The notes: generated from the letters alone by a model not told the origin. Counted from the stretch's first letter, positions 1 through 64,000 are shown. The stretch is DNA of 64,000 nt from Nitrospirales bacterium (GCA_963555755.3 OY820905.2:3584001-3648000); one strand, 5' to 3'. Numbers and translations are program-made.

Positions 1-310
1 CAAGGACCAAAGTTCCCTGCCCAGGCGCCCCTTCGGGATAATTGGCCGGGCGCAATAGGCGAGGCTCTTTTTTATAAAACCCCATCGTTTCTTTTTTGTC
101 CCAGGCGTGATTCCCCGTGGTGATGACCGACAGGCCTAAATCAAAAAGATCACCGGCTATTTCGGGGGTAATGCCAAATCCTCCGGCGGCATTTTCCCCA
201 TTACCAAAAATCAAATCAACTCGATGGGTATCGACCACCTTGTGCAGTGTGCTGGTAATGACCCGGCGACCAGGCTCACCAACAATATCACCAATAAACA
301 GAATAACCAC
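1..310 (-). CDS. ymdB: TIGR00282/YmdB-family metallophosphoesterase (partial, runs off window start)
   Basis: Manual translation from GTG at 310: xVILFIGDIVGEPGR..GNGENAAGGFGIT..TTGNHAWDKKE..LRPANYP; lies downstream of rny as usual. Confidence 0.9.
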   Translation of the reverse strand, partial: MVILFIGDIVGEPGRRVITSTLHKVVDTHRVDLIFGNGENAAGGFGITPEIAGDLFDLGLSVITTGNHAWDKKETMGFYKKEPRLLRPANYPEGAPGQGTLVL

Positions 311-343
311 GATAGTTTCCTTTGATGCGGTTTACCACTCTTA

Positions 344-1912
344 TCACTTCGCAAACTCGACGTAACGGCTTTCCCGAATGACGGTGACCTTGATTTGTCC
401 TGGATAGGTCATCTCCTGTTCAATTTTCTTGGATAACTCCCGTGACAATCGGAAGGATTCGCTATCAGAGAGTTCTCCTTGGCGAACAATCACGCGAACT
501 TCGCGCCCCGCTTGGATGGCATACGCTTTGTCCACGCCTCCGAAACCCACGGCGAGGGCTTCCAGCTTCTGTAACCGCTTTACGTAGGCTTCCAGCGTCT
601 CTCGTCGAGCGCCAGGCCGTGCAGCGGACAACGCCTCGGCCGCGGCCACGAGTACGGATTCAGGACAGATCGGCTCCACTTGTTCATGATGAGCCGCAAT
701 CGCATTGACGATCTTCTCGGACTCGCCATATTTTTGGGCCAACTCGGCTCCTAACATGGCATGCGTGCCTTCTTCCTCATGACTCACGACCTTACCAATG
801 TCATGGAGCAAGGCGCCACGTTTGGCCAGTTTGATATCTAAACCAAGCTCCGCAGCCATAATCCCACAAATATAGGAGGCTTCACGCGCATGATAGAGGT
901 TGTTCTGTCCATAACTGAGTCGAAATCGCAGCCGGCCTAACAATTTCACAATTTCCGGATGAAAGTCTGAAAGGCCCACTTCGAAGATGACCTTCTCGGC
1001 TTCCTCTCGCATGAGTTTATCCAGGTCGCTTTTAACCTTTTCTACGACTTCTTCAATACGGGTCGGATGAATCCGACCATCCTGCATCAGTCGTTCAAGA
1101 GCGACCTTCGCCACTTCACGACGAAGCGGGTCAAACCCCGACACAATCACGGCTTCGGGCGTCTCATCCACAATCAAATCGACGCCTGTGGCAGCTTCCA
1201 ACGCACGAATGTTTCGGCCTTCCCGTCCGATAATCCGACCTTTCATGCCATCATTGGCCAACTGAACAACCGAAATCGTGGCCTCATTCAAATAATCCCG
1301 AGTAATACGCTGAATCGAATTGGTCACAATTTCGCGCGCTTCCCGATCAGCGGTTTCCCGCGCTTCCTCCAGAATGCGTTTGGTAAACCCCGTGGCTTCA
1401 AGCCTGACCTCACTTTCAATCTCAGTCAGCTGTTGCCGCTTGGCCTCCTCCATGGTCAGGCTGGCCACCCGCTCCAGGGCCTCACGATGTTCTCGAACGG
1501 TTTGCTCACACACCCGTTCACTTTTCTTCAGTGATTCTTCGCGTTGATCTACAGCACGTTCGCGTTTGCGATTCTCCTCTTCTTTTCGATCACTCGTGGC
1601 AACTTTACGGTCAAGACTTTCTTCGCGTTGGGTTATGCGTTTTTCCAATGAATTCAATTCGCCACGCTTGTCTTTTTCCTTTTTTCCAAGCTCAGCTTTG
1701 GCTTGAAACAGAAGATCCTTCGCTTCAATTTTAGCTTCCTTGGTGAGATTCTCTGCCTCCCGTGCAGCAGAGGCCTTGAGCTGTTTGTTCTGCTCTTCGG
1801 CATCACGACGTTGGGTTCCCAGTCGATTTCGCTGGACCACGGCATTCAGGACAAACCCCAACACCAACCCAAGGACACCCACAGCGATTGATATGGTTAA
1901 TGTGGTTGTCAT
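344..1912 (-). CDS. rny: Ribonuclease Y
   Basis: N-terminal TM, coiled coil, KH (KGRIIGREGRNIR), HD (LLHDIGK); ATG at 1912 preceded by AGGAAGGGGG. Confidence 0.97.
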   Translation of the reverse strand: MTTTLTISIAVGVLGLVLGFVLNAVVQRNRLGTQRRDAEEQNKQLKASAAREAENLTKEAKIEAKDLLFQAKAELGKKEKDKRGELNSLEKRITQREESLDRKVATSDRKEEENRKRERAVDQREESLKKSERVCEQTVREHREALERVASLTMEEAKRQQLTEIESEVRLEATGFTKRILEEARETADREAREIVTNSIQRITRDYLNEATISVVQLANDGMKGRIIGREGRNIRALEAATGVDLIVDETPEAVIVSGFDPLRREVAKVALERLMQDGRIHPTRIEEVVEKVKSDLDKLMREEAEKVIFEVGLSDFHPEIVKLLGRLRFRLSYGQNNLYHAREASYICGIMAAELGLDIKLAKRGALLHDIGKVVSHEEEGTHAMLGAELAQKYGESEKIVNAIAAHHEQVEPICPESVLVAAAEALSAARPGARRETLEAYVKRLQKLEALAVGFGGVDKAYAIQAGREVRVIVRQGELSDSESFRLSRELSKKIEQEMTYPGQIKVTVIRESRYVEFAK

Positions 1913-2495
1913 GGCAGTCACCCCCTTCCTGGGCACTTCCTATGCCGACCCGGTTGCCCATAGATCGATAGAACAAGGGCAAATAGGCCTTCGTACACTT
2001 CCATCAATTTTTTTAGGGGATGTAGAAAAAAAACCCGGAGGAAAGCGGAGGAGTGAAAACGAGGCTAGAACAGATTCGCTACATTAAGAGTGGGACTGAA
2101 GTGTGAAAAACTGGATAATTTATGGTGAGTAATTGCCCATTCTATTGATTATTATCCAATGCTTCTCAACTTCATTCGTGACCAGCATGTATTGACTTCA
2201 CAGGTAGAGAGGTCAAAAACTGCTTCCTCTGTAGAAACAGCTCTCTCTTGGGCCATTTTGCTTGTAAGACGACACCTATCTCTCTCACTGTTCGACGATC
2301 TTGAACATCGAGTTTGCTCGATCACGCCCTCTTGTGTTTCAAAAATCCCACATTAACATTCCTCAAAAAATCCGTGCATACATTCCACATCCACTACAAA
2401 AACGTCATGTCCCTCTCAAATCGATAGAATTACTTTTTCTTCTCTCAAACGTTACCATGCCACCCTGCCTCTGGCAAGTAAGTAACCCTAAAGAG

Positions 2496-4399
2496 CAGGG
2501 CCATTTCATTCTTTTTATAAGCAAGGGATTCCATGAGGTTTTTTGTGCGCTCTTTTTCAGGGCAGGGCCATGCGGATGGCTAAATGGGGCTTGCCCCAGA
2601 GCAGTCTACACGCCTGCGCGATATTGGTGTAGCCTTTCAGGCGTAAGAGACTGATGGCATAGCGTCTCAGACAGGTCATGACCATTGGGCCATTGAGACT
2701 TCGTATCTGACTCCTGTCTTCATCAAAGGTGACGTCCAACACATAATGCTGCTTATTCTCCACACTCCAATGCTTTCGGTTTTGCGAGAGGATGGTCTTC
2801 GGCCCCGCCTTGTCTTTGGACTGACTCGTGACACCGCAGACCGCTTCGACGGTCGTGAGGCCCTGCTTGAGATGCGTCACTTCCCTCTCAATGCAGAAGA
2901 CTTGCTGGACATGAGGAAAGTTGACATAGGCATTCAGGGAGTCATCGCACCAGATCCTGCGGGTCGTGATCTGCCCATGGCCTTTCTCGGTGGTGGCATA
3001 ATCGCACCGGCGTGCTCGCAACGCTAAGGCCTCAATGTCGTGCTTCAAGGTGGGCTGGTTTCCCTTGACGGTGAAGACGAAGTCGGCGCCGCGTTCGTGC
3101 ACCAGGTACTCGGCAATCTCTTTCTGGGTGAGGAGCGCATCCGCCGTGATCACCTTCCCTGCGATCTCGAGCGCATCTAACAGGGGCCGCACGCAGGGGA
3201 TCTCATTGGTCTTGGAGTGAACTTTTTTTGGGTGAGGTGGCGCCCGGCTTGATGGGTGACGGCGCTGAGGACGTGGGTCTGTTCGCTTGGGACCTTCGAC
3301 GTCCCCCGCATGGTCTTCCCATCAATGGCAATGCCCTGATCCTCCCCGCCGAAGGTGTCCAGCCACCGGCCGAGCAGGGTATCGACTTCACAGGGGTCGA
3401 CGGCCGTGATAAAGCGGTAAAGAGTGCTGCGGCTCGGGACGAGGTAGCGCCCCCCTCGCTGAGTACAGCCTAGCCGCTTGCGCATCGGCTGCGATAACTG
3501 CTGGGCCCAGTCCGAGATCGCTTCATAGCCGCGCGCGCCGCACAAGGTGGCACAGAACATGATCGCCGTGAGGGCGCGTCGGGTGTGCCGTTGCCCTTGC
3601 AAATGGCGGGGATCGGTCAGCTGCACCACATACGTAAAGAGGGAGTCCGTCTGTTTTGTATTCAATCTCATCTGAGGCGCTTCTCCTTTCTGATAGGGCT
3701 GATCAAGCATCGGGCGTGCAAGGATCTCTCGGGCTTGGGGATGCAGCCGCACGACTAGGATGCGCTTCGGTCTCTCATGCTGAACATAACACGTGTTCGA
3801 CTTGCGAAACCCTCGTGTCAGACCGAGCTCGTGCCACCCGGCGGCCCGATAGCAGGTCCCGGTGAAGCGGGCAGGATCGACGAAGGTCTCTAAGAGGAGC
3901 AAGGGGTAGCCGTGGTACAGTTGCCAATCGGCCGAGATCCGTTTCGCGCAGAGCGACAGGACTTTCGAGGCGAGGTTCTTTTGCGAACAGCCCGGCAGCA
4001 TGAGAAACCGGGTGTTGTTGGCCAGTAAATGGAGTCGTTGCCATTGAAAACAGGGGGGCCAGCCGATCCAGTGGTCTCGCGGTCTCGATTTGAGGGCCGC
4101 CGCCGCAAACACCAGCAAGGCCAGCCAGCGATCCTGCACACAGGCGAGATATTGTATCGATTGGCCAATCAGCGGGGCATGACCGAGGTAGTGGTGTCTG
4201 TCGAGAAGGGTCTTGAAGGCGTCCTTTTCGTCTCGGACAATTGGGCGAACCACGACTTGCCTCAGATCAATGTCCGGCTGTCCGCTTGGCGATTCGTCTG
4301 GCATGCAAAAGAGTATGCCGTAAACGAAAAGAAAAAGCCAGCCTAAATCGATTATTCCTTATTATCTATAAAGTTACACTTTAATATGAAATAGCCCTG
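2496..4399 (-). mobile_element. ISAs1-family insertion sequence (1904 bp)
   Basis: IRs CAGGGCCATTTCAT / ATGAAATAGCCCTG; 10-bp TSD CCCTAAAGAG at 2486-2495 and 4400-4409. Confidence 0.92.
2557..4304 (-). CDS. DUF4338-ISAs1 transposase fusion, two ORFs (3177-4304, 2557-~3229) joined by a -1 frameshift
   Basis: HHYLG..NLAS..LLETFVD..GTCYRAAGW (DUF4338), then IAIDGKTMRG; -1 shift at A AAA AAG (3222-3229) restores KTNEIP..ITADA..VKGNQ..HWSVEN..LDVTFDED. Confidence 0.85.
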
Positions 4400-4401
4400 C
4401 C

Positions 4402-4698
4402 CTAAAGAGCAGAGTTACCGCCAATTTCGGCGTCAATACACCTTAAGAGCCCTGTCGCTCGCCGTTCAATTTCGGCCTCACCGGCCTGACGGCGACTTTC
4501 CTGCTGAAAGAGTTGGTCAGCAATGTTAATCGCCGCCAAAATCGCAACTTTGGTTGGGGTCGAGGTGGTCAAATTTTTGGCAATAGATTTCATCTGTCCC
4601 TCGACATACAACGCCAATTCATGCGCATAGTGCTCATCGCCATCGCCCTGAAGGGCTAACCGTTGACCAAAGACGTCCACCTCAACTGCGTTCGTCAC
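4402..4698 (-). CDS. zapA: Cell division protein ZapA
   Basis: VDVFGQRL..LALYVE..KVAILAAINIADQL; position between zapB-like gene and rny. Confidence 0.9.
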   Translation of the reverse strand: MTNAVEVDVFGQRLALQGDGDEHYAHELALYVEGQMKSIAKNLTTSTPTKVAILAAINIADQLFQQESRRQAGEAEIERRATGLLRCIDAEIGGNSAL

Positions 4699-4948
4699 AG
4701 GCTACCTCTGGCAGTTCATTGTCCTGAGTTTCTAGAAAGTGCAGGTCATCCAAGACTTTTTCAATTCTGGTCCGAATGTGCGCACGTTCTTCTTCCCAAT
4801 CCTGAGAAAGCCCTTCCTGCTGATCAAGGTTTTGACGAGCTTGAGCTAATTCCTGTTGAAGCACACCATTGGCCTGTTTTAAATCTTGAACCATGTCAAC
4901 CAGTCGTTTGACTCGAACCTCCAGAGCTTCCAATTTTTCCAAGTCCAC
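4682..4948 (-). CDS. zapB: ZapB-like coiled-coil protein
   Basis: 88-aa coiled coil (LEALEVRVKRLVD..RIEKVL) directly upstream of zapA. Confidence 0.75.
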   Translation of the reverse strand: MDLEKLEALEVRVKRLVDMVQDLKQANGVLQQELAQARQNLDQQEGLSQDWEEERAHIRTRIEKVLDDLHFLETQDNELPEVACDERS

Positions 4949-4994
4949 AAGTATTACACCTTAGTTAATATACGCTTGTGAGACTATAGAAGCT

Positions 4995-7238
4995 TCAACA
5001 ACCCTTGTCAAGAGAAGAACCACTACATCTAGTAGAATAGAGGTCTCGATACACATGATAGCTGGTCAATACACGCTTCACATACCTCCTCGTTTCTTTA
5101 TAGGAAATGAGTTCCACAAATTCATCAGCTTCCCGGTGGCCATTCTTATTCACCCAACGCTTGACAGCATTCGGCCCGGCATTATAGGCCGCAATCACTC
5201 GAATCACTTTTCCATCATTTTCCCCGAGCAATTGTCTCACATACTGAACACCCAATTGAATGTTGATTTTGCCAGAAAATAAATCTTCTCGCTCGATGGA
5301 CGATAGACCAATCCGATTCGCGACTCGCTGTGCGGTGGCCGGCATGAGTTGCATCAGGCCAATGGCACCCACCGGTGAAAGAGCTTGGGGATTATACAAA
5401 CTTTCCTCGCGAATAATCCCGGCAATGAGATACGGATCAACCTGGGAGTCGGCATAATGTTGAATGGTGGGAAGGTACCCATTGGGATAGGCCATAGACC
5501 ATAAGGCCGAAGTACGGGGTACACGGTGGCGTTCAACAGCGTCTCGAAAATGCCGCCTGGCAATCAGAAGCGCCTGGTCGTAGGCTTTGACCTCTCCTAA
5601 TTGAACAGCAATTTTGAACAACACACCCTGTGTTGATCGAAACGTTTTGCTCACACGCAACAGTTCACCAGTCGCCTCCTCCATCAAGCCAAGAATGGCC
5701 AGTTCCTGGGCCTTCTGGTAGTGGCGATCGTGTTCCAAAAGAGTACGAGTGCTGGAAGACATATCAGGTTCTTGAAGGAACACCTGTCCTGTCCCCCGTG
5801 AATCAATCGGCCGGGAAACAAGCCGAGTTTGCGCGAGTTGCCCATAATAGGTCATGGGAAATTCTTGGAATACTCGCCGATAGTGTTCTTGCGCCTTCTC
5901 ATGTAACCCAAGGTTCGCCAATGAACGGCCAGCCCAATATTGGGCTTGGGCTTCCCTACGCCAGCCTTTGGCCTGTTTGAGTATACGTGCGAATACCTGG
6001 TGAGCCTTCTGAAAATCCTCTTGTTGATAGTACAACCATCCCTGACGCCACATGGCATCGAAACGTGCTCGGGAAGACCCAGCAAGGTCAGCTGCCCGTT
6101 GATAGGCCTTTACGGCTTTTTGAAATGCGCCCTGATCTTCGTACCAAATCCCGCACATCCATTGGATCTGAGAACGTTCACTGGATTTCACCCCGGAAAG
6201 ACGCGATTGACTCAGCCCAATTAACTGGGCACCTTGCCCTTGCCGAAGGTACACTCGAGCCAGCCATTCGGTGGCTTGCCCACGGTAAGACGTTCGTCCT
6301 TGCGACAACCTGAGAAAGAGTTGCTGTGCCTGAGGATATTGCTTGAGACGCACATGGGCCATGGCTAATTTAAATTGTCCCTTCTCAAGACTCGGACTGG
6401 CAGGACGCCCCTTCAAAAATCGTTTCAGATCGGCAATCGCCGATTCAAAATGCGCCTGATCATAATAGGCTTTGGCACGACGGAAATAATCTCCTAAGGA
6501 GGGCTTCCAGAAACCTTGGATCACGTGGCCTTTTTTAACATCCTCATGAACGGTCTTGGCTTCAGGGGAAAGGGGATACCGCCACCACAATTTACGCAAG
6601 GTATCGATGGCCAATTGGGGTTGATCCAGCACTCTGGCGCAATCAGCAATGACCTGCAACGCACCAGGGGCATCATCCGAATCAGGGTCGAGTGCCAGGG
6701 CTTTCTGAAGATGGTGAATCGCATGATGACATTGCCCCGCTTCGTGCCAAGCAAAACCTCCACCAAAATGTATCTCCTTCTTCAGGATTGATTGCGGTTC
6801 CTGCTCCAAAATCGACTCAAAGGTGGCAGCGGCCTGTTGACTCAAATCCGCATCACGCAACGCCTGCGCAATCCACACCCGAATATAATCCCGGAGAAGA
6901 GGAAAGTTTTTTTCTGCGTCTTGCAGATACGGTAAGGCTTGGGATGGTTGAGTCTCGAGCAGGATATGTCCCAATCGGAGGCCCGCACGGTTACCCCATT
7001 CCGATTCAGGATATTGCTTCTGGATTTCTTCCAAATGTGAAAGGCGTGTGTCGATGTCCTGGGAATGGCGTTCCGCGATGTCGAGGGCACGATAGAAACA
7101 TTCCTTCGCGGTTTGACAACGCACGTCTGGAACGTCAGGTTCGGGCAAGGTTTGTGCCCCAGTGAAAAAGAAAATCAGCAGGACACCGCTCAGTCCCCCA
7201 AAGATCGGTAGCTGAAACCTGTGACGAAAGCTCTTCAT
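4995..7238 (-). CDS. TPR-containing soluble lytic transglycosylase (SLT domain)
   Basis: Signal peptide, TPR-like helices, IIREES..GAIGLMQLMP..AYNAG..ETRRYV. Confidence 0.9.
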   Translation of the reverse strand: MKSFRHRFQLPIFGGLSGVLLIFFFTGAQTLPEPDVPDVRCQTAKECFYRALDIAERHSQDIDTRLSHLEEIQKQYPESEWGNRAGLRLGHILLETQPSQALPYLQDAEKNFPLLRDYIRVWIAQALRDADLSQQAAATFESILEQEPQSILKKEIHFGGGFAWHEAGQCHHAIHHLQKALALDPDSDDAPGALQVIADCARVLDQPQLAIDTLRKLWWRYPLSPEAKTVHEDVKKGHVIQGFWKPSLGDYFRRAKAYYDQAHFESAIADLKRFLKGRPASPSLEKGQFKLAMAHVRLKQYPQAQQLFLRLSQGRTSYRGQATEWLARVYLRQGQGAQLIGLSQSRLSGVKSSERSQIQWMCGIWYEDQGAFQKAVKAYQRAADLAGSSRARFDAMWRQGWLYYQQEDFQKAHQVFARILKQAKGWRREAQAQYWAGRSLANLGLHEKAQEHYRRVFQEFPMTYYGQLAQTRLVSRPIDSRGTGQVFLQEPDMSSSTRTLLEHDRHYQKAQELAILGLMEEATGELLRVSKTFRSTQGVLFKIAVQLGEVKAYDQALLIARRHFRDAVERHRVPRTSALWSMAYPNGYLPTIQHYADSQVDPYLIAGIIREESLYNPQALSPVGAIGLMQLMPATAQRVANRIGLSSIEREDLFSGKINIQLGVQYVRQLLGENDGKVIRVIAAYNAGPNAVKRWVNKNGHREADEFVELISYKETRRYVKRVLTSYHVYRDLYSTRCSGSSLDKGC

Positions 7239-7625
7239 TCCCTTACGAGGCTCCTACGGAATTGCGACACTCACGTATACACTATTGATCTTCGCCATTA
7301 TTGGTGGACCATTCAAAAAGATCAACGCACATTTTTTTCGCAAAATCAATAACAGACTACCTGTTAGTCTTGTCTCCCCTCAATCATCTGTTGTCCAAGG
7401 AGAGCAAAATCGAAGGGCAGGAAAAGATCGATCCGTTATGTTCGGTTTCTGTTCAACTCTTAACAATATCGGTAAACGAGTGAGGTGTGTTAAGATTTTT
7501 CCCTCTGGGCACAGGATCATTCAACCTAGAAACGGCAGTTGGATCACAAAAGTCTGCGCAAGCTCTTGTTGGATCATACGGAATGGATGGTTCCAGATAT
7601 AGGGGCTGTTGAATATATCGCGTCA

Positions 7626-8637
7626 TATGCCTTCCCATTTAACTAAGGTTGCTTCAGTTTATTGAATCCCAAGGGTTTTGAGCTGCTGGTCAGGATTTTC
7701 AACAAACTCTGGAAGGTACTCATTGGAGTCTCACGGCGGTTATAGCGAAAGACAAACTCATCAAGATAGTGTTGCAGGTATTTTGAATCCACTCCATGGT
7801 GAATCCCGTTCAGCCAGGTCTGCAGATTGCCGAACGCTCTATGGATGTGTGGAGCGTGCTTCCCAGCACTTGCTGGGTCACCCTGGGTCCGTCTCAGGTG
7901 TTCGTATCCTGCCAAGGCTTTTGCCGAGTATCCCTTCCAACCATCGGACTTGATCTTACTGCCCTCAGCGACATGGCTATTGAGGAATGCTTTGATCTCG
8001 TTCTCTCCAGCGTCTTGAAGAATCGCTAATCGTAAACGCCCTGCTTTCTCTCGAAAGTGATCCCCTTGTGTGTACGTGACAATTTCTACGGCTCCGGCTA
8101 TTAACGTCTTGGTTTTCGCTTTCGCGACGCCACGGCCCGTTTTGCCTTTTACCGGTCCACCGATATGGGTTTCATCGGCTTCAACTGTTCCTGCGAGCCG
8201 TTCACGGTTCTGTCGTACCATTCCTCGTCGCAATCTGTGGAGCAAATACCAGGCGCTATCCACCTTCTTGATACTGAGTTGACGCTGCAATTGCACAGCA
8301 CTGATGCCAGGTGTGTGCGTGGAGACGAAATAGGCAGCCCAAAACCAAAGCCGTAGCGGCAAGTGCGATCTATGCATCACTGTGCCGCTTAGCGGTGATG
8401 TCTGTCTATGACACGACGAACACTCAAACCGGAAATATTTTTTGAGCCACCAACCACCGCGATGACCGCAAGCTGGACACATAAACCCGTCTGGCCACCG
8501 AATCGCCCGCAAGTACTCGAAGCACGCTTCTTCGGTGTGGAACCTAACAGAAAAATCCAAGATATCAGCAGCATACCCTGTGTCCATAGTCCAGCAGACT
8601 AGTCTAGGGACTAACCTTAGTCAAATGGGAAGGCATA
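7626..8637 (-). mobile_element. IS1595-family insertion sequence
   Basis: 25-bp IRs TATGCCTTCCCATTT(A/G)ACTAAGGTT; 8-bp TSD TCGCGTCA. Confidence 0.92.
7643..8587 (-). CDS. IS1595 (ISXO2-like) transposase
   Basis: Zn ribbon RWPDGFMCPACG..CSSC; VEADET, SDGW, YLDEFVFRYNRR. Confidence 0.95.
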   Translation of the reverse strand: MDTGYAADILDFSVRFHTEEACFEYLRAIRWPDGFMCPACGHRGGWWLKKYFRFECSSCHRQTSPLSGTVMHRSHLPLRLWFWAAYFVSTHTPGISAVQLQRQLSIKKVDSAWYLLHRLRRGMVRQNRERLAGTVEADETHIGGPVKGKTGRGVAKAKTKTLIAGAVEIVTYTQGDHFREKAGRLRLAILQDAGENEIKAFLNSHVAEGSKIKSDGWKGYSAKALAGYEHLRRTQGDPASAGKHAPHIHRAFGNLQTWLNGIHHGVDSKYLQHYLDEFVFRYNRRETPMSTFQSLLKILTSSSKPLGFNKLKQP

Positions 8638-8822
8638 TCGCGTCATTTGCAAATAAATGCCCTAGAGGAGCCAAGCATTGTCAAGGGGAGGGAATGTTCA
8701 AAAAAGATCGTCCAGCAAGGCCGCAGCCGTTTTGACGCGCGGAGCGTACTCATAGTACGTGAGCACGGCAAAAGGGCGAGAACGCCGCTGGCGGCTTTTT
8801 TCAACATTCCCATATATGAATT

Positions 8823-8845
8823 GGTAGGGTGGGCATCGCCCACCA
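8823..8845 (+). repeat. GTAG-type REP palindrome (inverted copy at 17107-17128)
   Basis: GGTAGGGTGGGCATCGCCCACC. Confidence 0.7.
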
Positions 8846-9146
8846 ATAACCACGTACCAAAGATAGCGGAGCAGTCTGCGACCCCCAGACCCACATGAAG
8901 CGCTGTTGGCAACCCATCCGCGTTCTATTTGGTGGCTAGTGGATACCCTCTTTCTCTTGTGTCGCTGCACGATCTCATCGTGCAGCGACACAAGAAAGAA
9001 TGCTCATACGAAGGAGAGGCAGGGGCAAAAAGTTCCCTGTATTCAGATTGAGATGGTGGTAGGGGTAGAACCATGAATTCTGTATGATCCCTTTTTTTGC
9101 GCACAACTGCCGTTTCTAGGATTATGAAATCCAACTTCGATATCAC

Positions 9147-9531
9147 GGACCAGTTGCAAATTTGGTGGAATTGGGACCTATTCCATGGCCCGCCGGAGGT
9201 CATGGGGATCGTGTTGGGGGGGCACAGCCTGCTCAGGCGTGGCGGGAATGGCGAGATTTCTCCCATCCTCCTTCGCCAGAGCTTCGGCGGACAAGGGGGT
9301 CGAAATGACAAGAGGGGGAAGGGGTAAGAAGCAAGTCTGGTTGGAGGAACAACCTAGAAGGCTCCCTTCTGTCATTTCGAGTGCAAGGAGAAATCTCTTG
9401 GCCCGAAAGAACGTGACCCGGGCGGGCATGGGGGAGAGTTCCTCGAAGGGTCGAAATGACAACGGACGACGTGTGATACGGGCGAAGCGTAATAGAGTTT
9501 AGCCTACCTCCACCAAAATTGAGATTGATCC
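9147..9531. mobile_element. MITE family G carrying GTCATTTCGA-type REP pairs
   Basis: TIRs GGACCAGTTGCAAATTTGGTGGA / CTCCACCAAAATTGAGATTGATCC; 8-bp TSD GATATCAC. Confidence 0.8.
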
Positions 9532-9676
9532 GATATCACTCAGCTCTCCAAAGAAGAAAAACTGGATCAATCGCAATTTTGGTGGAGGTAGGTGAAACCC
9601 TCGTTGATTAATCCCGTGAAGGGTCTGTCCCAAACCATAGCGCTATTCCAAACGTCCTGAGTCAACAAAACATTGA

Positions 9677-10005
9677 GGGCCTGTTGAATATCTCACACCA
9701 ATAGCCCATAAAAGCTTCAGATGAGCCCGGCATTTTCAAGGGGAGGGAATGTTCAAAAAAGCATGCCCTGAGTCTTTCCGAAGGGTCTATCCAGTCCTGT
9801 CCTGAGCAGAGTCGAAGGAAAGGCCGCAGCCATTTTCACGCGCGGAGCGTACTCTCAGTACGTGAGCACGGCAAAAGGGCGACCTGCCTACGCGAAGCCG
9901 CTTCGGCAGGCATGGAACCGCTGGCTTGTCAGCCGTAGCTTTAGCGCTCGTCCGCCGAAGCTTTTTGCGAAGGCGGGAAGGCTGGCGGCTTTTTTCAACA
10001 TTCCC
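9677..10005 (-). mobile_element. MITE family A with small internal palindromic insertions
   Basis: CTGTTGAATAT..GGGAATGTTCAAAAAA..TTTTTCAACATTCCC. Confidence 0.7.
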
Positions 10006-10410
10006 AATATCTAAAGCGCAAACTCCAACGCCAACCGTCCTGCGGCTTGGGTTTCATCCCCACTCATCGCGGTATAGTCCATGCCAAGCAGCAGGTGCGT
10101 ACGGTCATGTATCTCCAGGCGGAGGGACGCGCCAAGGCTGCCACCATAGACGCTGTCATCACTGGCTGAGGTAAAGCGAAAGTCACTGCCGGAGAGGGTG
10201 GCGTGGATGTCGTCGTCATAGGTGTGTCGGGCGAGTACGCCGGCCCGGAGTTCGAGATGGCTGGTGTCGAGGGTGTAGCGGGCGGCCAGTTGGAGACGGC
10301 TCTGCAGGGCGTGGACGGTGCGGTTGTCGATGCTGAGGTTGGAGCGGGTGGTGCCGGTTTCCCGGTAGGCGTCATACCAGGCGATGCTGTAGGCGAGGGT
10401 GGCTTGGGGG

Positions 10411-12988
10411 CAATGGCATTCGTTTAAGGAATGGGCGGCATTCGTTTAAGGATTTGGCTCATTCGTTTAAGAAACGGATTCCATGTGCTTAAGGGACTTT
10501 CAGATAGAGGCCATCGACCCTGTGGGGTTCTTGGACTGGCTGTTCTTTTTGGGTGGATGCCACGTGGACTCCGGTTTCATGGATGTTCGAGGATAGGATC
10601 GGCCCGGCCTCACCCGTTGGTAGTGACTCACAATGGACTCGAAGGCCCGTTGGACGGCGGTCTGCATCCGAGCATGGAGCACGAGCAGATCTTCGAAGCT
10701 TCGCGCAAACACGTGAAGGCAATGTTTGAAGTTGGTCTTGAATGTCCGCCTCGCCCCGGTGCCGGTTCCAACTATGGACGATCCGGGAGGGGCCATGGGC
10801 TCAGCTGCGGGGGCTTCGGGATTGAGTGCGTGGTCCGCCCGATTGGCGAACAGCCGGTTCATGGTGATCAGGACGAAATGCGCGAAGAGCTCTTGTTTGA
10901 CGCCGCGCTCGGTTTTGGCATGAAACTCCTCGATGAGGAACAGGCGCTTGCTCACCTTGTAGAGTTCCTCGATGCCCCAACGGGCATGGTAGAGATCCAT
11001 GAACTCCTGGAGCGGATACCGCTGCTGGGGGCCGACCAGGGTGGTGCCCAAGCAAAATCGGCTGCCGGCCATCTCATATTTCAGAAGCCGCAGGCTCAAC
11101 GGGATGATGGCGAGATCAGGATAGACCGCCCGGATGTCTCGTTGCGTGCGTGCGGCGGGGAAGAGGGTGACCGTGGTGTCGGTGTCCGGGCCGGCAAAAA
11201 ACTCTTGAATCTCCTTGAACCCGCTGTCTTGGAGACGAAACACGGCGTGGATCCCGGCGGTCCAGTGCTGATGCAGCAGGACGTAGGAGAAATAGCCTCG
11301 ATCGTACACCACGACATCGTTGGGCTTCAGCACAGCCAGGTGCCGCAGGGCGCACCGTCGCTCGTTGCCATGCGCGACGAGGTCGAAATCCCAGGGCACT
11401 TGCGACGTGAGGTGGTAGAGGCAACTCAGCAACCCTTGAGGATAGTGTGCATTGTCAGAGGGCAAGGGGTAGCCACACGCCCGCAACGCGCGGGGCAGTG
11501 TAAGCTTGGAGCCATCGACGGCAAACACCCGATGGCCCAACCAGGTGTCGTTGGAGTCGTGTGGGGCATAGGCGTCCAGAATGTTCCGGTTGACGGACTG
11601 GAAAATGGCTTCGTCCAGTTTGCGACGTGCGACACAAAAGGACGCCGGCGCGATGCTGTGGGGTTGCGGGAGCGCGAGCGCCAGGTTGTCGCAACTGTCC
11701 CACAAGTCATCAATGGTGGTGCCGTAACTTTGGGAGTTGGTTGACGACACCAACCGAAAGATCAACAGCATCAGGATCAGGGAATCGATCACCCGTTTCC
11801 GGACGCGCCACTGGTCATCGTACTGGGCCGCCACGTCGTGGAGGATGTGGACCACCTGTTTCCACCAGGCGACAAACCCTTCCCCGACGGACCGTGTGCG
11901 ACTGGCTCGCACGTCGTTGCGATAGCGTGTCTTCACCGTGACGGCTCGATGCCCGGCAGTCAGGCACGCGCGCCAGTCGGGTTGGAGCGGATAGAGAAAA
12001 ATCTCTTTTGTCGTGGGTGGACGGTCCGACGTTGAGCCAAACCGCCCGCGCCCCTCGGTGTAGCCCACGAAGTGCCAATTGGCCGCTCGATAACAGGTCC
12101 CGGCAAACCGGGAGGGATCGATGAACGTTTCAATCAGCACCGGGCGATAACCGTAGACTTCAACCCAGTCGTCCCCGATCTGCTTGGTGGCCCGCGCCAG
12201 CACATGGCTGGCGAGATTCGGCACGTCAATCCACGGAAAGATCAAAAACCGATCATTGCGCAACACCAATGGCAGGAGCTTCCTCCGGTGCGTCACGTCC
12301 CAGCCAATCCAGTGATCTCTGGGGGCCAGCGCCCAGGCGGCCGAGGCCGAAAACAGCAGACAGCCCAGCGGGTACGGCTGGGCGGCCGATCTCACCAGAT
12401 AGCCCAGCTGGGCCCCGATCGGGTGTTTATAGCCCAAATAATGATAGGTCTGCAGGTAGGCTTTCCAGCTCTCGCGTTCCTCTTTCGAGACCACCCGGTG
12501 CAGGGTAATTGGGGCCACGGCGGCGAGGGTGTCGGTGAGTGGCTCGGTGGGGGGCGGCTCGTGAAACGCAGGGATGGGGTGTCCCGGCGCGCGCTTGTGG
12601 CGCGTGGCCGGCAGAGTCACGATCCCGTGCGCTTCCAGCTCGGTCAGCAAGGTCAAACAGGAATGAATCTTGTTGTGGCCCGTCGGCGTGGTCCAGCTGA
12701 GATGCTCACAGACGGTGAGGGCCAATTCCTTCCGACTCAGGTGGGGGAACAGCTGGACGGTTTCTTGGACCTGCGCCAACTGCTTGCGGGTGAACCGCCG
12801 CCCGCTAAAGGTCGTCTTGGGTAAGGTGTCCACAGTCTTCATCGAGGATAGTCTCTCAGAAGACGGAAAAGAAGTCAAGCGAAAAAGGACACCAGGGCGA
12901 CTTCGGTTCAGAAGCCCTGATCAATCAACCAGTTCCGCTGATAACAGAGAAGGCAGATTGTTCGTTCGAACCAAACCGAATGCCATTG
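10411..12988 (-). mobile_element. IS4-family insertion sequence, copy 1 (2578 bp)
   Basis: IRs CAATGGCATTCG / CGAATGCCATTG; 10-bp TSD GGCTTGGGGG. Confidence 0.93.
10500..12878 (-). CDS. DUF4338-IS4 DDE transposase fusion
   Basis: HTH-like N-terminus, YHYLGY..NLASH..LIETF..GTCYRAANW, then AVDGS, VYDRGY, YHARWGIEELYK (IS4 Y-R-E-K signature). Confidence 0.9.
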   Translation of the reverse strand: MTSFPSSERLSSMKTVDTLPKTTFSGRRFTRKQLAQVQETVQLFPHLSRKELALTVCEHLSWTTPTGHNKIHSCLTLLTELEAHGIVTLPATRHKRAPGHPIPAFHEPPPTEPLTDTLAAVAPITLHRVVSKEERESWKAYLQTYHYLGYKHPIGAQLGYLVRSAAQPYPLGCLLFSASAAWALAPRDHWIGWDVTHRRKLLPLVLRNDRFLIFPWIDVPNLASHVLARATKQIGDDWVEVYGYRPVLIETFIDPSRFAGTCYRAANWHFVGYTEGRGRFGSTSDRPPTTKEIFLYPLQPDWRACLTAGHRAVTVKTRYRNDVRASRTRSVGEGFVAWWKQVVHILHDVAAQYDDQWRVRKRVIDSLILMLLIFRLVSSTNSQSYGTTIDDLWDSCDNLALALPQPHSIAPASFCVARRKLDEAIFQSVNRNILDAYAPHDSNDTWLGHRVFAVDGSKLTLPRALRACGYPLPSDNAHYPQGLLSCLYHLTSQVPWDFDLVAHGNERRCALRHLAVLKPNDVVVYDRGYFSYVLLHQHWTAGIHAVFRLQDSGFKEIQEFFAGPDTDTTVTLFPAARTQRDIRAVYPDLAIIPLSLRLLKYEMAGSRFCLGTTLVGPQQRYPLQEFMDLYHARWGIEELYKVSKRLFLIEEFHAKTERGVKQELFAHFVLITMNRLFANRADHALNPEAPAAEPMAPPGSSIVGTGTGARRTFKTNFKHCLHVFARSFEDLLVLHARMQTAVQRAFESIVSHYQRVRPGRSYPRTSMKPESTWHPPKKNSQSKNPTGSMASI

Positions 12989-13879
12989 GGCTTGGGGGTG
13001 GAGTGTCAGTCCTTGATCGAGGGTGTAGGCGGTGGTGAGGCTGAGCGCGGGGCTGAGGAAGCCGCTGTCAAAATCGGTGCGGGCTATTTCTATGCCGGCG
13101 AGGTTGTCGATGACCCGGCGGTGGTTGTCATGTTGTTCATAGCCGCCGAGTAGCGAGGCGGTGAGGGCTAAGGGGCCGAGGTGAATCTGCGCATAGCCAC
13201 CGACAAAGAGGCTGTCGGTATCGGTGCTAATGGATTGCCGTTCGGTGTCGATGTCAGACTGGGCAGCCCCGCCAAAGACACCGAGACGGGTGTGTTGGAC
13301 GTTGGTGTCGTAGCCGCCCATGAGGCCGGCGTAGTCGTGGTCGTAGGCGAGGGCCTGGCCTTCGGCGCCTCGATGGCGGTGGGCGCCGAAGAGTTGGCCC
13401 CATGCTTGCGAGGGGCGCGGCTGAACCAGGAGGCCGGGCGTGAGTCGGATCGTGGCAAGTTGTATCTTGGCGGGGGCCGGTTGGGTCAGGCGGTGTTGGA
13501 TTTGTTCATGGAGGCCACCAGTGAAGGTCGCGAGGACGGCACTGTGAACGGATTGTCCTGTGGGGTCGACGAGGGTGGCGACGGTGCCGTTGTGTATCCC
13601 GGCAACGCCATTGAGGAGGTTGATGGTCTCGGCATTGTCCAAGGTCAGTGTGGCGGAGGGGTTGGCGCCGTAGATGTTGACGGTGTCGTTGCCACCAGCT
13701 AAATCTATACGGCCGATGATGTGCGAGCCGCGATAGAGATTGAGCGTTTCGGCACCGGTTCCCCCCAGGATAGCGGTGGTGGCGTTGCCGGTGGCTGAGA
13801 TGAGGCCGTGGTTGTAGATGGTGGTGGTGTTTCCGGCCCCGTCGGCAGAAATCCCCACCGCATCGGGGCCGGTGACGTT

Positions 13880-14510
13880 AATGCTGCCGCTGTTCGTTAT
13901 CGTGGCGTTGTCGCCTATTGACCGGATGCCGTGAGCACCCTCACCAATCGTCGAGATGGTCCCGCTGGTCGTTATCGTGGCGTTGTCGGCTTCTGACTGA
14001 ATGCCGCTAGCATTGTTACCCGTCGTCGAGATGGTCCCGCTGGTCGTTATCGTGGCGTTGACGCGTTCTGACTGGATGCCGCTAGCATTGTTACCCGTCG
14101 TCGAGATGGTCCCGCTGGTCGTTATTGTGGCGTTGTCGCCGAATGACTGGATGCCGCTAGCATTGAAACCCGTCGTCGAGATGGTCCCGCTGGTCGTTAT
14201 CGTGGCGTCGTCGCCTCCTGACTGGATGCCGTTAGCACCGTCACGCGTCGTCGAGATGGTCCCGCTGGTCGTTATCGTGGCGTCGTCGCCTTCTGACTGG
14301 ATGCCGCTAGCATTGGTACCCGCCGTGGAGATGGTCCCGCTGGTCGTTATCGTGGCGTTGTCGCGGACTGACTGGATGCCGTGAGCCCCGGTACCCGCCG
14401 TGGAGATGGTCCCGCTGGTCGTTATCGTGGCGTCGTCGCCGAGTGACTGGATGCCGTGAGCATTGCCACCCGTCGTCGAGATGGTCCCGCTGGTCGTTAT
14501 TGTGACGTTG
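13880..14510 (-). repeat. 75-bp (25-aa) tandem repeats in the autotransporter passenger domain, 8 copies plus 1 degenerate
   Basis: GAGATGGTCCCGCTGGTCGTTAT recurs every 75 bp from 13953 to 14478 (DNATITTSGTISTTGxNASGIQS). Confidence 0.95.
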
Positions 14511-15345
14511 TCGGCGGTTGACGCGATGCCGAAACCGCCTGCCACATTAAGCTGCCCCCCAGCCTCGATCACCCCGGTTTCATTGTCGTTGTCGAGCGTC
14601 TGCGTCGTGGTCTCCACCTGCCCCTCGCTAATCGTAAACGAATCTGCCTGGACACGGGCTGTAGCACCCCCTATCACGATTATCAGACAGACACTCAACG
14701 CGGCCTGTGTATATTTCATATTGGGACCTGGCCTCCACTATATCCATTTTATGGATGTTCATTGGACCTATGATGACAATCTACTCCATGTCAAATAAAT
14801 ATATATGAACCGAAATAATAAGGCAATCAATCATTGCTTATAACCATTTTTGCCACCACAATAGGTATTTTTACACTATGGTCGGTCTGCAGGAGTCGCT
14901 CATCGGGCTGAAACCAAAACGGTCCTTCTCAGCCCGCATCTTCATTGAAACTAGAAACGGCAGTTGGGCGCAAAAAAGACGTGGAAGCTATTGGCGTGCA
15001 TGGTGAAATACAAAAAGTCGTGGTCACCTTAGGTCTGTCATTTCGAGTGCAAGGAGAAATCTCTTGGCCCGAAAGAACGTGACCCGGGCGGGAATGGGGG
15101 AGAGTTCCTCGAAGGGTCGAAATGACAACGGACGACGTGTGATACGGGCGAAGCGTAATAGAGTTTAGCCTACCTCCACCAAAATTGAGATTGATCCGGA
15201 ATGTTCAAAAAGGCCGTCCAGTCCTGTCCTGAGCCATGTCGAAGGGAAGGCCGCAGGGCTTTTGGCGAGTGGAGTGTACACGGAGTACGTGAGCACGCCA
15301 AAAGCCCGACCTGCCTGCGCGAAGCCGCTTTCAGCCTTATATAAT

Positions 15346-15577
15346 ACTCTGGAGTTTTTGTGTTAGGGTTTTTCTTTTTATTCATTGTACCGGACTCCGG
15401 GAGCTTGCTGGGTCGAGGACCATTCCGGCCTGAGCCCTGATGAGGCTCATACGAAGACTGTCCCGCCCAGTCAAGGAACGGCGTGAGACGTTCCATAGGA
15501 AGTTGTCCCACTGAGGACCGATATAAGGCAAACGAGCCGTTCGCGCTTCTGGGAAGGGTCCAAGAAAGGAGAGACGG
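15346..15577 (+). ncRNA. Putative IS110 bridge RNA (boundaries approximate)
   Basis: Non-coding left end has two loops whose guides match the target (TTCCGGCCT/TACGAAG) and donor junction (CCATAGGAAGT/ATATAAG). Confidence 0.78.
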
Positions 15578-16801
15578 ATGCCACGGTATTACATGGGAGT
15601 GGATTGGGGCGATGAGCAGCATGGGGTCTGTGTGCGAGAGGAGGCGGGCTCCATTGTGTGGGAGGACCTGGTACCCCACACGCCGAAGGGTTTGCAGGAG
15701 TGGGGACGGCGTTTGGATACCTGGCGTGCTGCGGGGATCGAGCTGTGGGCGGCCATTGAGCGACCCGAGGGGCGGGTGGTGGAGTTCTTGTTGGATCATG
15801 GGGTGGTGGTGTATCCGATGAATCCGAAAGCGCTGGATCGGGCTCGGGATCGCTTCCGTATGAGTCCGTCGAACAGCGATGGCTTTGATGGGCGGGTGCT
15901 GGCCGAGGTGCTGCGAACCGATCATGCCCATCTCCGGCCGCTGCAGCCCAGTTCGGAGGCCGCGCAAGAATTGAAACTCCTCACCCGGGATCATAAGCGC
16001 TTGCAGCAACAACAAACCCGGGGCCTGAACCAACTCACGAGCACGCTGAAGGACTACTATCCCCGGGTGCTGGACCTGTTTGGCGACCTGACCACGCAGG
16101 TGGCCCTGGATTTTCTGCAAACCTATCCGACCCCGGCCGCGTTGACGACAGTGCGGCAGAGTCAGTGGCAGCGTTTTGCGCGTGCGCATCGGCTGGGGCC
16201 GGCGCGCACGGCGGAGTTGTGGGACGAGCTCAAGGCGCCCCAGATGCCCGTCCCCGCACATGTGGTGCGGACCAAGGCCCGGCTGATGGGCGTGCTGGTC
16301 GGCCAGGTTTTGCTCGCTCACCGAGCCGTGCGGGAGTATCACACGGAGATCGAACGTTTTTTCGCGACCCTCCCGGCGGCTGAGTGGATGCAGAGTCTGC
16401 CGGGAGGGAAAAGTGGGACCACGATTCCCAGTGTGTGGGCCGAACTGGGCGATGCTCCGGGCCGCTGGACCTCGTGGGCTCACCTGCAGGCGGAAGCGGG
16501 GACCGTGCCCGTCACGCGGCAGAGTGGCAAAAGTTGCGTGGTGCGGTTCCGCTTTGCGTGTAACAAGTCCCTGCGGCAGGCCATCTGGTGGGTGGCCTTT
16601 CAGTCGCTGACCCAGAGTGAGTGGGCCAAGAGTGACTATCAGCAGTGTCGGGCTCGCGGGCACCGGCATAATCAGGCGATGCGCGCCTTGGGGGCGAAAT
16701 GGCTGAAAATCATTTTTCGGATGTGGCAGCATCAGGTTCCCTATGATGAGCAATATCATGTAGCAAACATGACCAAGCAATACCTACGTGCAACTGCGTA
16801 A
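15578..16801 (+). CDS. IS110 DEDD recombinase/transposase
   Basis: GVDWG, AIE, SDGFD, and C-terminal RQSGKS catalytic serine motif. Confidence 0.95.
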   Translation: MPRYYMGVDWGDEQHGVCVREEAGSIVWEDLVPHTPKGLQEWGRRLDTWRAAGIELWAAIERPEGRVVEFLLDHGVVVYPMNPKALDRARDRFRMSPSNSDGFDGRVLAEVLRTDHAHLRPLQPSSEAAQELKLLTRDHKRLQQQQTRGLNQLTSTLKDYYPRVLDLFGDLTTQVALDFLQTYPTPAALTTVRQSQWQRFARAHRLGPARTAELWDELKAPQMPVPAHVVRTKARLMGVLVGQVLLAHRAVREYHTEIERFFATLPAAEWMQSLPGGKSGTTIPSVWAELGDAPGRWTSWAHLQAEAGTVPVTRQSGKSCVVRFRFACNKSLRQAIWWVAFQSLTQSEWAKSDYQQCRARGHRHNQAMRALGAKWLKIIFRMWQHQVPYDEQYHVANMTKQYLRATA

Positions 16802-17610
16802 ACAAAAAGAACTTGACAACCCCATAGGAAGTCTTCGTAGCTCACTTCGGCGAAGTAGGCTCGGCAGGCAAGGAACGCGCTGGCTGGCCTGCCGAAGCCT
16901 TGGCGAAGGCTGGCGGCCCTTTTGAACATTCCCCGAAAAGGATCGGAAGATCTGGCCAATTCCAGCGCACCCGCAGTAGATCCGTCTCATCTTGGACAGG
17001 CTCCTACGTGCGTCAAGAGCTTGCGCGGACTTTTGTGATCCCACTGCGGTTTCTAAGTTGAACATGTCCGTGGACGAATCGGAGGTACGCTGACAGGGGA
17101 TTTATTGGTGGGCGATGCCCACCCTACCAATTCATATATGGGGAGGGCACGATAAGATCGTGCAGCGACACAAGAAAGAATGCTCATGCGAAGGAGAGGC
17201 AGGGGCAAGAAGTTCCCTGTATTCAGATTGAGATGGCGGTAGGGGTAGAACCATGAATTCTGTATGATCCCCTTTTTTGCGCCCACCTACCGTTTCTAGG
17301 TTCAACCTCATCCGCGCCGGCCAGAAGTCGCATCCTCCTATCGGAATAGGACAATACAGAAGCCTTAGACAGACCTTGCATGACAACGGGAAAGAATTGA
17401 AACGTTGCGGGGAAAGATTTGCGAGATCAGGTGCGGAAGATACGTGGGCGGAAAACGGTCAGTTTGAGGTAGAAGCAAATTTTGGGTCTTCTCCCAACCG
17501 AGTGGGTAGATTTGAGTGAGAAACTTTCTGAAAGGCTTGCCAAGGAAGAGGTTGGTGGGTTTTCTACCGGGAGAACAGTGGCCCAAATTTCTTGAAGCTT
17601 CACGCTGGTC

Positions 17611-17829
17611 CCTCCCCTTTGTAAGGGGAGGATAGGTGCTGGCGCGCCGAAGCGTTTTGGCGAAGGCGTGGGGTAGAGAGCCCGCGACAACGAGGGAGTC
17701 TAGGTATACTGAAAGCCCGGACCGGATTCCACAGCAGGCTGCTGACGTTATGCGGAATCAAGCTGCGGGCTCAAAGGCAACTGTCGCATCCCTCTACCTC
17801 CCCTACCCCTCCTTACAAAGGAGGGGAGT
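17611..17829. repeat. Inverted pair of CCCCT(T/C)..TAAGG/AAAGG..AGGGG palindromic repeats (related single copies near 26588 and 50791)
   Basis: CCTCCCCTTTGTAAGGGGAGG ... CCCCTCCTTACAAAGGAGGGG. Confidence 0.6.
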
Positions 17830-17844
17830 GAAAAACGGCAGAAG

Positions 17845-19935
17845 TTACCCACACGATTTGGAGAAGAGCCCAAATTTTTTTGTCATATCCCCAGCATAGT
17901 AATTGCCCATGTTACGAGGATTTAAATATTCCGCGGCCTCCCGGGGAACATCGCGTGGCCGAAGATTTTGGCAAATGGTGATATCCTCATCATTTTCAAG
18001 ATCAAGAATCTCCGCCTGATCGTTAGGCCCTTCTTCGTTAAACAGAAGAACCAACGGTCGAAGACGATTTTTGAGATTGATGTTGACGACCATCCCAATT
18101 GATTCATTGCTCAGCAACACAAGCGATCCAGGGGGATAGACACCCAACACCCGAACTAATGCCACAACTGCCTCAGACCAAAACACAGCTTTTTGTTTGA
18201 CAAACAAATGGGATAAGGCCTCGGACGGGGTGAGCCGCTTTTCGATATCGGGATCGTTGCATAAATCATCATACCGATCGACCACCATCACAATGCGTGA
18301 GAACACACTAATCGCCTCTTCCCCTTTGAGCCCCATGGGGTAACCCGAACCATCAAGACGCTCATGATGTTGGTAGATCACCGCTAAACCTTCTTTGGGA
18401 AAGCCCGAGAACTTTTGAACCGTGCCTTTTCCATATCGAGGATGTTGACGATACCTGTCACGCTCACCGGCCGTCAGGTTAGGACGTTTCAGAAGAATTT
18501 TTCCAGGGACATTGAGTTCGCCAATATCGTGAAGGACCGCCCCCAACGCCAACATGCGAAGCTCCTCTTCTGTCAGGGCAAACTCCTTTCCGACCATCAG
18601 GCAGAGAGTACAGACATTGAGGGCATGCATAAACATGCCCTCCCCCATCTCATTGGACCTCATCACATTCAGCATAGACGTGGGGGCATCGGGACTCTCT
18701 AATAATGAGCTGAGCGCACTCACCATATCCTTGGCCTTTTGAACGCCTTCGATGTTCCCGACACTCAGGTCATGCATGACCGCTTTACTTTGCTGATAGG
18801 ACTCCTGATAGGCGCGATCAGCTTTTTTAAATCCCTCACAGTATTGGCCAAACACCTCGGTTGGCAATAGCTTAGCCGGCGGACCTTCGGGGATAATATC
18901 TTCCTCACCCCCAGTTTTCGCTGAGGACATAGCTACGACGGCTTCTTCTGGTGTTTCCTGAACCGTCCCTCCTGGTGTTCCTCTTCTCCTCCACTCTCCG
19001 GATCGGACTGCTCGGGATCAAAAAGAATTTCGACCTTCTTCAACTTTTGAAGGGCCGTTAATTCTTTGGTCGTACAAATCTTAGGCTCTTCAGGAAAATT
19101 TGTGGGTCGAGCACCTAACGAATCCTTTCCAAGGCACTGAAAAACCAACGAATTTTCCCACCGGGGACCGGTTTTATTTCGATGCTCATATTCAATTGAC
19201 TCATGGGGAAGTTTCGGATCAGTTGCAATTTTGGTGGAGTCGAGGCCTATGGCGATGACGGACATACTATGCGAGGGGCTCCTGTTCTGACTTAGGCGTC
19301 CAATCCCGTTCCGTTCGTGGTGAGCTTGTCGAACCATGAATGGTACACATTGAAGTTTCTGACCCTTCGACAAGCTCAGGGCGAACGGATTCTGTCAAGG
19401 AAGGTCTGACTCAAGACGCGAGTCTCACTCCACCAAAATTGCGATTGATCCGAAGTTTCCCTCAGGGTCCACAAGCCGATTAAGCCTACGGTGCAGGGGC
19501 TATGGCATGTGGCTTTGTGGGAAACCTCCTGAGTAGCGCCCTTATGGGGCGCGGCCCACCCAGACGACGGAAAGTAACTTGTGAGGCAACTGAGGAGGCA
19601 CAGGAGAGAAGAAAGGCCGAGGTCTGGTGAACCTGAATCCGTCATCCCCGACGTTGGTTATCGGGGATCTATCTTAAGAACGAACCTGGATTCCCGATAA
19701 CAGACGTCGGGAATGACGCGGGGAGGTACCTAGCGCCCTTATGGCGCGCGGCGCACCCGGACGACGGAGGATAGCATGAAGTTACTTAGGAGTTACCTGA
19801 GAAGTACCCACAAATTCTTCGGAGGAGCCAAATCTTAAAGATATTCGTGGGAAACCGATGACTAAACCACGGTCCATTGAGCCTGACATACAGGCCTTTT
19901 CGCAGTGTATCGTGTTGAATAGGAAGGAATGCCAT
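17845..19935 (-). pseudogene. DUF3391/HD-GYP c-di-GMP phosphodiesterase, split by a 746-bp MITE and a frameshift
   Basis: N-terminus MAFLPIQHDTLRKGLYVRLNGPWFSHRF..FKI rejoins CTTKEL across the TSD; second break near 18970; LHDIG, HHERLDGSGYP in 17845-18930. Confidence 0.82.
19084..19829. mobile_element. 746-bp composite non-autonomous element, copy 1 (ISL3-like ends)
   Basis: TIRs GGCTCTTCAGGAAAATTTGTGGGT / ACCCACAAATTCTTCGGAGGAGCC; 8-bp TSD AAATCTTA. Confidence 0.9.
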
Positions 19936-19989
19936 GGGTGCGTGAAGGTTGCCTACATGATGTTAGGGAAAACGAGCATCGGCTCCTTA

Positions 19990-20146
19990 GGGTTCGCGCA
20001 AGAATAACTTCCCCTGTTTGGGCGTCGATCCATCCCGTCTGGCGGCGTTGCTCGTCCTTTCCATACGAGGAGTATGCGCAGTCCTCGCGCCTTGCCAGAC
20101 AGGTGTCTCAGCACCCAAACAGGTGAAGTTATTCTTGCGCGAACCC
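19990..20146. mobile_element. MITE family I (also 29164-29320 and 63955-window end)
   Basis: TIR GGGTTCGCGCAAGAATAACTTC; TTA TSD (IS5-like). Confidence 0.85.
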
Positions 20147-20366
20147 TTAGCTGAGTACGATGAGCAAAATTATCCAGACGAGCCGTCACGTATACTTATT
20201 GTTATCGTATTCACGGAGAGCCAACTTAAGGATTGCAAAAATGAAAGAACCCAACCTGCACAACTATTTCTGAACGGTAGAACCGAAGCCTGGGGGTGAG
20301 AAAACTGAACAGGACCGGTGGGAACAGACATGGCTCAAAACTTGCCGCGAGCTCTTGCGAGAACAC

Positions 20367-20712
20367 GGCCCGTAAAGAAATAAGTAGTACATTTATCCAT
20401 CTCATCTTCAGGCCATCTTTGGCCGATCTTCAATCGAGAAACCTTCAACCTAGAAACCGCAGTTGGATCACAAAAGTCCGCGCAAGCTCTTGGCGCACCT
20501 GATAAAATACAAAAATGTCTCATCACCACCGAGGTGACCACGACTTTTTGTATTTCACCAGGCACCCTAATATCTTACACGTCTTTTTTGCGCCCAACTG
20601 CCGTTTCTAGGTTCAAAATAGCACAACTATTCCTCCGGTTTCTCTCATTCAGATCGACCAAATCTGGCCTAAATCTAAGCGTCTAAATGTACCACTTATT
20701 TCTTTACGGACC
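20367..20712. mobile_element. Diverged MITE family C with MITE B (20449-20611) nested inside
   Basis: TIR GG(C/T)CCGTAAAGAAATAAGT; B flanked by TTCAA TSD. Confidence 0.7.
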
Positions 20713-20713
20713 C

Positions 20714-21187
20714 TTAATTCCGACAAGGACCCTGGATCGCGGCGCCCTGCAGGTCAACGCCATCCAGAATGGCATCTTTGAAATTGGCACGAGTAAAGTT
20801 GGCATCGCGAAGATCGGCCGCCCGAAGGTTCGCGTGAGAAAAATTGGCATCTTGCAAATCCGCCATGATCAGCAGCGCCTTCTCTAAACAAGCACCACTC
20901 AGATTCGTGCCTCGAAGGTCTGCCGCCACCAAGTCTGCCTCTGGCATATTCGCCCCTTGAAAATTGGCTCGTTGAACATTCGCGCTGAACAAGTGGATTT
21001 CCGTGGCTTCAATTCCGGAAAAATTGGCCTCCTGCACATTCGCTCCGGTCAAGTTCGCTTCCGTCAAACAGTATCCTGATAAATCCGCTCGAGCTAAATC
21101 CGGGCGAATACCAGGATTTTCCTCTCGCCAATCATTCCAAACTTGAACCCCTTGATCCAAAATTGCGAGATGTTCTGGGTTTGCCAT
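20714..21187 (-). CDS. Pentapeptide repeat protein
   Basis: MANPEHLAIL..WNDWR start followed by A(D/N)Lxx repeats. Confidence 0.92.
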   Translation of the reverse strand: MANPEHLAILDQGVQVWNDWREENPGIRPDLARADLSGYCLTEANLTGANVQEANFSGIEATEIHLFSANVQRANFQGANMPEADLVAADLRGTNLSGACLEKALLIMADLQDANFSHANLRAADLRDANFTRANFKDAILDGVDLQGAAIQGPCRN

Positions 21188-21461
21188 ACCGTCCTTCTTT
21201 TAACAATTCACGCTGTTCATGGGAGATGGAGTTTCTACGAAAACAATCGTTTCAGTTCGTGGGAATTTCGAAACCCTCTGTTTCGGGTCCCTCATGCTTA
21301 TCGGCAAGAAATCCAGAAGCTAAAGGGGAGAGACCCCACCTTCTTTACATGGGGAACAGCCAGTCGACTCATTGAAAATGTGGGGAAAAACGAGCGCCGG
21401 CAATCAAGGCCATCATCAGGAAGACACAGGATGTGAAACAATCAGATCGTGATCCTGCCCC

Positions 21462-22706
21462 TTACTCTTTCAAAAGCGGCATAAGACCACCCATCCAGGC
21501 CAGGGATTCAAAATAACTTTTTTGCAGCGTGGAGTGATCAAGGCCAAGATGTTGAACCCCCTCCCAGTCTCCCTGTTCATAGGCCAAAACACATTGGAGG
21601 ACCTCCCCCCGTTTTCCCTTTCGCTCAATCAAGGCCTCGTGAACGTATGAAGAAAGCTCGACCATACTCAACACTTCCGACATGGGCTTATCCAACAGCG
21701 CATCAAGGACAGAAAACAGACCCACGGTGAAATATTCTTCCACGTCACTTTCGTGTAACGCCGTGGCGACTTCTTCGCTCATCTTTGCCCGCACCAGAGC
21801 AATAAGCAGCAACTCCATGGGCTTGTCATCCATCCCAGCCATGCCCAATAAGGTGCCCCAGGTTTTGAGCTTGGCCAATCCCACTAAACACGCGGCTTGT
21901 CCAATAGAGTCGATTCTCTTGGGTCGGGAAAAAAAGGCGGAGTTCACAAACCGGAGCACTTTATAACTGAGCGAAACATCTTGCTTGATGATGGCTTCAA
22001 CTTCTCCCATTTCCGTTTCCGGATTTTGCAACTTGGCTAACAAGGACAAGATAGCGATTTGATTTGGAGGAATGCATGTTCCTTCAATAATTTTGGGTTT
22101 GCAGAAAAAATAACCTTGAAAGTAGTCAAACCCTAACTTTTTACACCATTCAAAGATTTCCTGCGATTCAATCTTTTCAGCCAAGAGTGTCACGGGCAAC
22201 TGTCTCAAAGTGGCCACATCCTCTGTAAGGCGTTTCGGTTCTAGCGCCATCACATCGAGCTTTACCATCTTCGCGCGCTCGACCATCGGTCGAAGCGCTT
22301 CGGTATATTCAAAGTCATCCAATGCCAGGGTATAGCCCTCCGCGGATAACCGTGTCATCGCTTGGATGACTTCATCATCCATGGGAATATTTTCCAATAT
22401 CTCCAACACCACACGATCTTTCGGCAAATCGCTACAGAGATTATCGCGCAAAAATCTGGTCGTGAGATTAATAAAGGCCAAATGTGGACCCACAATTTGA
22501 TCCAACCCGATTTCCAAAAACGTATTCAACATGACCCGAGCAGTCACGGCATCGCCATCGGAAAAGGTTGCCGCATTCATCTGGCCATCTCGATACAAGA
22601 GTTCATACCCCATGACCTGGAGATCACGATCGAAAATGGCCTGACGTCCGACCATTACCTGATTGGCAGTCTGATTGGGACCAACCGATGTGCTGGCACC
22701 TGACAT
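21462..22706 (-). CDS. EAL/HDOD domain protein (YuxH-like)
   Basis: GRQAIFD..GYELLYR, LEILE, ALDDF, LLAEKIE, FQGYFF, then HDOD helices. Confidence 0.9.
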   Translation of the reverse strand: MSGASTSVGPNQTANQVMVGRQAIFDRDLQVMGYELLYRDGQMNAATFSDGDAVTARVMLNTFLEIGLDQIVGPHLAFINLTTRFLRDNLCSDLPKDRVVLEILENIPMDDEVIQAMTRLSAEGYTLALDDFEYTEALRPMVERAKMVKLDVMALEPKRLTEDVATLRQLPVTLLAEKIESQEIFEWCKKLGFDYFQGYFFCKPKIIEGTCIPPNQIAILSLLAKLQNPETEMGEVEAIIKQDVSLSYKVLRFVNSAFFSRPKRIDSIGQAACLVGLAKLKTWGTLLGMAGMDDKPMELLLIALVRAKMSEEVATALHESDVEEYFTVGLFSVLDALLDKPMSEVLSMVELSSYVHEALIERKGKRGEVLQCVLAYEQGDWEGVQHLGLDHSTLQKSYFESLAWMGGLMPLLKE

Positions 22707-22779
22707 GGAATTTCACCCCTTTGACATTGCCGAATAATGTGGATTCCTTGAGCTTTTTCGGATTGGGGAAACAAAAACT

Positions 22780-23525
22780 GGCTCTTCAGGAAAATTTGTG
22801 GGTCGAGCACCTAACGAATCCTTTCCGAGGCACTGAAAAACCAACGAATTTTCCCACCGGGGACCGGTTTTATTTCGATGCTCATATTCAATTGACTCAT
22901 GGGGAAGTTTCGGATCAGTTGCAATTTTGGTGGAGTCGAGGCCTATGGCGATGACGGACATACTATGCGAGGGGCTCCTGTTCTGATTTAGGCGTCCAAT
23001 CCCGTTCCGTTCGTGGTGAGCTTGTCGAACCATGAATGGTACACATTGAAGTTTCTGACCCTTCGACAAGCTCAGGGCGAACGGATTCTGTCAAGGAAGG
23101 TCTGACTCAAGACGCGAGTCTCACTCCACCAAAATTGCGATTGATCCGAAGTTTCCCTCAGGGTCCACAAGCCGATTAAGCCTACGGTGCAGGGGCTATG
23201 GCATGTGGCCTTGTGGGAAACCTCCTGAGTAGCGCCCTTATGGGGCGCGGCCCACCCAGACGACGGAAAGTAACTCGTGAGGCAACTGAGGAGGCACAGG
23301 AGAGAAGAAAGGCCGAGGTCTGGTGAACCTGAATCCGTCATCCCCGACGTTGGTTATCGGGGATCTATCTTAAGAACGAACCTGGATTCCCGATAACAGA
23401 CGTCGGGAATGACGCGGGGAGGTACCTAGCGCCCTTATGGCGCGCGGCGCACCCGGACGACGGAGGATAGCATGAAGTTACTTAGGAGTTACCTGAGAAG
23501 TACCCACAAATTCTTCGGAGGAGCC
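22780..23525. mobile_element. 746-bp composite non-autonomous element, copy 2
   Basis: Near-identical to 19084-19829; different 8-bp TSD CAAAAACT. Confidence 0.9.
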
Positions 23526-23658
23526 CAAAAACTCAACCATCTCGACGCAAACTCAGGCAAATCAGCAGGGTCAAACTGAACCTACGAGTTCTGGTGATAG
23601 GAGAGAGAGGTTGGGAGAGAGAGGTTGGGAGAGAGAGGTTGGGAGAAAGAGGCGTTGG

Positions 23659-24002
23659 GGCCTGTGAAACAATAACTTGGACATCTCGCATCCCATCTTC
23701 GGGCCATCTTGGAACCTAGAAACAGCAGTCGGATCACAAAAGTCCGCGCAAGATCTTGGCGCACCTCGCAAAACAGAAAAATGTCTCATCACCACCAAGG
23801 TGACCACGACTTTTTCTGTTTCACGATGCACACCAATATTTTTCACGTCTTTTTTGCGCCCAACTGCCGTTTCTAGGTTGAACGCGCTTCAATCAAAACG
23901 CCTCTACATAGGCATGCTATGCCTCGGTGTTTTCTCAATCGTTACGTCCAAATCCGACCCAAACCTGGGCGCGATGTTGTCCAAGTTATTGTTTCACGGG
24001 CC
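23659..24002. mobile_element. MITE family C with MITE B (23715-23877) nested inside
   Basis: GGCCTGTGAAACAATAACTTGG..CCAAGTTATTGTTTCACGGGCC; B flanked by TGGAA/TTGAA. Confidence 0.75.
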
Positions 24003-24003
24003 C

Positions 24004-24825
24004 CTACGGCTTGGCGGCCGGAGATTTTCCGTCTTTCGCAGGCAGGGGTTTTTGTACAGCCTCGATCACTTGCTGAAACTTGGCGAAGGGTTGTGCGCCA
24101 CGAACGATGGTCCCAGTGATCGTATCACCGGCGCCGCTCTTTCCAATAATAAACGATGGGGTACCACGCACCCCGGCCTTGGCTCCATCCTGGATGTTTT
24201 GTTGAATGGCTGCGGCATGCTGCCCGCGTTCCAAGCATGATTCAAACGTAGCCACATCCAACCCAATGGCCTCGGCATTTCGTGAGAGGGCCGGAAGAGA
24301 AAGATCTTTCTGATTCTGAAACAAGACGTCATGCATATCCCAATACCGATCCTGCTCCCCAGCACAATGCGCACTCTCGTGCGCTTTAGCCGCTTGAGGA
24401 TGAATCTGCGTCAGGGGGAAATCGCGAAACACATAGCGGACCTTTCCTGTATCGATATAGTCGCGTTTCAGCTGCGGGAAAACTTGAAGAGTAAAACGTT
24501 TGCAATACGGACATTGATAATCAGAAAACTCGACAATCGTCACCGGCGCATCAGCCTGCCCTAACGTAGGGTAGCCTCCAAAGCCCACGGTCGCGCTGGT
24601 CTTTTCGGGAGGGGCCTCCTTGAACGCCCCTTGAAGGAGTTTTTTAATCTCTGCCACATCTTTCTTCATCTCCTGTAAGTCTTCGCGGAGCGTGCGGATT
24701 TCTTCTTCAACTCCCGCCAGGCTAACCCCAGGACCGGCCATCAAGCACACCACAAACAAGGACACCAACCCTATCGCCACTTGGCTGATTCGGTGACCAA
24801 CAGTCGATCGAGATAATTTCTTCAT
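24004..24825 (-). CDS. DsbA-family thiol-disulfide oxidoreductase
   Basis: EFSDYQCPYC, GVRGTPSF. Confidence 0.92.
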   Translation of the reverse strand: MKKLSRSTVGHRISQVAIGLVSLFVVCLMAGPGVSLAGVEEEIRTLREDLQEMKKDVAEIKKLLQGAFKEAPPEKTSATVGFGGYPTLGQADAPVTIVEFSDYQCPYCKRFTLQVFPQLKRDYIDTGKVRYVFRDFPLTQIHPQAAKAHESAHCAGEQDRYWDMHDVLFQNQKDLSLPALSRNAEAIGLDVATFESCLERGQHAAAIQQNIQDGAKAGVRGTPSFIIGKSGAGDTITGTIVRGAQPFAKFQQVIEAVQKPLPAKDGKSPAAKP

Positions 24826-25012
24826 GGATAAGGATCCCTTTCTTTAAAGCCTGGCTATTAAGGGTACAGGTCAAAGCTTCGACACCAATGACGTTCTCAC
24901 TATCTCAACACAGGGTAGCCCGGAATGCAATACGTAGGTTGTGACTTGGGTTGAACGAAGCAAATCGAGTATCGTGTATTCACGAGACTTTGACAACCAC
25001 TGATCACACTAT

Positions 25013-25226
25013 GGGAATGTTGAAAAAAGCCGCCAGCGGCGTTCTCGCCCTTTTGCCGTGCTCACGTACTATGAGTACGCTCCGCGCGTCAAAATGGCTG
25101 CGGCCTTGCTGGATAGACCCTTCGGAAAGACTCAGGGCATGCTTTTTTGAACATTCCCTCCCCTTGACAATGCTTGGCTCATCCAGAGCTTTTATTGGCA
25201 ATTGACGCGAAATATTCAACAGCCCC
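25013..25226 (+). mobile_element. MITE family A, full length (other copies ~29392-29581, 40583-40698, 44272-44391, 52001-52121, 59614-59734, 63131-63320)
   Basis: TIRs GGGAATGTTGAA / TTCAACAGCCCC; 5-bp TSD ACTAT (AAATT for the 63131 copy). Confidence 0.88.
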
Positions 25227-25957
25227 ACTATTTCGCCTCGAAGCCATGCGATGGAGCTTCGAAAGTTCCAATGCAGGAGCCTTCGCTGTTCCCCTAGCGG
25301 GGGCCGTGCTGCCGCCTGAATGGGTGAGGGCCCGGCAGTCCTGCCGGAGTCGAAGGAGCATGGGGAAAAGGGGACATTCTGATTTTTTTGCAGGGGACCG
25401 AAACGCGGGCATTCTGAGGCGCTGTCGTGCGCGTGCTGCACCATCGCGGGGTGGGAATTTCCAACATTCGATTTGAGCGCGAAGAAAAGGGACATTCCTC
25501 AAAAAGCCTCGCGCCTCCGGGTGTGGGGCTTTTGTCCAAATGGTCAAACATGCAGGATAGCCCTCTCAACGAGAATTCGCTATAAACTGGTGTGAAGGGC
25601 GAACACTTAGGGTGCCAATGCCCTTATTCACTCTTTACGAACCTGTCCACAAAACCGGGGCTAGACCGGTCCACCTGGAAATATAGTAAAGAGTGATGAG
25701 TCATGATAAAATCGTGATCAGTAATGCGTGAAGCGTGATGCCTAAAATGGGGAAACGTCTTTTTGTCTACGGATCATGCATGACGGTTTTCGGATTATGA
25801 CTTCTTCCCCATCGACCCATTACTTTTCTCCAATGCGCCTCACGTATTACGAGTTACGTCTTGTGAACGACGAACCTCGAACGACATCTTTGGTTCCGGG
25901 TCGTCCGGGTTAGGGCCTGTGAGTGAAGGTAGTGTCTGATCCTATGTATGCTGTGGT

Positions 25958-26488
25958 TTGGATGGATGGGAGGGCTGCTCCTTGGTACATCCCACTTCAA
26001 TGATGGTCATCGGGACATTCGTGGCGACGGTGAGTTTTCTCGCGATCACCACGAATGCCGCCGCCTCAACCCCACTCAGTCCCGTCCCGGATGCTACGTT
26101 TCAGAAATTAGATGGAACGCCCATTACGTTGTCTGACTTGAAGGGAGCCGTGGTGCTCATTAATTTCTGGGGCACCTGGTGTGGGCCTTGTCTTCAAGAG
26201 ATCCCGCACCTTGTGCGTCTATCACATCAGCTAAAAACCAAAGGGTTGGACGTGATAGGAATTGCCCTGGACTCTGGGGACCCCAAGGATATTCAAGCCT
26301 TCATGGCAGATCATGGAATGGACTATGTCGTTTGGATGGGTGACCTGGCTATGGTCAAAAAACGTTTCTATATAATGGGCTTTCCAACAAGTTTGCTGAT
26401 TGACCGCAAAGGGTTGATACTCAAACGGTACTTTGGCCCACAAACGGAAGAGGTGTTCAAACAGGATGTGGAATTGCTACTGGAATAA
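25958..26488 (+). CDS. TlpA-family redoxin (start uncertain)
   Basis: INFWGTWCGPC, GFPTSLLIDR. Confidence 0.88.
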   Translation: MDGWEGCSLVHPTSMMVIGTFVATVSFLAITTNAAASTPLSPVPDATFQKLDGTPITLSDLKGAVVLINFWGTWCGPCLQEIPHLVRLSHQLKTKGLDVIGIALDSGDPKDIQAFMADHGMDYVVWMGDLAMVKKRFYIMGFPTSLLIDRKGLILKRYFGPQTEEVFKQDVELLLE

Positions 26489-26680
26489 ACAGGATTGACT
26501 ATATGAAAAGGTAGATTCCGTTGAGCGCTGATGTATAAGGTTGAACTTGCTATTCCCCGTAGCTTGCTACGGGGTTACCCCTTAGATTCCCCCTTTGGAA
26601 AAGGGGGTTAGGGGGATTTTCAAATCATTTTGTTCCTCTGAATACCCCGTCAGCTTGCTGCGGGGATCTTTATTGAGTAA

Positions 26681-28951
26681 ATGATCATGAATCGACGTCG
26701 AAAGAGTCCGATTGCACAATTCTTGACGATAGCCGTGGGTATAAGCCTCTTGCTTGTGCCCATGAACACCGTTGCGACTGAACCCAGACACCTCACATCC
26801 CCGAACGTCACACCTGAATCAACGGGGAATCTGTTGGCTGGGGAGGCCAGCCCCTACTTAAGAGAAGCTTCACGGCAACCAGTACACTGGCGCCCCTGGA
26901 ATCAAGCGGCTTTTCAACAGGCGCAAGAAGAAGATAAACCCATCCTCCTGGATATTGGTGCTGTCTGGTGTCATTGGTGTCACGTGATGGACATGGAGTC
27001 GTATGAAAATCAGGAGATTGCTAATCTCATCAACCAAAATTTTGTCGCGATCAAAGTGGATATGGATGAGCGACCGGATATTGACCGTAGATACCAGGAA
27101 GCTGTTCGGGCTTTGACAGGCCAAGGTGGCTGGCCATTGACCGCGTTTCTTACATCGGAAGGCCAGGTATTTTTTGGTGGCACGTATTTCCCGCCGACCA
27201 CGCGTGGGAGACGAACAGGCCTGAAGCAGCTACTGCCTGAATTGGTGAGGGTGTACACAGTGGGCAAGGCTCAAGTGCAGGTCAGTGCAGCGCAACTGGC
27301 CAGGACCTTGGCCAGCTATGGCGCGCGCGCTAATCAGAAAGGTCCCCTCTTCGAGGGCCTCGTGCAGTCCGTGACCACGAGTATGGCCAAGGAGTTTGAT
27401 CCCGTGAACGGTGGCTTTGGCACTGGCGCGAAATTTCCCTCGGGGAGTGCGATGGATTTGGCGTTGGCCACGTACTTTGTCAATCAGGATCCGAAGATGC
27501 TGGAGATTGCCACCAAGACGTTGGATGCCATGGCCCATGGCGGGGTATACGATCACATCGGTGGAGGGTTTTTCCGATATGCCACTGATCCGCAGTGGAC
27601 CGTTCCCCATTTTGAAAAAATGAACTACGACAATGCAGAACTCTTAATGAATTATCTCCACGCTTACCAGGCCACAGGGAATGTGTTGTATCGGAAGATC
27701 GCCGAGGGTATCAGGATTTATGTCAATGGCGTGCTGTCGAATCAAGACACCGGCGGGTTTTATGCTCATCAGGATGCCGACATGACACGGGAAGACGATG
27801 GAGATTATTACACCTGGACGGTTCAAGACGTGCGGCAGGCCCTCCCCCAAGATGAAGAAGAGGTCATTCTCCGCTACTACGATATTCAAGCCCTGGGGGA
27901 GATGCGGGAGAATCCTGCCAAGAATGTCCCGTTGATTGCCACTACGTCAGAGGCCATTGCCCAAGAGCTAAAGGTACCGATAGACAAAGTCAGGGAGCTC
28001 ATCCGCCATGGCACACAACATTTGTATCAGGCACGTCTGACACGCAAAGCCCCACTGGTCGATCAGACTATGTATGCTGACCGTAATGGGATGTTGATCT
28101 CCGCGTACCTGGAAGCTTTTCAGGTTCTCGGAGATGAACACGCGAAGGCCTTTGCGCTCAAGACGCTTGATCTCTTGCTTCGAGCAGCCTATCGAGAAGG
28201 GCAAGGAATGTACCACGCGTATTTTGAAGGGCAGGCACGTGTCCCAGGATTGCTCAATGATCAGGTGCAGATGGCCAACGCTTCACTGGATGCGTTCGAA
28301 GTCACTGGGGAAACGCGGTATCTGGCCGTGGCCAAGGATCTCATGGATTATGCCATCGTCACATTGTGGGACTCACAAGCCGGCGGGTTTTTCGATCGCG
28401 CCCCTCAAGCAGATGCCCTCGCGGTGTTAGGGCGACCGGTCAAGGATATCAGTGATAACCCCACGGCTTCCCCCAATGGTGTCGCCGCCGCCGTCCTCGA
28501 TCGGCTGGCCTCGCTGACAAATCGCCAAGACTATGCACAGAAAGCCCGTGAAACGTTGGAGGCCTTCGCCGGCTCAGCGCAGCGGCGTGGGCGATTTATT
28601 GCCGCCTACGCCCTGGCCGTGTACCATCATTTCAATCGTCCAGCTCAGGCGGTGATCATCGGCAAGAAAAACGATCCCAAAACGCAGAGTCTCTGGAACG
28701 CCGCCCTGACTAGTTATCGTCCGGGGAAAATCGTCGCGGTGTATGATCCGACGGAAGTGAAACTAGACCATCTCCCGCCAGCCGTCGCCGGGGCCGTCAA
28801 AGTATTTGGTATCAAAGGAGAGCCTCGCGCGTATGTCTGTGCCGGCGTCACCTGCGCCCCACCCACCACGGACCCGAACGAAGTTGCGACTCTCGTGAAA
28901 ACCTACGGTGTGATCAACCCTCACCCGAAAGAAGTCATTCCACATTCATAA
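26681..28951 (+). CDS. YyaL/SSP411 thioredoxin-domain protein
   Basis: SPYL..PVHW, WCHWCHVM, GGWPLT, PHFEKM. Confidence 0.92.
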   Translation: MIMNRRRKSPIAQFLTIAVGISLLLVPMNTVATEPRHLTSPNVTPESTGNLLAGEASPYLREASRQPVHWRPWNQAAFQQAQEEDKPILLDIGAVWCHWCHVMDMESYENQEIANLINQNFVAIKVDMDERPDIDRRYQEAVRALTGQGGWPLTAFLTSEGQVFFGGTYFPPTTRGRRTGLKQLLPELVRVYTVGKAQVQVSAAQLARTLASYGARANQKGPLFEGLVQSVTTSMAKEFDPVNGGFGTGAKFPSGSAMDLALATYFVNQDPKMLEIATKTLDAMAHGGVYDHIGGGFFRYATDPQWTVPHFEKMNYDNAELLMNYLHAYQATGNVLYRKIAEGIRIYVNGVLSNQDTGGFYAHQDADMTREDDGDYYTWTVQDVRQALPQDEEEVILRYYDIQALGEMRENPAKNVPLIATTSEAIAQELKVPIDKVRELIRHGTQHLYQARLTRKAPLVDQTMYADRNGMLISAYLEAFQVLGDEHAKAFALKTLDLLLRAAYREGQGMYHAYFEGQARVPGLLNDQVQMANASLDAFEVTGETRYLAVAKDLMDYAIVTLWDSQAGGFFDRAPQADALAVLGRPVKDISDNPTASPNGVAAAVLDRLASLTNRQDYAQKARETLEAFAGSAQRRGRFIAAYALAVYHHFNRPAQAVIIGKKNDPKTQSLWNAALTSYRPGKIVAVYDPTEVKLDHLPPAVAGAVKVFGIKGEPRAYVCAGVTCAPPTTDPNEVATLVKTYGVINPHPKEVIPHS

Positions 28952-29092
28952 GGGCACCTCTAAAAACCGTCCTTTTCTGTGATGGCGGCGTCAGCCGCGT
29001 GCTCACATCCTCATGTATTCGCCCATACATTCCGGTTTTCCGCGCGCGGTTTCCTTGCCCTCACATAAAATGCCTGGTTTGTAGAGGTGCTC
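28952..29092. mobile_element. MITE family J
   Basis: TIRs GGGCACCTCTA / TAGAGGTGCTC; ATAA duplicated on both sides. Confidence 0.65.
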
Positions 29093-29741
29093 ATAACTCT
29101 CCAGTGCTGAAACTCAACCAAAATTCACTGGGGAAAATGAGAATAGTACCGTTACTCAACTTAGGGCTCGCGCAAAAATAACTTCCCCTGTTTGGGTGAT
29201 GAGACACCTGTCTGGCAAGGCGCGAGGACTGCGCATACCCCTCGTATGGAAAGGACGAGCAACGCCGCCAGACGGGATGGATCGACGCTCAAACAGGGGA
29301 AGTTATTCTTGCGCGAGCCCTTAACCAAGTCTGACACCGTTTCAATCAGGAAGTATCCCCCGTCAGCCGTGGCGGGAAAGGGCATACCCAAGGGAATGTT
29401 GAAAAAAGCCGCCAGCGGCGTTCTCGCACTTTTGCCGTGCTCACGTACTATGAGTACGCTCCGCGCGTCAAAAGTGCTGCAGCCTTGCTGGACGGACTTT
29501 TTTGAACATTCCCTCCTACTGACGATATCGGGCTCATCTGGAGTGTGTATTGGCTATTGACGTGAATTATTCAACAGCCCCCCTATTAAAACAGGGAAGC
29601 CTGAAAGGCGCGGAAGCACTCCCATCGAACTACTAGTCCTCGATTCAGAGAACCCAAAAAATGGCAACTGAGGTCACGTATTCCCGCTCCTTCATTTTCT
29701 GCCACCCTTTTCTTTCTCTTTATCCTTTCGCTGTTCCCTTT

Positions 29742-30066
29742 TGTCATTTCGACCCCAAGGAGAAATCTCGTATTCTCTCACACCAGCCCCCGTGGCTTAA
29801 AAAAGTGGATGCTACCCTTTATAAGGGCACCAAGATTGATCGAACTGATGAACGGAAGGGGATGAGCAATCAGTCCCACTCTGTCATTTCGAGTGGAAGG
29901 AGAAATCTCTCTGTTGGGGTTGGACGGCCTGCCCATGCGTGGTGGGAGTGGCAAGATTTCTCCCCAGGGTCGACATGACAACAGGAGGGGAGTTGCAAGG
30001 TTAGAAGCCTATTCGAGATGAGCAATTAGGGGTTCTCCTTTGTCATTTCGAGTGGAAGGAGAAATC
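29742..30066. repeat. Cluster of GTCATTTCGA..GAGAAATCT REP-like palindromes; ~170-bp block repeated at 36601-36765
   Basis: Direct sequence match between the two regions. Confidence 0.75.
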
Positions 30067-30222
30067 GGATCATGCAGAATTTAGGGTTCTGGCAGCACAA
30101 TACGATCAGGTGCAAATAAATTTATGGCACTCCTCGTGGGTTATGTTGCCTCTCCTTTTGAGCGAATTGCGTCGTCTTTTATTTTTAGGTAGCTGCAGCA
30201 TCTCATGCTGCCTCTTCCTGGC

Positions 30223-32205
30223 GTACGCCGGGCATGATCGAGTAATTGGAGGTGCCAGTGCAATGACATTGTAGTCCTCTGCGGGGCCTGCCGGAGGCAA
30301 CCGCGAGTCGCAGGGCAACTGCGTCGCCGTGAGGCGAGGTGGGATGGAAGCCTGAGACGAACCGCAGCACCGAACGAACAGTCAAGCGCCTATAGGCACG
30401 TCGGTCCGGGTGAGTGTGCGCCATAACACGACGCCCAATATTCGGTCGGGACCGACGGGTAAAGGCGACGGAGGCGGCGGGACATGACTCGATCTTATCC
30501 CGGGAGATCTCCATGTGTCCCCAGATGGGATAGGGCTGGAGGAGGAAACGACGACAGCCCGATGCGCGTGGAGAAGTCGGATCATTCCATCGTAGCGATG
30601 AAACCCTCGAAAGAGGATGGAGCCAAGGGAGTGACAGAGATGAAAAGAGCCGAAAGACGACAACTGAACTTCGCGTTCGCAGACCAGCCCGAAGAGGGAC
30701 GCGGACAGGCCAAGGCCCCGGGCGTCCCCGAGGTCAAAGCCTGGCTGCGGCAGATAGCGAAGAGCAAGGAGTCGAACCAATCGGCCGCCAGAGTAGATTC
30801 GCCGAAGGCGGGTTTACTCGAACAGGTAGCGTCCTCGCCGAATCTGGCGAAGGCGCTGTTGAACGTCGTAGGCAACAACGGTGCGGCAGGTGTGGACGGA
30901 AAGAGCGTGAAAGAAGTGCTTCAGAACGTTCGGGCCCTTCTCCCCAAGCTCCAACATGCGCTGCTGAAGGAGACCTATCGCCCCGGTGACATCCGGCGGG
31001 TTTGGTTACCTAAGCCCGGAGGAGGAGAGCGGGGGTTGGGGATACCCACCGTGATAGATCGATGGGTGCAAGAAGCGACCCGGCATGTGCTGGAACCGAT
31101 GTTCGAGCTCCATTTCCACCCCAGTAGTCATGGATTCCGTCCGAAACGAGGCGCACAGACCGCCATCGCGGAAGCAAAACGGCATATCGAAGAAGGGCGC
31201 GAAGTGGTTGTAGCTTGGGACCTATCCACATTCTTCGATCGCGTAAACCATCAGAGGCTTCTGAACCGTTTGGCTCAGAAAGCCGAAGATGGACGCGTCT
31301 TGAAACTGATACACCGGAGGCTCAAAGCGAAAGTGGTCATGCCCGACGGAGCGGTCATCACGGTCAAAGAAGGCACACCTCAAGGCGGCCCACTAAGCCC
31401 GTTGCTATCCAGCGGCGTACTCGACGAACTGGATTGGGAACTGGAACGACGTGGGCTGAGCTGTGTGCGCTACGCCGACGAGGCGAACATCTACGTGCAT
31501 AGCGAACGTGCTGGAGACCGGGTGATGGACTCAACTCGCCGCTTCATCGAAAAGCGTTTGCGTGTGAAGGTGAACGAAGAGAAGAGCTCGGTAACCAGCC
31601 CCGATAAAGTTCATTTCCTGGGGTTCTGCTTTCGCAGGAGTCGGGAAGGCACGCTGGAGGTGCATCTATCGGAGCGAAGCAACCGGCGCATAAGCGTCCG
31701 TATCCGGGAACTGACCCCGCGCAAGTGGGGCCAATCACTGGAGCGGTGCCTCTCCGAATTGAACACCTACCTGCGGGGTTGGGAAGCCTACTTCGGCGGG
31801 ATAGGCACTCGTGGTGGAGCCTATCGCTTCCATACTTTTGATGGGCATATACGCAGGCGACTGCGAGCGCTCATCATTCGTCAGAAGCGCCGACCCCGAC
31901 ACCTGCATCGACATCTCAAAGCGCGTGGCGTTCGCGGGGAAGTAGCGGCGCGCGCCGCGTTCGCGCAACGCGGCACAAGAGCTGTACTTGGGCTCTGCAT
32001 CAGGCGTATCCGAATGCATGGTTCGAGAAAAGGGTTTATACCCTGTGGAGCGAATGGCAACGCAAACACCCCGAAGTGTTCACGGCCTCGGACGGACAAC
32101 TATTGCTGTTCGCCTAAGAGATGGCGCTCTGAGGAGCCGGATGTGTGGTCCACAAGTCCGGTTCTGTGAGAGCTGGGGGAGGGCAACCTCCCCTGGCTAC
32201 TCGAC
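30223..32205 (+). mobile_element. Group II intron (class C-like), probably decayed
   Basis: 5' GTACGCCGGGCATG; short domain V GAGCCGGATG..GTCCGGTTC; domain VI GGGGAGGGCAACCTCCCC; 3' CTCGAC; inserted just after a hairpin. Confidence 0.85.
30640..32117 (+). pseudogene. Group II intron reverse transcriptase/maturase with YADE active site and frameshifted C-terminus
   Basis: GAAGVDG, RGLGIP, HGFRP, GTPQGGPLSPLL, RYADE; plausible C-terminus (HQAYPNAWF..QLLLFA*) lies in another frame from ~31970. Confidence 0.75.
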
Positions 32206-32291
32206 AAGAATGGTTTTGGTCACTTTTGCCGAAACAAAAGTGACTCTTCGGCGGGGGCGAAACCCCGCAACCCACAAAAAAGCTAAAGCGG

Positions 32292-32585
32292 TTAGGCTAC
32301 GGAAAGGTCTAACCGCTGCACGTTTTTTAAATTGACCTTCTTCTTGGCCTGCCACAAATTGTAATTGTCTTGCATGGCCAACCAACTCTCTGGGGAACGG
32401 CCCAAAGTTTTGGAGATTCGTAGTGCCATCTCTGGAGTCATGTGGCTTTCTCCGTTGAGTAGACGTCCAAAGGTGGAGGGAGAAACTTTCAGCTTTTCGG
32501 CAACGTTTCGAACGCTGATGTTGAAGGGTTTGATATAAATTTCCCTGATGAATTCCCCAGGATGTGGCGGGTTATGCATGCTCAT
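32292..32585 (-). CDS. higA: HigA-family antitoxin
   Basis: MHNPPHPGE..TPEMALR..SPESWLAMQ. Confidence 0.93.
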   Translation of the reverse strand: MSMHNPPHPGEFIREIYIKPFNISVRNVAEKLKVSPSTFGRLLNGESHMTPEMALRISKTLGRSPESWLAMQDNYNLWQAKKKVNLKNVQRLDLSVA

Positions 32586-32863
32586 GAGTGGTAATCCTCA
32601 TAATTGATTACGTAAGCGTTTCCTTCCTCAAATCGGAAGGTCATTCTCCAGTTTCCACTGACGTCAATGGCCCAGTGATCTTTCTTTTTCCCCTTCAAGG
32701 GGTGAAGTCTCAATCCTGGGAGATCCATGTCCTCGATATTTTGGGCTGTCTCTAATGCTGTCAATTGTAAGCGTAATTTCTTTTTGTGCCCCGGTTGAAT
32801 CCCAGCCACGCTCCCTGTCTCATAGAAATTCTGGAGTCCTTTGTGGCTAAAAGATTTAATCAC
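32582..32863 (-). CDS. higB: HigB/RelE-family toxin
   Basis: MIKSFSHKGL..LHPLKG..VSGNWRMTFRF..EDYH. Confidence 0.93.
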   Translation of the reverse strand: MIKSFSHKGLQNFYETGSVAGIQPGHKKKLRLQLTALETAQNIEDMDLPGLRLHPLKGKKKDHWAIDVSGNWRMTFRFEEGNAYVINYEDYHS

Positions 32864-32917
32864 CAGATAACCATAGCATATTGCGCACCACGCAACAATA
32901 TTAATGTTCGCCTCTCC

Positions 32918-33159
32918 CGCGTTGGGCGCGGCGGAGCCGCCGTACTGAATCGACTTGATCTGCCCGCCTTCGGATGCGGCGGAGCCGGAGCCCCGAATCG
33001 ACTTCTTGGCGAGGGCTGTTTGAGCGGAGCGAGTTCCCTCGCCCTCTTATTCGGGGCTCAGGCGGAGGGACCCCCTTGGGGCCGCATACGGGCGGAAATG
33101 GTTTTGGGCACTTTTGCCGAAACAAAAGTGCCTCGTCGCGCGGGGGGCAAGACCCCGCA
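32918..33159 (+). repeat. Structured repeat H (truncated plus full copy); other copies 30160-30222/32206-32270, 53143-53256/55835-55923, 57242-57381, 58004-58118, 58593-58808
   Basis: GCCTTGGGCGCGGCGGAG..AATGGTTTTGGG(T/C)(C/A)CTTTTGCCGAAACAAAAG..GGGGCGAAACCCCGCAA; no TIRs. Confidence 0.85.
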
Positions 33160-33318
33160 TAACTAATTTTCACTTAAAAGAAAAAGGTGGCGTGGGGATG
33201 GGGGAGATTTCTCTCAAGGGTCGAAATGACAAACAGGTGGGGGTTGATAAGACAACGAGTATTTTTTGGTTTGTTGCTTCCTCAGGTACTGGTTGAGGGA
33301 TTGCAGTTGGAACCTCAA

Positions 33319-33570
33319 CTATCCTGCCATGTAACTCTTAAACTTTTCTGCACATTCCTCACTGCAGAAATAATATTGTTGCCCACCAATTTTTTCCCCT
33401 AAAGCGGTGCCCGCCGGAATATATGTCTTGCAGACCGGGTCTTGCACCATGACATCTTTGGTGGGTAACAACGGATCAGGTTCCTTCTTCCCTAAAAACT
33501 CACGGATAGATGCTCGAATCATGAAATAGAAAATGATCAGGAGCACTAGAATGATAATAAGCTTCCACAT
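33319..33570 (-). CDS. YHS/TRASH domain membrane protein
   Basis: N-terminal TM; MVQDPVC..YYFCSEEC. Confidence 0.85.
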   Translation of the reverse strand: MWKLIIILVLLIIFYFMIRASIREFLGKKEPDPLLPTKDVMVQDPVCKTYIPAGTALGEKIGGQQYYFCSEECAEKFKSYMAG

Positions 33571-33745
33571 ATCAACCCTCTCGTCCGAAAAAGGCTGGAC
33601 TTGGACCCGGGGGCCATATTCCGCAGGGTCCCTTTTGGTCTCGCTGCTACGTTAATACACCGTAATTCTGAGTCAGTATACTCGTTTGTCCTTTCAAGGG
33701 CCAATGATTAGCCAGGAGAGCACCTGAAATCCAGGACCTGACTAA

Positions 33746-33925
33746 GGACCTGAGAGAAAATAACTTGAACAATCTCGCATCCAATCTTCGAGCCATCTTT
33801 GAACGGGCCTCAATCGAAAATCCCTCAACATAGCTGTGCTATGCCTCGAGTTTTTCTCAATCGTTCCGTCCAAATCCTCCCCAAATCTTGGGGCGATATT
33901 GTCCAAGTTATTTTCTCTCAGGTCC
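33746..33925. mobile_element. MITE family C, empty copy (others 43930-44108, 61185-61360)
   Basis: TIR GGACCTGAGAGAAAATA; TAA TSD. Confidence 0.88.
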
Positions 33926-33929
33926 TAAT

Positions 33930-34928
33930 CTATTTCTGAAAGTCGGATTGCAGGAAATCGATGATTCGATTTTCTGCCCAATGTCTGTCTTCGTTTTCTC
34001 GCGATGTTTGAATAAACCCACAGTGGCCGCCATGAGCCGGGGTGATGAGTTGAATGCAGGGGTTGGCGCGGATGGCTGGAATATCAAACGAGGCAATGGG
34101 AATGAAGGGATCATCCTGTGAGATGATGATCAAGGTCGGGACACGAATGTGCGCTAACACATGACGGGCTCCAGCGTGGTCATAATAGTCGGCTGCGTCG
34201 CGGTAGCCGCCATCTGGGGCGGTGTAGGCATCGTCGAATTGGGACATCGTGCGAATGTGTTTGTACAGAGACAGGTCCCATTTCCCGGGATAGTGTTGGG
34301 CTTTGCGTCGCAAGCGGGCTTTGAGTTTTACCATAAAATGTTCGTGATAGACCCAATTGCGGCGCTGTTCTAGCGCCGCCACGCAGGCGGCTGGATGAAT
34401 GTTCGGACAGACTGCCGCCACTCCTTGTAAGGCCGAGAACTCATCTTTGGCTTCTCCTGCCATTTTCAACACCAAGTTGCCACCCATCGAAAAGCCGGTC
34501 AACCAGATGGCCTGGATCCCGTCTTTGCCCACCAGTTCGTCGGCGACGGCCCGAATGTCGTGGCTCAATCCCGCGTTATACAGGGTGGGAGTGAGATGTT
34601 CGGTATCGGCACAGTTTCGTTGATTGAAGCGGACGACATTGAATCCTTCATGCCAGGCTTTGTGCGTCAGCCCTCGCATGTAGTGTGATTCGTGGCAACC
34701 CTCGAGGCCGTGGACCAAAATCAGCGCAGGGGCTTCGCCTCGAATGTGTTGCCAACTGCACATACTTTTGATCCGGGATTGGGGATCGACTTGGAACAGG
34801 CGTTCTTCCATGGGGACAGTGGCAAGGAGATGGCTGCGGCGTTGATACCAAGGCACCAGGGTCTGAACATGGGGATTGGCCAGCCAAGGATGTGGTAAAA
34901 ACGGTGTGGAAGAAAAAAACGTATTCAT
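33930..34928 (-). CDS. YheT-family alpha/beta hydrolase
   Basis: NPHVQT, HGLEG, GFSMGG, DDPF, GGHCGF. Confidence 0.92.
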   Translation of the reverse strand: MNTFFSSTPFLPHPWLANPHVQTLVPWYQRRSHLLATVPMEERLFQVDPQSRIKSMCSWQHIRGEAPALILVHGLEGCHESHYMRGLTHKAWHEGFNVVRFNQRNCADTEHLTPTLYNAGLSHDIRAVADELVGKDGIQAIWLTGFSMGGNLVLKMAGEAKDEFSALQGVAAVCPNIHPAACVAALEQRRNWVYHEHFMVKLKARLRRKAQHYPGKWDLSLYKHIRTMSQFDDAYTAPDGGYRDAADYYDHAGARHVLAHIRVPTLIIISQDDPFIPIASFDIPAIRANPCIQLITPAHGGHCGFIQTSRENEDRHWAENRIIDFLQSDFQK

Positions 34929-35069
34929 AGAAAATGGCTTTCGATGAGATCGCCGTTCAGCCTACCAAAACAGGGATTAAAATTCTTCCCCTGTTGGTGG
35001 GGCCCCCAAGTTTGTGATAGAGATACCCTGCAAAAAGGCTTTTTCCAATTAGGCAAAAGGTAGAGTCCC

Positions 35070-35600
35070 GTGGCTACGAAAAAGAAACAATTTCAGTTGG
35101 ATAAAGAAACCCTCATTATCATCGGGGTCTTGAGTTTGACTTTTCTCTGGACCGTCAACCGAATCTTGTCTTCCGATGATTCAAAGCAAGAATTCGTTGA
35201 GAAGCCGAAGGTTGAAACATCCGAGAACGCGACAAAGAAGAAAGAGGTAAACAAAGCTAACGTTCCGTTGGCAAGCGGCAAGGAGCCCATCGATAAAATT
35301 TTCATTCAATCCGGGTGCGCCGCCTGCCACACCATTCCGGGCATTCAGGTGGCCAAAGGGCGAGAAGGACCGAAACTGGAATTGGGCACCAATGCCCCCA
35401 AACGATTAGCCGATCCAAACTATCGAGGGACTGCCGAAACTGAATGGGAGTATGTACAAGAATCCATTTTGAATCCAGGCGCCTATATCGTGGAAGGCTA
35501 TCGTGATCGCGTCATGCCCCGCTGGTACGGCCAAAAACTCAGCGCCCGCGCATTGGATAAGATCATTAAATATTTATTGAAGATTGAAGAGGTTTCTTGA
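35070..35600 (+). CDS. Membrane-anchored monoheme cytochrome c
   Basis: TM helix, CAACH, ESILNPGAY..VMP. Confidence 0.88.
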   Translation: MATKKKQFQLDKETLIIIGVLSLTFLWTVNRILSSDDSKQEFVEKPKVETSENATKKKEVNKANVPLASGKEPIDKIFIQSGCAACHTIPGIQVAKGREGPKLELGTNAPKRLADPNYRGTAETEWEYVQESILNPGAYIVEGYRDRVMPRWYGQKLSARALDKIIKYLLKIEEVS

Positions 35601-35737
35601 AGTTTACAAGGGATTTTTTCGTGGGTTCTGAAGTACAAGAGAGCGCAAAAAATTAAGGTGTGTTAAAGTTATCAGCTAGAACGAAAGGGATTCCTGGCAG
35701 AAATGGTCGGGCAGCTTCACATGAAGATTCACTTGCA

Positions 35738-35977
35738 ATGAGTCCAACCGTTTTTCGAAAAGATGGCTATCGATTCTTTTTCTTTTCAAGGGAGGAGGCT
35801 CGAAGACATGTGCATGTATATTCTGGGGAGGGCGAGGGAAAATTTTGGTTAGAGCCGAAGATCGAAATGTCCAGAAACCATGGATTGTCACCCGCCCAAC
35901 TCAAGAAGATAGAACTCATTATTGAGGAGCATCTCGATGAACTCAAAACAGCTTGGGACTCACACTTCGCCAGTTGA
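35738..35977 (+). CDS. DUF4160 protein (putative TA component)
   Basis: MSPTVFRKDGYRFFFFSREE..HVHV..KFWL. Confidence 0.85.
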   Translation: MSPTVFRKDGYRFFFFSREEARRHVHVYSGEGEGKFWLEPKIEMSRNHGLSPAQLKKIELIIEEHLDELKTAWDSHFAS

Positions 35978-36221
35978 AGTCACTCACGTATCAGGTCACG
36001 GCATTTGGCTCCTTGCCGGGGAGCAAGAACTGTTTCTGCCTTATGAAGATTTTCCTTGGTTCAAAGAAGCGGCCATTGGTAAGATTCTCAACGTTGAACA
36101 ACCCTCTGCTGATCATTTCTACTGGCCTGATTTGGATGTGGATTTGGGGCTGGAAACCATTGAGCATCCGGAACGGTTTCCACTGAAATCGAAGGCCGGT
36201 CCATTCTGCGAGAATAGTTGA
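35937..36221 (+). CDS. DUF2442 protein (putative TA partner)
   Basis: HGIWLL..FLPYEDFPWF..YWPDLDVDL. Confidence 0.85.
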   Translation: MNSKQLGTHTSPVEVTHVSGHGIWLLAGEQELFLPYEDFPWFKEAAIGKILNVEQPSADHFYWPDLDVDLGLETIEHPERFPLKSKAGPFCENS

Positions 36222-36267
36222 CTGCCGCTAACTATTCCCCAATCCCCCCCGGCCTCGAAAACGACCA

Positions 36268-36358
36268 TGTCATGCCCCGTTGGTACGGTCAAAAACTCAG
36301 CGCCCGCGCATTGGATAAGATCATTAAATACCTCCTGAAGATTGAAGAGGTAACTTAA
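36268..36358 (+). repeat. Diverged duplicate of the cytochrome c gene 3' end (35511-35600)
   Basis: Translates VMPRWYGQKLSARALDKIIKYLLKIEEVT*. Confidence 0.9.
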
Positions 36359-37311
36359 ACTTTATTCAACACATGGTCTTGTAACATCATAGATAATGAA
36401 GCGGGACTCTCTAAGGTGCAAGATCTCGAATCTTGGAAATTTTCTGCTCAATCTATTGGCACAAGTGCACCTGTTGAATTTTTGTTTAGGTTAACAGAAT
36501 TTCTGATACGGATTTAAACATCACCTGACTGGGGGATCCCAACTTTGCCCAGACCTCGGGTGTTGACGCCGATGGGAAAATGAACTGGACGACGAACACA
36601 TTTCGACCTCAAGGAGAAATCTCGTATTCTCTCACACCATCCCCCGTGGCGTAAAAAAGGGGACGCTACCCTTTATAAGGGCACCAAGATTGATCGAACT
36701 GGTTAACGGAAGGGGATGAGCAATCAGTCCCACTCTGTCATTTCGAGTGGAAGGAGAAATCTCTCGTTCGACAATGGGGGGAGATTTCTCGCTCCGCTCG
36801 AAATGACAGGACCGTTGTGATGTAAGGGGTTCTCTCAAGGGTCGAAATGACAAGGTGGGGGGCTCAGAATGACCACAAGTCCGCCTTGGTGCCTCGCCCT
36901 CGTGGGGGGGTGTCGGTTTTCTTTCCGCGGTGTGACACGCGAAGAGGGTTTCGGTAGGAAATGCCATATCCAGCATGAATAGTGGCCGTTGACTCTGTGG
37001 GTTGCACCACATCCTTCACCCTGAGAGTCGCCCTCCACCTGTCAAGAAACTTGACGATTCTCCTACCTCTCCGTTGCTAGTCATCAGGTCGTCAGTGGTG
37101 TGCTTTTGGTCCCGTTCCCTCTCCTTCCTGCGAAACGGGTGTCGGTAACCTTGACGATGTTGATGAACCCGCCCACGCCTTCGCCAAAGCGCTCCGGCGC
37201 GCCGGCAGGTCCGCTTACAAAGGGGAGGGATGATCAGCGTGACGCCTCAAGAACGCCTGGCCACTTTTCCCACGGTCACAAACCTCACCCACCTCTTCTC
37301 CGGCGAGCCTT

Positions 37312-38517
37312 TCAGGAAATGCCTCGCCAAAATTTACCTACTCGCTTGGGAGAAGAGCCAGAATTTCTTTTTAATATTCCAAATGCCTTGATTACTTTCT
37401 CCAATTGGTCGTTCGAATGTTCCGAGCTGACGGTCAGTCGAAGCCTACTGCTGTTTTTGGGAACGGTGGGTGGGCGGATGGCGGGGACGTAGATGCCGGC
37501 TTCATATAATGCCTGAGACATCTTCAATGCTTTGTCTGGCGATTTGACTATGATGGGAAGAATTGAGCTATTGGTATCTGTGAATTGAAAGCCCAGGCTT
37601 TTCAATTCTGAAAAGAGATAGTTTCGGTTTTCCCACAAACGTTGTCGGCGTTCGGGTTCATTTTGAATGATCTGGATGGCTGCTGAGGCTGCCGCGGCGA
37701 TGGCTGGTGGTTGAGCGGTGGTGTAGATAAATGCTTTTGAAGTATTGATGAGATATTCTTTTAAGGAAGCTGTTCCCGCTACGTATCCTCCGCTTATTCC
37801 TATGGCTTTGCTCAACGTTCCCATCTGAATCAGGTCTTTGGGATTCAAGGCAAAGTGTTCAACCGTTCCTCGTCCGTTTTTTCCTATCACACCGGTTCCG
37901 TGTGCGTCATCAATTAACAGTGTGGCCTCGTGAGGTTGGCAGAGGTTCAGTAAGTCCGGAAGTGGGGCGAGATCGCCGTCCATACTAAAGACTCCTTCGG
38001 TGACCACTAGGGTTGGACAGATCTTCTCTCGTTTTTTAAGTAGTTTTTCTAGGTGCTCGACATCGTTATGATGAAACACGCGAAGCTTGGCTTTAGCCAG
38101 TCGGCATGCCTCGATTAAGCTGGCATGGCAGTAACGATCGGCAAGGATGAGTCCGCCCTGGTCGATGAGAGAAGGGATGAGCCCGATGTTTGCGGTGTAC
38201 CCTGTTCCAAAGGTCAATGCGGCTTCGACTTGTTTGAAATGAGCCAGATCATTTTCTAGTTGCTGGTGGGGGCGCATGGTGCCGGAGATGAGGCGGGCTG
38301 CGCCAGCGCCGACTCCCCATTGCTCAATTGCCTCGATGGCTGCTTGTTTGATAGCAGGATGATTGGCTAACCCCAGGTAATTATTTGAGGCCATGGAAAT
38401 GAGTTCACGGCCTTCGATCGTGATCGTGGTATCGGCTGGTGATTCCACAATCCGCAAATGACGACGCAGGTGTTGAGCTTCTAATTTTTTTAACTCTTGT
38501 TCGAAGTCAGGAAACAT
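37312..38517 (-). CDS. bioF: 8-amino-7-oxononanoate synthase
   Basis: SNNYLGL, HASL, VFSMDGD, DDAHG, GTLSKA, IRPPTVP. Confidence 0.95.
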   Translation of the reverse strand: MFPDFEQELKKLEAQHLRRHLRIVESPADTTITIEGRELISMASNNYLGLANHPAIKQAAIEAIEQWGVGAGAARLISGTMRPHQQLENDLAHFKQVEAALTFGTGYTANIGLIPSLIDQGGLILADRYCHASLIEACRLAKAKLRVFHHNDVEHLEKLLKKREKICPTLVVTEGVFSMDGDLAPLPDLLNLCQPHEATLLIDDAHGTGVIGKNGRGTVEHFALNPKDLIQMGTLSKAIGISGGYVAGTASLKEYLINTSKAFIYTTAQPPAIAAAASAAIQIIQNEPERRQRLWENRNYLFSELKSLGFQFTDTNSSILPIIVKSPDKALKMSQALYEAGIYVPAIRPPTVPKNSSRLRLTVSSEHSNDQLEKVIKAFGILKRNSGSSPKRVGKFWRGIS

Positions 38518-38637
38518 GGGAGGATGCTCAGGGCATTAGGTTTTCAGTCTTTTTTGGAGTTTGGGATATTGGGCTGCGAAACTTTTTGAAAAGTTTTGGT
38601 CGATCGTCGTCAGTATCTGGAATTGAGAATAGCCAAG

Positions 38638-38666
38638 TTGACTTGTGGATAACGCAGGTTTATCAT
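38638..38666 (+). promoter_or_regulatory. Putative sigma70 promoter for the ilvB operon
   Basis: TTGACT-N17-TATCAT. Confidence 0.5.
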
Positions 38667-38798
38667 GATTGGTTTCAGGGTACAACCCCTGGAAACAATT
38701 GGGTTTCTTGGCCATCAGTCTATTGTGGTTACTTAGGCCGGAAACATATATTTTTAACCGAACCACGAGTGGTTCAATCAAATGGGTGAGGGATACGT

Positions 38799-40577
38799 AT
38801 GGCACAGCTTACAGGAGCCGAAATTTTTGTGGAAGCCTTGAAACGCGAAGGAGTGAAAACGATTTTTGCTCTTCCGGGAGGGGTGGTTCTAAAAATTTTC
38901 GATGTCCTGCATCAACAAAATGATGTTGAAGTCATTTTGACCCGGCATGAACAAGGCGCGGGACATATGGCGGAAGGCTATGCCAAGGCTACCGGCAAGC
39001 CGGGTGTGTGTTTGATTACCTCTGGTCCTGGGATGACGAATGTAGTCACCGCCCTAGCCGATGCCTATATGGATTCCGTTCCAATGGTGTGTTTTACGGG
39101 GCAAGTGCCTACCGCGCTGATCGGGAATGATGCCTTTCAGGAAGCGGATAATATCGGACTGAGCCGTCCGTGCACCAAGTACAACTTTCTTGTGAAAGAT
39201 GTGAATGACTTGGCGCAATCCATAAAAGAAGCGTTTTACATCGCCACGACAGGTAGACCTGGCCCGGTGTTAGTCGACATTCCCAAAGATATTTCCATGG
39301 ATAAGGCTGATTTCAAATATCCGGATTCGGTCTCGATTCGCGGCTATAACCCAACTTATGAAGGCAGCAAGTGGAAAATCAAACAAGCTGCTGATGCCAT
39401 TATGAAATCGCGACGACCTATATTGTATATCGGGGGTGGAGTGCAATTGTCTGGTGCGTCGCAAGAGGTTCGGGAATTGGCTGAAATGACACAGATTCCC
39501 GTGGACTCGACCTTGATGGCGTTGGGGGCATTCCCAGGGAAACATCCGCTGTCCTTGGGCATGCTCGGCATGCATGGCACCTATGTGGCCAATATGGCGA
39601 TACATTATTCAGATCTGGTTATTGCCGTGGGCGCACGGTTCGATGATCGCGTCACAGGTAAGGTCTCGGAATTTTGTCCGAATGCCAAGGTTATCCATAT
39701 CGATATTGATCCAACATCGATTCGTAAAAATATTCATGTGGATATTCCGATCGTGGGTGATTGTAAATGTGTGGTGCGGGAATTGATCAACGTATTGCGA
39801 GCCACGGTGAATGGTGACCAGAAGGAAATGCGCAAACCGTGGTGGGATCAATTGAATGAGTGGAACACCGCCCATCCGCTGAGCTATGAACAAGATCCTG
39901 ACAAATTGATTAAGCCGCAATATCTGATCGATCGCCTGTATCAATTGACGAAGGATCGTGATCCGGTGGTTTCCACTGATGTGGGACAGCATCAAATGTG
40001 GGCGGCGCAATTTTACCAATTGTCCAATCCGAATACCTGGCTCACATCAGGGGGGTTAGGGACCATGGGATTTGGTTTCCCCGCGGCATTAGGTGCACAG
40101 GCAGCGTTTCGTAACCGCCTGGTGCTGTGTATTGCCGGGGATGGCAGTATTCAAATGAACACCCAAGAGTTGGCGACAGCGGTAGTCGCAAAACTGCCGG
40201 TCAAAGTGTTTATCATTAATAATCGGTTCCATGGCATGGTGCGACAATGGCAAGACCTGTTTTATGAAGGCCGTTATGCCTCGAGTTATTTGGACGAAAC
40301 TCCTGATTTCGTGAAACTCGCGGAAGCATATGGCGCGGCTGGTCTTCGGATTAATACCCCGAATGAAGTGGATGATGGTATCCGTGAAGCAATTTCCATC
40401 GACAAACCGGTCTTTATTGATGTGCCGGTTTATCAATTCGAAAATTGCTATCCCATGATTCCCGCTGGCGGGTGCAACCATGAAATGATTTTGGAAGATC
40501 CACCAGAATTGCAAAAACGACAGACTCCGGGAGCCAAAGGGAAGAAAGAAAGTACCGACACCATTTTAACTGCGTAG
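38799..40577 (+). CDS. ilvB: Acetolactate synthase large subunit
   Basis: RHEQGAGH, TSGPG, GRPGPV, GLGTMG, GDGS. Confidence 0.97.
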   Translation: MAQLTGAEIFVEALKREGVKTIFALPGGVVLKIFDVLHQQNDVEVILTRHEQGAGHMAEGYAKATGKPGVCLITSGPGMTNVVTALADAYMDSVPMVCFTGQVPTALIGNDAFQEADNIGLSRPCTKYNFLVKDVNDLAQSIKEAFYIATTGRPGPVLVDIPKDISMDKADFKYPDSVSIRGYNPTYEGSKWKIKQAADAIMKSRRPILYIGGGVQLSGASQEVRELAEMTQIPVDSTLMALGAFPGKHPLSLGMLGMHGTYVANMAIHYSDLVIAVGARFDDRVTGKVSEFCPNAKVIHIDIDPTSIRKNIHVDIPIVGDCKCVVRELINVLRATVNGDQKEMRKPWWDQLNEWNTAHPLSYEQDPDKLIKPQYLIDRLYQLTKDRDPVVSTDVGQHQMWAAQFYQLSNPNTWLTSGGLGTMGFGFPAALGAQAAFRNRLVLCIAGDGSIQMNTQELATAVVAKLPVKVFIINNRFHGMVRQWQDLFYEGRYASSYLDETPDFVKLAEAYGAAGLRINTPNEVDDGIREAISIDKPVFIDVPVYQFENCYPMIPAGGCNHEMILEDPPELQKRQTPGAKGKKESTDTILTA

Positions 40578-40725
40578 AAAAAGTTGTTGAAAAAGGCCGC
40601 CAGCGGTGTTCTCGGCCCTTTGTCGTGCTCACGTACTGCCTGTACGCTCCGCGCGCCAAAGGACCTGCGGCTTTGCTGGACAACCTTTTTCAACAACTTT
40701 AACAATGTAAAAGGATATTGTAGTT

Positions 40726-41247
40726 GTGGAACATATCATTTCAGTGACATTGGAAAATAAAGCTGGTTCTCTGTCCCGGGTGGCGGGGTTATTTAGTGGT
40801 CGTGGTTTTAATATCGAAAGCTTGTCCGTGGCTCCAACCTTGGACTCCACCGTGTCGATGATGACCATTGTCACAAGTGGTGATGAACGAATTATCGAAC
40901 AGATTCTCAAGCAATTGAATAAAATCATTGATGTCATCAAGGTCATTGATCTGAACGAAAGTGATGCCGTCACTCGTGAAACGGCATTGATCAAAGTGCA
41001 TACCCGAGCAGAAGATCGAGCTGAGGCGCTTCGCATTACTGATATTTTTCGAGCCAATGTCATTGATTCGTCCCCAACGTCTTATACGATTGAAGTGACC
41101 GGTGCCGTGCAAAAGATTCAAGCCATTATTCAGTTGCTCCAACCTCTTGGCATTAAAGAAATCGTCCGGACTGGACGGATTGCTATTGCGCGAGAACCCA
41201 TTCGTGCGGTGGTGAGTCAACCGCGTCCGCTTGCCAAAGCCAACTAA
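40726..41247 (+). CDS. ilvN: Acetolactate synthase small subunit
   Basis: ACT domain LSRVAGLFSGRGFNIESL. Confidence 0.96.
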   Translation: MEHIISVTLENKAGSLSRVAGLFSGRGFNIESLSVAPTLDSTVSMMTIVTSGDERIIEQILKQLNKIIDVIKVIDLNESDAVTRETALIKVHTRAEDRAEALRITDIFRANVIDSSPTSYTIEVTGAVQKIQAIIQLLQPLGIKEIVRTGRIAIAREPIRAVVSQPRPLAKAN

Positions 41248-41296
41248 CGGATCTCATTGATTTGCCAACACCACTTCTTTGTGTTGGCCGTCTTAA

Positions 41297-42328
<1,032 letters not shown>

Positions 42329-42487
42329 ACAGGTGTTGGGAAGGATAGCTTGGTCACCGTCGAGGCGGCAACCCGCCCTGTTTCTTTTTTTCGTAATGCG
42401 TAATGAGTAAAGCGTAATGCGAAACTAAATTTTTTCGAGTCCCTACTCATAACGCATCACGGATTACGCATAACGAATTGGAACCGA

Positions 42488-43138
42488 ATGTCTGATCGTG
42501 CCAAAGGGATCCCTATCGCAAAAGAAGGTGTCCCCTTTGTTATGGGAGCGGCAGCCCCCGCTGTGTTAGCGGGATTGTTGGGTTGCAAAAAAGTCTCCAT
42601 CGCCCTAGGCGCGGTCGCCTGTTTTGCCGGGTGGTTTTTTCGCAATCCTCCCAGGACGATTCCTCGAGGTGACGGTTTGATTCTTGCTTCTGGCGATGGG
42701 AAGGTCATTGCCGTTCAAGAGGAATTCGAACCGAGGTATCTCAAAGATCAAAGCATTCGAATCAGCATTTTCTTGAATATTTTCGATGTCCATATCAATC
42801 GAATGCCGTGTGCCGGAACTGTTGTGGATCTGGCCTATCAACCAGGGCAGTTCATCAATGCAAGCGATCCCGATGCGACTATCCACAATGAACAAAATGC
42901 GCTGATGATCGAAACGCCATCGAAGAAAAAAGTGCTCTGCGTGCAAGTGGCAGGGCTTCTTGCTCGGCGTATAGTGTGTTGGGTGGAGCCAGGAGAGGTG
43001 GCCGTTCCTGGGGAACGATTTGGACTGATCCGTTTTGGCTCACGGATGGATACAATTTTTCCGGTCGATAGTCGAGTGCGTGTGAAGGTGGGAGATCATG
43101 TCAAGGGTGGAGAGTCCATACTCGCGGAGTTCGCATGA
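42488..43138 (+). CDS. psd: Phosphatidylserine decarboxylase
   Basis: FFRNP, DVHINR, RFGSR. Confidence 0.93.
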   Translation: MSDRAKGIPIAKEGVPFVMGAAAPAVLAGLLGCKKVSIALGAVACFAGWFFRNPPRTIPRGDGLILASGDGKVIAVQEEFEPRYLKDQSIRISIFLNIFDVHINRMPCAGTVVDLAYQPGQFINASDPDATIHNEQNALMIETPSKKKVLCVQVAGLLARRIVCWVEPGEVAVPGERFGLIRFGSRMDTIFPVDSRVRVKVGDHVKGGESILAEFA

Positions 43139-43929
43139 AAGGCCGAATTTTTAAAAATAAAGAAGGCAAGCGTCGTCGGGGGGTGCATCTCATCCCCAAT
43201 ATTTTGACCACGGGTAATCTGTTTAGTGGATTGGCCTCGGTACTTTTTGTGTTTCATGGCCGTTTTGAAGCGGCGGCGATTGCGATTTTGATTGCCATGG
43301 TGTTTGACGTGTTGGATGGTACTTCTGCGCGTTTGACCGATAGTACAAGCGAGTTTGGTGTTGAGTATGATTCGTTATCGGATCTCATTTCCTTTGGACT
43401 TGCCCCGGGAATTTTGATTTATGTCTGGGCATTGGAATCTCCTGGTATGTTAGGTGCGGCGATCATGTTTGCCTATGTGGCCTGCGGCGCGCTCCGGTTA
43501 GCCAGATTCAACGTTATTGGAAGTAGCGGGGACAGTCGATATTTTATGGGATTGCCCATTCCCGCTGCGGCTGGCTTCATCTCGACGTTCTATATTTTCG
43601 ATAAGCATATCGGACACTTGTCGGAAGTTGTCCTCCCCTATGTGGTGATCGCGTTGAGCTTGCTCATGTCGTTTCTGATGGTCAGTACTGTGAAATATCG
43701 CAGTATGAAGCAGCTGAAGTTTCAGGGCCAACATCATTTCATGTATTTAGTCTGGGCTGTATTGATTCTGGTATCTGTCATGGCCTACCCTCAGCTCATG
43801 CTGTTTGTGATTTGTCTGGGGTATGCGACTTCCGGACTACTAGAAAAAGGTTGGGAGTTGATTAAATCTCCAGGAAGACGAGAAACCGCCTCGGGCAGCC
43901 CGCAGTCTCTGTTTAATTCAAAGGAATAA
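43135..43929 (+). CDS. pssA: CDP-diacylglycerol--serine O-phosphatidyltransferase
   Basis: DVLDG..AR..G..YDSLSD, RLARFN, GLPIP. Confidence 0.94.
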   Translation: MKGRIFKNKEGKRRRGVHLIPNILTTGNLFSGLASVLFVFHGRFEAAAIAILIAMVFDVLDGTSARLTDSTSEFGVEYDSLSDLISFGLAPGILIYVWALESPGMLGAAIMFAYVACGALRLARFNVIGSSGDSRYFMGLPIPAAAGFISTFYIFDKHIGHLSEVVLPYVVIALSLLMSFLMVSTVKYRSMKQLKFQGQHHFMYLVWAVLILVSVMAYPQLMLFVICLGYATSGLLEKGWELIKSPGRRETASGSPQSLFNSKE

Positions 43930-44116
43930 GGACCTGAGAGAAAATACCTTGGACCATATCGCGCCAAGATTTGGGTCGGATTTGGACGGAACGATTGAGA
44001 AACACCCGAGGCATAGCACAGCTATGTTGAGGGTTTGTCGATTGAGGCCCGTTCAAAGAGGGCCCGAAGATTGGATGCGAGATGTCCAAGGTATTTTCTC
44101 TCAGGTCCTAAATCTC

Positions 44117-44212
44117 ATGGGTAAATGGCAAGGAAAAGGAAGGGCCACTCTCCTCTTATGTGATGAGCGCCTTACACTGCGCGGTTTCCTTGGACCGTCA
44201 GTATTGCTCTAA
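44117..44212 (+). promoter_or_regulatory. Putative leu attenuator leader peptide (31 aa, 8 Leu)
   Basis: MGKWQGKGRATLLLCDERLTLRGFLGPSVLL* followed by a terminator, upstream of leuA. Confidence 0.55.
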
Positions 44213-44233
44213 TGACCCCGGGACCAGGTGGGT

Positions 44234-44271
44234 AGCCTTCACCTCAACGGGGTGAAGGCTTTTTTATTTTT
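44234..44271 (+). terminator. Intrinsic terminator (attenuator) upstream of leuA
   Basis: AGCCTTCACC-TCAACGG-GGTGAAGGCT plus T-tract. Confidence 0.85.
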
Positions 44272-44410
44272 GAGGGCATTGAAAATGGCCGCCAGCGGCG
44301 TTCTCGCCATTTTGCCGTGCTCACGTACTCCATGTACGCTCCGCGCGTCAAAATGGCTGCGGCCTTGCTGAACGGACCATTTTGAATCCCCTCTATTGGA
44401 GGACTTTCCT

Positions 44411-45958
44411 ATGACACGCCACATCAGAATGTTTGATACCACCCTGCGAGACGGAGAACAGTCTCCCGGGGCCAGTATGAACGTTGAAGAAAAAGTTCTG
44501 GTCGCCAAACAATTGGGCCGGTTGAATGTCGATATTATTGAGGCCGGGTTTGCTTTTAGTTCGCCGGGCGATTTTGAGGCGGTGCAACGCATTGGGCAAG
44601 AAGTCGAAGGCCCAATCGTGTGTAGTTTAGCGCGGGCCAAACCGGAAGATATTGATGCCGCCTGGAAGGCGTTGAAAGATGCGCCCAAACCGCGCATTCA
44701 CACCTTTTTATCGACTTCGGATATTCACCTGAAACATCAGTTTCGCATGACGCGAGAACAAGCGCTTAAACGAGCGGTGGAGATGGTCAAGCATGCGCGA
44801 AGCTATGTAGACGACGTTGAGTTTTCCCCGATGGATGCAACGCGGTCCGATATCTCCTATCTGTGTGAAGTGGTAGAAGCGGTAATCGACGCTGGGGCTG
44901 GCACGGTGAATATCCCCGACACCGTAGGCTACACGACCCCACAAGAATTTGGCGAAATTATTCGCACGATCCGGACTCGTGTTCGGGATTGTGATCGTGC
45001 GATCATTTCTGTCCATTGCCACAATGACTTGGGGTTAGCGGTGGCCAATTCCATGGCTGCCATCCATGTCGGTGCGGGCCAAGTGGAATGCACGATTAAT
45101 GGAATTGGCGAGCGAGCGGGCAATGCGTCACTCGAAGAAATCGTAATGGGACTGCGGACGCGAAAAGATTTTTATAATGCGGAATCCCAAATTCACACCG
45201 AAGAAATTTCCAAGACGAGTCGGCTGGTCAGCAAAATCACAGGGATGGTGGTTCAGCCGAATAAAGCCATTGTCGGGGCTAATGCCTTCGCCCATACTTC
45301 AGGGATCCATCAGGATGGCCTACTCAAGGATAAGAGCACCTATGAAATCATGCAGCCGGATTCCATCGGGTTAACACAAAGCCGACTCGTGATGGGTAAG
45401 TTGTCAGGCCGTCATGCCTTTCGGGAAGAATTGAACAAGCTCGGCTATTCCCTGACAGATGAGGAAGTCAATTCCGCATTCGTACGATTCAAACGGTTAG
45501 CGGATCAGAAAAAGGAATTGTTCGAGGAAGACTTAGAAGCAATTGTTTCAGAAACGGCGACCAAAGTACCGGAGCGGTATTCGTTGAAAGCCCTCAGCAC
45601 GCAAAGCGGCATGAATCAAGTGCCAACCGCCACGGTCGAGTTGGATATTGAGGGAGAGGTGTTAAAAGAAACCGGAACCGGCGATGGCCCTGTGGATGCC
45701 GTGTATCGGACGATTGCCCAGATCACACAAACCAAAAGTAAATTGTTGGCCTATGTCGTGAAAGCCATTACCGGTGGGACGGATGCGCAAGGTGAAGTAT
45801 CGGTTCGTTTAGAGCAAGCCGATGAAATCGTCACCGGGAATGGGGCCGATACCGATATTATTGTGGCCTCGGCTCAAGCGTATCTGAATGCTCTCAATAA
45901 ACTGTCTTTGCAATTAGAACGCCGGGCCAACACCGGAGATAAGATTGGCCTTTGTTAG
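44411..45958 (+). CDS. leuA: 2-isopropylmalate synthase
   Basis: DTTLRDGEQ, HCHNDLG, GERAGN, regulatory domain. Confidence 0.97.
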   Translation: MTRHIRMFDTTLRDGEQSPGASMNVEEKVLVAKQLGRLNVDIIEAGFAFSSPGDFEAVQRIGQEVEGPIVCSLARAKPEDIDAAWKALKDAPKPRIHTFLSTSDIHLKHQFRMTREQALKRAVEMVKHARSYVDDVEFSPMDATRSDISYLCEVVEAVIDAGAGTVNIPDTVGYTTPQEFGEIIRTIRTRVRDCDRAIISVHCHNDLGLAVANSMAAIHVGAGQVECTINGIGERAGNASLEEIVMGLRTRKDFYNAESQIHTEEISKTSRLVSKITGMVVQPNKAIVGANAFAHTSGIHQDGLLKDKSTYEIMQPDSIGLTQSRLVMGKLSGRHAFREELNKLGYSLTDEEVNSAFVRFKRLADQKKELFEEDLEAIVSETATKVPERYSLKALSTQSGMNQVPTATVELDIEGEVLKETGTGDGPVDAVYRTIAQITQTKSKLLAYVVKAITGGTDAQGEVSVRLEQADEIVTGNGADTDIIVASAQAYLNALNKLSLQLERRANTGDKIGLC

Positions 45959-45988
45959 GAATAGTTATGGAAGGGGTCGTATATTGTT

Positions 45989-47065
45989 ATGGATAAGAAA
46001 ATTGCAGTATTGGCAGGGGATGGTATAGGCCCGGAGATTGTTCCGGCGGCCATCAATGTGTTGGAAGCTGTAGGAAAACTATGTGGCCTTTCGTTTGAAT
46101 TTATTTCTGCAGCTGTTGGTGGGAAAGCGATTGATGATACGGGATGGCCTTTACCTGATGAGACCTTGACCTTAGCGAAATCCAGCGATGCGGTGTTGTT
46201 GGGAGCGGTGGGGGGACCGAAATGGGAAGGCTTGGACTATGAACGAAGGCCTGAACGAGCGTTGTTGGGTCTGCGGGAAAAACTTGGTTTGTTTGCGAAT
46301 CTGCGTCCGGCCAAACTGTATTCGGAATTAGCCGATGCTTCGACCCTCAAGCGTGAGGTCATCGAGGGTATTGATATTTTGGTGGTGCGTGAGCTCACCG
46401 GTGGAATTTATTTTGGAAAGCCCAAAGGTGTGGAAGTGACACCGACAGGCCATCGAGGCTTTAATACCGAAGTCTACACCACGGAAGAAATTACACGGAT
46501 TGCCAAAGTCGCGTTTGAAATTGCCCGCACGCGACGGAAACTGGTCACGTCAATCGATAAGGCGAATGTGTTGGAATCCTCGGAGTTGTGGAGGAGAGTG
46601 GTCATCGAGGTCCACAAAGATTACCAAGATGTGGAGTTGCGACACATGTATGTTGACAACTGCGCCATGCAACTCATTCGAAATCCCAAACAATTTGATG
46701 TGATCGTCACGACCAATTTGTTTGGAGATATTTTAAGCGATGAAGCCGCCATGCTGACCGGATCGATTGGGATGTTGCCGTCGGCCAGTGTTGGTGCAGA
46801 GGTGGGCATGTATGAACCCATTCATGGCAGCGCGCCGGATATTGCGGGAAAAGATATGGCCAACCCCATTGGCATGATTGCCTCTGGCGCGATGATGCTT
46901 CGACATTCGTTTGATTTAGGGAAAGAAGCGGATCTCATTGAAAGTGCCATTCAAAAAGTGTTGGCCCAAGGCTATCGAACCAAAGATATTGAAGCTCCAG
47001 GCACCAAGCTCGTCGGTACCAAAGAAATGGGTTCTCTTATTCTCCAGAACATGGGGCAAGGGTAA
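45989..47065 (+). CDS. leuB: 3-isopropylmalate dehydrogenase
   Basis: [31 protein letters not shown]. Confidence 0.97.
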
Positions 47066-47066
47066 G

Positions 47067-48272
47067 ATGCTGAAATCCATTCAAGCTGGAACGATTGGTA
47101 CCATAGCCGGGGCCGGTGAGTCAGGGTGCGCTGGGGATGCTGGTCCGGCAACGGCTGCGTTATTAAACGAGCCCAAAAATATTGCGGTCGATGCCACAGG
47201 GAATCTCTACATCGCCGATTCGGAAAATCACCTGATTCGTAAAGTCGATGCACAAACGGGAATCATCACGACGATCGCTGGAACTTTCATGGGCGAGGAT
47301 TCGGCTTCCAAACCTGACGAGCCTCCTATGGCCACCTTTGAGGAAGAGGAAGATCCTCTGGCTGATCCGGTTTCCAAACCCGAAGATGCCTATGCGCAAA
47401 AATCCGACTTGAGTGGAATGGTTCGCTATTTTGGGGGAACAAAATCTACGGACCAGCGGTTTTCCGGGGATGGCGGTCCGGCGACAAAGGCTGCACTCAA
47501 TTTTCCCTCGGCTGTGGCCGTGGCTGATGATGGCACCGTGTATATTGCCGATACGTGGAATCATCGGATTCGGCGCGTTGATCCTCAGACTGGGGTCATC
47601 TCCACAATTTCCGGTACAGGCCAGACGAAATTTTTCGGGGATAACGGGCCTGCCGAAAAAGCAGCCTTGAACGAGCCCGTGGCCTTGGCTCTCGATGGAC
47701 ACGGTCATTTGTATATCGCCGATCAAAGCAACAATCGAATCCGAAAGATTGATCTTTCCTCGGGAGTCATCACTACCGTTGCGGGCACTGGGGAATCGGG
47801 ATATAACGGGGACGGGGCTCAGGGTCCCGACACCGCGTTAGCGGGTCCCAGTGGGCTGGCTGTTGATCAAGAGGGCAATCTATACATTGCCGATACCTTT
47901 AGTAGTCGGATTCGGAAGTTGGATTGTTCGACCGGGATTGTTGATGCGGTGGTAGGAGGAGTTGGGGCTTATCAATTTGCACCGGGTGAAAATGAATCCT
48001 CTCCTAGTCTGTCTCGACCGTACGCTATTGCTATTCATCCTGACGGTCGCCTGTTCATTACAGATAGCGATAATCACTTGATCCGAGTGTGGAATGTTCA
48101 GACCAAAGAAATGTTACTTTTGGCTGGTAATGGGAAGGCAGAGTTTTCAGGTGATGGCCAGAACCCTGTAGAAAGTAGTTTGAACTATCCCTTCGGCGTG
48201 GCCTTAGACTCTCAAGGGCATGTCTATATCGCAGACACGTTCAGTCATCGTATTCGAGTCGTTGTATATTAA
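47067..48272 (+). CDS. NHL-repeat beta-propeller protein
   Basis: Repeated GDGGPA..LN.P..VAVD..G.LYIAD..NHRIR. Confidence 0.9.
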   Translation: MLKSIQAGTIGTIAGAGESGCAGDAGPATAALLNEPKNIAVDATGNLYIADSENHLIRKVDAQTGIITTIAGTFMGEDSASKPDEPPMATFEEEEDPLADPVSKPEDAYAQKSDLSGMVRYFGGTKSTDQRFSGDGGPATKAALNFPSAVAVADDGTVYIADTWNHRIRRVDPQTGVISTISGTGQTKFFGDNGPAEKAALNEPVALALDGHGHLYIADQSNNRIRKIDLSSGVITTVAGTGESGYNGDGAQGPDTALAGPSGLAVDQEGNLYIADTFSSRIRKLDCSTGIVDAVVGGVGAYQFAPGENESSPSLSRPYAIAIHPDGRLFITDSDNHLIRVWNVQTKEMLLLAGNGKAEFSGDGQNPVESSLNYPFGVALDSQGHVYIADTFSHRIRVVVY

Positions 48273-48289
48273 AAGGATGTTCCAAACAC

Positions 48290-49300
48290 ATGAATAAAAA
48301 ATCTGCCTATACCGTCGCCGTAGTCGGTGTCACCGGAGCGGTAGGAACAGAAATGCTCTCGATCTTAGAAGAGCGAAAGTTTCCCGTTGATCAGGTGCTT
48401 CCGTTAGCTTCCTCCAGATCGGCTGGTGGAGAAGTGACCTTCCGTGGTGACAATGTCAAAATAAAATTGCTCACGAAAGATTCGTTTCAAGGGGTCGATA
48501 TCGCGTTGTTTTCAGCAGGAAGCAATGTCAGCAAAGAATACGCTCCCGTGGCAGCCAAAGCTGGTGCGGTTGTCATCGATAATAGTTCGGCCTGGCGCAT
48601 GGACCCCAAAGTCCCGTTGGTCGTCCCGGAAGTGAATCCTCACGATATTGAAACACACCAAGGCATTATCGCCAACCCGAATTGTTCCACCATTCAAATG
48701 GTGGTCGCGCTCAAACCGTTGCATGACCATGCCAAGATCACTCGTATTGTGGTCTCGACGTATCAATCGGTTTCAGGAACGGGAAAAGATGCCATGGCCG
48801 AATTGGCCGAACAATGTCGCCAACTCTTGAGTTTCGGAGACATCAAACCCAAAGTGTATCCTCACCAAATCGCGTTTAATTGCTTGCCTCACATCGATGA
48901 CTTTCTGCCTTCTGGCTACACCAAAGAAGAAATGAAAATGGTTAATGAAACGCGAAAGATCATGGGCGATGAATCCATTGGTATCGCCGCCACGACCGTG
49001 CGAGTGCCTGTGTTTGTGTGTCATGGGGAATCTATCAATATTGAAACCGAGAAAAAGTTGTCGGTCGAGGAAGCCCGCACGATTCTGTCTCAAGCTCCTG
49101 GGGTGCAATTGCAGGATGATCCTTCCCAGGGGGTGTATCCTCTTCAGATTGATGCAGCGGGAACCGATGCGGTGTTTGTTGGACGTATTCGCGAGGATGA
49201 TTCCATTCCTAAAGGCCTCAGCCTGTGGGTGGTGGCTGATAATTTGCGAAAAGGCGCTGCCTTGAACGCCGTTCAGATCGCTGAGGAATTGGTGAAGTGA
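48290..49300 (+). CDS. asd: Aspartate-semialdehyde dehydrogenase
   Basis: IANPNCST, TYQSVSG, DNLRKGAALNA. Confidence 0.97.
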   Translation: MNKKSAYTVAVVGVTGAVGTEMLSILEERKFPVDQVLPLASSRSAGGEVTFRGDNVKIKLLTKDSFQGVDIALFSAGSNVSKEYAPVAAKAGAVVIDNSSAWRMDPKVPLVVPEVNPHDIETHQGIIANPNCSTIQMVVALKPLHDHAKITRIVVSTYQSVSGTGKDAMAELAEQCRQLLSFGDIKPKVYPHQIAFNCLPHIDDFLPSGYTKEEMKMVNETRKIMGDESIGIAATTVRVPVFVCHGESINIETEKKLSVEEARTILSQAPGVQLQDDPSQGVYPLQIDAAGTDAVFVGRIREDDSIPKGLSLWVVADNLRKGAALNAVQIAEELVK

Positions 49301-49303
49301 ACC

Positions 49304-49549
49304 ATGCCAGAGTTCGGTGTGCTTGGGAAAATGCTCATCTTCATGGGCTTGGGGATTGTAGCCATCGGCATTATTCTCTCGCTGATTGGCAAGTTGCCGA
49401 GTGAAGGCAGCGGGCTTGGCTGGTTAGGAAAACTTCCCGGAGATTTTTTCATTAAACGTGACAACTTCACGTTGTACTTTCCACTCAGCACCAGCATCAT
49501 TATCAGCATCGTCGGCAGCTTACTGTTGTACCTCTTCATGAGACGTTGA
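49304..49549 (+). CDS. DUF2905 membrane protein
   Basis: LGKLPGDF..YFPL; typical context before spoIID-queA. Confidence 0.88.
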   Translation: MPEFGVLGKMLIFMGLGIVAIGIILSLIGKLPSEGSGLGWLGKLPGDFFIKRDNFTLYFPLSTSIIISIVGSLLLYLFMRR

Positions 49550-49556
49550 ACTCCTG

Positions 49557-50744
49557 ATGCCCCTTTCTTTCCGAATCCATATTTTCATCCTGAGTATTGG
49601 CCTTCTTCTTTTGCCCTTGGAAGGCCAGGCTCGCGGTGTGCCGATAGTGCGGGTCGCACTGACTCTCAAAGCCAGTCAGGTCAAACTGTCCTCCTCACAG
49701 CCACTCAATCTATCTTTCCCGGGAGGTAAACAACTTCAGGTGGCCAAGTCTGCCTTTATTCGTTCAATGAGGGACGGGCTTCTGATCAATGGGAAGAAGA
49801 CAAAGACTGACACGGTTGTGATTGAAACCCGAGGTCGCAATCTTCATCTCTCGATTGACAGCGGAGTTCGGAGGAAACCAAGCCGGCAATGGGTGGTTCG
49901 CGGTGCTATTGTTTTGACCGTGAAGGGTTCCCATTTACTCGTTGTCAATAATATCGATTTGGAAAACTATGTTGCCGGTGTGGTGAGTTCCGAAATTAGT
50001 CCAGACTGGCATGAAGAAGTTCTCAAAACCCAATCGGTCGCCGCACGCACCTATGTGCTGCACAAAAAACTTCTTCATGAGCATCCGTTGTATGATGTGG
50101 TGGCCAGCATTCAAGACCAAGTGTATACCGGGGCTAAACAAGTGAATGGCTCGGTGCGGGAAGCCGTAAAGGCTACACGCGGGCAAGTACTGACTTATGA
50201 GCAGCGGCCAATTTTTGCAGCCTATTCGTCAACCGCCGCTGGCCCAACGGAAGATGCGTTCAATGTATGGGAGAAAGACCTCCCATATCTGAAGGGGGTG
50301 GATTGTCCCTTTGACGAAGAGTCTCCACGGTATCAATGGGAAACGGCCATTTCCTTTCAGTTGTTTGAGCAAAGCTTGCGCGACGAAGGTCTGGTCGTCG
50401 GCGCCATGGCGACCCTTGTCCCGTACACCTTTACCCGTGCCGGGCGTGTCAATGAAATCCGGATCCTTCATTCCAAAGGAGAATTGATTGTTCGAGGACA
50501 AGACCTGCGCCGCATCATCGGATATTCCAAAATTCGCAGCACACAGTTTCATATTAAAAGCATTGGGCGAGAAGTGGTTTTTACCGGCAAGGGAGCCGGC
50601 CATGCCGTGGGATTGTGTCAGTGGGGCGCGAAAGAAATGGCGGAGTTAGGATATAGATATGAGTCTATCCTCCAATATTACTATCCCGGCACAAACCTCT
50701 TGCCCTTCAATCGTGTAGTCATGAGCCCACCCCCCATATCGTAA
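49557..50744 (+). CDS. SpoIID/LytB domain protein
   Basis: LENYVAGVVSSE, QSVAARTY, GHAVGLCQWGA, ILQYYYPG. Confidence 0.92.
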   Translation: MPLSFRIHIFILSIGLLLLPLEGQARGVPIVRVALTLKASQVKLSSSQPLNLSFPGGKQLQVAKSAFIRSMRDGLLINGKKTKTDTVVIETRGRNLHLSIDSGVRRKPSRQWVVRGAIVLTVKGSHLLVVNNIDLENYVAGVVSSEISPDWHEEVLKTQSVAARTYVLHKKLLHEHPLYDVVASIQDQVYTGAKQVNGSVREAVKATRGQVLTYEQRPIFAAYSSTAAGPTEDAFNVWEKDLPYLKGVDCPFDEESPRYQWETAISFQLFEQSLRDEGLVVGAMATLVPYTFTRAGRVNEIRILHSKGELIVRGQDLRRIIGYSKIRSTQFHIKSIGREVVFTGKGAGHAVGLCQWGAKEMAELGYRYESILQYYYPGTNLLPFNRVVMSPPPIS

Positions 50745-50983
50745 ATCTTGTTATTCCCCCAGAACTCAACGAAGGTTGTCCCATCAAGATTCCCCCTTTG
50801 GAAAAGGGGGGTAGGGGGATTTTCTAATCCTTTTGTAACTACTCAGGTATTTAGGCTGAAGGCTAAAGACTGAAGGCTATTACACATAATGCCCAACGTT
50901 TAGTATGATCACACATGATTGCCCCCTAAAAGCCTTCGGCCTTCAGCCTATCCACCTGAGTTACCTTTACTCTTAAAAACCCT

Positions 50984-52000
50984 ATGCTCCTCTCTGACTT
51001 CGATGTGCCCTTCGATGAAACGCTCATCGCCGAATATCCCGCGTCTCCCCGAGATCATGCCCGCCTGTTAGTTGTCCCGAAGGATGATGGCCCCTTTCGC
51101 CATCATCAAGTGCGAGATCTTCCTTCCCTGCTCAAACCAGGCGATGTGCTGGTGCTCAATGACACCAAAGTCATTCCCGCACGGCTGCGAGGTATCAAGT
51201 TGCCGGGAGGGGGCAAGGTGGAATTGTTGCTGGTCCGACCAGTGGAAGATACGGTTTGGGAGGTGTTGCTCAAAGGGCATGTGAAAGAAGGCCAGGTCCT
51301 GCAACTGTCGAAAGAAGCCACTGCCATTGTGAAGGAGCGTGGGGAACGGACGGTCGTACAATTCAACATGCCAGGTTCAATGCAGGATCTGCTTCAACAA
51401 TCAGGAGAAATTCCTCTTCCGCCTTATATTAAACGAAAGGTAGAACAAGCCGATGCCCAAACCTACCAAACCGTCTATGCGCGCACAGAAGGTGCGGTGG
51501 CTGCGCCAACAGCCGGCCTGCATTTCACATCGGAACTCCTAGAGAGTTTAAAGAAGCAAGACATTCAGATGGTGAGCATCACCCTTCATGTCGGACCAGG
51601 AACCTTCAAACCGGTGACGGTAGAAAAAATCGAAGAACATCGAATGGATGCCGAGTGGTTCGAGATTTCCGAACAATCAGCCGAGTCTATCAATACCGCC
51701 AAAGCCGAAGGCCGACGCATCGTCGCAGTAGGAACCACCGCCGTCAGAACGTTAGAAGCCTCGGCAGTTCACGAAGGCCTTGTTCGAGCAGGAAGCGAAG
51801 AAACCCGCCTATTCATAACCCCCGGCTTCGAGTTTAAAGTTGTCGATGCCATGCTCACCAACTTCCACTTCCCAAGAACCACCCTCATCATGCTAGTCTC
51901 AGCCCTAGCCGGGAAAGAGCGCATCCGAGTCGCCTACGAAGAAGCCATCAAAGAACAATACCGTTTTTACAGCTATGGCGACGCTATGCTGATCCAATAG
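50984..52000 (+). CDS. queA: S-adenosylmethionine:tRNA ribosyltransferase-isomerase
   Basis: PLPPYI, AAPTAGLHF, LHVGPGTF, YRFYSYGDAM. Confidence 0.97.
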   Translation: MLLSDFDVPFDETLIAEYPASPRDHARLLVVPKDDGPFRHHQVRDLPSLLKPGDVLVLNDTKVIPARLRGIKLPGGGKVELLLVRPVEDTVWEVLLKGHVKEGQVLQLSKEATAIVKERGERTVVQFNMPGSMQDLLQQSGEIPLPPYIKRKVEQADAQTYQTVYARTEGAVAAPTAGLHFTSELLESLKKQDIQMVSITLHVGPGTFKPVTVEKIEEHRMDAEWFEISEQSAESINTAKAEGRRIVAVGTTAVRTLEASAVHEGLVRAGSEETRLFITPGFEFKVVDAMLTNFHFPRTTLIMLVSALAGKERIRVAYEEAIKEQYRFYSYGDAMLIQ

Positions 52001-52237
52001 AGGCCCTGTCCCAAAATCCCGCCAGCAGCGTTCTCGGCCTGCTGTGGTGCTCACGTACTGGAGTACGCTCCGCTCCCCAACAGCCCTGCGGCCTTGCTGG
52101 GCCCAATTTCTGGGCGGTCCTCGTCATCTTCCCAACTTTTGTTACGCCTTTTGGTCATACATATCGCAGTTTTCATATTTTTGGAAATTTTACATAATTC
52201 CTCTAGGCTGCGATTAGTCGATCTGGGGGTTTAGCAG

Positions 52238-53113
52238 ATGAAACTGATAAAGCCAAAAATTGAAAGCACTATTCATAGTCCGGATTTTAGGGAATGGTGT
52301 CCATCTTCCTTCGAGTCTTTTCTTGTCGAATTGAACCATATCGTTGATTCATGTGAGGGTGATGATCCTGCTCCCTTGTTTAGAGGTCAAGCAAATAAAG
52401 GATGGCATCTCGACTCGACATTTGTCAGAAATTGTATTCAGCACCTTTTTAATATTCCTGACTACCGCACAGTAAAAAAAGAAGTAAGGCAATCAGTTCC
52501 CTTTCATAAAGCTATGGCATCTTTATTTTTGTTAAAATATGGAACGCTTTGGAACCCAAGTCCGGAATCTTTTGAACGAGAAGAAGTTGATGGTATCGAC
52601 CCATGGTTTGAGTTGTTAAAGAACTTGCAGCAGTACCCAGAAAATGACCGTTTTATAAATGGTACTTTTCTGGTGGATTGGAGTTGGTCCAAAGATATTG
52701 CCTTATACTTTGCAATTTTCCATGGGAAGGGACAGGAGAGGGAGGTGAGTTCTGGAGATGGATCCTTATGGATATATGATTCCGTTGCAACAGGAAACAC
52801 TCTTCAGCAAAAAAAGCTTGGTGAAATACTTTCAATGATGAGGAGTGAGGAATTTTTGAACGGTAGCAAGACTTTCCCACTTTTATTTTATCCACCTAGC
52901 CAAACCTTGCAGCCTCGCCAGAAAAATCAAGCCCCTTTTTATATTGCCCAAATGGACTTTCGGTATGATTTGGCGGATCATTGGGCCTCTTATGAGGAGC
53001 AGAATAAAAAAAGAGTATTTATCAAATTGGTCATAGATGAAATTTTAAAGGAGGAAGCTGCTAAATATCTCGAGTCGAATAATATTAGTGAAAAATTTGT
53101 TTACCCTGCATGA
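52238..53113 (+). CDS. FRG domain protein (AT-rich)
   Basis: LFRGQ..QQY..LVDWS..IALYFA. Confidence 0.85.
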   Translation: MKLIKPKIESTIHSPDFREWCPSSFESFLVELNHIVDSCEGDDPAPLFRGQANKGWHLDSTFVRNCIQHLFNIPDYRTVKKEVRQSVPFHKAMASLFLLKYGTLWNPSPESFEREEVDGIDPWFELLKNLQQYPENDRFINGTFLVDWSWSKDIALYFAIFHGKGQEREVSSGDGSLWIYDSVATGNTLQQKKLGEILSMMRSEEFLNGSKTFPLLFYPPSQTLQPRQKNQAPFYIAQMDFRYDLADHWASYEEQNKKRVFIKLVIDEILKEEAAKYLESNNISEKFVYPA

Positions 53114-53256
53114 TCGATGGGAAAAGCTTTGTCCCCTCTCAACGCCTCGGGCGCGGCGGAGCCGCAGCCCCGAATCGACTTTTTGGCGAAGGTTGTTTGA
53201 GCAGAGCGAGTTCCTGAGCCATCTTATTCGGGGTGGAGGCGGAGGGACCCCCATGG

Positions 53257-55834
53257 CAATGGCATTCGTTTAAGGAATGGGCGGCATTCGTTTAAGGATT
53301 TGGCTCATTCGTTTAAGAAACGGATTCCATGTGCTTAAGGGACTTTCAGATAGAGGCCATCGACCCTGTGGGGTTCTTGGACTGGCTGTTCTTTTTGGGT
53401 GGATGCCACGTGGACTCCGGTTTCATGGATGTTCGAGGATAGGATCGGCCCGGCCTCACCCGTTGGTAGTGACTCACAATGGACTCGAAGGCCCGTTGGA
53501 CGGCGGTCTGCATCCGAGCATGGAGCACGAGCAGATCTTCGAAGCTTCGCGCAAACACGTGAAGGCAATGTTTGAAGTTGGTCTTGAATGTCCGCCTCGC
53601 CCCGGTGCCGGTTCCAACTATGGACGATCCGGGAGGGGCCATGGGCTCAGCTGCGGGGGCTTCGGGATTGAGTGCGTGGTCCGCCCGATTGGCGAACAGC
53701 CGGTTCATGGTGATCAGGACGAAATGCGCGAAGAGCTCTTGTTTGACGCCGCGCTCGGTTTTGGCATGAAACTCCTCGATGAGGAACAGGCGCTTGCTCA
53801 CCTTGTAGAGTTCCTCGATGCCCCAACGGGCATGGTAGAGATCCATGAACTCCTGGAGCGGATACCGCTGCTGGGGGCCGACCAGGGTGGTGCCCAAGCA
53901 AAATCGGCTGCCGGCCATCTCATATTTCAGAAGCCGCAGGCTCAACGGGATGATGGCGAGATCAGGATAGACCGCCCGGATGTCTCGTTGCGTGCGTGCG
54001 GCGGGGAAGAGGGTGACCGTGGTGTCGGTGTCCGGGCCGGCAAAAAACTCTTGAATCTCCTTGAACCCGCTGTCTTGGAGACGAAACACGGCGTGGATCC
54101 CGGCGGTCCAGTGCTGATGCAGCAGGACGTAGGAGAAATAGCCTCGATCGTACACCACGACATCGTTGGGCTTCAGCACAGCCAGGTGCCGCAGGGCGCA
54201 CCGTCGCTCGTTGCCATGCGCGACGAGGTCGAAATCCCAGGGCACTTGCGACGTGAGGTGGTAGAGGCAACTCAGCAACCCTTGAGGATAGTGTGCATTG
54301 TCAGAGGGCAAGGGGTAGCCACACGCCCGCAACGCGCGGGGCAGTGTAAGCTTGGAGCCATCGACGGCAAACACCCGATGGCCCAACCAGGTGTCGTTGG
54401 AGTCGTGTGGGGCATAGGCGTCCAGAATGTTCCGGTTGACGGACTGGAAAATGGCTTCGTCCAGTTTGCGACGTGCGACACAAAAGGACGCCGGCGCGAT
54501 GCTGTGGGGTTGCGGGAGCGCGAGCGCCAGGTTGTCGCAACTGTCCCACAAGTCATCAATGGTGGTGCCGTAACTTTGGGAGTTGGTTGACGACACCAAC
54601 CGAAAGATCAACAGCATCAGGATCAGGGAATCGATCACCCGTTTCCGGACGCGCCACTGGTCATCGTACTGGGCCGCCACGTCGTGGAGGATGTGGACCA
54701 CCTGTTTCCACCAGGCGACAAACCCTTCCCCGACGGACCGTGTGCGACTGGCTCGCACGTCGTTGCGATAGCGTGTCTTCACCGTGACGGCTCGATGCCC
54801 GGCAGTCAGGCACGCGCGCCAGTCGGGTTGGAGCGGATAGAGAAAAATCTCTTTTGTCGTGGGTGGACGGTCCGACGTTGAGCCAAACCGCCCGCGCCCC
54901 TCGGTGTAGCCCACGAAGTGCCAATTGGCCGCTCGATAACAGGTCCCGGCAAACCGGGAGGGATCGATGAACGTTTCAATCAGCACCGGGCGATAACCGT
55001 AGACTTCAACCCAGTCGTCCCCGATCTGCTTGGTGGCCCGCGCCAGCACATGGCTGGCGAGATTCGGCACGTCAATCCACGGAAAGATCAAAAACCGATC
55101 ATTGCGCAACACCAATGGCAGGAGCTTCCTCCGGTGCGTCACGTCCCAGCCAATCCAGTGATCTCTGGGGGCCAGCGCCCAGGCGGCCGAGGCCGAAAAC
55201 AGCAGACAGCCCAGCGGGTACGGCTGGGCGGCCGATCTCACCAGATAGCCCAGCTGGGCCCCGATCGGGTGTTTATAGCCCAAATAATGATAGGTCTGCA
55301 GGTAGACTTTCCAGCTCTCGCGTTCCTCTTTCGAGACCACCCGGTGCAGGGTAATTGGGGCCACGGCGGCGAGGGTGTCGGTGAGTGGCTCGGTGGGGGG
55401 CGGCTCGTGAAACGCAGGGATGGGGTGTCCCGGCGCGCGCTTGTGGCGCGTGGCCGGCAGAGTCACGATCCCGTGCGCTTCCAGCTCGGTCAGCAAGGTC
55501 AAACAGGAATGAATCTTGTTGTGGCCCGTCGGCGTGGTCCAGCTGAGATGCTCACAGACGGTGAGGGCCAATTCCTTCCGACTCAGGTGGGGGAACAGCT
55601 GGACGGTTTCTTGGACCTGCGCCAACTGCTTGCGGGTGAACCGCCGCCCGCTAAAGGTCGTCTTGGGTAAGGTGTCCACAGTCTTCATCGAGGATAGTCT
55701 CTCAGAAGACGGAAAAGAAGTCAAGCGAAAAAGGACACCAGGGCGACTTCGGTTCAGAAGCCCTGATCAATCAACCAGTTCCGCTGATAACAGAGAAGGC
55801 AGATTGTTCGTTCGAACCAAACCGAATGCCATTG
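53257..55834 (-). mobile_element. IS4-family insertion sequence, copy 2, inserted in repeat H
   Basis: Same IRs as copy 1; 10-bp TSD ACCCCCATGG. Confidence 0.93.
53346..55724 (-). CDS. DUF4338-IS4 transposase fusion
   Basis: Differs from copy 1 at KAYLQ/KVYLQ, the only difference noticed. Confidence 0.9.
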   Translation of the reverse strand: MTSFPSSERLSSMKTVDTLPKTTFSGRRFTRKQLAQVQETVQLFPHLSRKELALTVCEHLSWTTPTGHNKIHSCLTLLTELEAHGIVTLPATRHKRAPGHPIPAFHEPPPTEPLTDTLAAVAPITLHRVVSKEERESWKVYLQTYHYLGYKHPIGAQLGYLVRSAAQPYPLGCLLFSASAAWALAPRDHWIGWDVTHRRKLLPLVLRNDRFLIFPWIDVPNLASHVLARATKQIGDDWVEVYGYRPVLIETFIDPSRFAGTCYRAANWHFVGYTEGRGRFGSTSDRPPTTKEIFLYPLQPDWRACLTAGHRAVTVKTRYRNDVRASRTRSVGEGFVAWWKQVVHILHDVAAQYDDQWRVRKRVIDSLILMLLIFRLVSSTNSQSYGTTIDDLWDSCDNLALALPQPHSIAPASFCVARRKLDEAIFQSVNRNILDAYAPHDSNDTWLGHRVFAVDGSKLTLPRALRACGYPLPSDNAHYPQGLLSCLYHLTSQVPWDFDLVAHGNERRCALRHLAVLKPNDVVVYDRGYFSYVLLHQHWTAGIHAVFRLQDSGFKEIQEFFAGPDTDTTVTLFPAARTQRDIRAVYPDLAIIPLSLRLLKYEMAGSRFCLGTTLVGPQQRYPLQEFMDLYHARWGIEELYKVSKRLFLIEEFHAKTERGVKQELFAHFVLITMNRLFANRADHALNPEAPAAEPMAPPGSSIVGTGTGARRTFKTNFKHCLHVFARSFEDLLVLHARMQTAVQRAFESIVSHYQRVRPGRSYPRTSMKPESTWHPPKKNSQSKNPTGSMASI

Positions 55835-55960
55835 ACCCCCATGGGGCCGCGCACGGGCAAAAATGGTTTTGGGTCCTTTTGCCGAAACAAAAGGATCTCG
55901 TCGGCGGGGGCGAAACCCCGCAAAATAATCATTCATAATTTTTTAAAGGAGCCCCACCCC

Positions 55961-56336
55961 ATGAGTCTAAAAGTTTCCGAAGTCGCCTTTGTTGGGTATC
56001 CCGTATCGGAGTATGAAGCGGGCCAAAGATTTTTATGAACGCGTTCTTGGCCTAAAGGTAGGGGAGATTGATGAAGAAATTCCTGTAATGCCCGGAAAGT
56101 ATTGGGTGGAATATGAGGTCGGATCCCAAACATTTGCGATCTCGAATGCGTGGGAACCCTCAGGCCAAAGCGGTCCCTCAATTGCATTCGAAGTCGAAGA
56201 CTTTGAAGAAGCAATGAATCACCTCAAAAAAGAAAGCGTAAAAATTGTGGCTGAATGCATAGAAACCCCAGTCTGCCGTATAGCCCTCATAGAAGACCCC
56301 GACGGCAACGGCATCACCATTCACAAAAGACATTAA
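55961..56336 (+). pseudogene. VOC/glyoxalase protein with a +1 frameshift
   Basis: Paralog of 58157-58531; extra G at ~56011 (TCGGAGTATG vs TCGGATATG). Confidence 0.8.
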
Positions 56337-56343
56337 AAGCTAA

Positions 56344-56394
56344 AGTGCGAGGCGGATGAATAAGAGGGAAAGGGCAATTTATGAAGAAGACTAA
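56344..56394 (+). pseudogene. BrnT-like toxin C-terminal remnant
   Basis: SARRMNKRERAIYEED* overlapping the start of the next gene. Confidence 0.6.
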
Positions 56395-56626
56395 ACCCGA
56401 TGAACTTCGCTCGGAATATTCTCGAGAAGATCTTGGAAAAGGCGTACGGGGGAAATACTTAAATGCCTATCGAGCGGGACATAACCTGGTTCGGTTGAAT
56501 CCAGAAGTTGCAGCAGCCTTTCCTTCTGACGAAGCCGTGAATGAGGCGTTGAGTTCACTCATCAAAGTCGCCCAGCACGCTGGCCTAACAAAGCGCTCAA
56601 ATGGACGCAGCAAATCAAGTCGGTAA
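56381..56626 (+). CDS. BrnA-like antitoxin
   Basis: ELRSEY..GVRGKY..LNPEVAAAFP..AVNEAL. Confidence 0.7.
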   Translation: MKKTKPDELRSEYSREDLGKGVRGKYLNAYRAGHNLVRLNPEVAAAFPSDEAVNEALSSLIKVAQHAGLTKRSNGRSKSSR

Positions 56627-56635
56627 ACAGGTCCC

Positions 56636-57229
56636 ATGAAAAAAGTTTCGCTTTCGAGAAATGATTTATTGGGTTTTGCTGCTGATGACCTTGGATTCTA
56701 CGGTCTTGACGTTAGCCGAATCAGTACAGTCTTTATTGCGCAAAATTTTCAGCTTCAAGCCAATCGAACCATAGACACCATGTCTTTAATGGATGAGGTC
56801 AAATACCTTGAAGGTCTGAGAAACAAGACTTCAACGGAAAAGGAGAAAGCTTTTAAAAAGCTGCCTCTGAAAGGACTTTTCAAGAAGCACTTTATGAGCG
56901 CGGGATTTATTGTGAAAAATATTGGTGCTCATTTCGGTTTTGAATGGGGCGGCAACATTAATCTTGACAATCTGATTGAAGAAGTCTTTTCAAATAACAA
57001 ATCGGGGTACGTTAATGATGCTTTTGTTGGCCAACTTACATATGGCATGGTAACTCAAGCCATTGAGAAGAGAGCCCAAAAAGGATTGACAGGAGAATGG
57101 ATTGTCTTTGGGAAGTTTAAGGGCAAGAACTATTATCTCACTATTGCTGCACATGATGAGGGCGATGAGAACATTTTTAATCGCGTGTGCGATGCGTACG
57201 ATTTCGACTTTCCCTTCCTACGAAACTAA
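56636..57229 (+). CDS. Hypothetical protein (AT-rich)
   Basis: 197-aa ORF, LTGEWIVF..NYYLTIAAH. Confidence 0.75.
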   Translation: MKKVSLSRNDLLGFAADDLGFYGLDVSRISTVFIAQNFQLQANRTIDTMSLMDEVKYLEGLRNKTSTEKEKAFKKLPLKGLFKKHFMSAGFIVKNIGAHFGFEWGGNINLDNLIEEVFSNNKSGYVNDAFVGQLTYGMVTQAIEKRAQKGLTGEWIVFGKFKGKNYYLTIAAHDEGDENIFNRVCDAYDFDFPFLRN

Positions 57230-57463
57230 TCTACCTATCCCCGCCTTGGGCGCGGCGGAGGCGGAGGAACCCGTAGGGCCGCGCACGGGCGAAAATGGTT
57301 TTGGGTCCTTTTGCCGAAACAAAAGAGCCTGTCCCGAGTCTGTCGAGAGGAACCTCGTCGCGCGGGGGCGAAACCCCGCAAACGTTATTTGTGCAGGATT
57401 GTGCGTATCTGTTTACAATGTCATCGAATTTGAGAAATACAGATTTTGTGAGGAGGGATCGTT

Positions 57464-57670
57464 ATGAAATTTACCGTGACGCTCGATCGTGATGAAGACG
57501 GAATGTGGGTAGTGGAATGCCCTTCGATACCTGGTTGCGTGAGCCAGGGGAAGAATGAAGAAGAGGCCTTGGAAAATATCAAAGAAGCCATCCAACTTTG
57601 CCTTGAAGTGCGTGCAGAGCAGGGACTCCCTTTGACAGTAGAGACAAGGGAAGTTGAGGTGACTGCCTGA
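57464..57670 (+). CDS. hicB: HicB-family antitoxin
   Basis: CPSIPGCVSQG..EEALENIKEAI. Confidence 0.9.
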   Translation: MKFTVTLDRDEDGMWVVECPSIPGCVSQGKNEEEALENIKEAIQLCLEVRAEQGLPLTVETREVEVTA

Positions 57671-57901
57671 ATGGCGACCCTACCCACGTTAAGTGGTCGC
57701 GAAATCGTTAAGGTATTCGAGAAGCTTGGCTGGAGAGTTGCCCGTCAGCGTGGTAGCCATATTATCCTGGTCAAGGACGGTCAGGTTGCCACACTTTCTA
57801 TTCCTGATCATAAGGAAGTGGCGAAAGGAACCCTGCGGAGTTTGCTCCGTATGGCTCGACTCACAGCTCAGGATTTCGGGGATGTTCTTCGGGTTCTTTA
57901 A
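57671..57901 (+). CDS. hicA: HicA-family toxin
   Basis: RQRGSH..IPDH..GTLRSLLR. Confidence 0.9.
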   Translation: MATLPTLSGREIVKVFEKLGWRVARQRGSHIILVKDGQVATLSIPDHKEVAKGTLRSLLRMARLTAQDFGDVLRVL

Positions 57902-58156
57902 AGGTTTATTTGTTGAAATAATAAATAGAGGAATTTTGAAGGAATTGGGTTCAGACACAATTAATGGACCTTAGTGAGTCTAGCCAGCCTTTGAATTTTT
58001 TTACGCCTTGGGCGCGGCGGAGGCGGAGGGACCCGGAGGGCCGCGCACGGGCGGAAATGGTTTTGGGTCCTTTTGCCGAAACAAAAGGACCTCGTCGCGC
58101 GGGGACGAAACCCCGCAATATATTCATTCATAAATTTTTAAAAGGAGTTCTACCCC

Positions 58157-58531
58157 ATGAGTCTAAAAGTTTCTGAAGTCGCATTTGTTGGATATCCCGT
58201 ATCGGATATGAAGCGTGCAAAAGATTTTTATGAACGGATTCTCGGTCTTACAGTAGGAGAATATGATTACGAGATTCCCGAAATGCCAGGAAAATACTGG
58301 GTGGAGTATGAAATTGGATCGCAAACGTTTGCCATTTCGAACGCCTGGGAACCCTCTGGTCAAAGCGGTCCATCCATTGCTTTTGAAGTCGAAGACTTTG
58401 AGGAGGCAATGACTCACCTCAAAAACGAAGGCGTAAAAATTGTGACGGAGTGTATCGAAACCCACGTTTGCCGAATAGGGCTCATTGAAGATCCCGATGG
58501 CAACGGAATCACCATTCACAAGAAGCACTAA
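58157..58531 (+). CDS. VOC/glyoxalase-family protein
   Basis: VSDMKRAKDFYE, IAFEVEDF, DPDGN. Confidence 0.9.
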   Translation: MSLKVSEVAFVGYPVSDMKRAKDFYERILGLTVGEYDYEIPEMPGKYWVEYEIGSQTFAISNAWEPSGQSGPSIAFEVEDFEEAMTHLKNEGVKIVTECIETHVCRIGLIEDPDGNGITIHKKH

Positions 58532-58888
58532 GTTTGGATAGTGCTTTCCTTATATTTCAAAAAGATTTAGGGAATCAGTCCTGATTGTTCGAGCCTTGGG
58601 CGCGGCGGAGCCGCAGCACCGAATCGGCCTCTCTGGGGAGCACTGTCTGAGTCCTTCGACAAGGCTCAGGACAGGCTCCGCGAGTTGCGCAGCCATCTTA
58701 TTCGGGGCGGGGGCGGAGGGACCCGGAGGGCCGCGCACGGGCGGAAATGGTTTTGGGTCCTTTTGCCGAAACAAAAGTGCCTCGTCGCGCGGGGACGAAA
58801 CCCCGCAAGATAATATTCTAGAAAACCAATTAGGTTAGGAGAGGAAAAGGATTCGGTATGTCGGACAAACTGCCAAGAACCTGAAAAT

Positions 58889-59599
58889 CTACAGATACTC
58901 TTGCCGAATTTCCACATCGGAGACCATACGCTTGGCCGCTTGAAAGGCTTGCAACGCACGTTGTTTCTTTTGGAACAAAATTTGAAGACGAATCCGTTTG
59001 TGGATACGGTCTTTTTCCACCTCATCCTCCATGCCAGCCGTTTGACGCGTGGCTAACTCCTCCGCTTCCTGTACTTCCGATGGATTGAGCGTAGCGACAT
59101 CTTGGACAATTATTTGCGCATGTTGCGTCTGGAGATCTCTGGTCAGTTGTTGTTCAAAGTCTTTTGGTGAAAACCGATTCGCGGAAAGGCGCCGATGGTA
59201 AAGTCCCGCATCAAACGTTCCGTCTGTTTGAAATTCTTTCCTCTTCCTAATTTCATAGCGGAGGGTATTGGGCGAAATGCCAATGTCCCATTCGTCTGCC
59301 GTCACCAGCCATACTTTTTTGTCGACCATACTTTGGATGACCTGTTGTTTTAATCCTTTCTCGTCCACCAATGCCTGTTTCAGCTCATCCTTATAAAATC
59401 GATACATACGAGTATAGGTCCGACGGAATTCATCAAGACTGACTGTATAGGGCCCGACAATGGCTACGGCATTGGGTTGCTGTGAGCTTTCAAACCCAAA
59501 CCAGCCCATCCCAATCATAAAGGTAACGGCAATGAGGAGGATAATGATCTTGAGCAGCCAGGGGTATTTTGTTGAGCCTTCGCGAATGAGTTTAATCAT
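58889..59599 (-). CDS. SurA N-terminal domain (PpiD-like) protein
   Basis: MIKLIRE..TM..FQTDGTFD..Y; RBS AGGAGA. Confidence 0.8.
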   Translation of the reverse strand: MIKLIREGSTKYPWLLKIIILLIAVTFMIGMGWFGFESSQQPNAVAIVGPYTVSLDEFRRTYTRMYRFYKDELKQALVDEKGLKQQVIQSMVDKKVWLVTADEWDIGISPNTLRYEIRKRKEFQTDGTFDAGLYHRRLSANRFSPKDFEQQLTRDLQTQHAQIIVQDVATLNPSEVQEAEELATRQTAGMEDEVEKDRIHKRIRLQILFQKKQRALQAFQAAKRMVSDVEIRQEYL

Positions 59600-60193
59600 G
59601 CCGTTCTCCTGTTGGGGCTGTTGCAAAAGGCTGCCAGCGGCGTTCTCGGGGCTTTGTCGTCCTCACGTACTCCATGTACGCTGCGGGCGCCAAATCCCCT
59701 GCGGCCTTGCTGGACAGCCTTTTTCAAAAGCCCCATTTCCATCAACCATCGGAGGATGGTGAAAAGGGGGTGACGAATGAGGAAAGTTTTTGAATTATTC
59801 AACGGTTCATTTGTTAAAAGCCTGTTTCGGTGAAGGCATTGTACGCAGGGGGTCGCCTTGAAGCAAGCGGCTTTATATAGGTAAGCTATAAGTAGCTGGT
59901 GGGGCTTTTATGGAGCGGGTGCCACAGGTGTTCAAGGCCGGAAAGCCAAGGGGAAGAATGGACCACAAGGCAGGTGGTTAATCTCGGAGGCGGCGTTTGA
60001 GCATATTCATGCCAAAATTGGAATCGACTGTACTGCTGCGAGAGATCTCAAACCACGCAAACCCCATAATGACTCCGAGTACGGTGCCTAATAGAACGTA
60101 GTTCAACAACATGGCAATTCCTTCACACACGTATTCATATTTCGCAATAATTCCTGTCTACAGATTCTGTCGGAATTTTATGCACAAACTTTA

Positions 60194-60540
60194 GGACCTG
60201 AGAGAAAATACCTTGGACACTATCGCGCCAAGATTTGGGTCAGATTTGGACGGAACGATTGAGAAAAACCCGAGGCATAGCACAGCTATGTGGAGGGTGT
60301 TTCGATTGAGGCCTGTTCAACCTAGAAACAGCAGTTGGATCACAAAAGTCCGCGCAAGCTCTTGGCGCACCTGGCAAAATACAAAAATGTCTTATCACCA
60401 CCGAGGTGACCACGACTTTTTGTATTTCACCATGCACCCCAATACCTTACACGGCTTTTTTGCGCCCAACTGCTGTTTCTAGGTTCAAAGATGGCCCGAA
60501 GATTGGATGCGAGATGGCCAAGTTATTTTCTCTCAGGTCC
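60194..60540. mobile_element. MITE family C with MITE B (60321-60483) nested inside
   Basis: C has TTA TSD; B has TTCAA TSD. Confidence 0.88.
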
Positions 60541-60655
60541 TTAGGGCCGATTGTCCTTTTTGGTACAGAGGGGCCTGGCTACTCCTGTTGGGGCTTTTGG
60601 AGTGAGAAAAGGCGTATTGATCGTTGATTGGGGTCGTTCCAAGTTGATAGATAAT

Positions 60656-61132
60656 ATGAACATTGTGTTTAGAAAGACTCTCGTGAATCAAGTAGTCGTG
60701 CAGGTGCTGGTTTGTAGTGTGGTGGGGTTGATCGCGATTGGAGTGGCTCCCCCGGTTGCCTGGGCTTCGGCAACGTTCAAGGGAAATGAGGCTGTGGCAA
60801 GCAAAACCCAGCGTATCACCGTTCATATTGAGAATCGTCGGTTTATACCTCACCTAATCCGGCTTCGTGTAGGACAACCAATTCGGCTGGTGTTCAAGAA
60901 TGACGATGTGGAGCTACATGCCTTTGTTCCCACGGACTTACTGAAGAAAACCAATGTTCAAGTCGAAGGGAATGGGGCGCCTCAATTCGATAGACAAGGG
61001 TTTCATCGTGTCCTGATTCCATCCCAGGGACAGGCGGAGTTGACATTTTCCCCAAAACACGCAGGCTCCTTCCCATTTTTCTGTGACCTCCCAGGCCACG
61101 TCATGAATGGGACTGTCGTGGTGGAGGAATAA
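60656..61132 (+). CDS. Cupredoxin-domain protein
   Basis: Signal peptide; H..FFCDLPGH..M copper ligands. Confidence 0.85.
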   Translation: MNIVFRKTLVNQVVVQVLVCSVVGLIAIGVAPPVAWASATFKGNEAVASKTQRITVHIENRRFIPHLIRLRVGQPIRLVFKNDDVELHAFVPTDLLKKTNVQVEGNGAPQFDRQGFHRVLIPSQGQAELTFSPKHAGSFPFFCDLPGHVMNGTVVVEE

Positions 61133-61375
61133 ACGGATATGGTACAGTGAGAGAAAGAACGCGTAGTTTATCTCAATAGTGAGAGGCCTGTTAAAAAAGA
61201 ACTTGGACAAGATCGCGTCCAGATTTGGGTCGGATTTGGACGGAACGATTGAGAAAAAGCCGAGGCATAGCACGGCTATGTTGAGGTTTTTTTGATTGAG
61301 GCGCGTTCAAAGATGGCCCGAAGATGGGAGGCGAGATGTCCAAGTTTTTTTTAACAGGCCTTTAGTAGAGGAGAA

Positions 61376-63127
61376 GTGGCCATGAAGTTCAGTGTGAGAA
61401 ATTCTGGTAATCAAAGTAGAGCTATTCCCTATAAAGAATCGCTTTCTTGGTGGTGGATGATCGGAGTGGGAATCGGGTTTTTTATCACCGCCCTGGTTGT
61501 TCTCGGTGTGCAAGGGCAGGCTCGGGCGGCTGAAGGTGTTTCCCCGGAGATAGCACAAGCCTCGGTGCAAGCGGTGCAGCGGTATAGTCAAGCCGTTGCC
61601 GCGAGTGATCAGATTGCGGTAGCGCAAAATGATTTTGTGTGTTTGCTCAAGATGATGGAGTCCGGATCAGTCGTGGCGGGTGGATTCCCGGAATCGTCGG
61701 ATCCGGTGTATGCATGGTGTTGGGATCGATTAGCTCAAGCCCATGCCGAAGTCATTGACCAGCGAGACCGAGCCTTGGATGAATTGTGGCCCGGTGTGGG
61801 TAAGATCGTAAATTATGCCGATTTCAAGCGGTTTCTGATCGCCGAAACTCATACACGCCAACGTGCACCTTCGTTTTTTGTGATGCCACAGATTGGCGAT
61901 ATCGCAGGGTCTCCGGGTTTCTCCCTTGAGGTGGTGAGTACGGGCCCATTGCCTCATGCGTCATTCCAGGTTCAAGGACAGGATCATGTGGTGGCGGTGC
62001 CGACTGTGTTTGTGCGGACGCGGATTGCGTACCCGAATCCCATCACCTCACCGGCCGCGAATGGTGAAGGGCAAATGGACTGGGCGGTTCCCTATAAGAA
62101 GCCCATTCATCCGATCAAAGCCGTTACCGTCAAATGGGTCGTCCTGTCCGGTCTCAAACAGCATGGGTTTCCCACGGATACCGCAGTGTTGAATATTCCA
62201 CTTGAGTCATCCATGGGCACTCTTATTCCCTTTGTGATGGAAGCGGGGGGATTTGAGCAAAAGACCACCGAGTATTGGGGCGCGCAAGAAGCGCAGCAGA
62301 TGCTTGATGAAGGGGTTGAACGAGCCAAAGCGCTGGAATCACGGCGAGACCGCATTGCGATGCTGAATCGTATTCTTGTGGTGAATCCTTCCCATGTGCC
62401 TGCCCTCCAAGCCATCACGCATGAACTCTATGAGGGGCTCCTTGCCTATGCAGCAAGCAATCATGGTCTGGATGTCTCGGGTGATGTGCTCTATCAAGGT
62501 TTCAATGAATTATACTGGACCGTCCAGTCCCAGACGGATCGGATGGACATTTCGATGCACATGGAGATGGGGGGGAAAGCTGAACCGACACCGGCGGATT
62601 ATTTGTACCGGATGATTCCAGCGATGGAGGCGTTGACCGATTTGCAACCTGGTGATTTTGAAACGCGGCTTAAGCTCAGCGCCGCCTATCGGTGGACCAA
62701 TGATGAAGTAACCGCCATCTTGGCCCCTCAGCAATTACTGGCAGAAGTGCCTAATGATCGGACGGAGCTTCGGGCCAGGATTCTCATGGCCCTGGCTTGG
62801 TCTCGAATTAGCAAGGTGGCCTGGAGTCGGCATCTCAATGATCCGGATATTGTCCGAGGTTATGAAGAAGCCGATGAAGCATTCAATTTGGCCAGTGAGC
62901 CATTGGTGAAATTTTCCGCCAGCTATGCGAAGGCCTATAGCCTGGTTTTCCGACCCAAGCCGGATAATGAAGCGATGATCAAGCTATTAACCGAAGCTCG
63001 TCGGTGGTATCAAAAGATTCCAGGGGCTAGCAATCGGTCTTGGGCGTATATGCTGGAAAACGATACACTGAAGGGATATCTCGAAACTGACCCGGCTTTT
63101 CAGTCTCTGTTAGCCTCCAACTCATAA
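61376..63127 (+). CDS. Hypothetical exported protein with C-terminal helical/TPR-like region
   Basis: 583-aa ORF with N-terminal hydrophobic segment. Confidence 0.75.
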   Translation: MAMKFSVRNSGNQSRAIPYKESLSWWWMIGVGIGFFITALVVLGVQGQARAAEGVSPEIAQASVQAVQRYSQAVAASDQIAVAQNDFVCLLKMMESGSVVAGGFPESSDPVYAWCWDRLAQAHAEVIDQRDRALDELWPGVGKIVNYADFKRFLIAETHTRQRAPSFFVMPQIGDIAGSPGFSLEVVSTGPLPHASFQVQGQDHVVAVPTVFVRTRIAYPNPITSPAANGEGQMDWAVPYKKPIHPIKAVTVKWVVLSGLKQHGFPTDTAVLNIPLESSMGTLIPFVMEAGGFEQKTTEYWGAQEAQQMLDEGVERAKALESRRDRIAMLNRILVVNPSHVPALQAITHELYEGLLAYAASNHGLDVSGDVLYQGFNELYWTVQSQTDRMDISMHMEMGGKAEPTPADYLYRMIPAMEALTDLQPGDFETRLKLSAAYRWTNDEVTAILAPQQLLAEVPNDRTELRARILMALAWSRISKVAWSRHLNDPDIVRGYEEADEAFNLASEPLVKFSASYAKAYSLVFRPKPDNEAMIKLLTEARRWYQKIPGASNRSWAYMLENDTLKGYLETDPAFQSLLASNS

Positions 63128-63451
63128 ATTGGGAATGTTGAAAAAAGCCGCCAGCGGCGTTCTCGCCCTTTTGCCGTGCTCACGTACTGAGAGTACGCTC
63201 CGCGCGTCAAAAGGGCTGCGGCCTTGCTGGACGAACTTTTTTGAACATTCCCTCCAACTGATGCTGTCCGTCCTATCATGGGCCTTTATTGGCCATTGAA
63301 GTGAAATATTCAACATTCCCAAATTCCCATCGTTAATTGGTCCCAAGGATTGTGCTTGCATAAAGAGATCGACTCCTTGGGGCCACGTTTTTTCTGAAAC
63401 TCCCCATTCGCAAAACGTTGTGATGTCCCGTGGGATGTCCGGCTAGGAAAC

Positions 63452-63874
63452 TTACGAAGAAGTGGTCGCTGTGGGTTCGGATGTTGACGGCATGCAGCGA
63501 GCCCGAAGGCGAATGGTCCGAGGTTTGGCGGTGAATTCGTCTAACCGCTTTCGATCGGCATCTCGAATCGTGGTGAAACGAATTGACGTGATAAATTTGC
63601 GAGATGATGACTCGGTATGCGTGACCATGCCCTTGAGCGCAATAGCGGTCATGGGTGGGAGAAGCAGGCGAAGTTCTAAGGGTGTTCCAGGTTGAAGGTC
63701 TTGCTCGGTTTCAAATTGAAGCCCAAAAGGATGGATTTTCAGATTGGTGAGTTTGAGCCGATGCACGGCGGGTTCATGTTGTGGCCAAAAACTGAGCCAC
63801 AGCCGCGCGGCTGAGCTTGCCTTCATCCAAATTGGCGTTTCGTGTCGTGAAGGCCGGTTTTTGGTTGAGGCCAA
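63452..63874 (-). CDS. PilZ-like domain protein (start uncertain)
   Basis: GLQF..LQPG..LELRL..GMV..IRF..DRKRL. Confidence 0.6.
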   Translation of the reverse strand: MASTKNRPSRHETPIWMKASSAARLWLSFWPQHEPAVHRLKLTNLKIHPFGLQFETEQDLQPGTPLELRLLLPPMTAIALKGMVTHTESSSRKFITSIRFTTIRDADRKRLDEFTAKPRTIRLRARCMPSTSEPTATTSS

Positions 63875-64000
63875 GGTGCAGGCTCTCTACAATGGTGAAT
63901 GAAACAGTAGATACGAACTGATTGCTTTTTCGGGATTTGGGTTGGGGATCTTAAGGGTTCGCGCAAGAATAACTTCCCCTGTTTGGGCGTCGATTCATCC

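Follow-up and report, generated by a model that had tools for sequence, protein, structure and literature searches.

Downstream of queA in a Nitrospirales bacterium (GCA_963555755.3) lies an island of small genes punctuated by copies of a structured repeat, H, and the question it raises is whether H is the site at which these genes were captured. The 64,000-nt stretch analysed (OY820905.2:3584001-3648000, hereafter the window) had been read in a first-pass annotation as holding an integron-like cassette array, with H as the structured non-attC repeat that delimits it and perhaps as the recombination or capture site of a cassette system acting in trans. Much of that description was borne out: six H copies, all on the + strand, were found at window positions 32205, 33093, 55858, 57290, 58052 and 58742; the gene order is as claimed, with Pfam supporting VOC (Glyoxalase), HicB/HicA and HigA/HigB, and FRG weakly; higBA is bracketed by two H copies; the cargo is AT-rich (GC 38.8-46.5% vs 50.9% for the genome); and no integron-integrase match lies in the window (Table 1). 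Some points had to be amended. The step from FRG through H to VOC contains a 2.58-kb IS that splits the first H and had been missed, and H is not self-contained but forms the 3' core, ~100 nt, of a modular repeat of 230-270 nt. We think it somewhat probable that H is the core of a MITE/REP-like modular repeat and that the queA array is a likely accretion hot spot, in which H serves as landing pad and recombination homology and not as the site of a dedicated cassette recombinase.

Table 1. Features of the queA island and the higBA cassette (positions counted from the first nucleotide of the window).
Feature	Position	Strand	Basis and remarks
Group II intron, full length, 5' end approximate	30230..32205	+	Rfam RF02001 30323-30494, RF00029 32132-32205; 3' end abuts H
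H, 5'-truncated at profile position 180 by intron	32205..32272	+	nhmmer
higB-higA pair	32292..32863	-	Pfam HigB-like_toxin, HTH_3; antisense to both flanking H
H-full, module 1 partly duplicated	32915..33182	+	nhmmer
queA, left-edge core gene	50984..52000	+	338-aa ORF; orthologues 78-93% identical in 5/6 genus relatives
Small repeat of another family (D11/D12)	52013..52109		Repeat search; same copy here in G006
291-aa ORF, island slot 1, GC 38.8%	52238..53113	+	Pfam FRG 24.1 bits, cut-off 25
H-full copy 1, left half (module-1 hairpin)	53142..53255	+	nhmmer profile positions 5-140; IS separates half from core
2.58-kb IS in P0 hairpin of H	53257..55838	-	Pfam: 792-aa transposase, DruA-like + DDE_Tnp_1
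H copy 1, core (P0 remnant, P3/P1, P2, AT-rich tail)	55838..55940	+	nhmmer positions 160-263
VOC/glyoxalase pseudogene	55962..56336	+	Frameshift after ATG at 55962; Pfam Glyoxalase on 55989-56336
3' end of brnT (~15 codons), followed by 81-aa BrnA-like ORF (56381-56626)	56345..56626	+	Intact brnT-brnA straight after queA in G005
197-aa hypothetical ORF	56636..57229	+	No Pfam family
H copy 2, short form without module-1 hairpin, 28-nt insert in P1	57252..57395	+	nhmmer; orthologue is the H before hicBA in G003
hicB-hicA toxin-antitoxin pair	57464..57901	+	Pfam HicB_lk_antitox, HicA_toxin
H copy 3, short form	58013..58137	+	Repeat search and nhmmer
VOC/glyoxalase, 124 aa	58157..58531	+	Pfam Glyoxalase 52.3 bits
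H copy 4, full form	58589..58830	+	nhmmer 3-268; right end 59 nt from stop of converging core gene
SurA-N-like chaperone gene, right-edge core gene	58889..59626	-	Pfam SurA_N_3

The relatives with which this genome (G000) was compared are different species, several of them represented by fragmented MAGs, so that any one difference may combine more than one event. The first slot of the island holds another gene in G002, G003, G005 and G006, and in G004 the SurA-N-like gene adjoins queA across a gap of 155 bp. Further along, hicBA occurs at the queA locus in G002 and G003 also; the region of H copy 2 matches G003 at 80.5% over 555 nt, the insert in P1 being common to both, and H copy 4 is conserved with G005 and, in degenerate form, with G003. 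The remaining C-terminal codons of brnT lie at ~56345-56392 and homology of G005 to the window begins at 56344; the 81-aa 'BrnA' has no Pfam match at 1e-3, and its G005 orthologue follows an intact 90-aa BrnT-like ORF. The VOC pseudogene is 81-83% identical to 58130-58531, spacer after H included, and H, spacer and VOC were duplicated as one unit. No H lies within 2.5 kb of the VOC homologues in six other Nitrospirales MAGs.

A full-length H consists, in order, of a variable left arm, the module-1 hairpin, the P0 hairpin, P3/P1, P2 and an AT-rich tail. Modules are optional and hairpins nested, so that these intergenic palindromic units form mosaics of the kind known from REP/BIME elements. The two core hairpins show compensatory changes, with eight pairs changed on both sides; 95.1% of stem cells are paired, against 43-52% when the stems are slid, and covariation reaches 0.204 vs 0.111 in shuffles, a value attained by none of 500. 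The loops and a single-stranded stretch are invariant, the core hairpin loops reading CGAAA. Fold energies are mildly below those of shuffles on either strand (z -2.2 and -2.9). No T run was read in the sequence after either hairpin, and H is therefore not terminator-like. A single H is without a clear terminal inverted repeat, and target duplication at 54 copies did not exceed shuffled controls; inverted termini appear only at a higher level, as inverted pairs of H. No Rfam family matched H (E<=1), module 1, tested for likeness to ERIC, had no blastn match in E. coli genomes (E<=10), and at the level of abstracts a literature search returned no account of the repeat.

Genome-wide, 142 nhmmer profile matches merged into 111 H elements, 61 on the + and 50 on the - strand, so the uniform orientation that had been remarked on holds within the window but not beyond it, and a strand bias relative to replichore, proposed as a check, was absent (33:25 vs 26:25, p=0.57). 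With 100-290 nt, dispersed and non-coding, the elements resemble MITEs, from which they differ in lacking terminal inverted repeats, target duplication and a parent element. The copies are 75-90% alike, and therefore little recent movement is indicated. On gene calls that, outside the window, come from a crude caller made for this analysis, in 59/98 cases the right end of H points to the 3' end of a gene, 12 of them within 16 nt of the stop; convergent sites outnumber divergent ones (27 vs 12), and H often abuts core genes all along the chromosome. Neighbouring copies less than 5 kb apart are strongly biased towards head-to-head pairs ((-,+) 21 vs (+,-) 2, p=6.6e-5), and a composite of 750 nt, [H-]-spacer-[H+], turns up four times or more at 80-88%. 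Across the family, H is present in 19 of 24 genomes, its core 82-89% identical between genera whose flanking sequences are unalignable.

This conservation, with the invariant loops, compensatory stems, old copies and preference for gene 3' ends, is also what would be expected if H were a structural repeat of the REP/BIME/ERIC type that the host has kept and that no longer moves, for example as a 3'-end RNA stabiliser, an insulator or a nucleoid-protein site, with toxin-antitoxin genes just sharing the same permissive gene-end spots. The persistence of H in genomes without any tested transposase points the same way. However, the gene upstream of H lies on the same strand in 54 cases and on the opposite strand in 57, whereas a function as RNA in cis would require a fixed orientation; H does not look like a terminator; the recurrent composite and the insertion or deletion of a whole [H-]-cargo-[H+] unit, described below, imply unit movement; and family members free of H do well without it. 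We regard such a host function as possible, though we would not expect it.

The likely role of H as a landing pad, part of our preferred reading, is illustrated by the elements inserted in it. The IS, a 98-nt MITE and group II introns each enter at a fixed point of their own (profile ~140/160, 148/149 and 184, respectively), and among 11 full copies of the 2.58-kb IS on contig C1 six abut parts of H, four as clean splits at ~140/160. The group II introns that use H also target attC sites and terminators. Fixed-point insertion is likewise the habit of group IIC introns and IS110/IS1111 at their landing pads (terminators, attC, REP); H differs in not being a terminator, and the IS within it, whose transposase is of the DDE kind and begins with a DruA-like domain, is not of the IS110 type.

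The cassette-like units are real and genome-wide: most intervals between H copies contain a single toxin-antitoxin pair or orphan genes, and the anticipated enrichment of toxin-antitoxin genes was found, PIN/ParE/HigB toxin genes being 5-fold over-represented within 1 kb of H (15/64 vs 4.6%, p=1.7e-7). Co-oriented cassettes with a site 3' of each ORF, as in an attC array, occur in the window only. Apart from VOC, IS and MITEs the inter-H cargo is single-copy, and hence there has been no recent duplication of H with its cargo. At another locus (L035), a 291-aa ORF between H copies is unrelated to the FRG ORF of the window. Among 50 metagenomic loci with HigB relatives, one carried H, beside a 96% relative on a 1.9-kb contig. 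In one low-depth metatranscriptome, whose contigs show no starts, ends or strand, a 323-nt contig spans the VOC 3' end into H, and other pieces stop within H. Apparent 'joints' between H copies in DNA contigs were rejected as assembly paths through repeats.

Islands between the same core genes differ in cargo from species to species, and in the H-poor G004 they hold nothing. At three loci with convergent core genes, G004 is empty and other genomes have an inverted H pair with differing cargo. In a single case, a 2.07-kb unit of the form [H-]-trypsin-like gene-[H+] is carried by G000 and missing from G005, where the flanks are 92-95% identical, and the indel ends within ~10-45 nt of where the outer H copies end; there is just one H in other indels. 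Orthologous H copies change from one stem variant to another in a pattern at odds with the order of the species, as would be expected under gene conversion. Breakpoints in H, which had been proposed as a check, were seen in part: the higBA cassette and the whole trypsin-like unit end at H edges, but other events break inside brnT, inside a duplicated der 3' end and 60-75 nt beyond H. The pattern named beforehand as speaking against capture, namely H between core genes in random orientation with strain differences not breaking in H, was found by half, in copies on both strands, random with respect to replichore and often beside core genes.

Two forms of active capture have to be weighed against these data. 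According to the first, inverted H pairs are where a cassette system common to the family, and independent of any integrase, captures genes; cargo would pass in and out between the inward left ends under a putative enzyme reading the CGAAA-loop hairpins on one folded strand; we consider this improbable. Still more doubtful is the second, that H is the site of an undescribed attC-independent cassette system whose putative trans-acting enzyme reads the two hairpins and swaps cargo at the H left edge. It draws on the single toxin-antitoxin pair per interval at many loci and on higBA, which is 94% identical between G000 and G002:C82, with unrelated flanks, between two H(+) in both and with identity stopping at the H left end, whereas core DNA of the two genomes is 77-82% identical. 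Similarity between G000 and G003 at the queA locus likewise starts exactly at an H left end, and the queA-proximal slot differs in five genomes while the distal hicBA and VOC are common, as at attI. An excess of G:T over A:C in P1 and P2 read on the + strand (52 vs 8) suggests, as strand-specific wobble pairing, a folded single strand, and the group II introns shared with attC sites may be added. Against it, the left-end core is not conserved (GTTRRRY 37, CTT-type 27, other 20; n=84), the three breakpoints noted above fall outside H, 49/64 toxin genes are not near H, cargo orientation is independent of H orientation genome-wide, and the empty G004 sites have no H at which a first cassette could arrive. 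The recombinase expected to co-occur with H was not among the IntI, Y1 and Y2 enzymes: IntI is present in 3/25 genomes, one of them H-free, Y2 (IS91) transposase in 7/25 with no co-occurrence with H, and the Y1 (HUH) domain Y1_Tnp was not found in the H-rich G003, G009, G011 and G019, all 91-100% complete. The original proposal of a trans-acting system thus retains its cassette-like units, its species-specific islands and a repeat that is not attC, but not a uniform orientation, a recombinase or breakpoints confined to H.

attC sites combine RYYYAAC (5') and GTTRRRY (3') around an imperfect palindrome of 55-150 nt, and a CALIN is an attC cluster lacking an integrase. That the genome's own IntI (C1:318997-319857, 405 bits vs a curated cut-off of 265) serves the queA array as an ordinary integron cassette array or CALIN can be set aside with near certainty despite that enzyme and cargo of types typical of integrons, given that the true integron lies 3.3 Mb from the island, shows canonical sites on direct reading (YCTAACAA ... 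GTCGTTAGNC) beside intI, has no H in its region (221850-410656), and that a pattern scan found eight canonical attC pairs in the genome and none in the window. H was rightly said to be no attC, although it is not free of attC-like ends: in 37 of 84 copies GTTRRRY stands at the left end, the wrong one for attC, without a RYYYAAC partner. H and attC are alike in being structured repeats between co-oriented small genes, in toxin-antitoxin and orphan cargo that differs between relatives, in attracting group II introns and in hints of single-strand-specific pairing; H differs in frame, in being twice as long and on both strands, in lying beside core genes chromosome-wide, in having no link to IntI and in breakpoints also outside the site.

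If H is instead the core of a MITE/REP-like repeat, a solo copy or head-to-head pair would settle just 3' of stop codons with its P2/AT-rich end toward the gene, and later DNA would land only between H copies, leaving cargo between inward-facing left ends. Exchange between species may then proceed by homologous recombination in core flanks or H, together with illegitimate joins, and some [H-]-cargo-[H+] units might move or vanish whole, like mobile insertion cassettes. The H array of the window is all direct (+,+,+,+), however, an arrangement that does not follow from the head-to-head model. The regular spacing of one cassette per interval and the way the higBA identity stops at the left end of H also suggest more order than would be expected of a passive hot spot. 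A cognate transposase was not found; RAYT, IntI and IS91 were ruled out as mobilisers by lack of co-occurrence, and neither the IS91-like units (1.3 kb) nor the 2.58-kb IS, considered as parent autonomous elements, has H-like ends.

Among known repeats, REP/BIME, ERIC/IRU, BOX and Correia elements are alike in their tens to hundreds of non-coding, intergenic, modular hairpin copies, their 3'-end bias and their use as IS targets. RAYT, a Y1 HUH gene, is the cognate of REP/BIME-type repeats, and H differs in showing no such link (Y1 is absent from four H-rich genomes), in its length (230-270 nt) and its three to four nested hairpin modules, in strong head-to-head pairing and in its tight toxin-antitoxin association. 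MICs and Tn3-derived TIMEs (PMC4133298) carry passenger genes without transposase between inverted repeat copies and may be matched by the one filled/empty polymorphism of an [H-]-cargo-[H+] unit; H differs in lacking target duplication and a parent IS whose ends match it, and in the many copies that stand alone or in direct-repeat arrays.

Integron machinery is thus not required for toxin-antitoxin and orphan genes to gather in cassette-like arrays, which can form around a structured repeat common to the family of these relatives of nitrite oxidisers. An IS, a MITE and group II introns, each entering H at a fixed point, also offer a clean case of mobile elements nesting where insertion is safe. 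Should H do no more than mark hot spots, it would be a useful marker for accessory micro-islands and assembly breaks; if cargo does enter at H, it would represent a second, unrelated route to integron-like stockpiling of genes.

A repeat search of the window recovered six direct copies of the dispersed hairpin repeat H, all on the + strand as the first-pass annotation had stated. The gene order proposed downstream of queA was reproduced by ORF and Pfam searches, except that a 2.58-kb insertion sequence (IS) within the first H had been overlooked. The cargo is indeed AT-rich (38.8–46.5% GC vs 50.9% for the genome), and higBA lies between two H copies, as claimed.

Features of the window and of the integron region (window coordinates unless contig C1 or locus L044 is named)
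Feature	Position	Remark
Second IS copy	10409–12988	copies 99.4–100% identical
Tandem repeat	13731–14630	75-nt unit, nine copies
Second group II intron signal	25219–25359	RF02005
H, six direct copies	starts 32205, 33093, 55858, 57290, 58052, 58742	66–110 nt
higBA	32292–32863	antisense to both flanking H; left H cut at 5' side by group II intron
queA	50984–52000	
Small repeat of other family	after queA	
291-aa ORF	after small repeat	weak FRG match
H, first of queA array	after 291-aa ORF	split by IS
IS, 2.58 kb	53257–55838	within first H of queA array
VOC gene	after first H	frameshifted
brnT remnant and BrnA-like ORF	after frameshifted VOC gene	
197-aa ORF	after BrnA-like ORF, before second H	
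hicBA	between second and third H	
VOC	between third and fourth H	
SurA-N-like core gene	after fourth H	converging
Integron integrase gene (intI)	C1:318997–319857	above curated cut-off; 3.3 Mb from window
Chromosomal integron (L044)	C1:318997–336000	intI co-stranded with cassettes bearing canonical attC sites
C-terminal intI fragments, two	C1:325317, C1:332481	within L044 integron
Perfect inverted duplication, 1.9 kb	L044 11469–13373 / 14453–16357	

Once all copies were aligned together with their flanks, a larger modular element emerged, of which H forms the 3' core. Its variable left arm leads into a left terminus of sequence CGC(G/C)TT(C)GGGCGCGGCGGAG, after which full forms carry a long hairpin (module 1) that short forms lack. 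Next comes P0, a short hairpin, followed by helix P3 with hairpin P1 (CCGAAA loop) inside it, then by hairpin P2, whose loop is RCGAAA, and finally by the AT-rich tail (ATAATAATTC...). Many tails have a small extra hairpin module behind them (CTGGATTCCCGAT...ATGTCGGGAATGAC; for example, locus L033 1735–1770), which gives the nested repeats another shell. Searching the source genome (G000) with the full-form profile gave 142 matches; after merging, these represent 111 elements, of which 61 lie on the + and 50 on the − strand and 78 are complete. Among 39 distinct copies, 95.1% of stem cells were paired, compared with 43–52% when partners were slid; eight stem pairs carry changes in both partners. 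The covariation score, 0.204 (0.111 in shuffles), was reached by 0 of 500 shuffles. G:T cells outnumber A:C cells on the + strand of P1 and P2 (52 vs 8, 75 copies) and G:U-type pairs abound in P3, which hints that one strand of H folds, although the independent events behind this signal are few, given the common ancestry of the copies and the existence of hybrid stem variants. Fold energies are only mildly below those of shuffles on both strands. Rfam holds no family matching H, and full-text literature searches, covering listings and abstracts, gave no account of the repeat. That H is purely a structural repeat kept by the host appears rather unlikely.

With genes outside the window called by a crude caller of our own, the right end of H points towards the 3' end of a gene in 72 of the 111 elements; if genes are taken from ⩾200 nt upwards, this holds for 59 of 98, with 12 of these 59 within 16 nt of the stop codon. 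Intergenic sites are co-directional (72), convergent (27) or divergent (12). Neighbouring copies <5 kb apart are arranged (−,+) in 21 cases, (+,+) in 12, (−,−) in 10 and (+,−) in 2 (binomial P=6.6e-5), and contig C1 carries 72 elements in 27 clusters. Pfam searches of the cargo between H copies (125 + 24 ORFs) retrieved HigBA, HicBA, BrnTA, ParDE, Phd/ParE, VapBC-type PIN pairs, HipBA, a RelA_SpoT toxin pair, DUF4160/DUF2442, DUF433/DUF5615 and many orphans; bordering core genes include pheT, dapB, der, accA and maf. The suggested enrichment of toxin–antitoxin genes beside H was borne out, with 15 of 64 PIN, ParE and HigB genes ⩽1 kb from H (4.6% expected, P=1.7e-7) and 49 farther away. At G000:C1:2802571–2803547 (L032 3573–4547), a 242-aa RelA_SpoT-domain ORF and an 80-aa partner lie between H copies beside brnTA and look like a small alarmone-synthetase toxin pair. 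The H–vapBC–H segment at 4141–4142 kb of C1 is repeated exactly (880 nt at 100%) at 2170–3499 of the 14-kb second contig. Given this copy, the contig may stem from a collapsed or an alternative path through the assembly.

We compared loci among genus relatives that are separate species, several represented by fragmented MAGs. At queA, G004 has no H, and the chaperone gene lies 155 bp away; G003 carries an HNH-like gene, H, hicBA, a degenerate H and a sulfatase gene; G002 a 263-aa gene, H, VOC, a HicB-like gene, hicB and H; G005 an intact brnT–brnA directly after queA; and G006 yet another sequence. At der, neither H nor cargo is present in G004, and an inverted H pair encloses differing cargo in G002, G003 and G000 (77 nt, about 1 kb and 2.1 kb, respectively). 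Extra cargo in G000 and G006 is flanked by a second copy of H together with some 200 nt from the 3' end of der, and this points to recombination anchored in the core gene; stem variants of the orthologous H cut across species order, which would fit gene conversion. The PTPS locus measures 57 nt in G004; in G002, G003 and G000 it contains two H copies in inverted orientation and cargo that varies. At the trypsin-like locus, core flanks 38 nt apart in G005 are separated in G000 by a 2069-nt [H−]–gene–[H+] unit, the one case of a whole-unit indel; other indels comprise cargo with a single H. The gene to the left of the trypsin-like unit and maf, adjacent in G002 and G004, are 265 kb apart in G000 (L033 and L035, C1 2.82 and 3.09 Mb), with H at both present junctions.

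The expectation that cassettes break at H held in part. Similarity between G000 and G003 at queA begins precisely where the H preceding hicBA has its left end, and the trypsin-like indel ends about 10–45 nt from the outer H ends. The higBA copies of G000 and G002, each between two H(+) with unrelated flanks, are 94% identical (core DNA, 77–82%), the high identity ending at the left end of H. The higBA case, together with regular H spacing and turnover at the queA-proximal slot, would suit a dedicated recombinase acting on H. However, three breakpoints fall outside H, among them the end of the G000-specific FRG–H–VOC pseudogene block inside brnT, the left core is variable, and no co-occurring enzyme emerged from 25 family genomes: IntI occurs in 3 (one H-free), Y1_Tnp in 18 but not in the H-rich G003, G009, G011 and G019, and Y2_Tnp (IS91) in 7. 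Such an enzyme seems improbable. IS91-type Y2 transposase genes occupy 15 places in G000 (for example, C1:497380–498054) as sharp-ended 1.3-kb units that carry no H, and the family is found in 0 of 14 control genomes. The strand on which H lies shows no dependence on replichore (33:25 and 26:25, P=0.57), GC skew placing the origin near 2.70 Mb and the terminus near 0.55 Mb.

An integron site is rejected: H has no attC frame, the canonical site-pair pattern (8 in the genome; YCTAACAA...GTCGTTAGNC after intI) occurs 0 times in the window, and C1 221850–410656, a stretch that includes the integron, has no H. H was said to lack RYYYAAC/GTTRRRY ends; GTTRRRY does stand at 37 of 84 left ends, but this is the wrong end for attC and no RYYYAAC accompanies it. 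An [H−]...[H+] unit at G000:C1:4139870–4141123 (L040) contains an attC-like motif pair (4140799) as well as 81% similarity to the integron region, a putative stray integron cassette within an H island.

H is itself a target of other elements. Of the 11 full copies of the IS on C1, six adjoin parts of H, four of them with a clean split at profile 140/160. The IS has a fixed insertion point, in P0, and its 792-aa transposase combines DDE_Tnp_1 with a DruA-like (Druantia) domain at the N terminus. A 97–99-nt repeat sits at profile 148/149 in six elements, and a 654–660-nt element (5 copies, 89–96% alike) at 184 in three clean cases. Additional H copies break off at 183/184, and in the window the end of the full group II intron falls at 180.

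Of 24 other family genomes, 19 carry H, its core 82–89% identical between genera; three further families of the order show it weakly, in 1/6, 1/5 and 1/5 genomes. On balance, we lean towards H being a MITE/REP-like repeat that marks places of accretion reshuffled by recombination. In this view H would settle at the 3' ends of genes, frequently in head-to-head pairs, and the places it marks would gather small genes, selfish or orphan, for homologous and illegitimate recombination to reshuffle.
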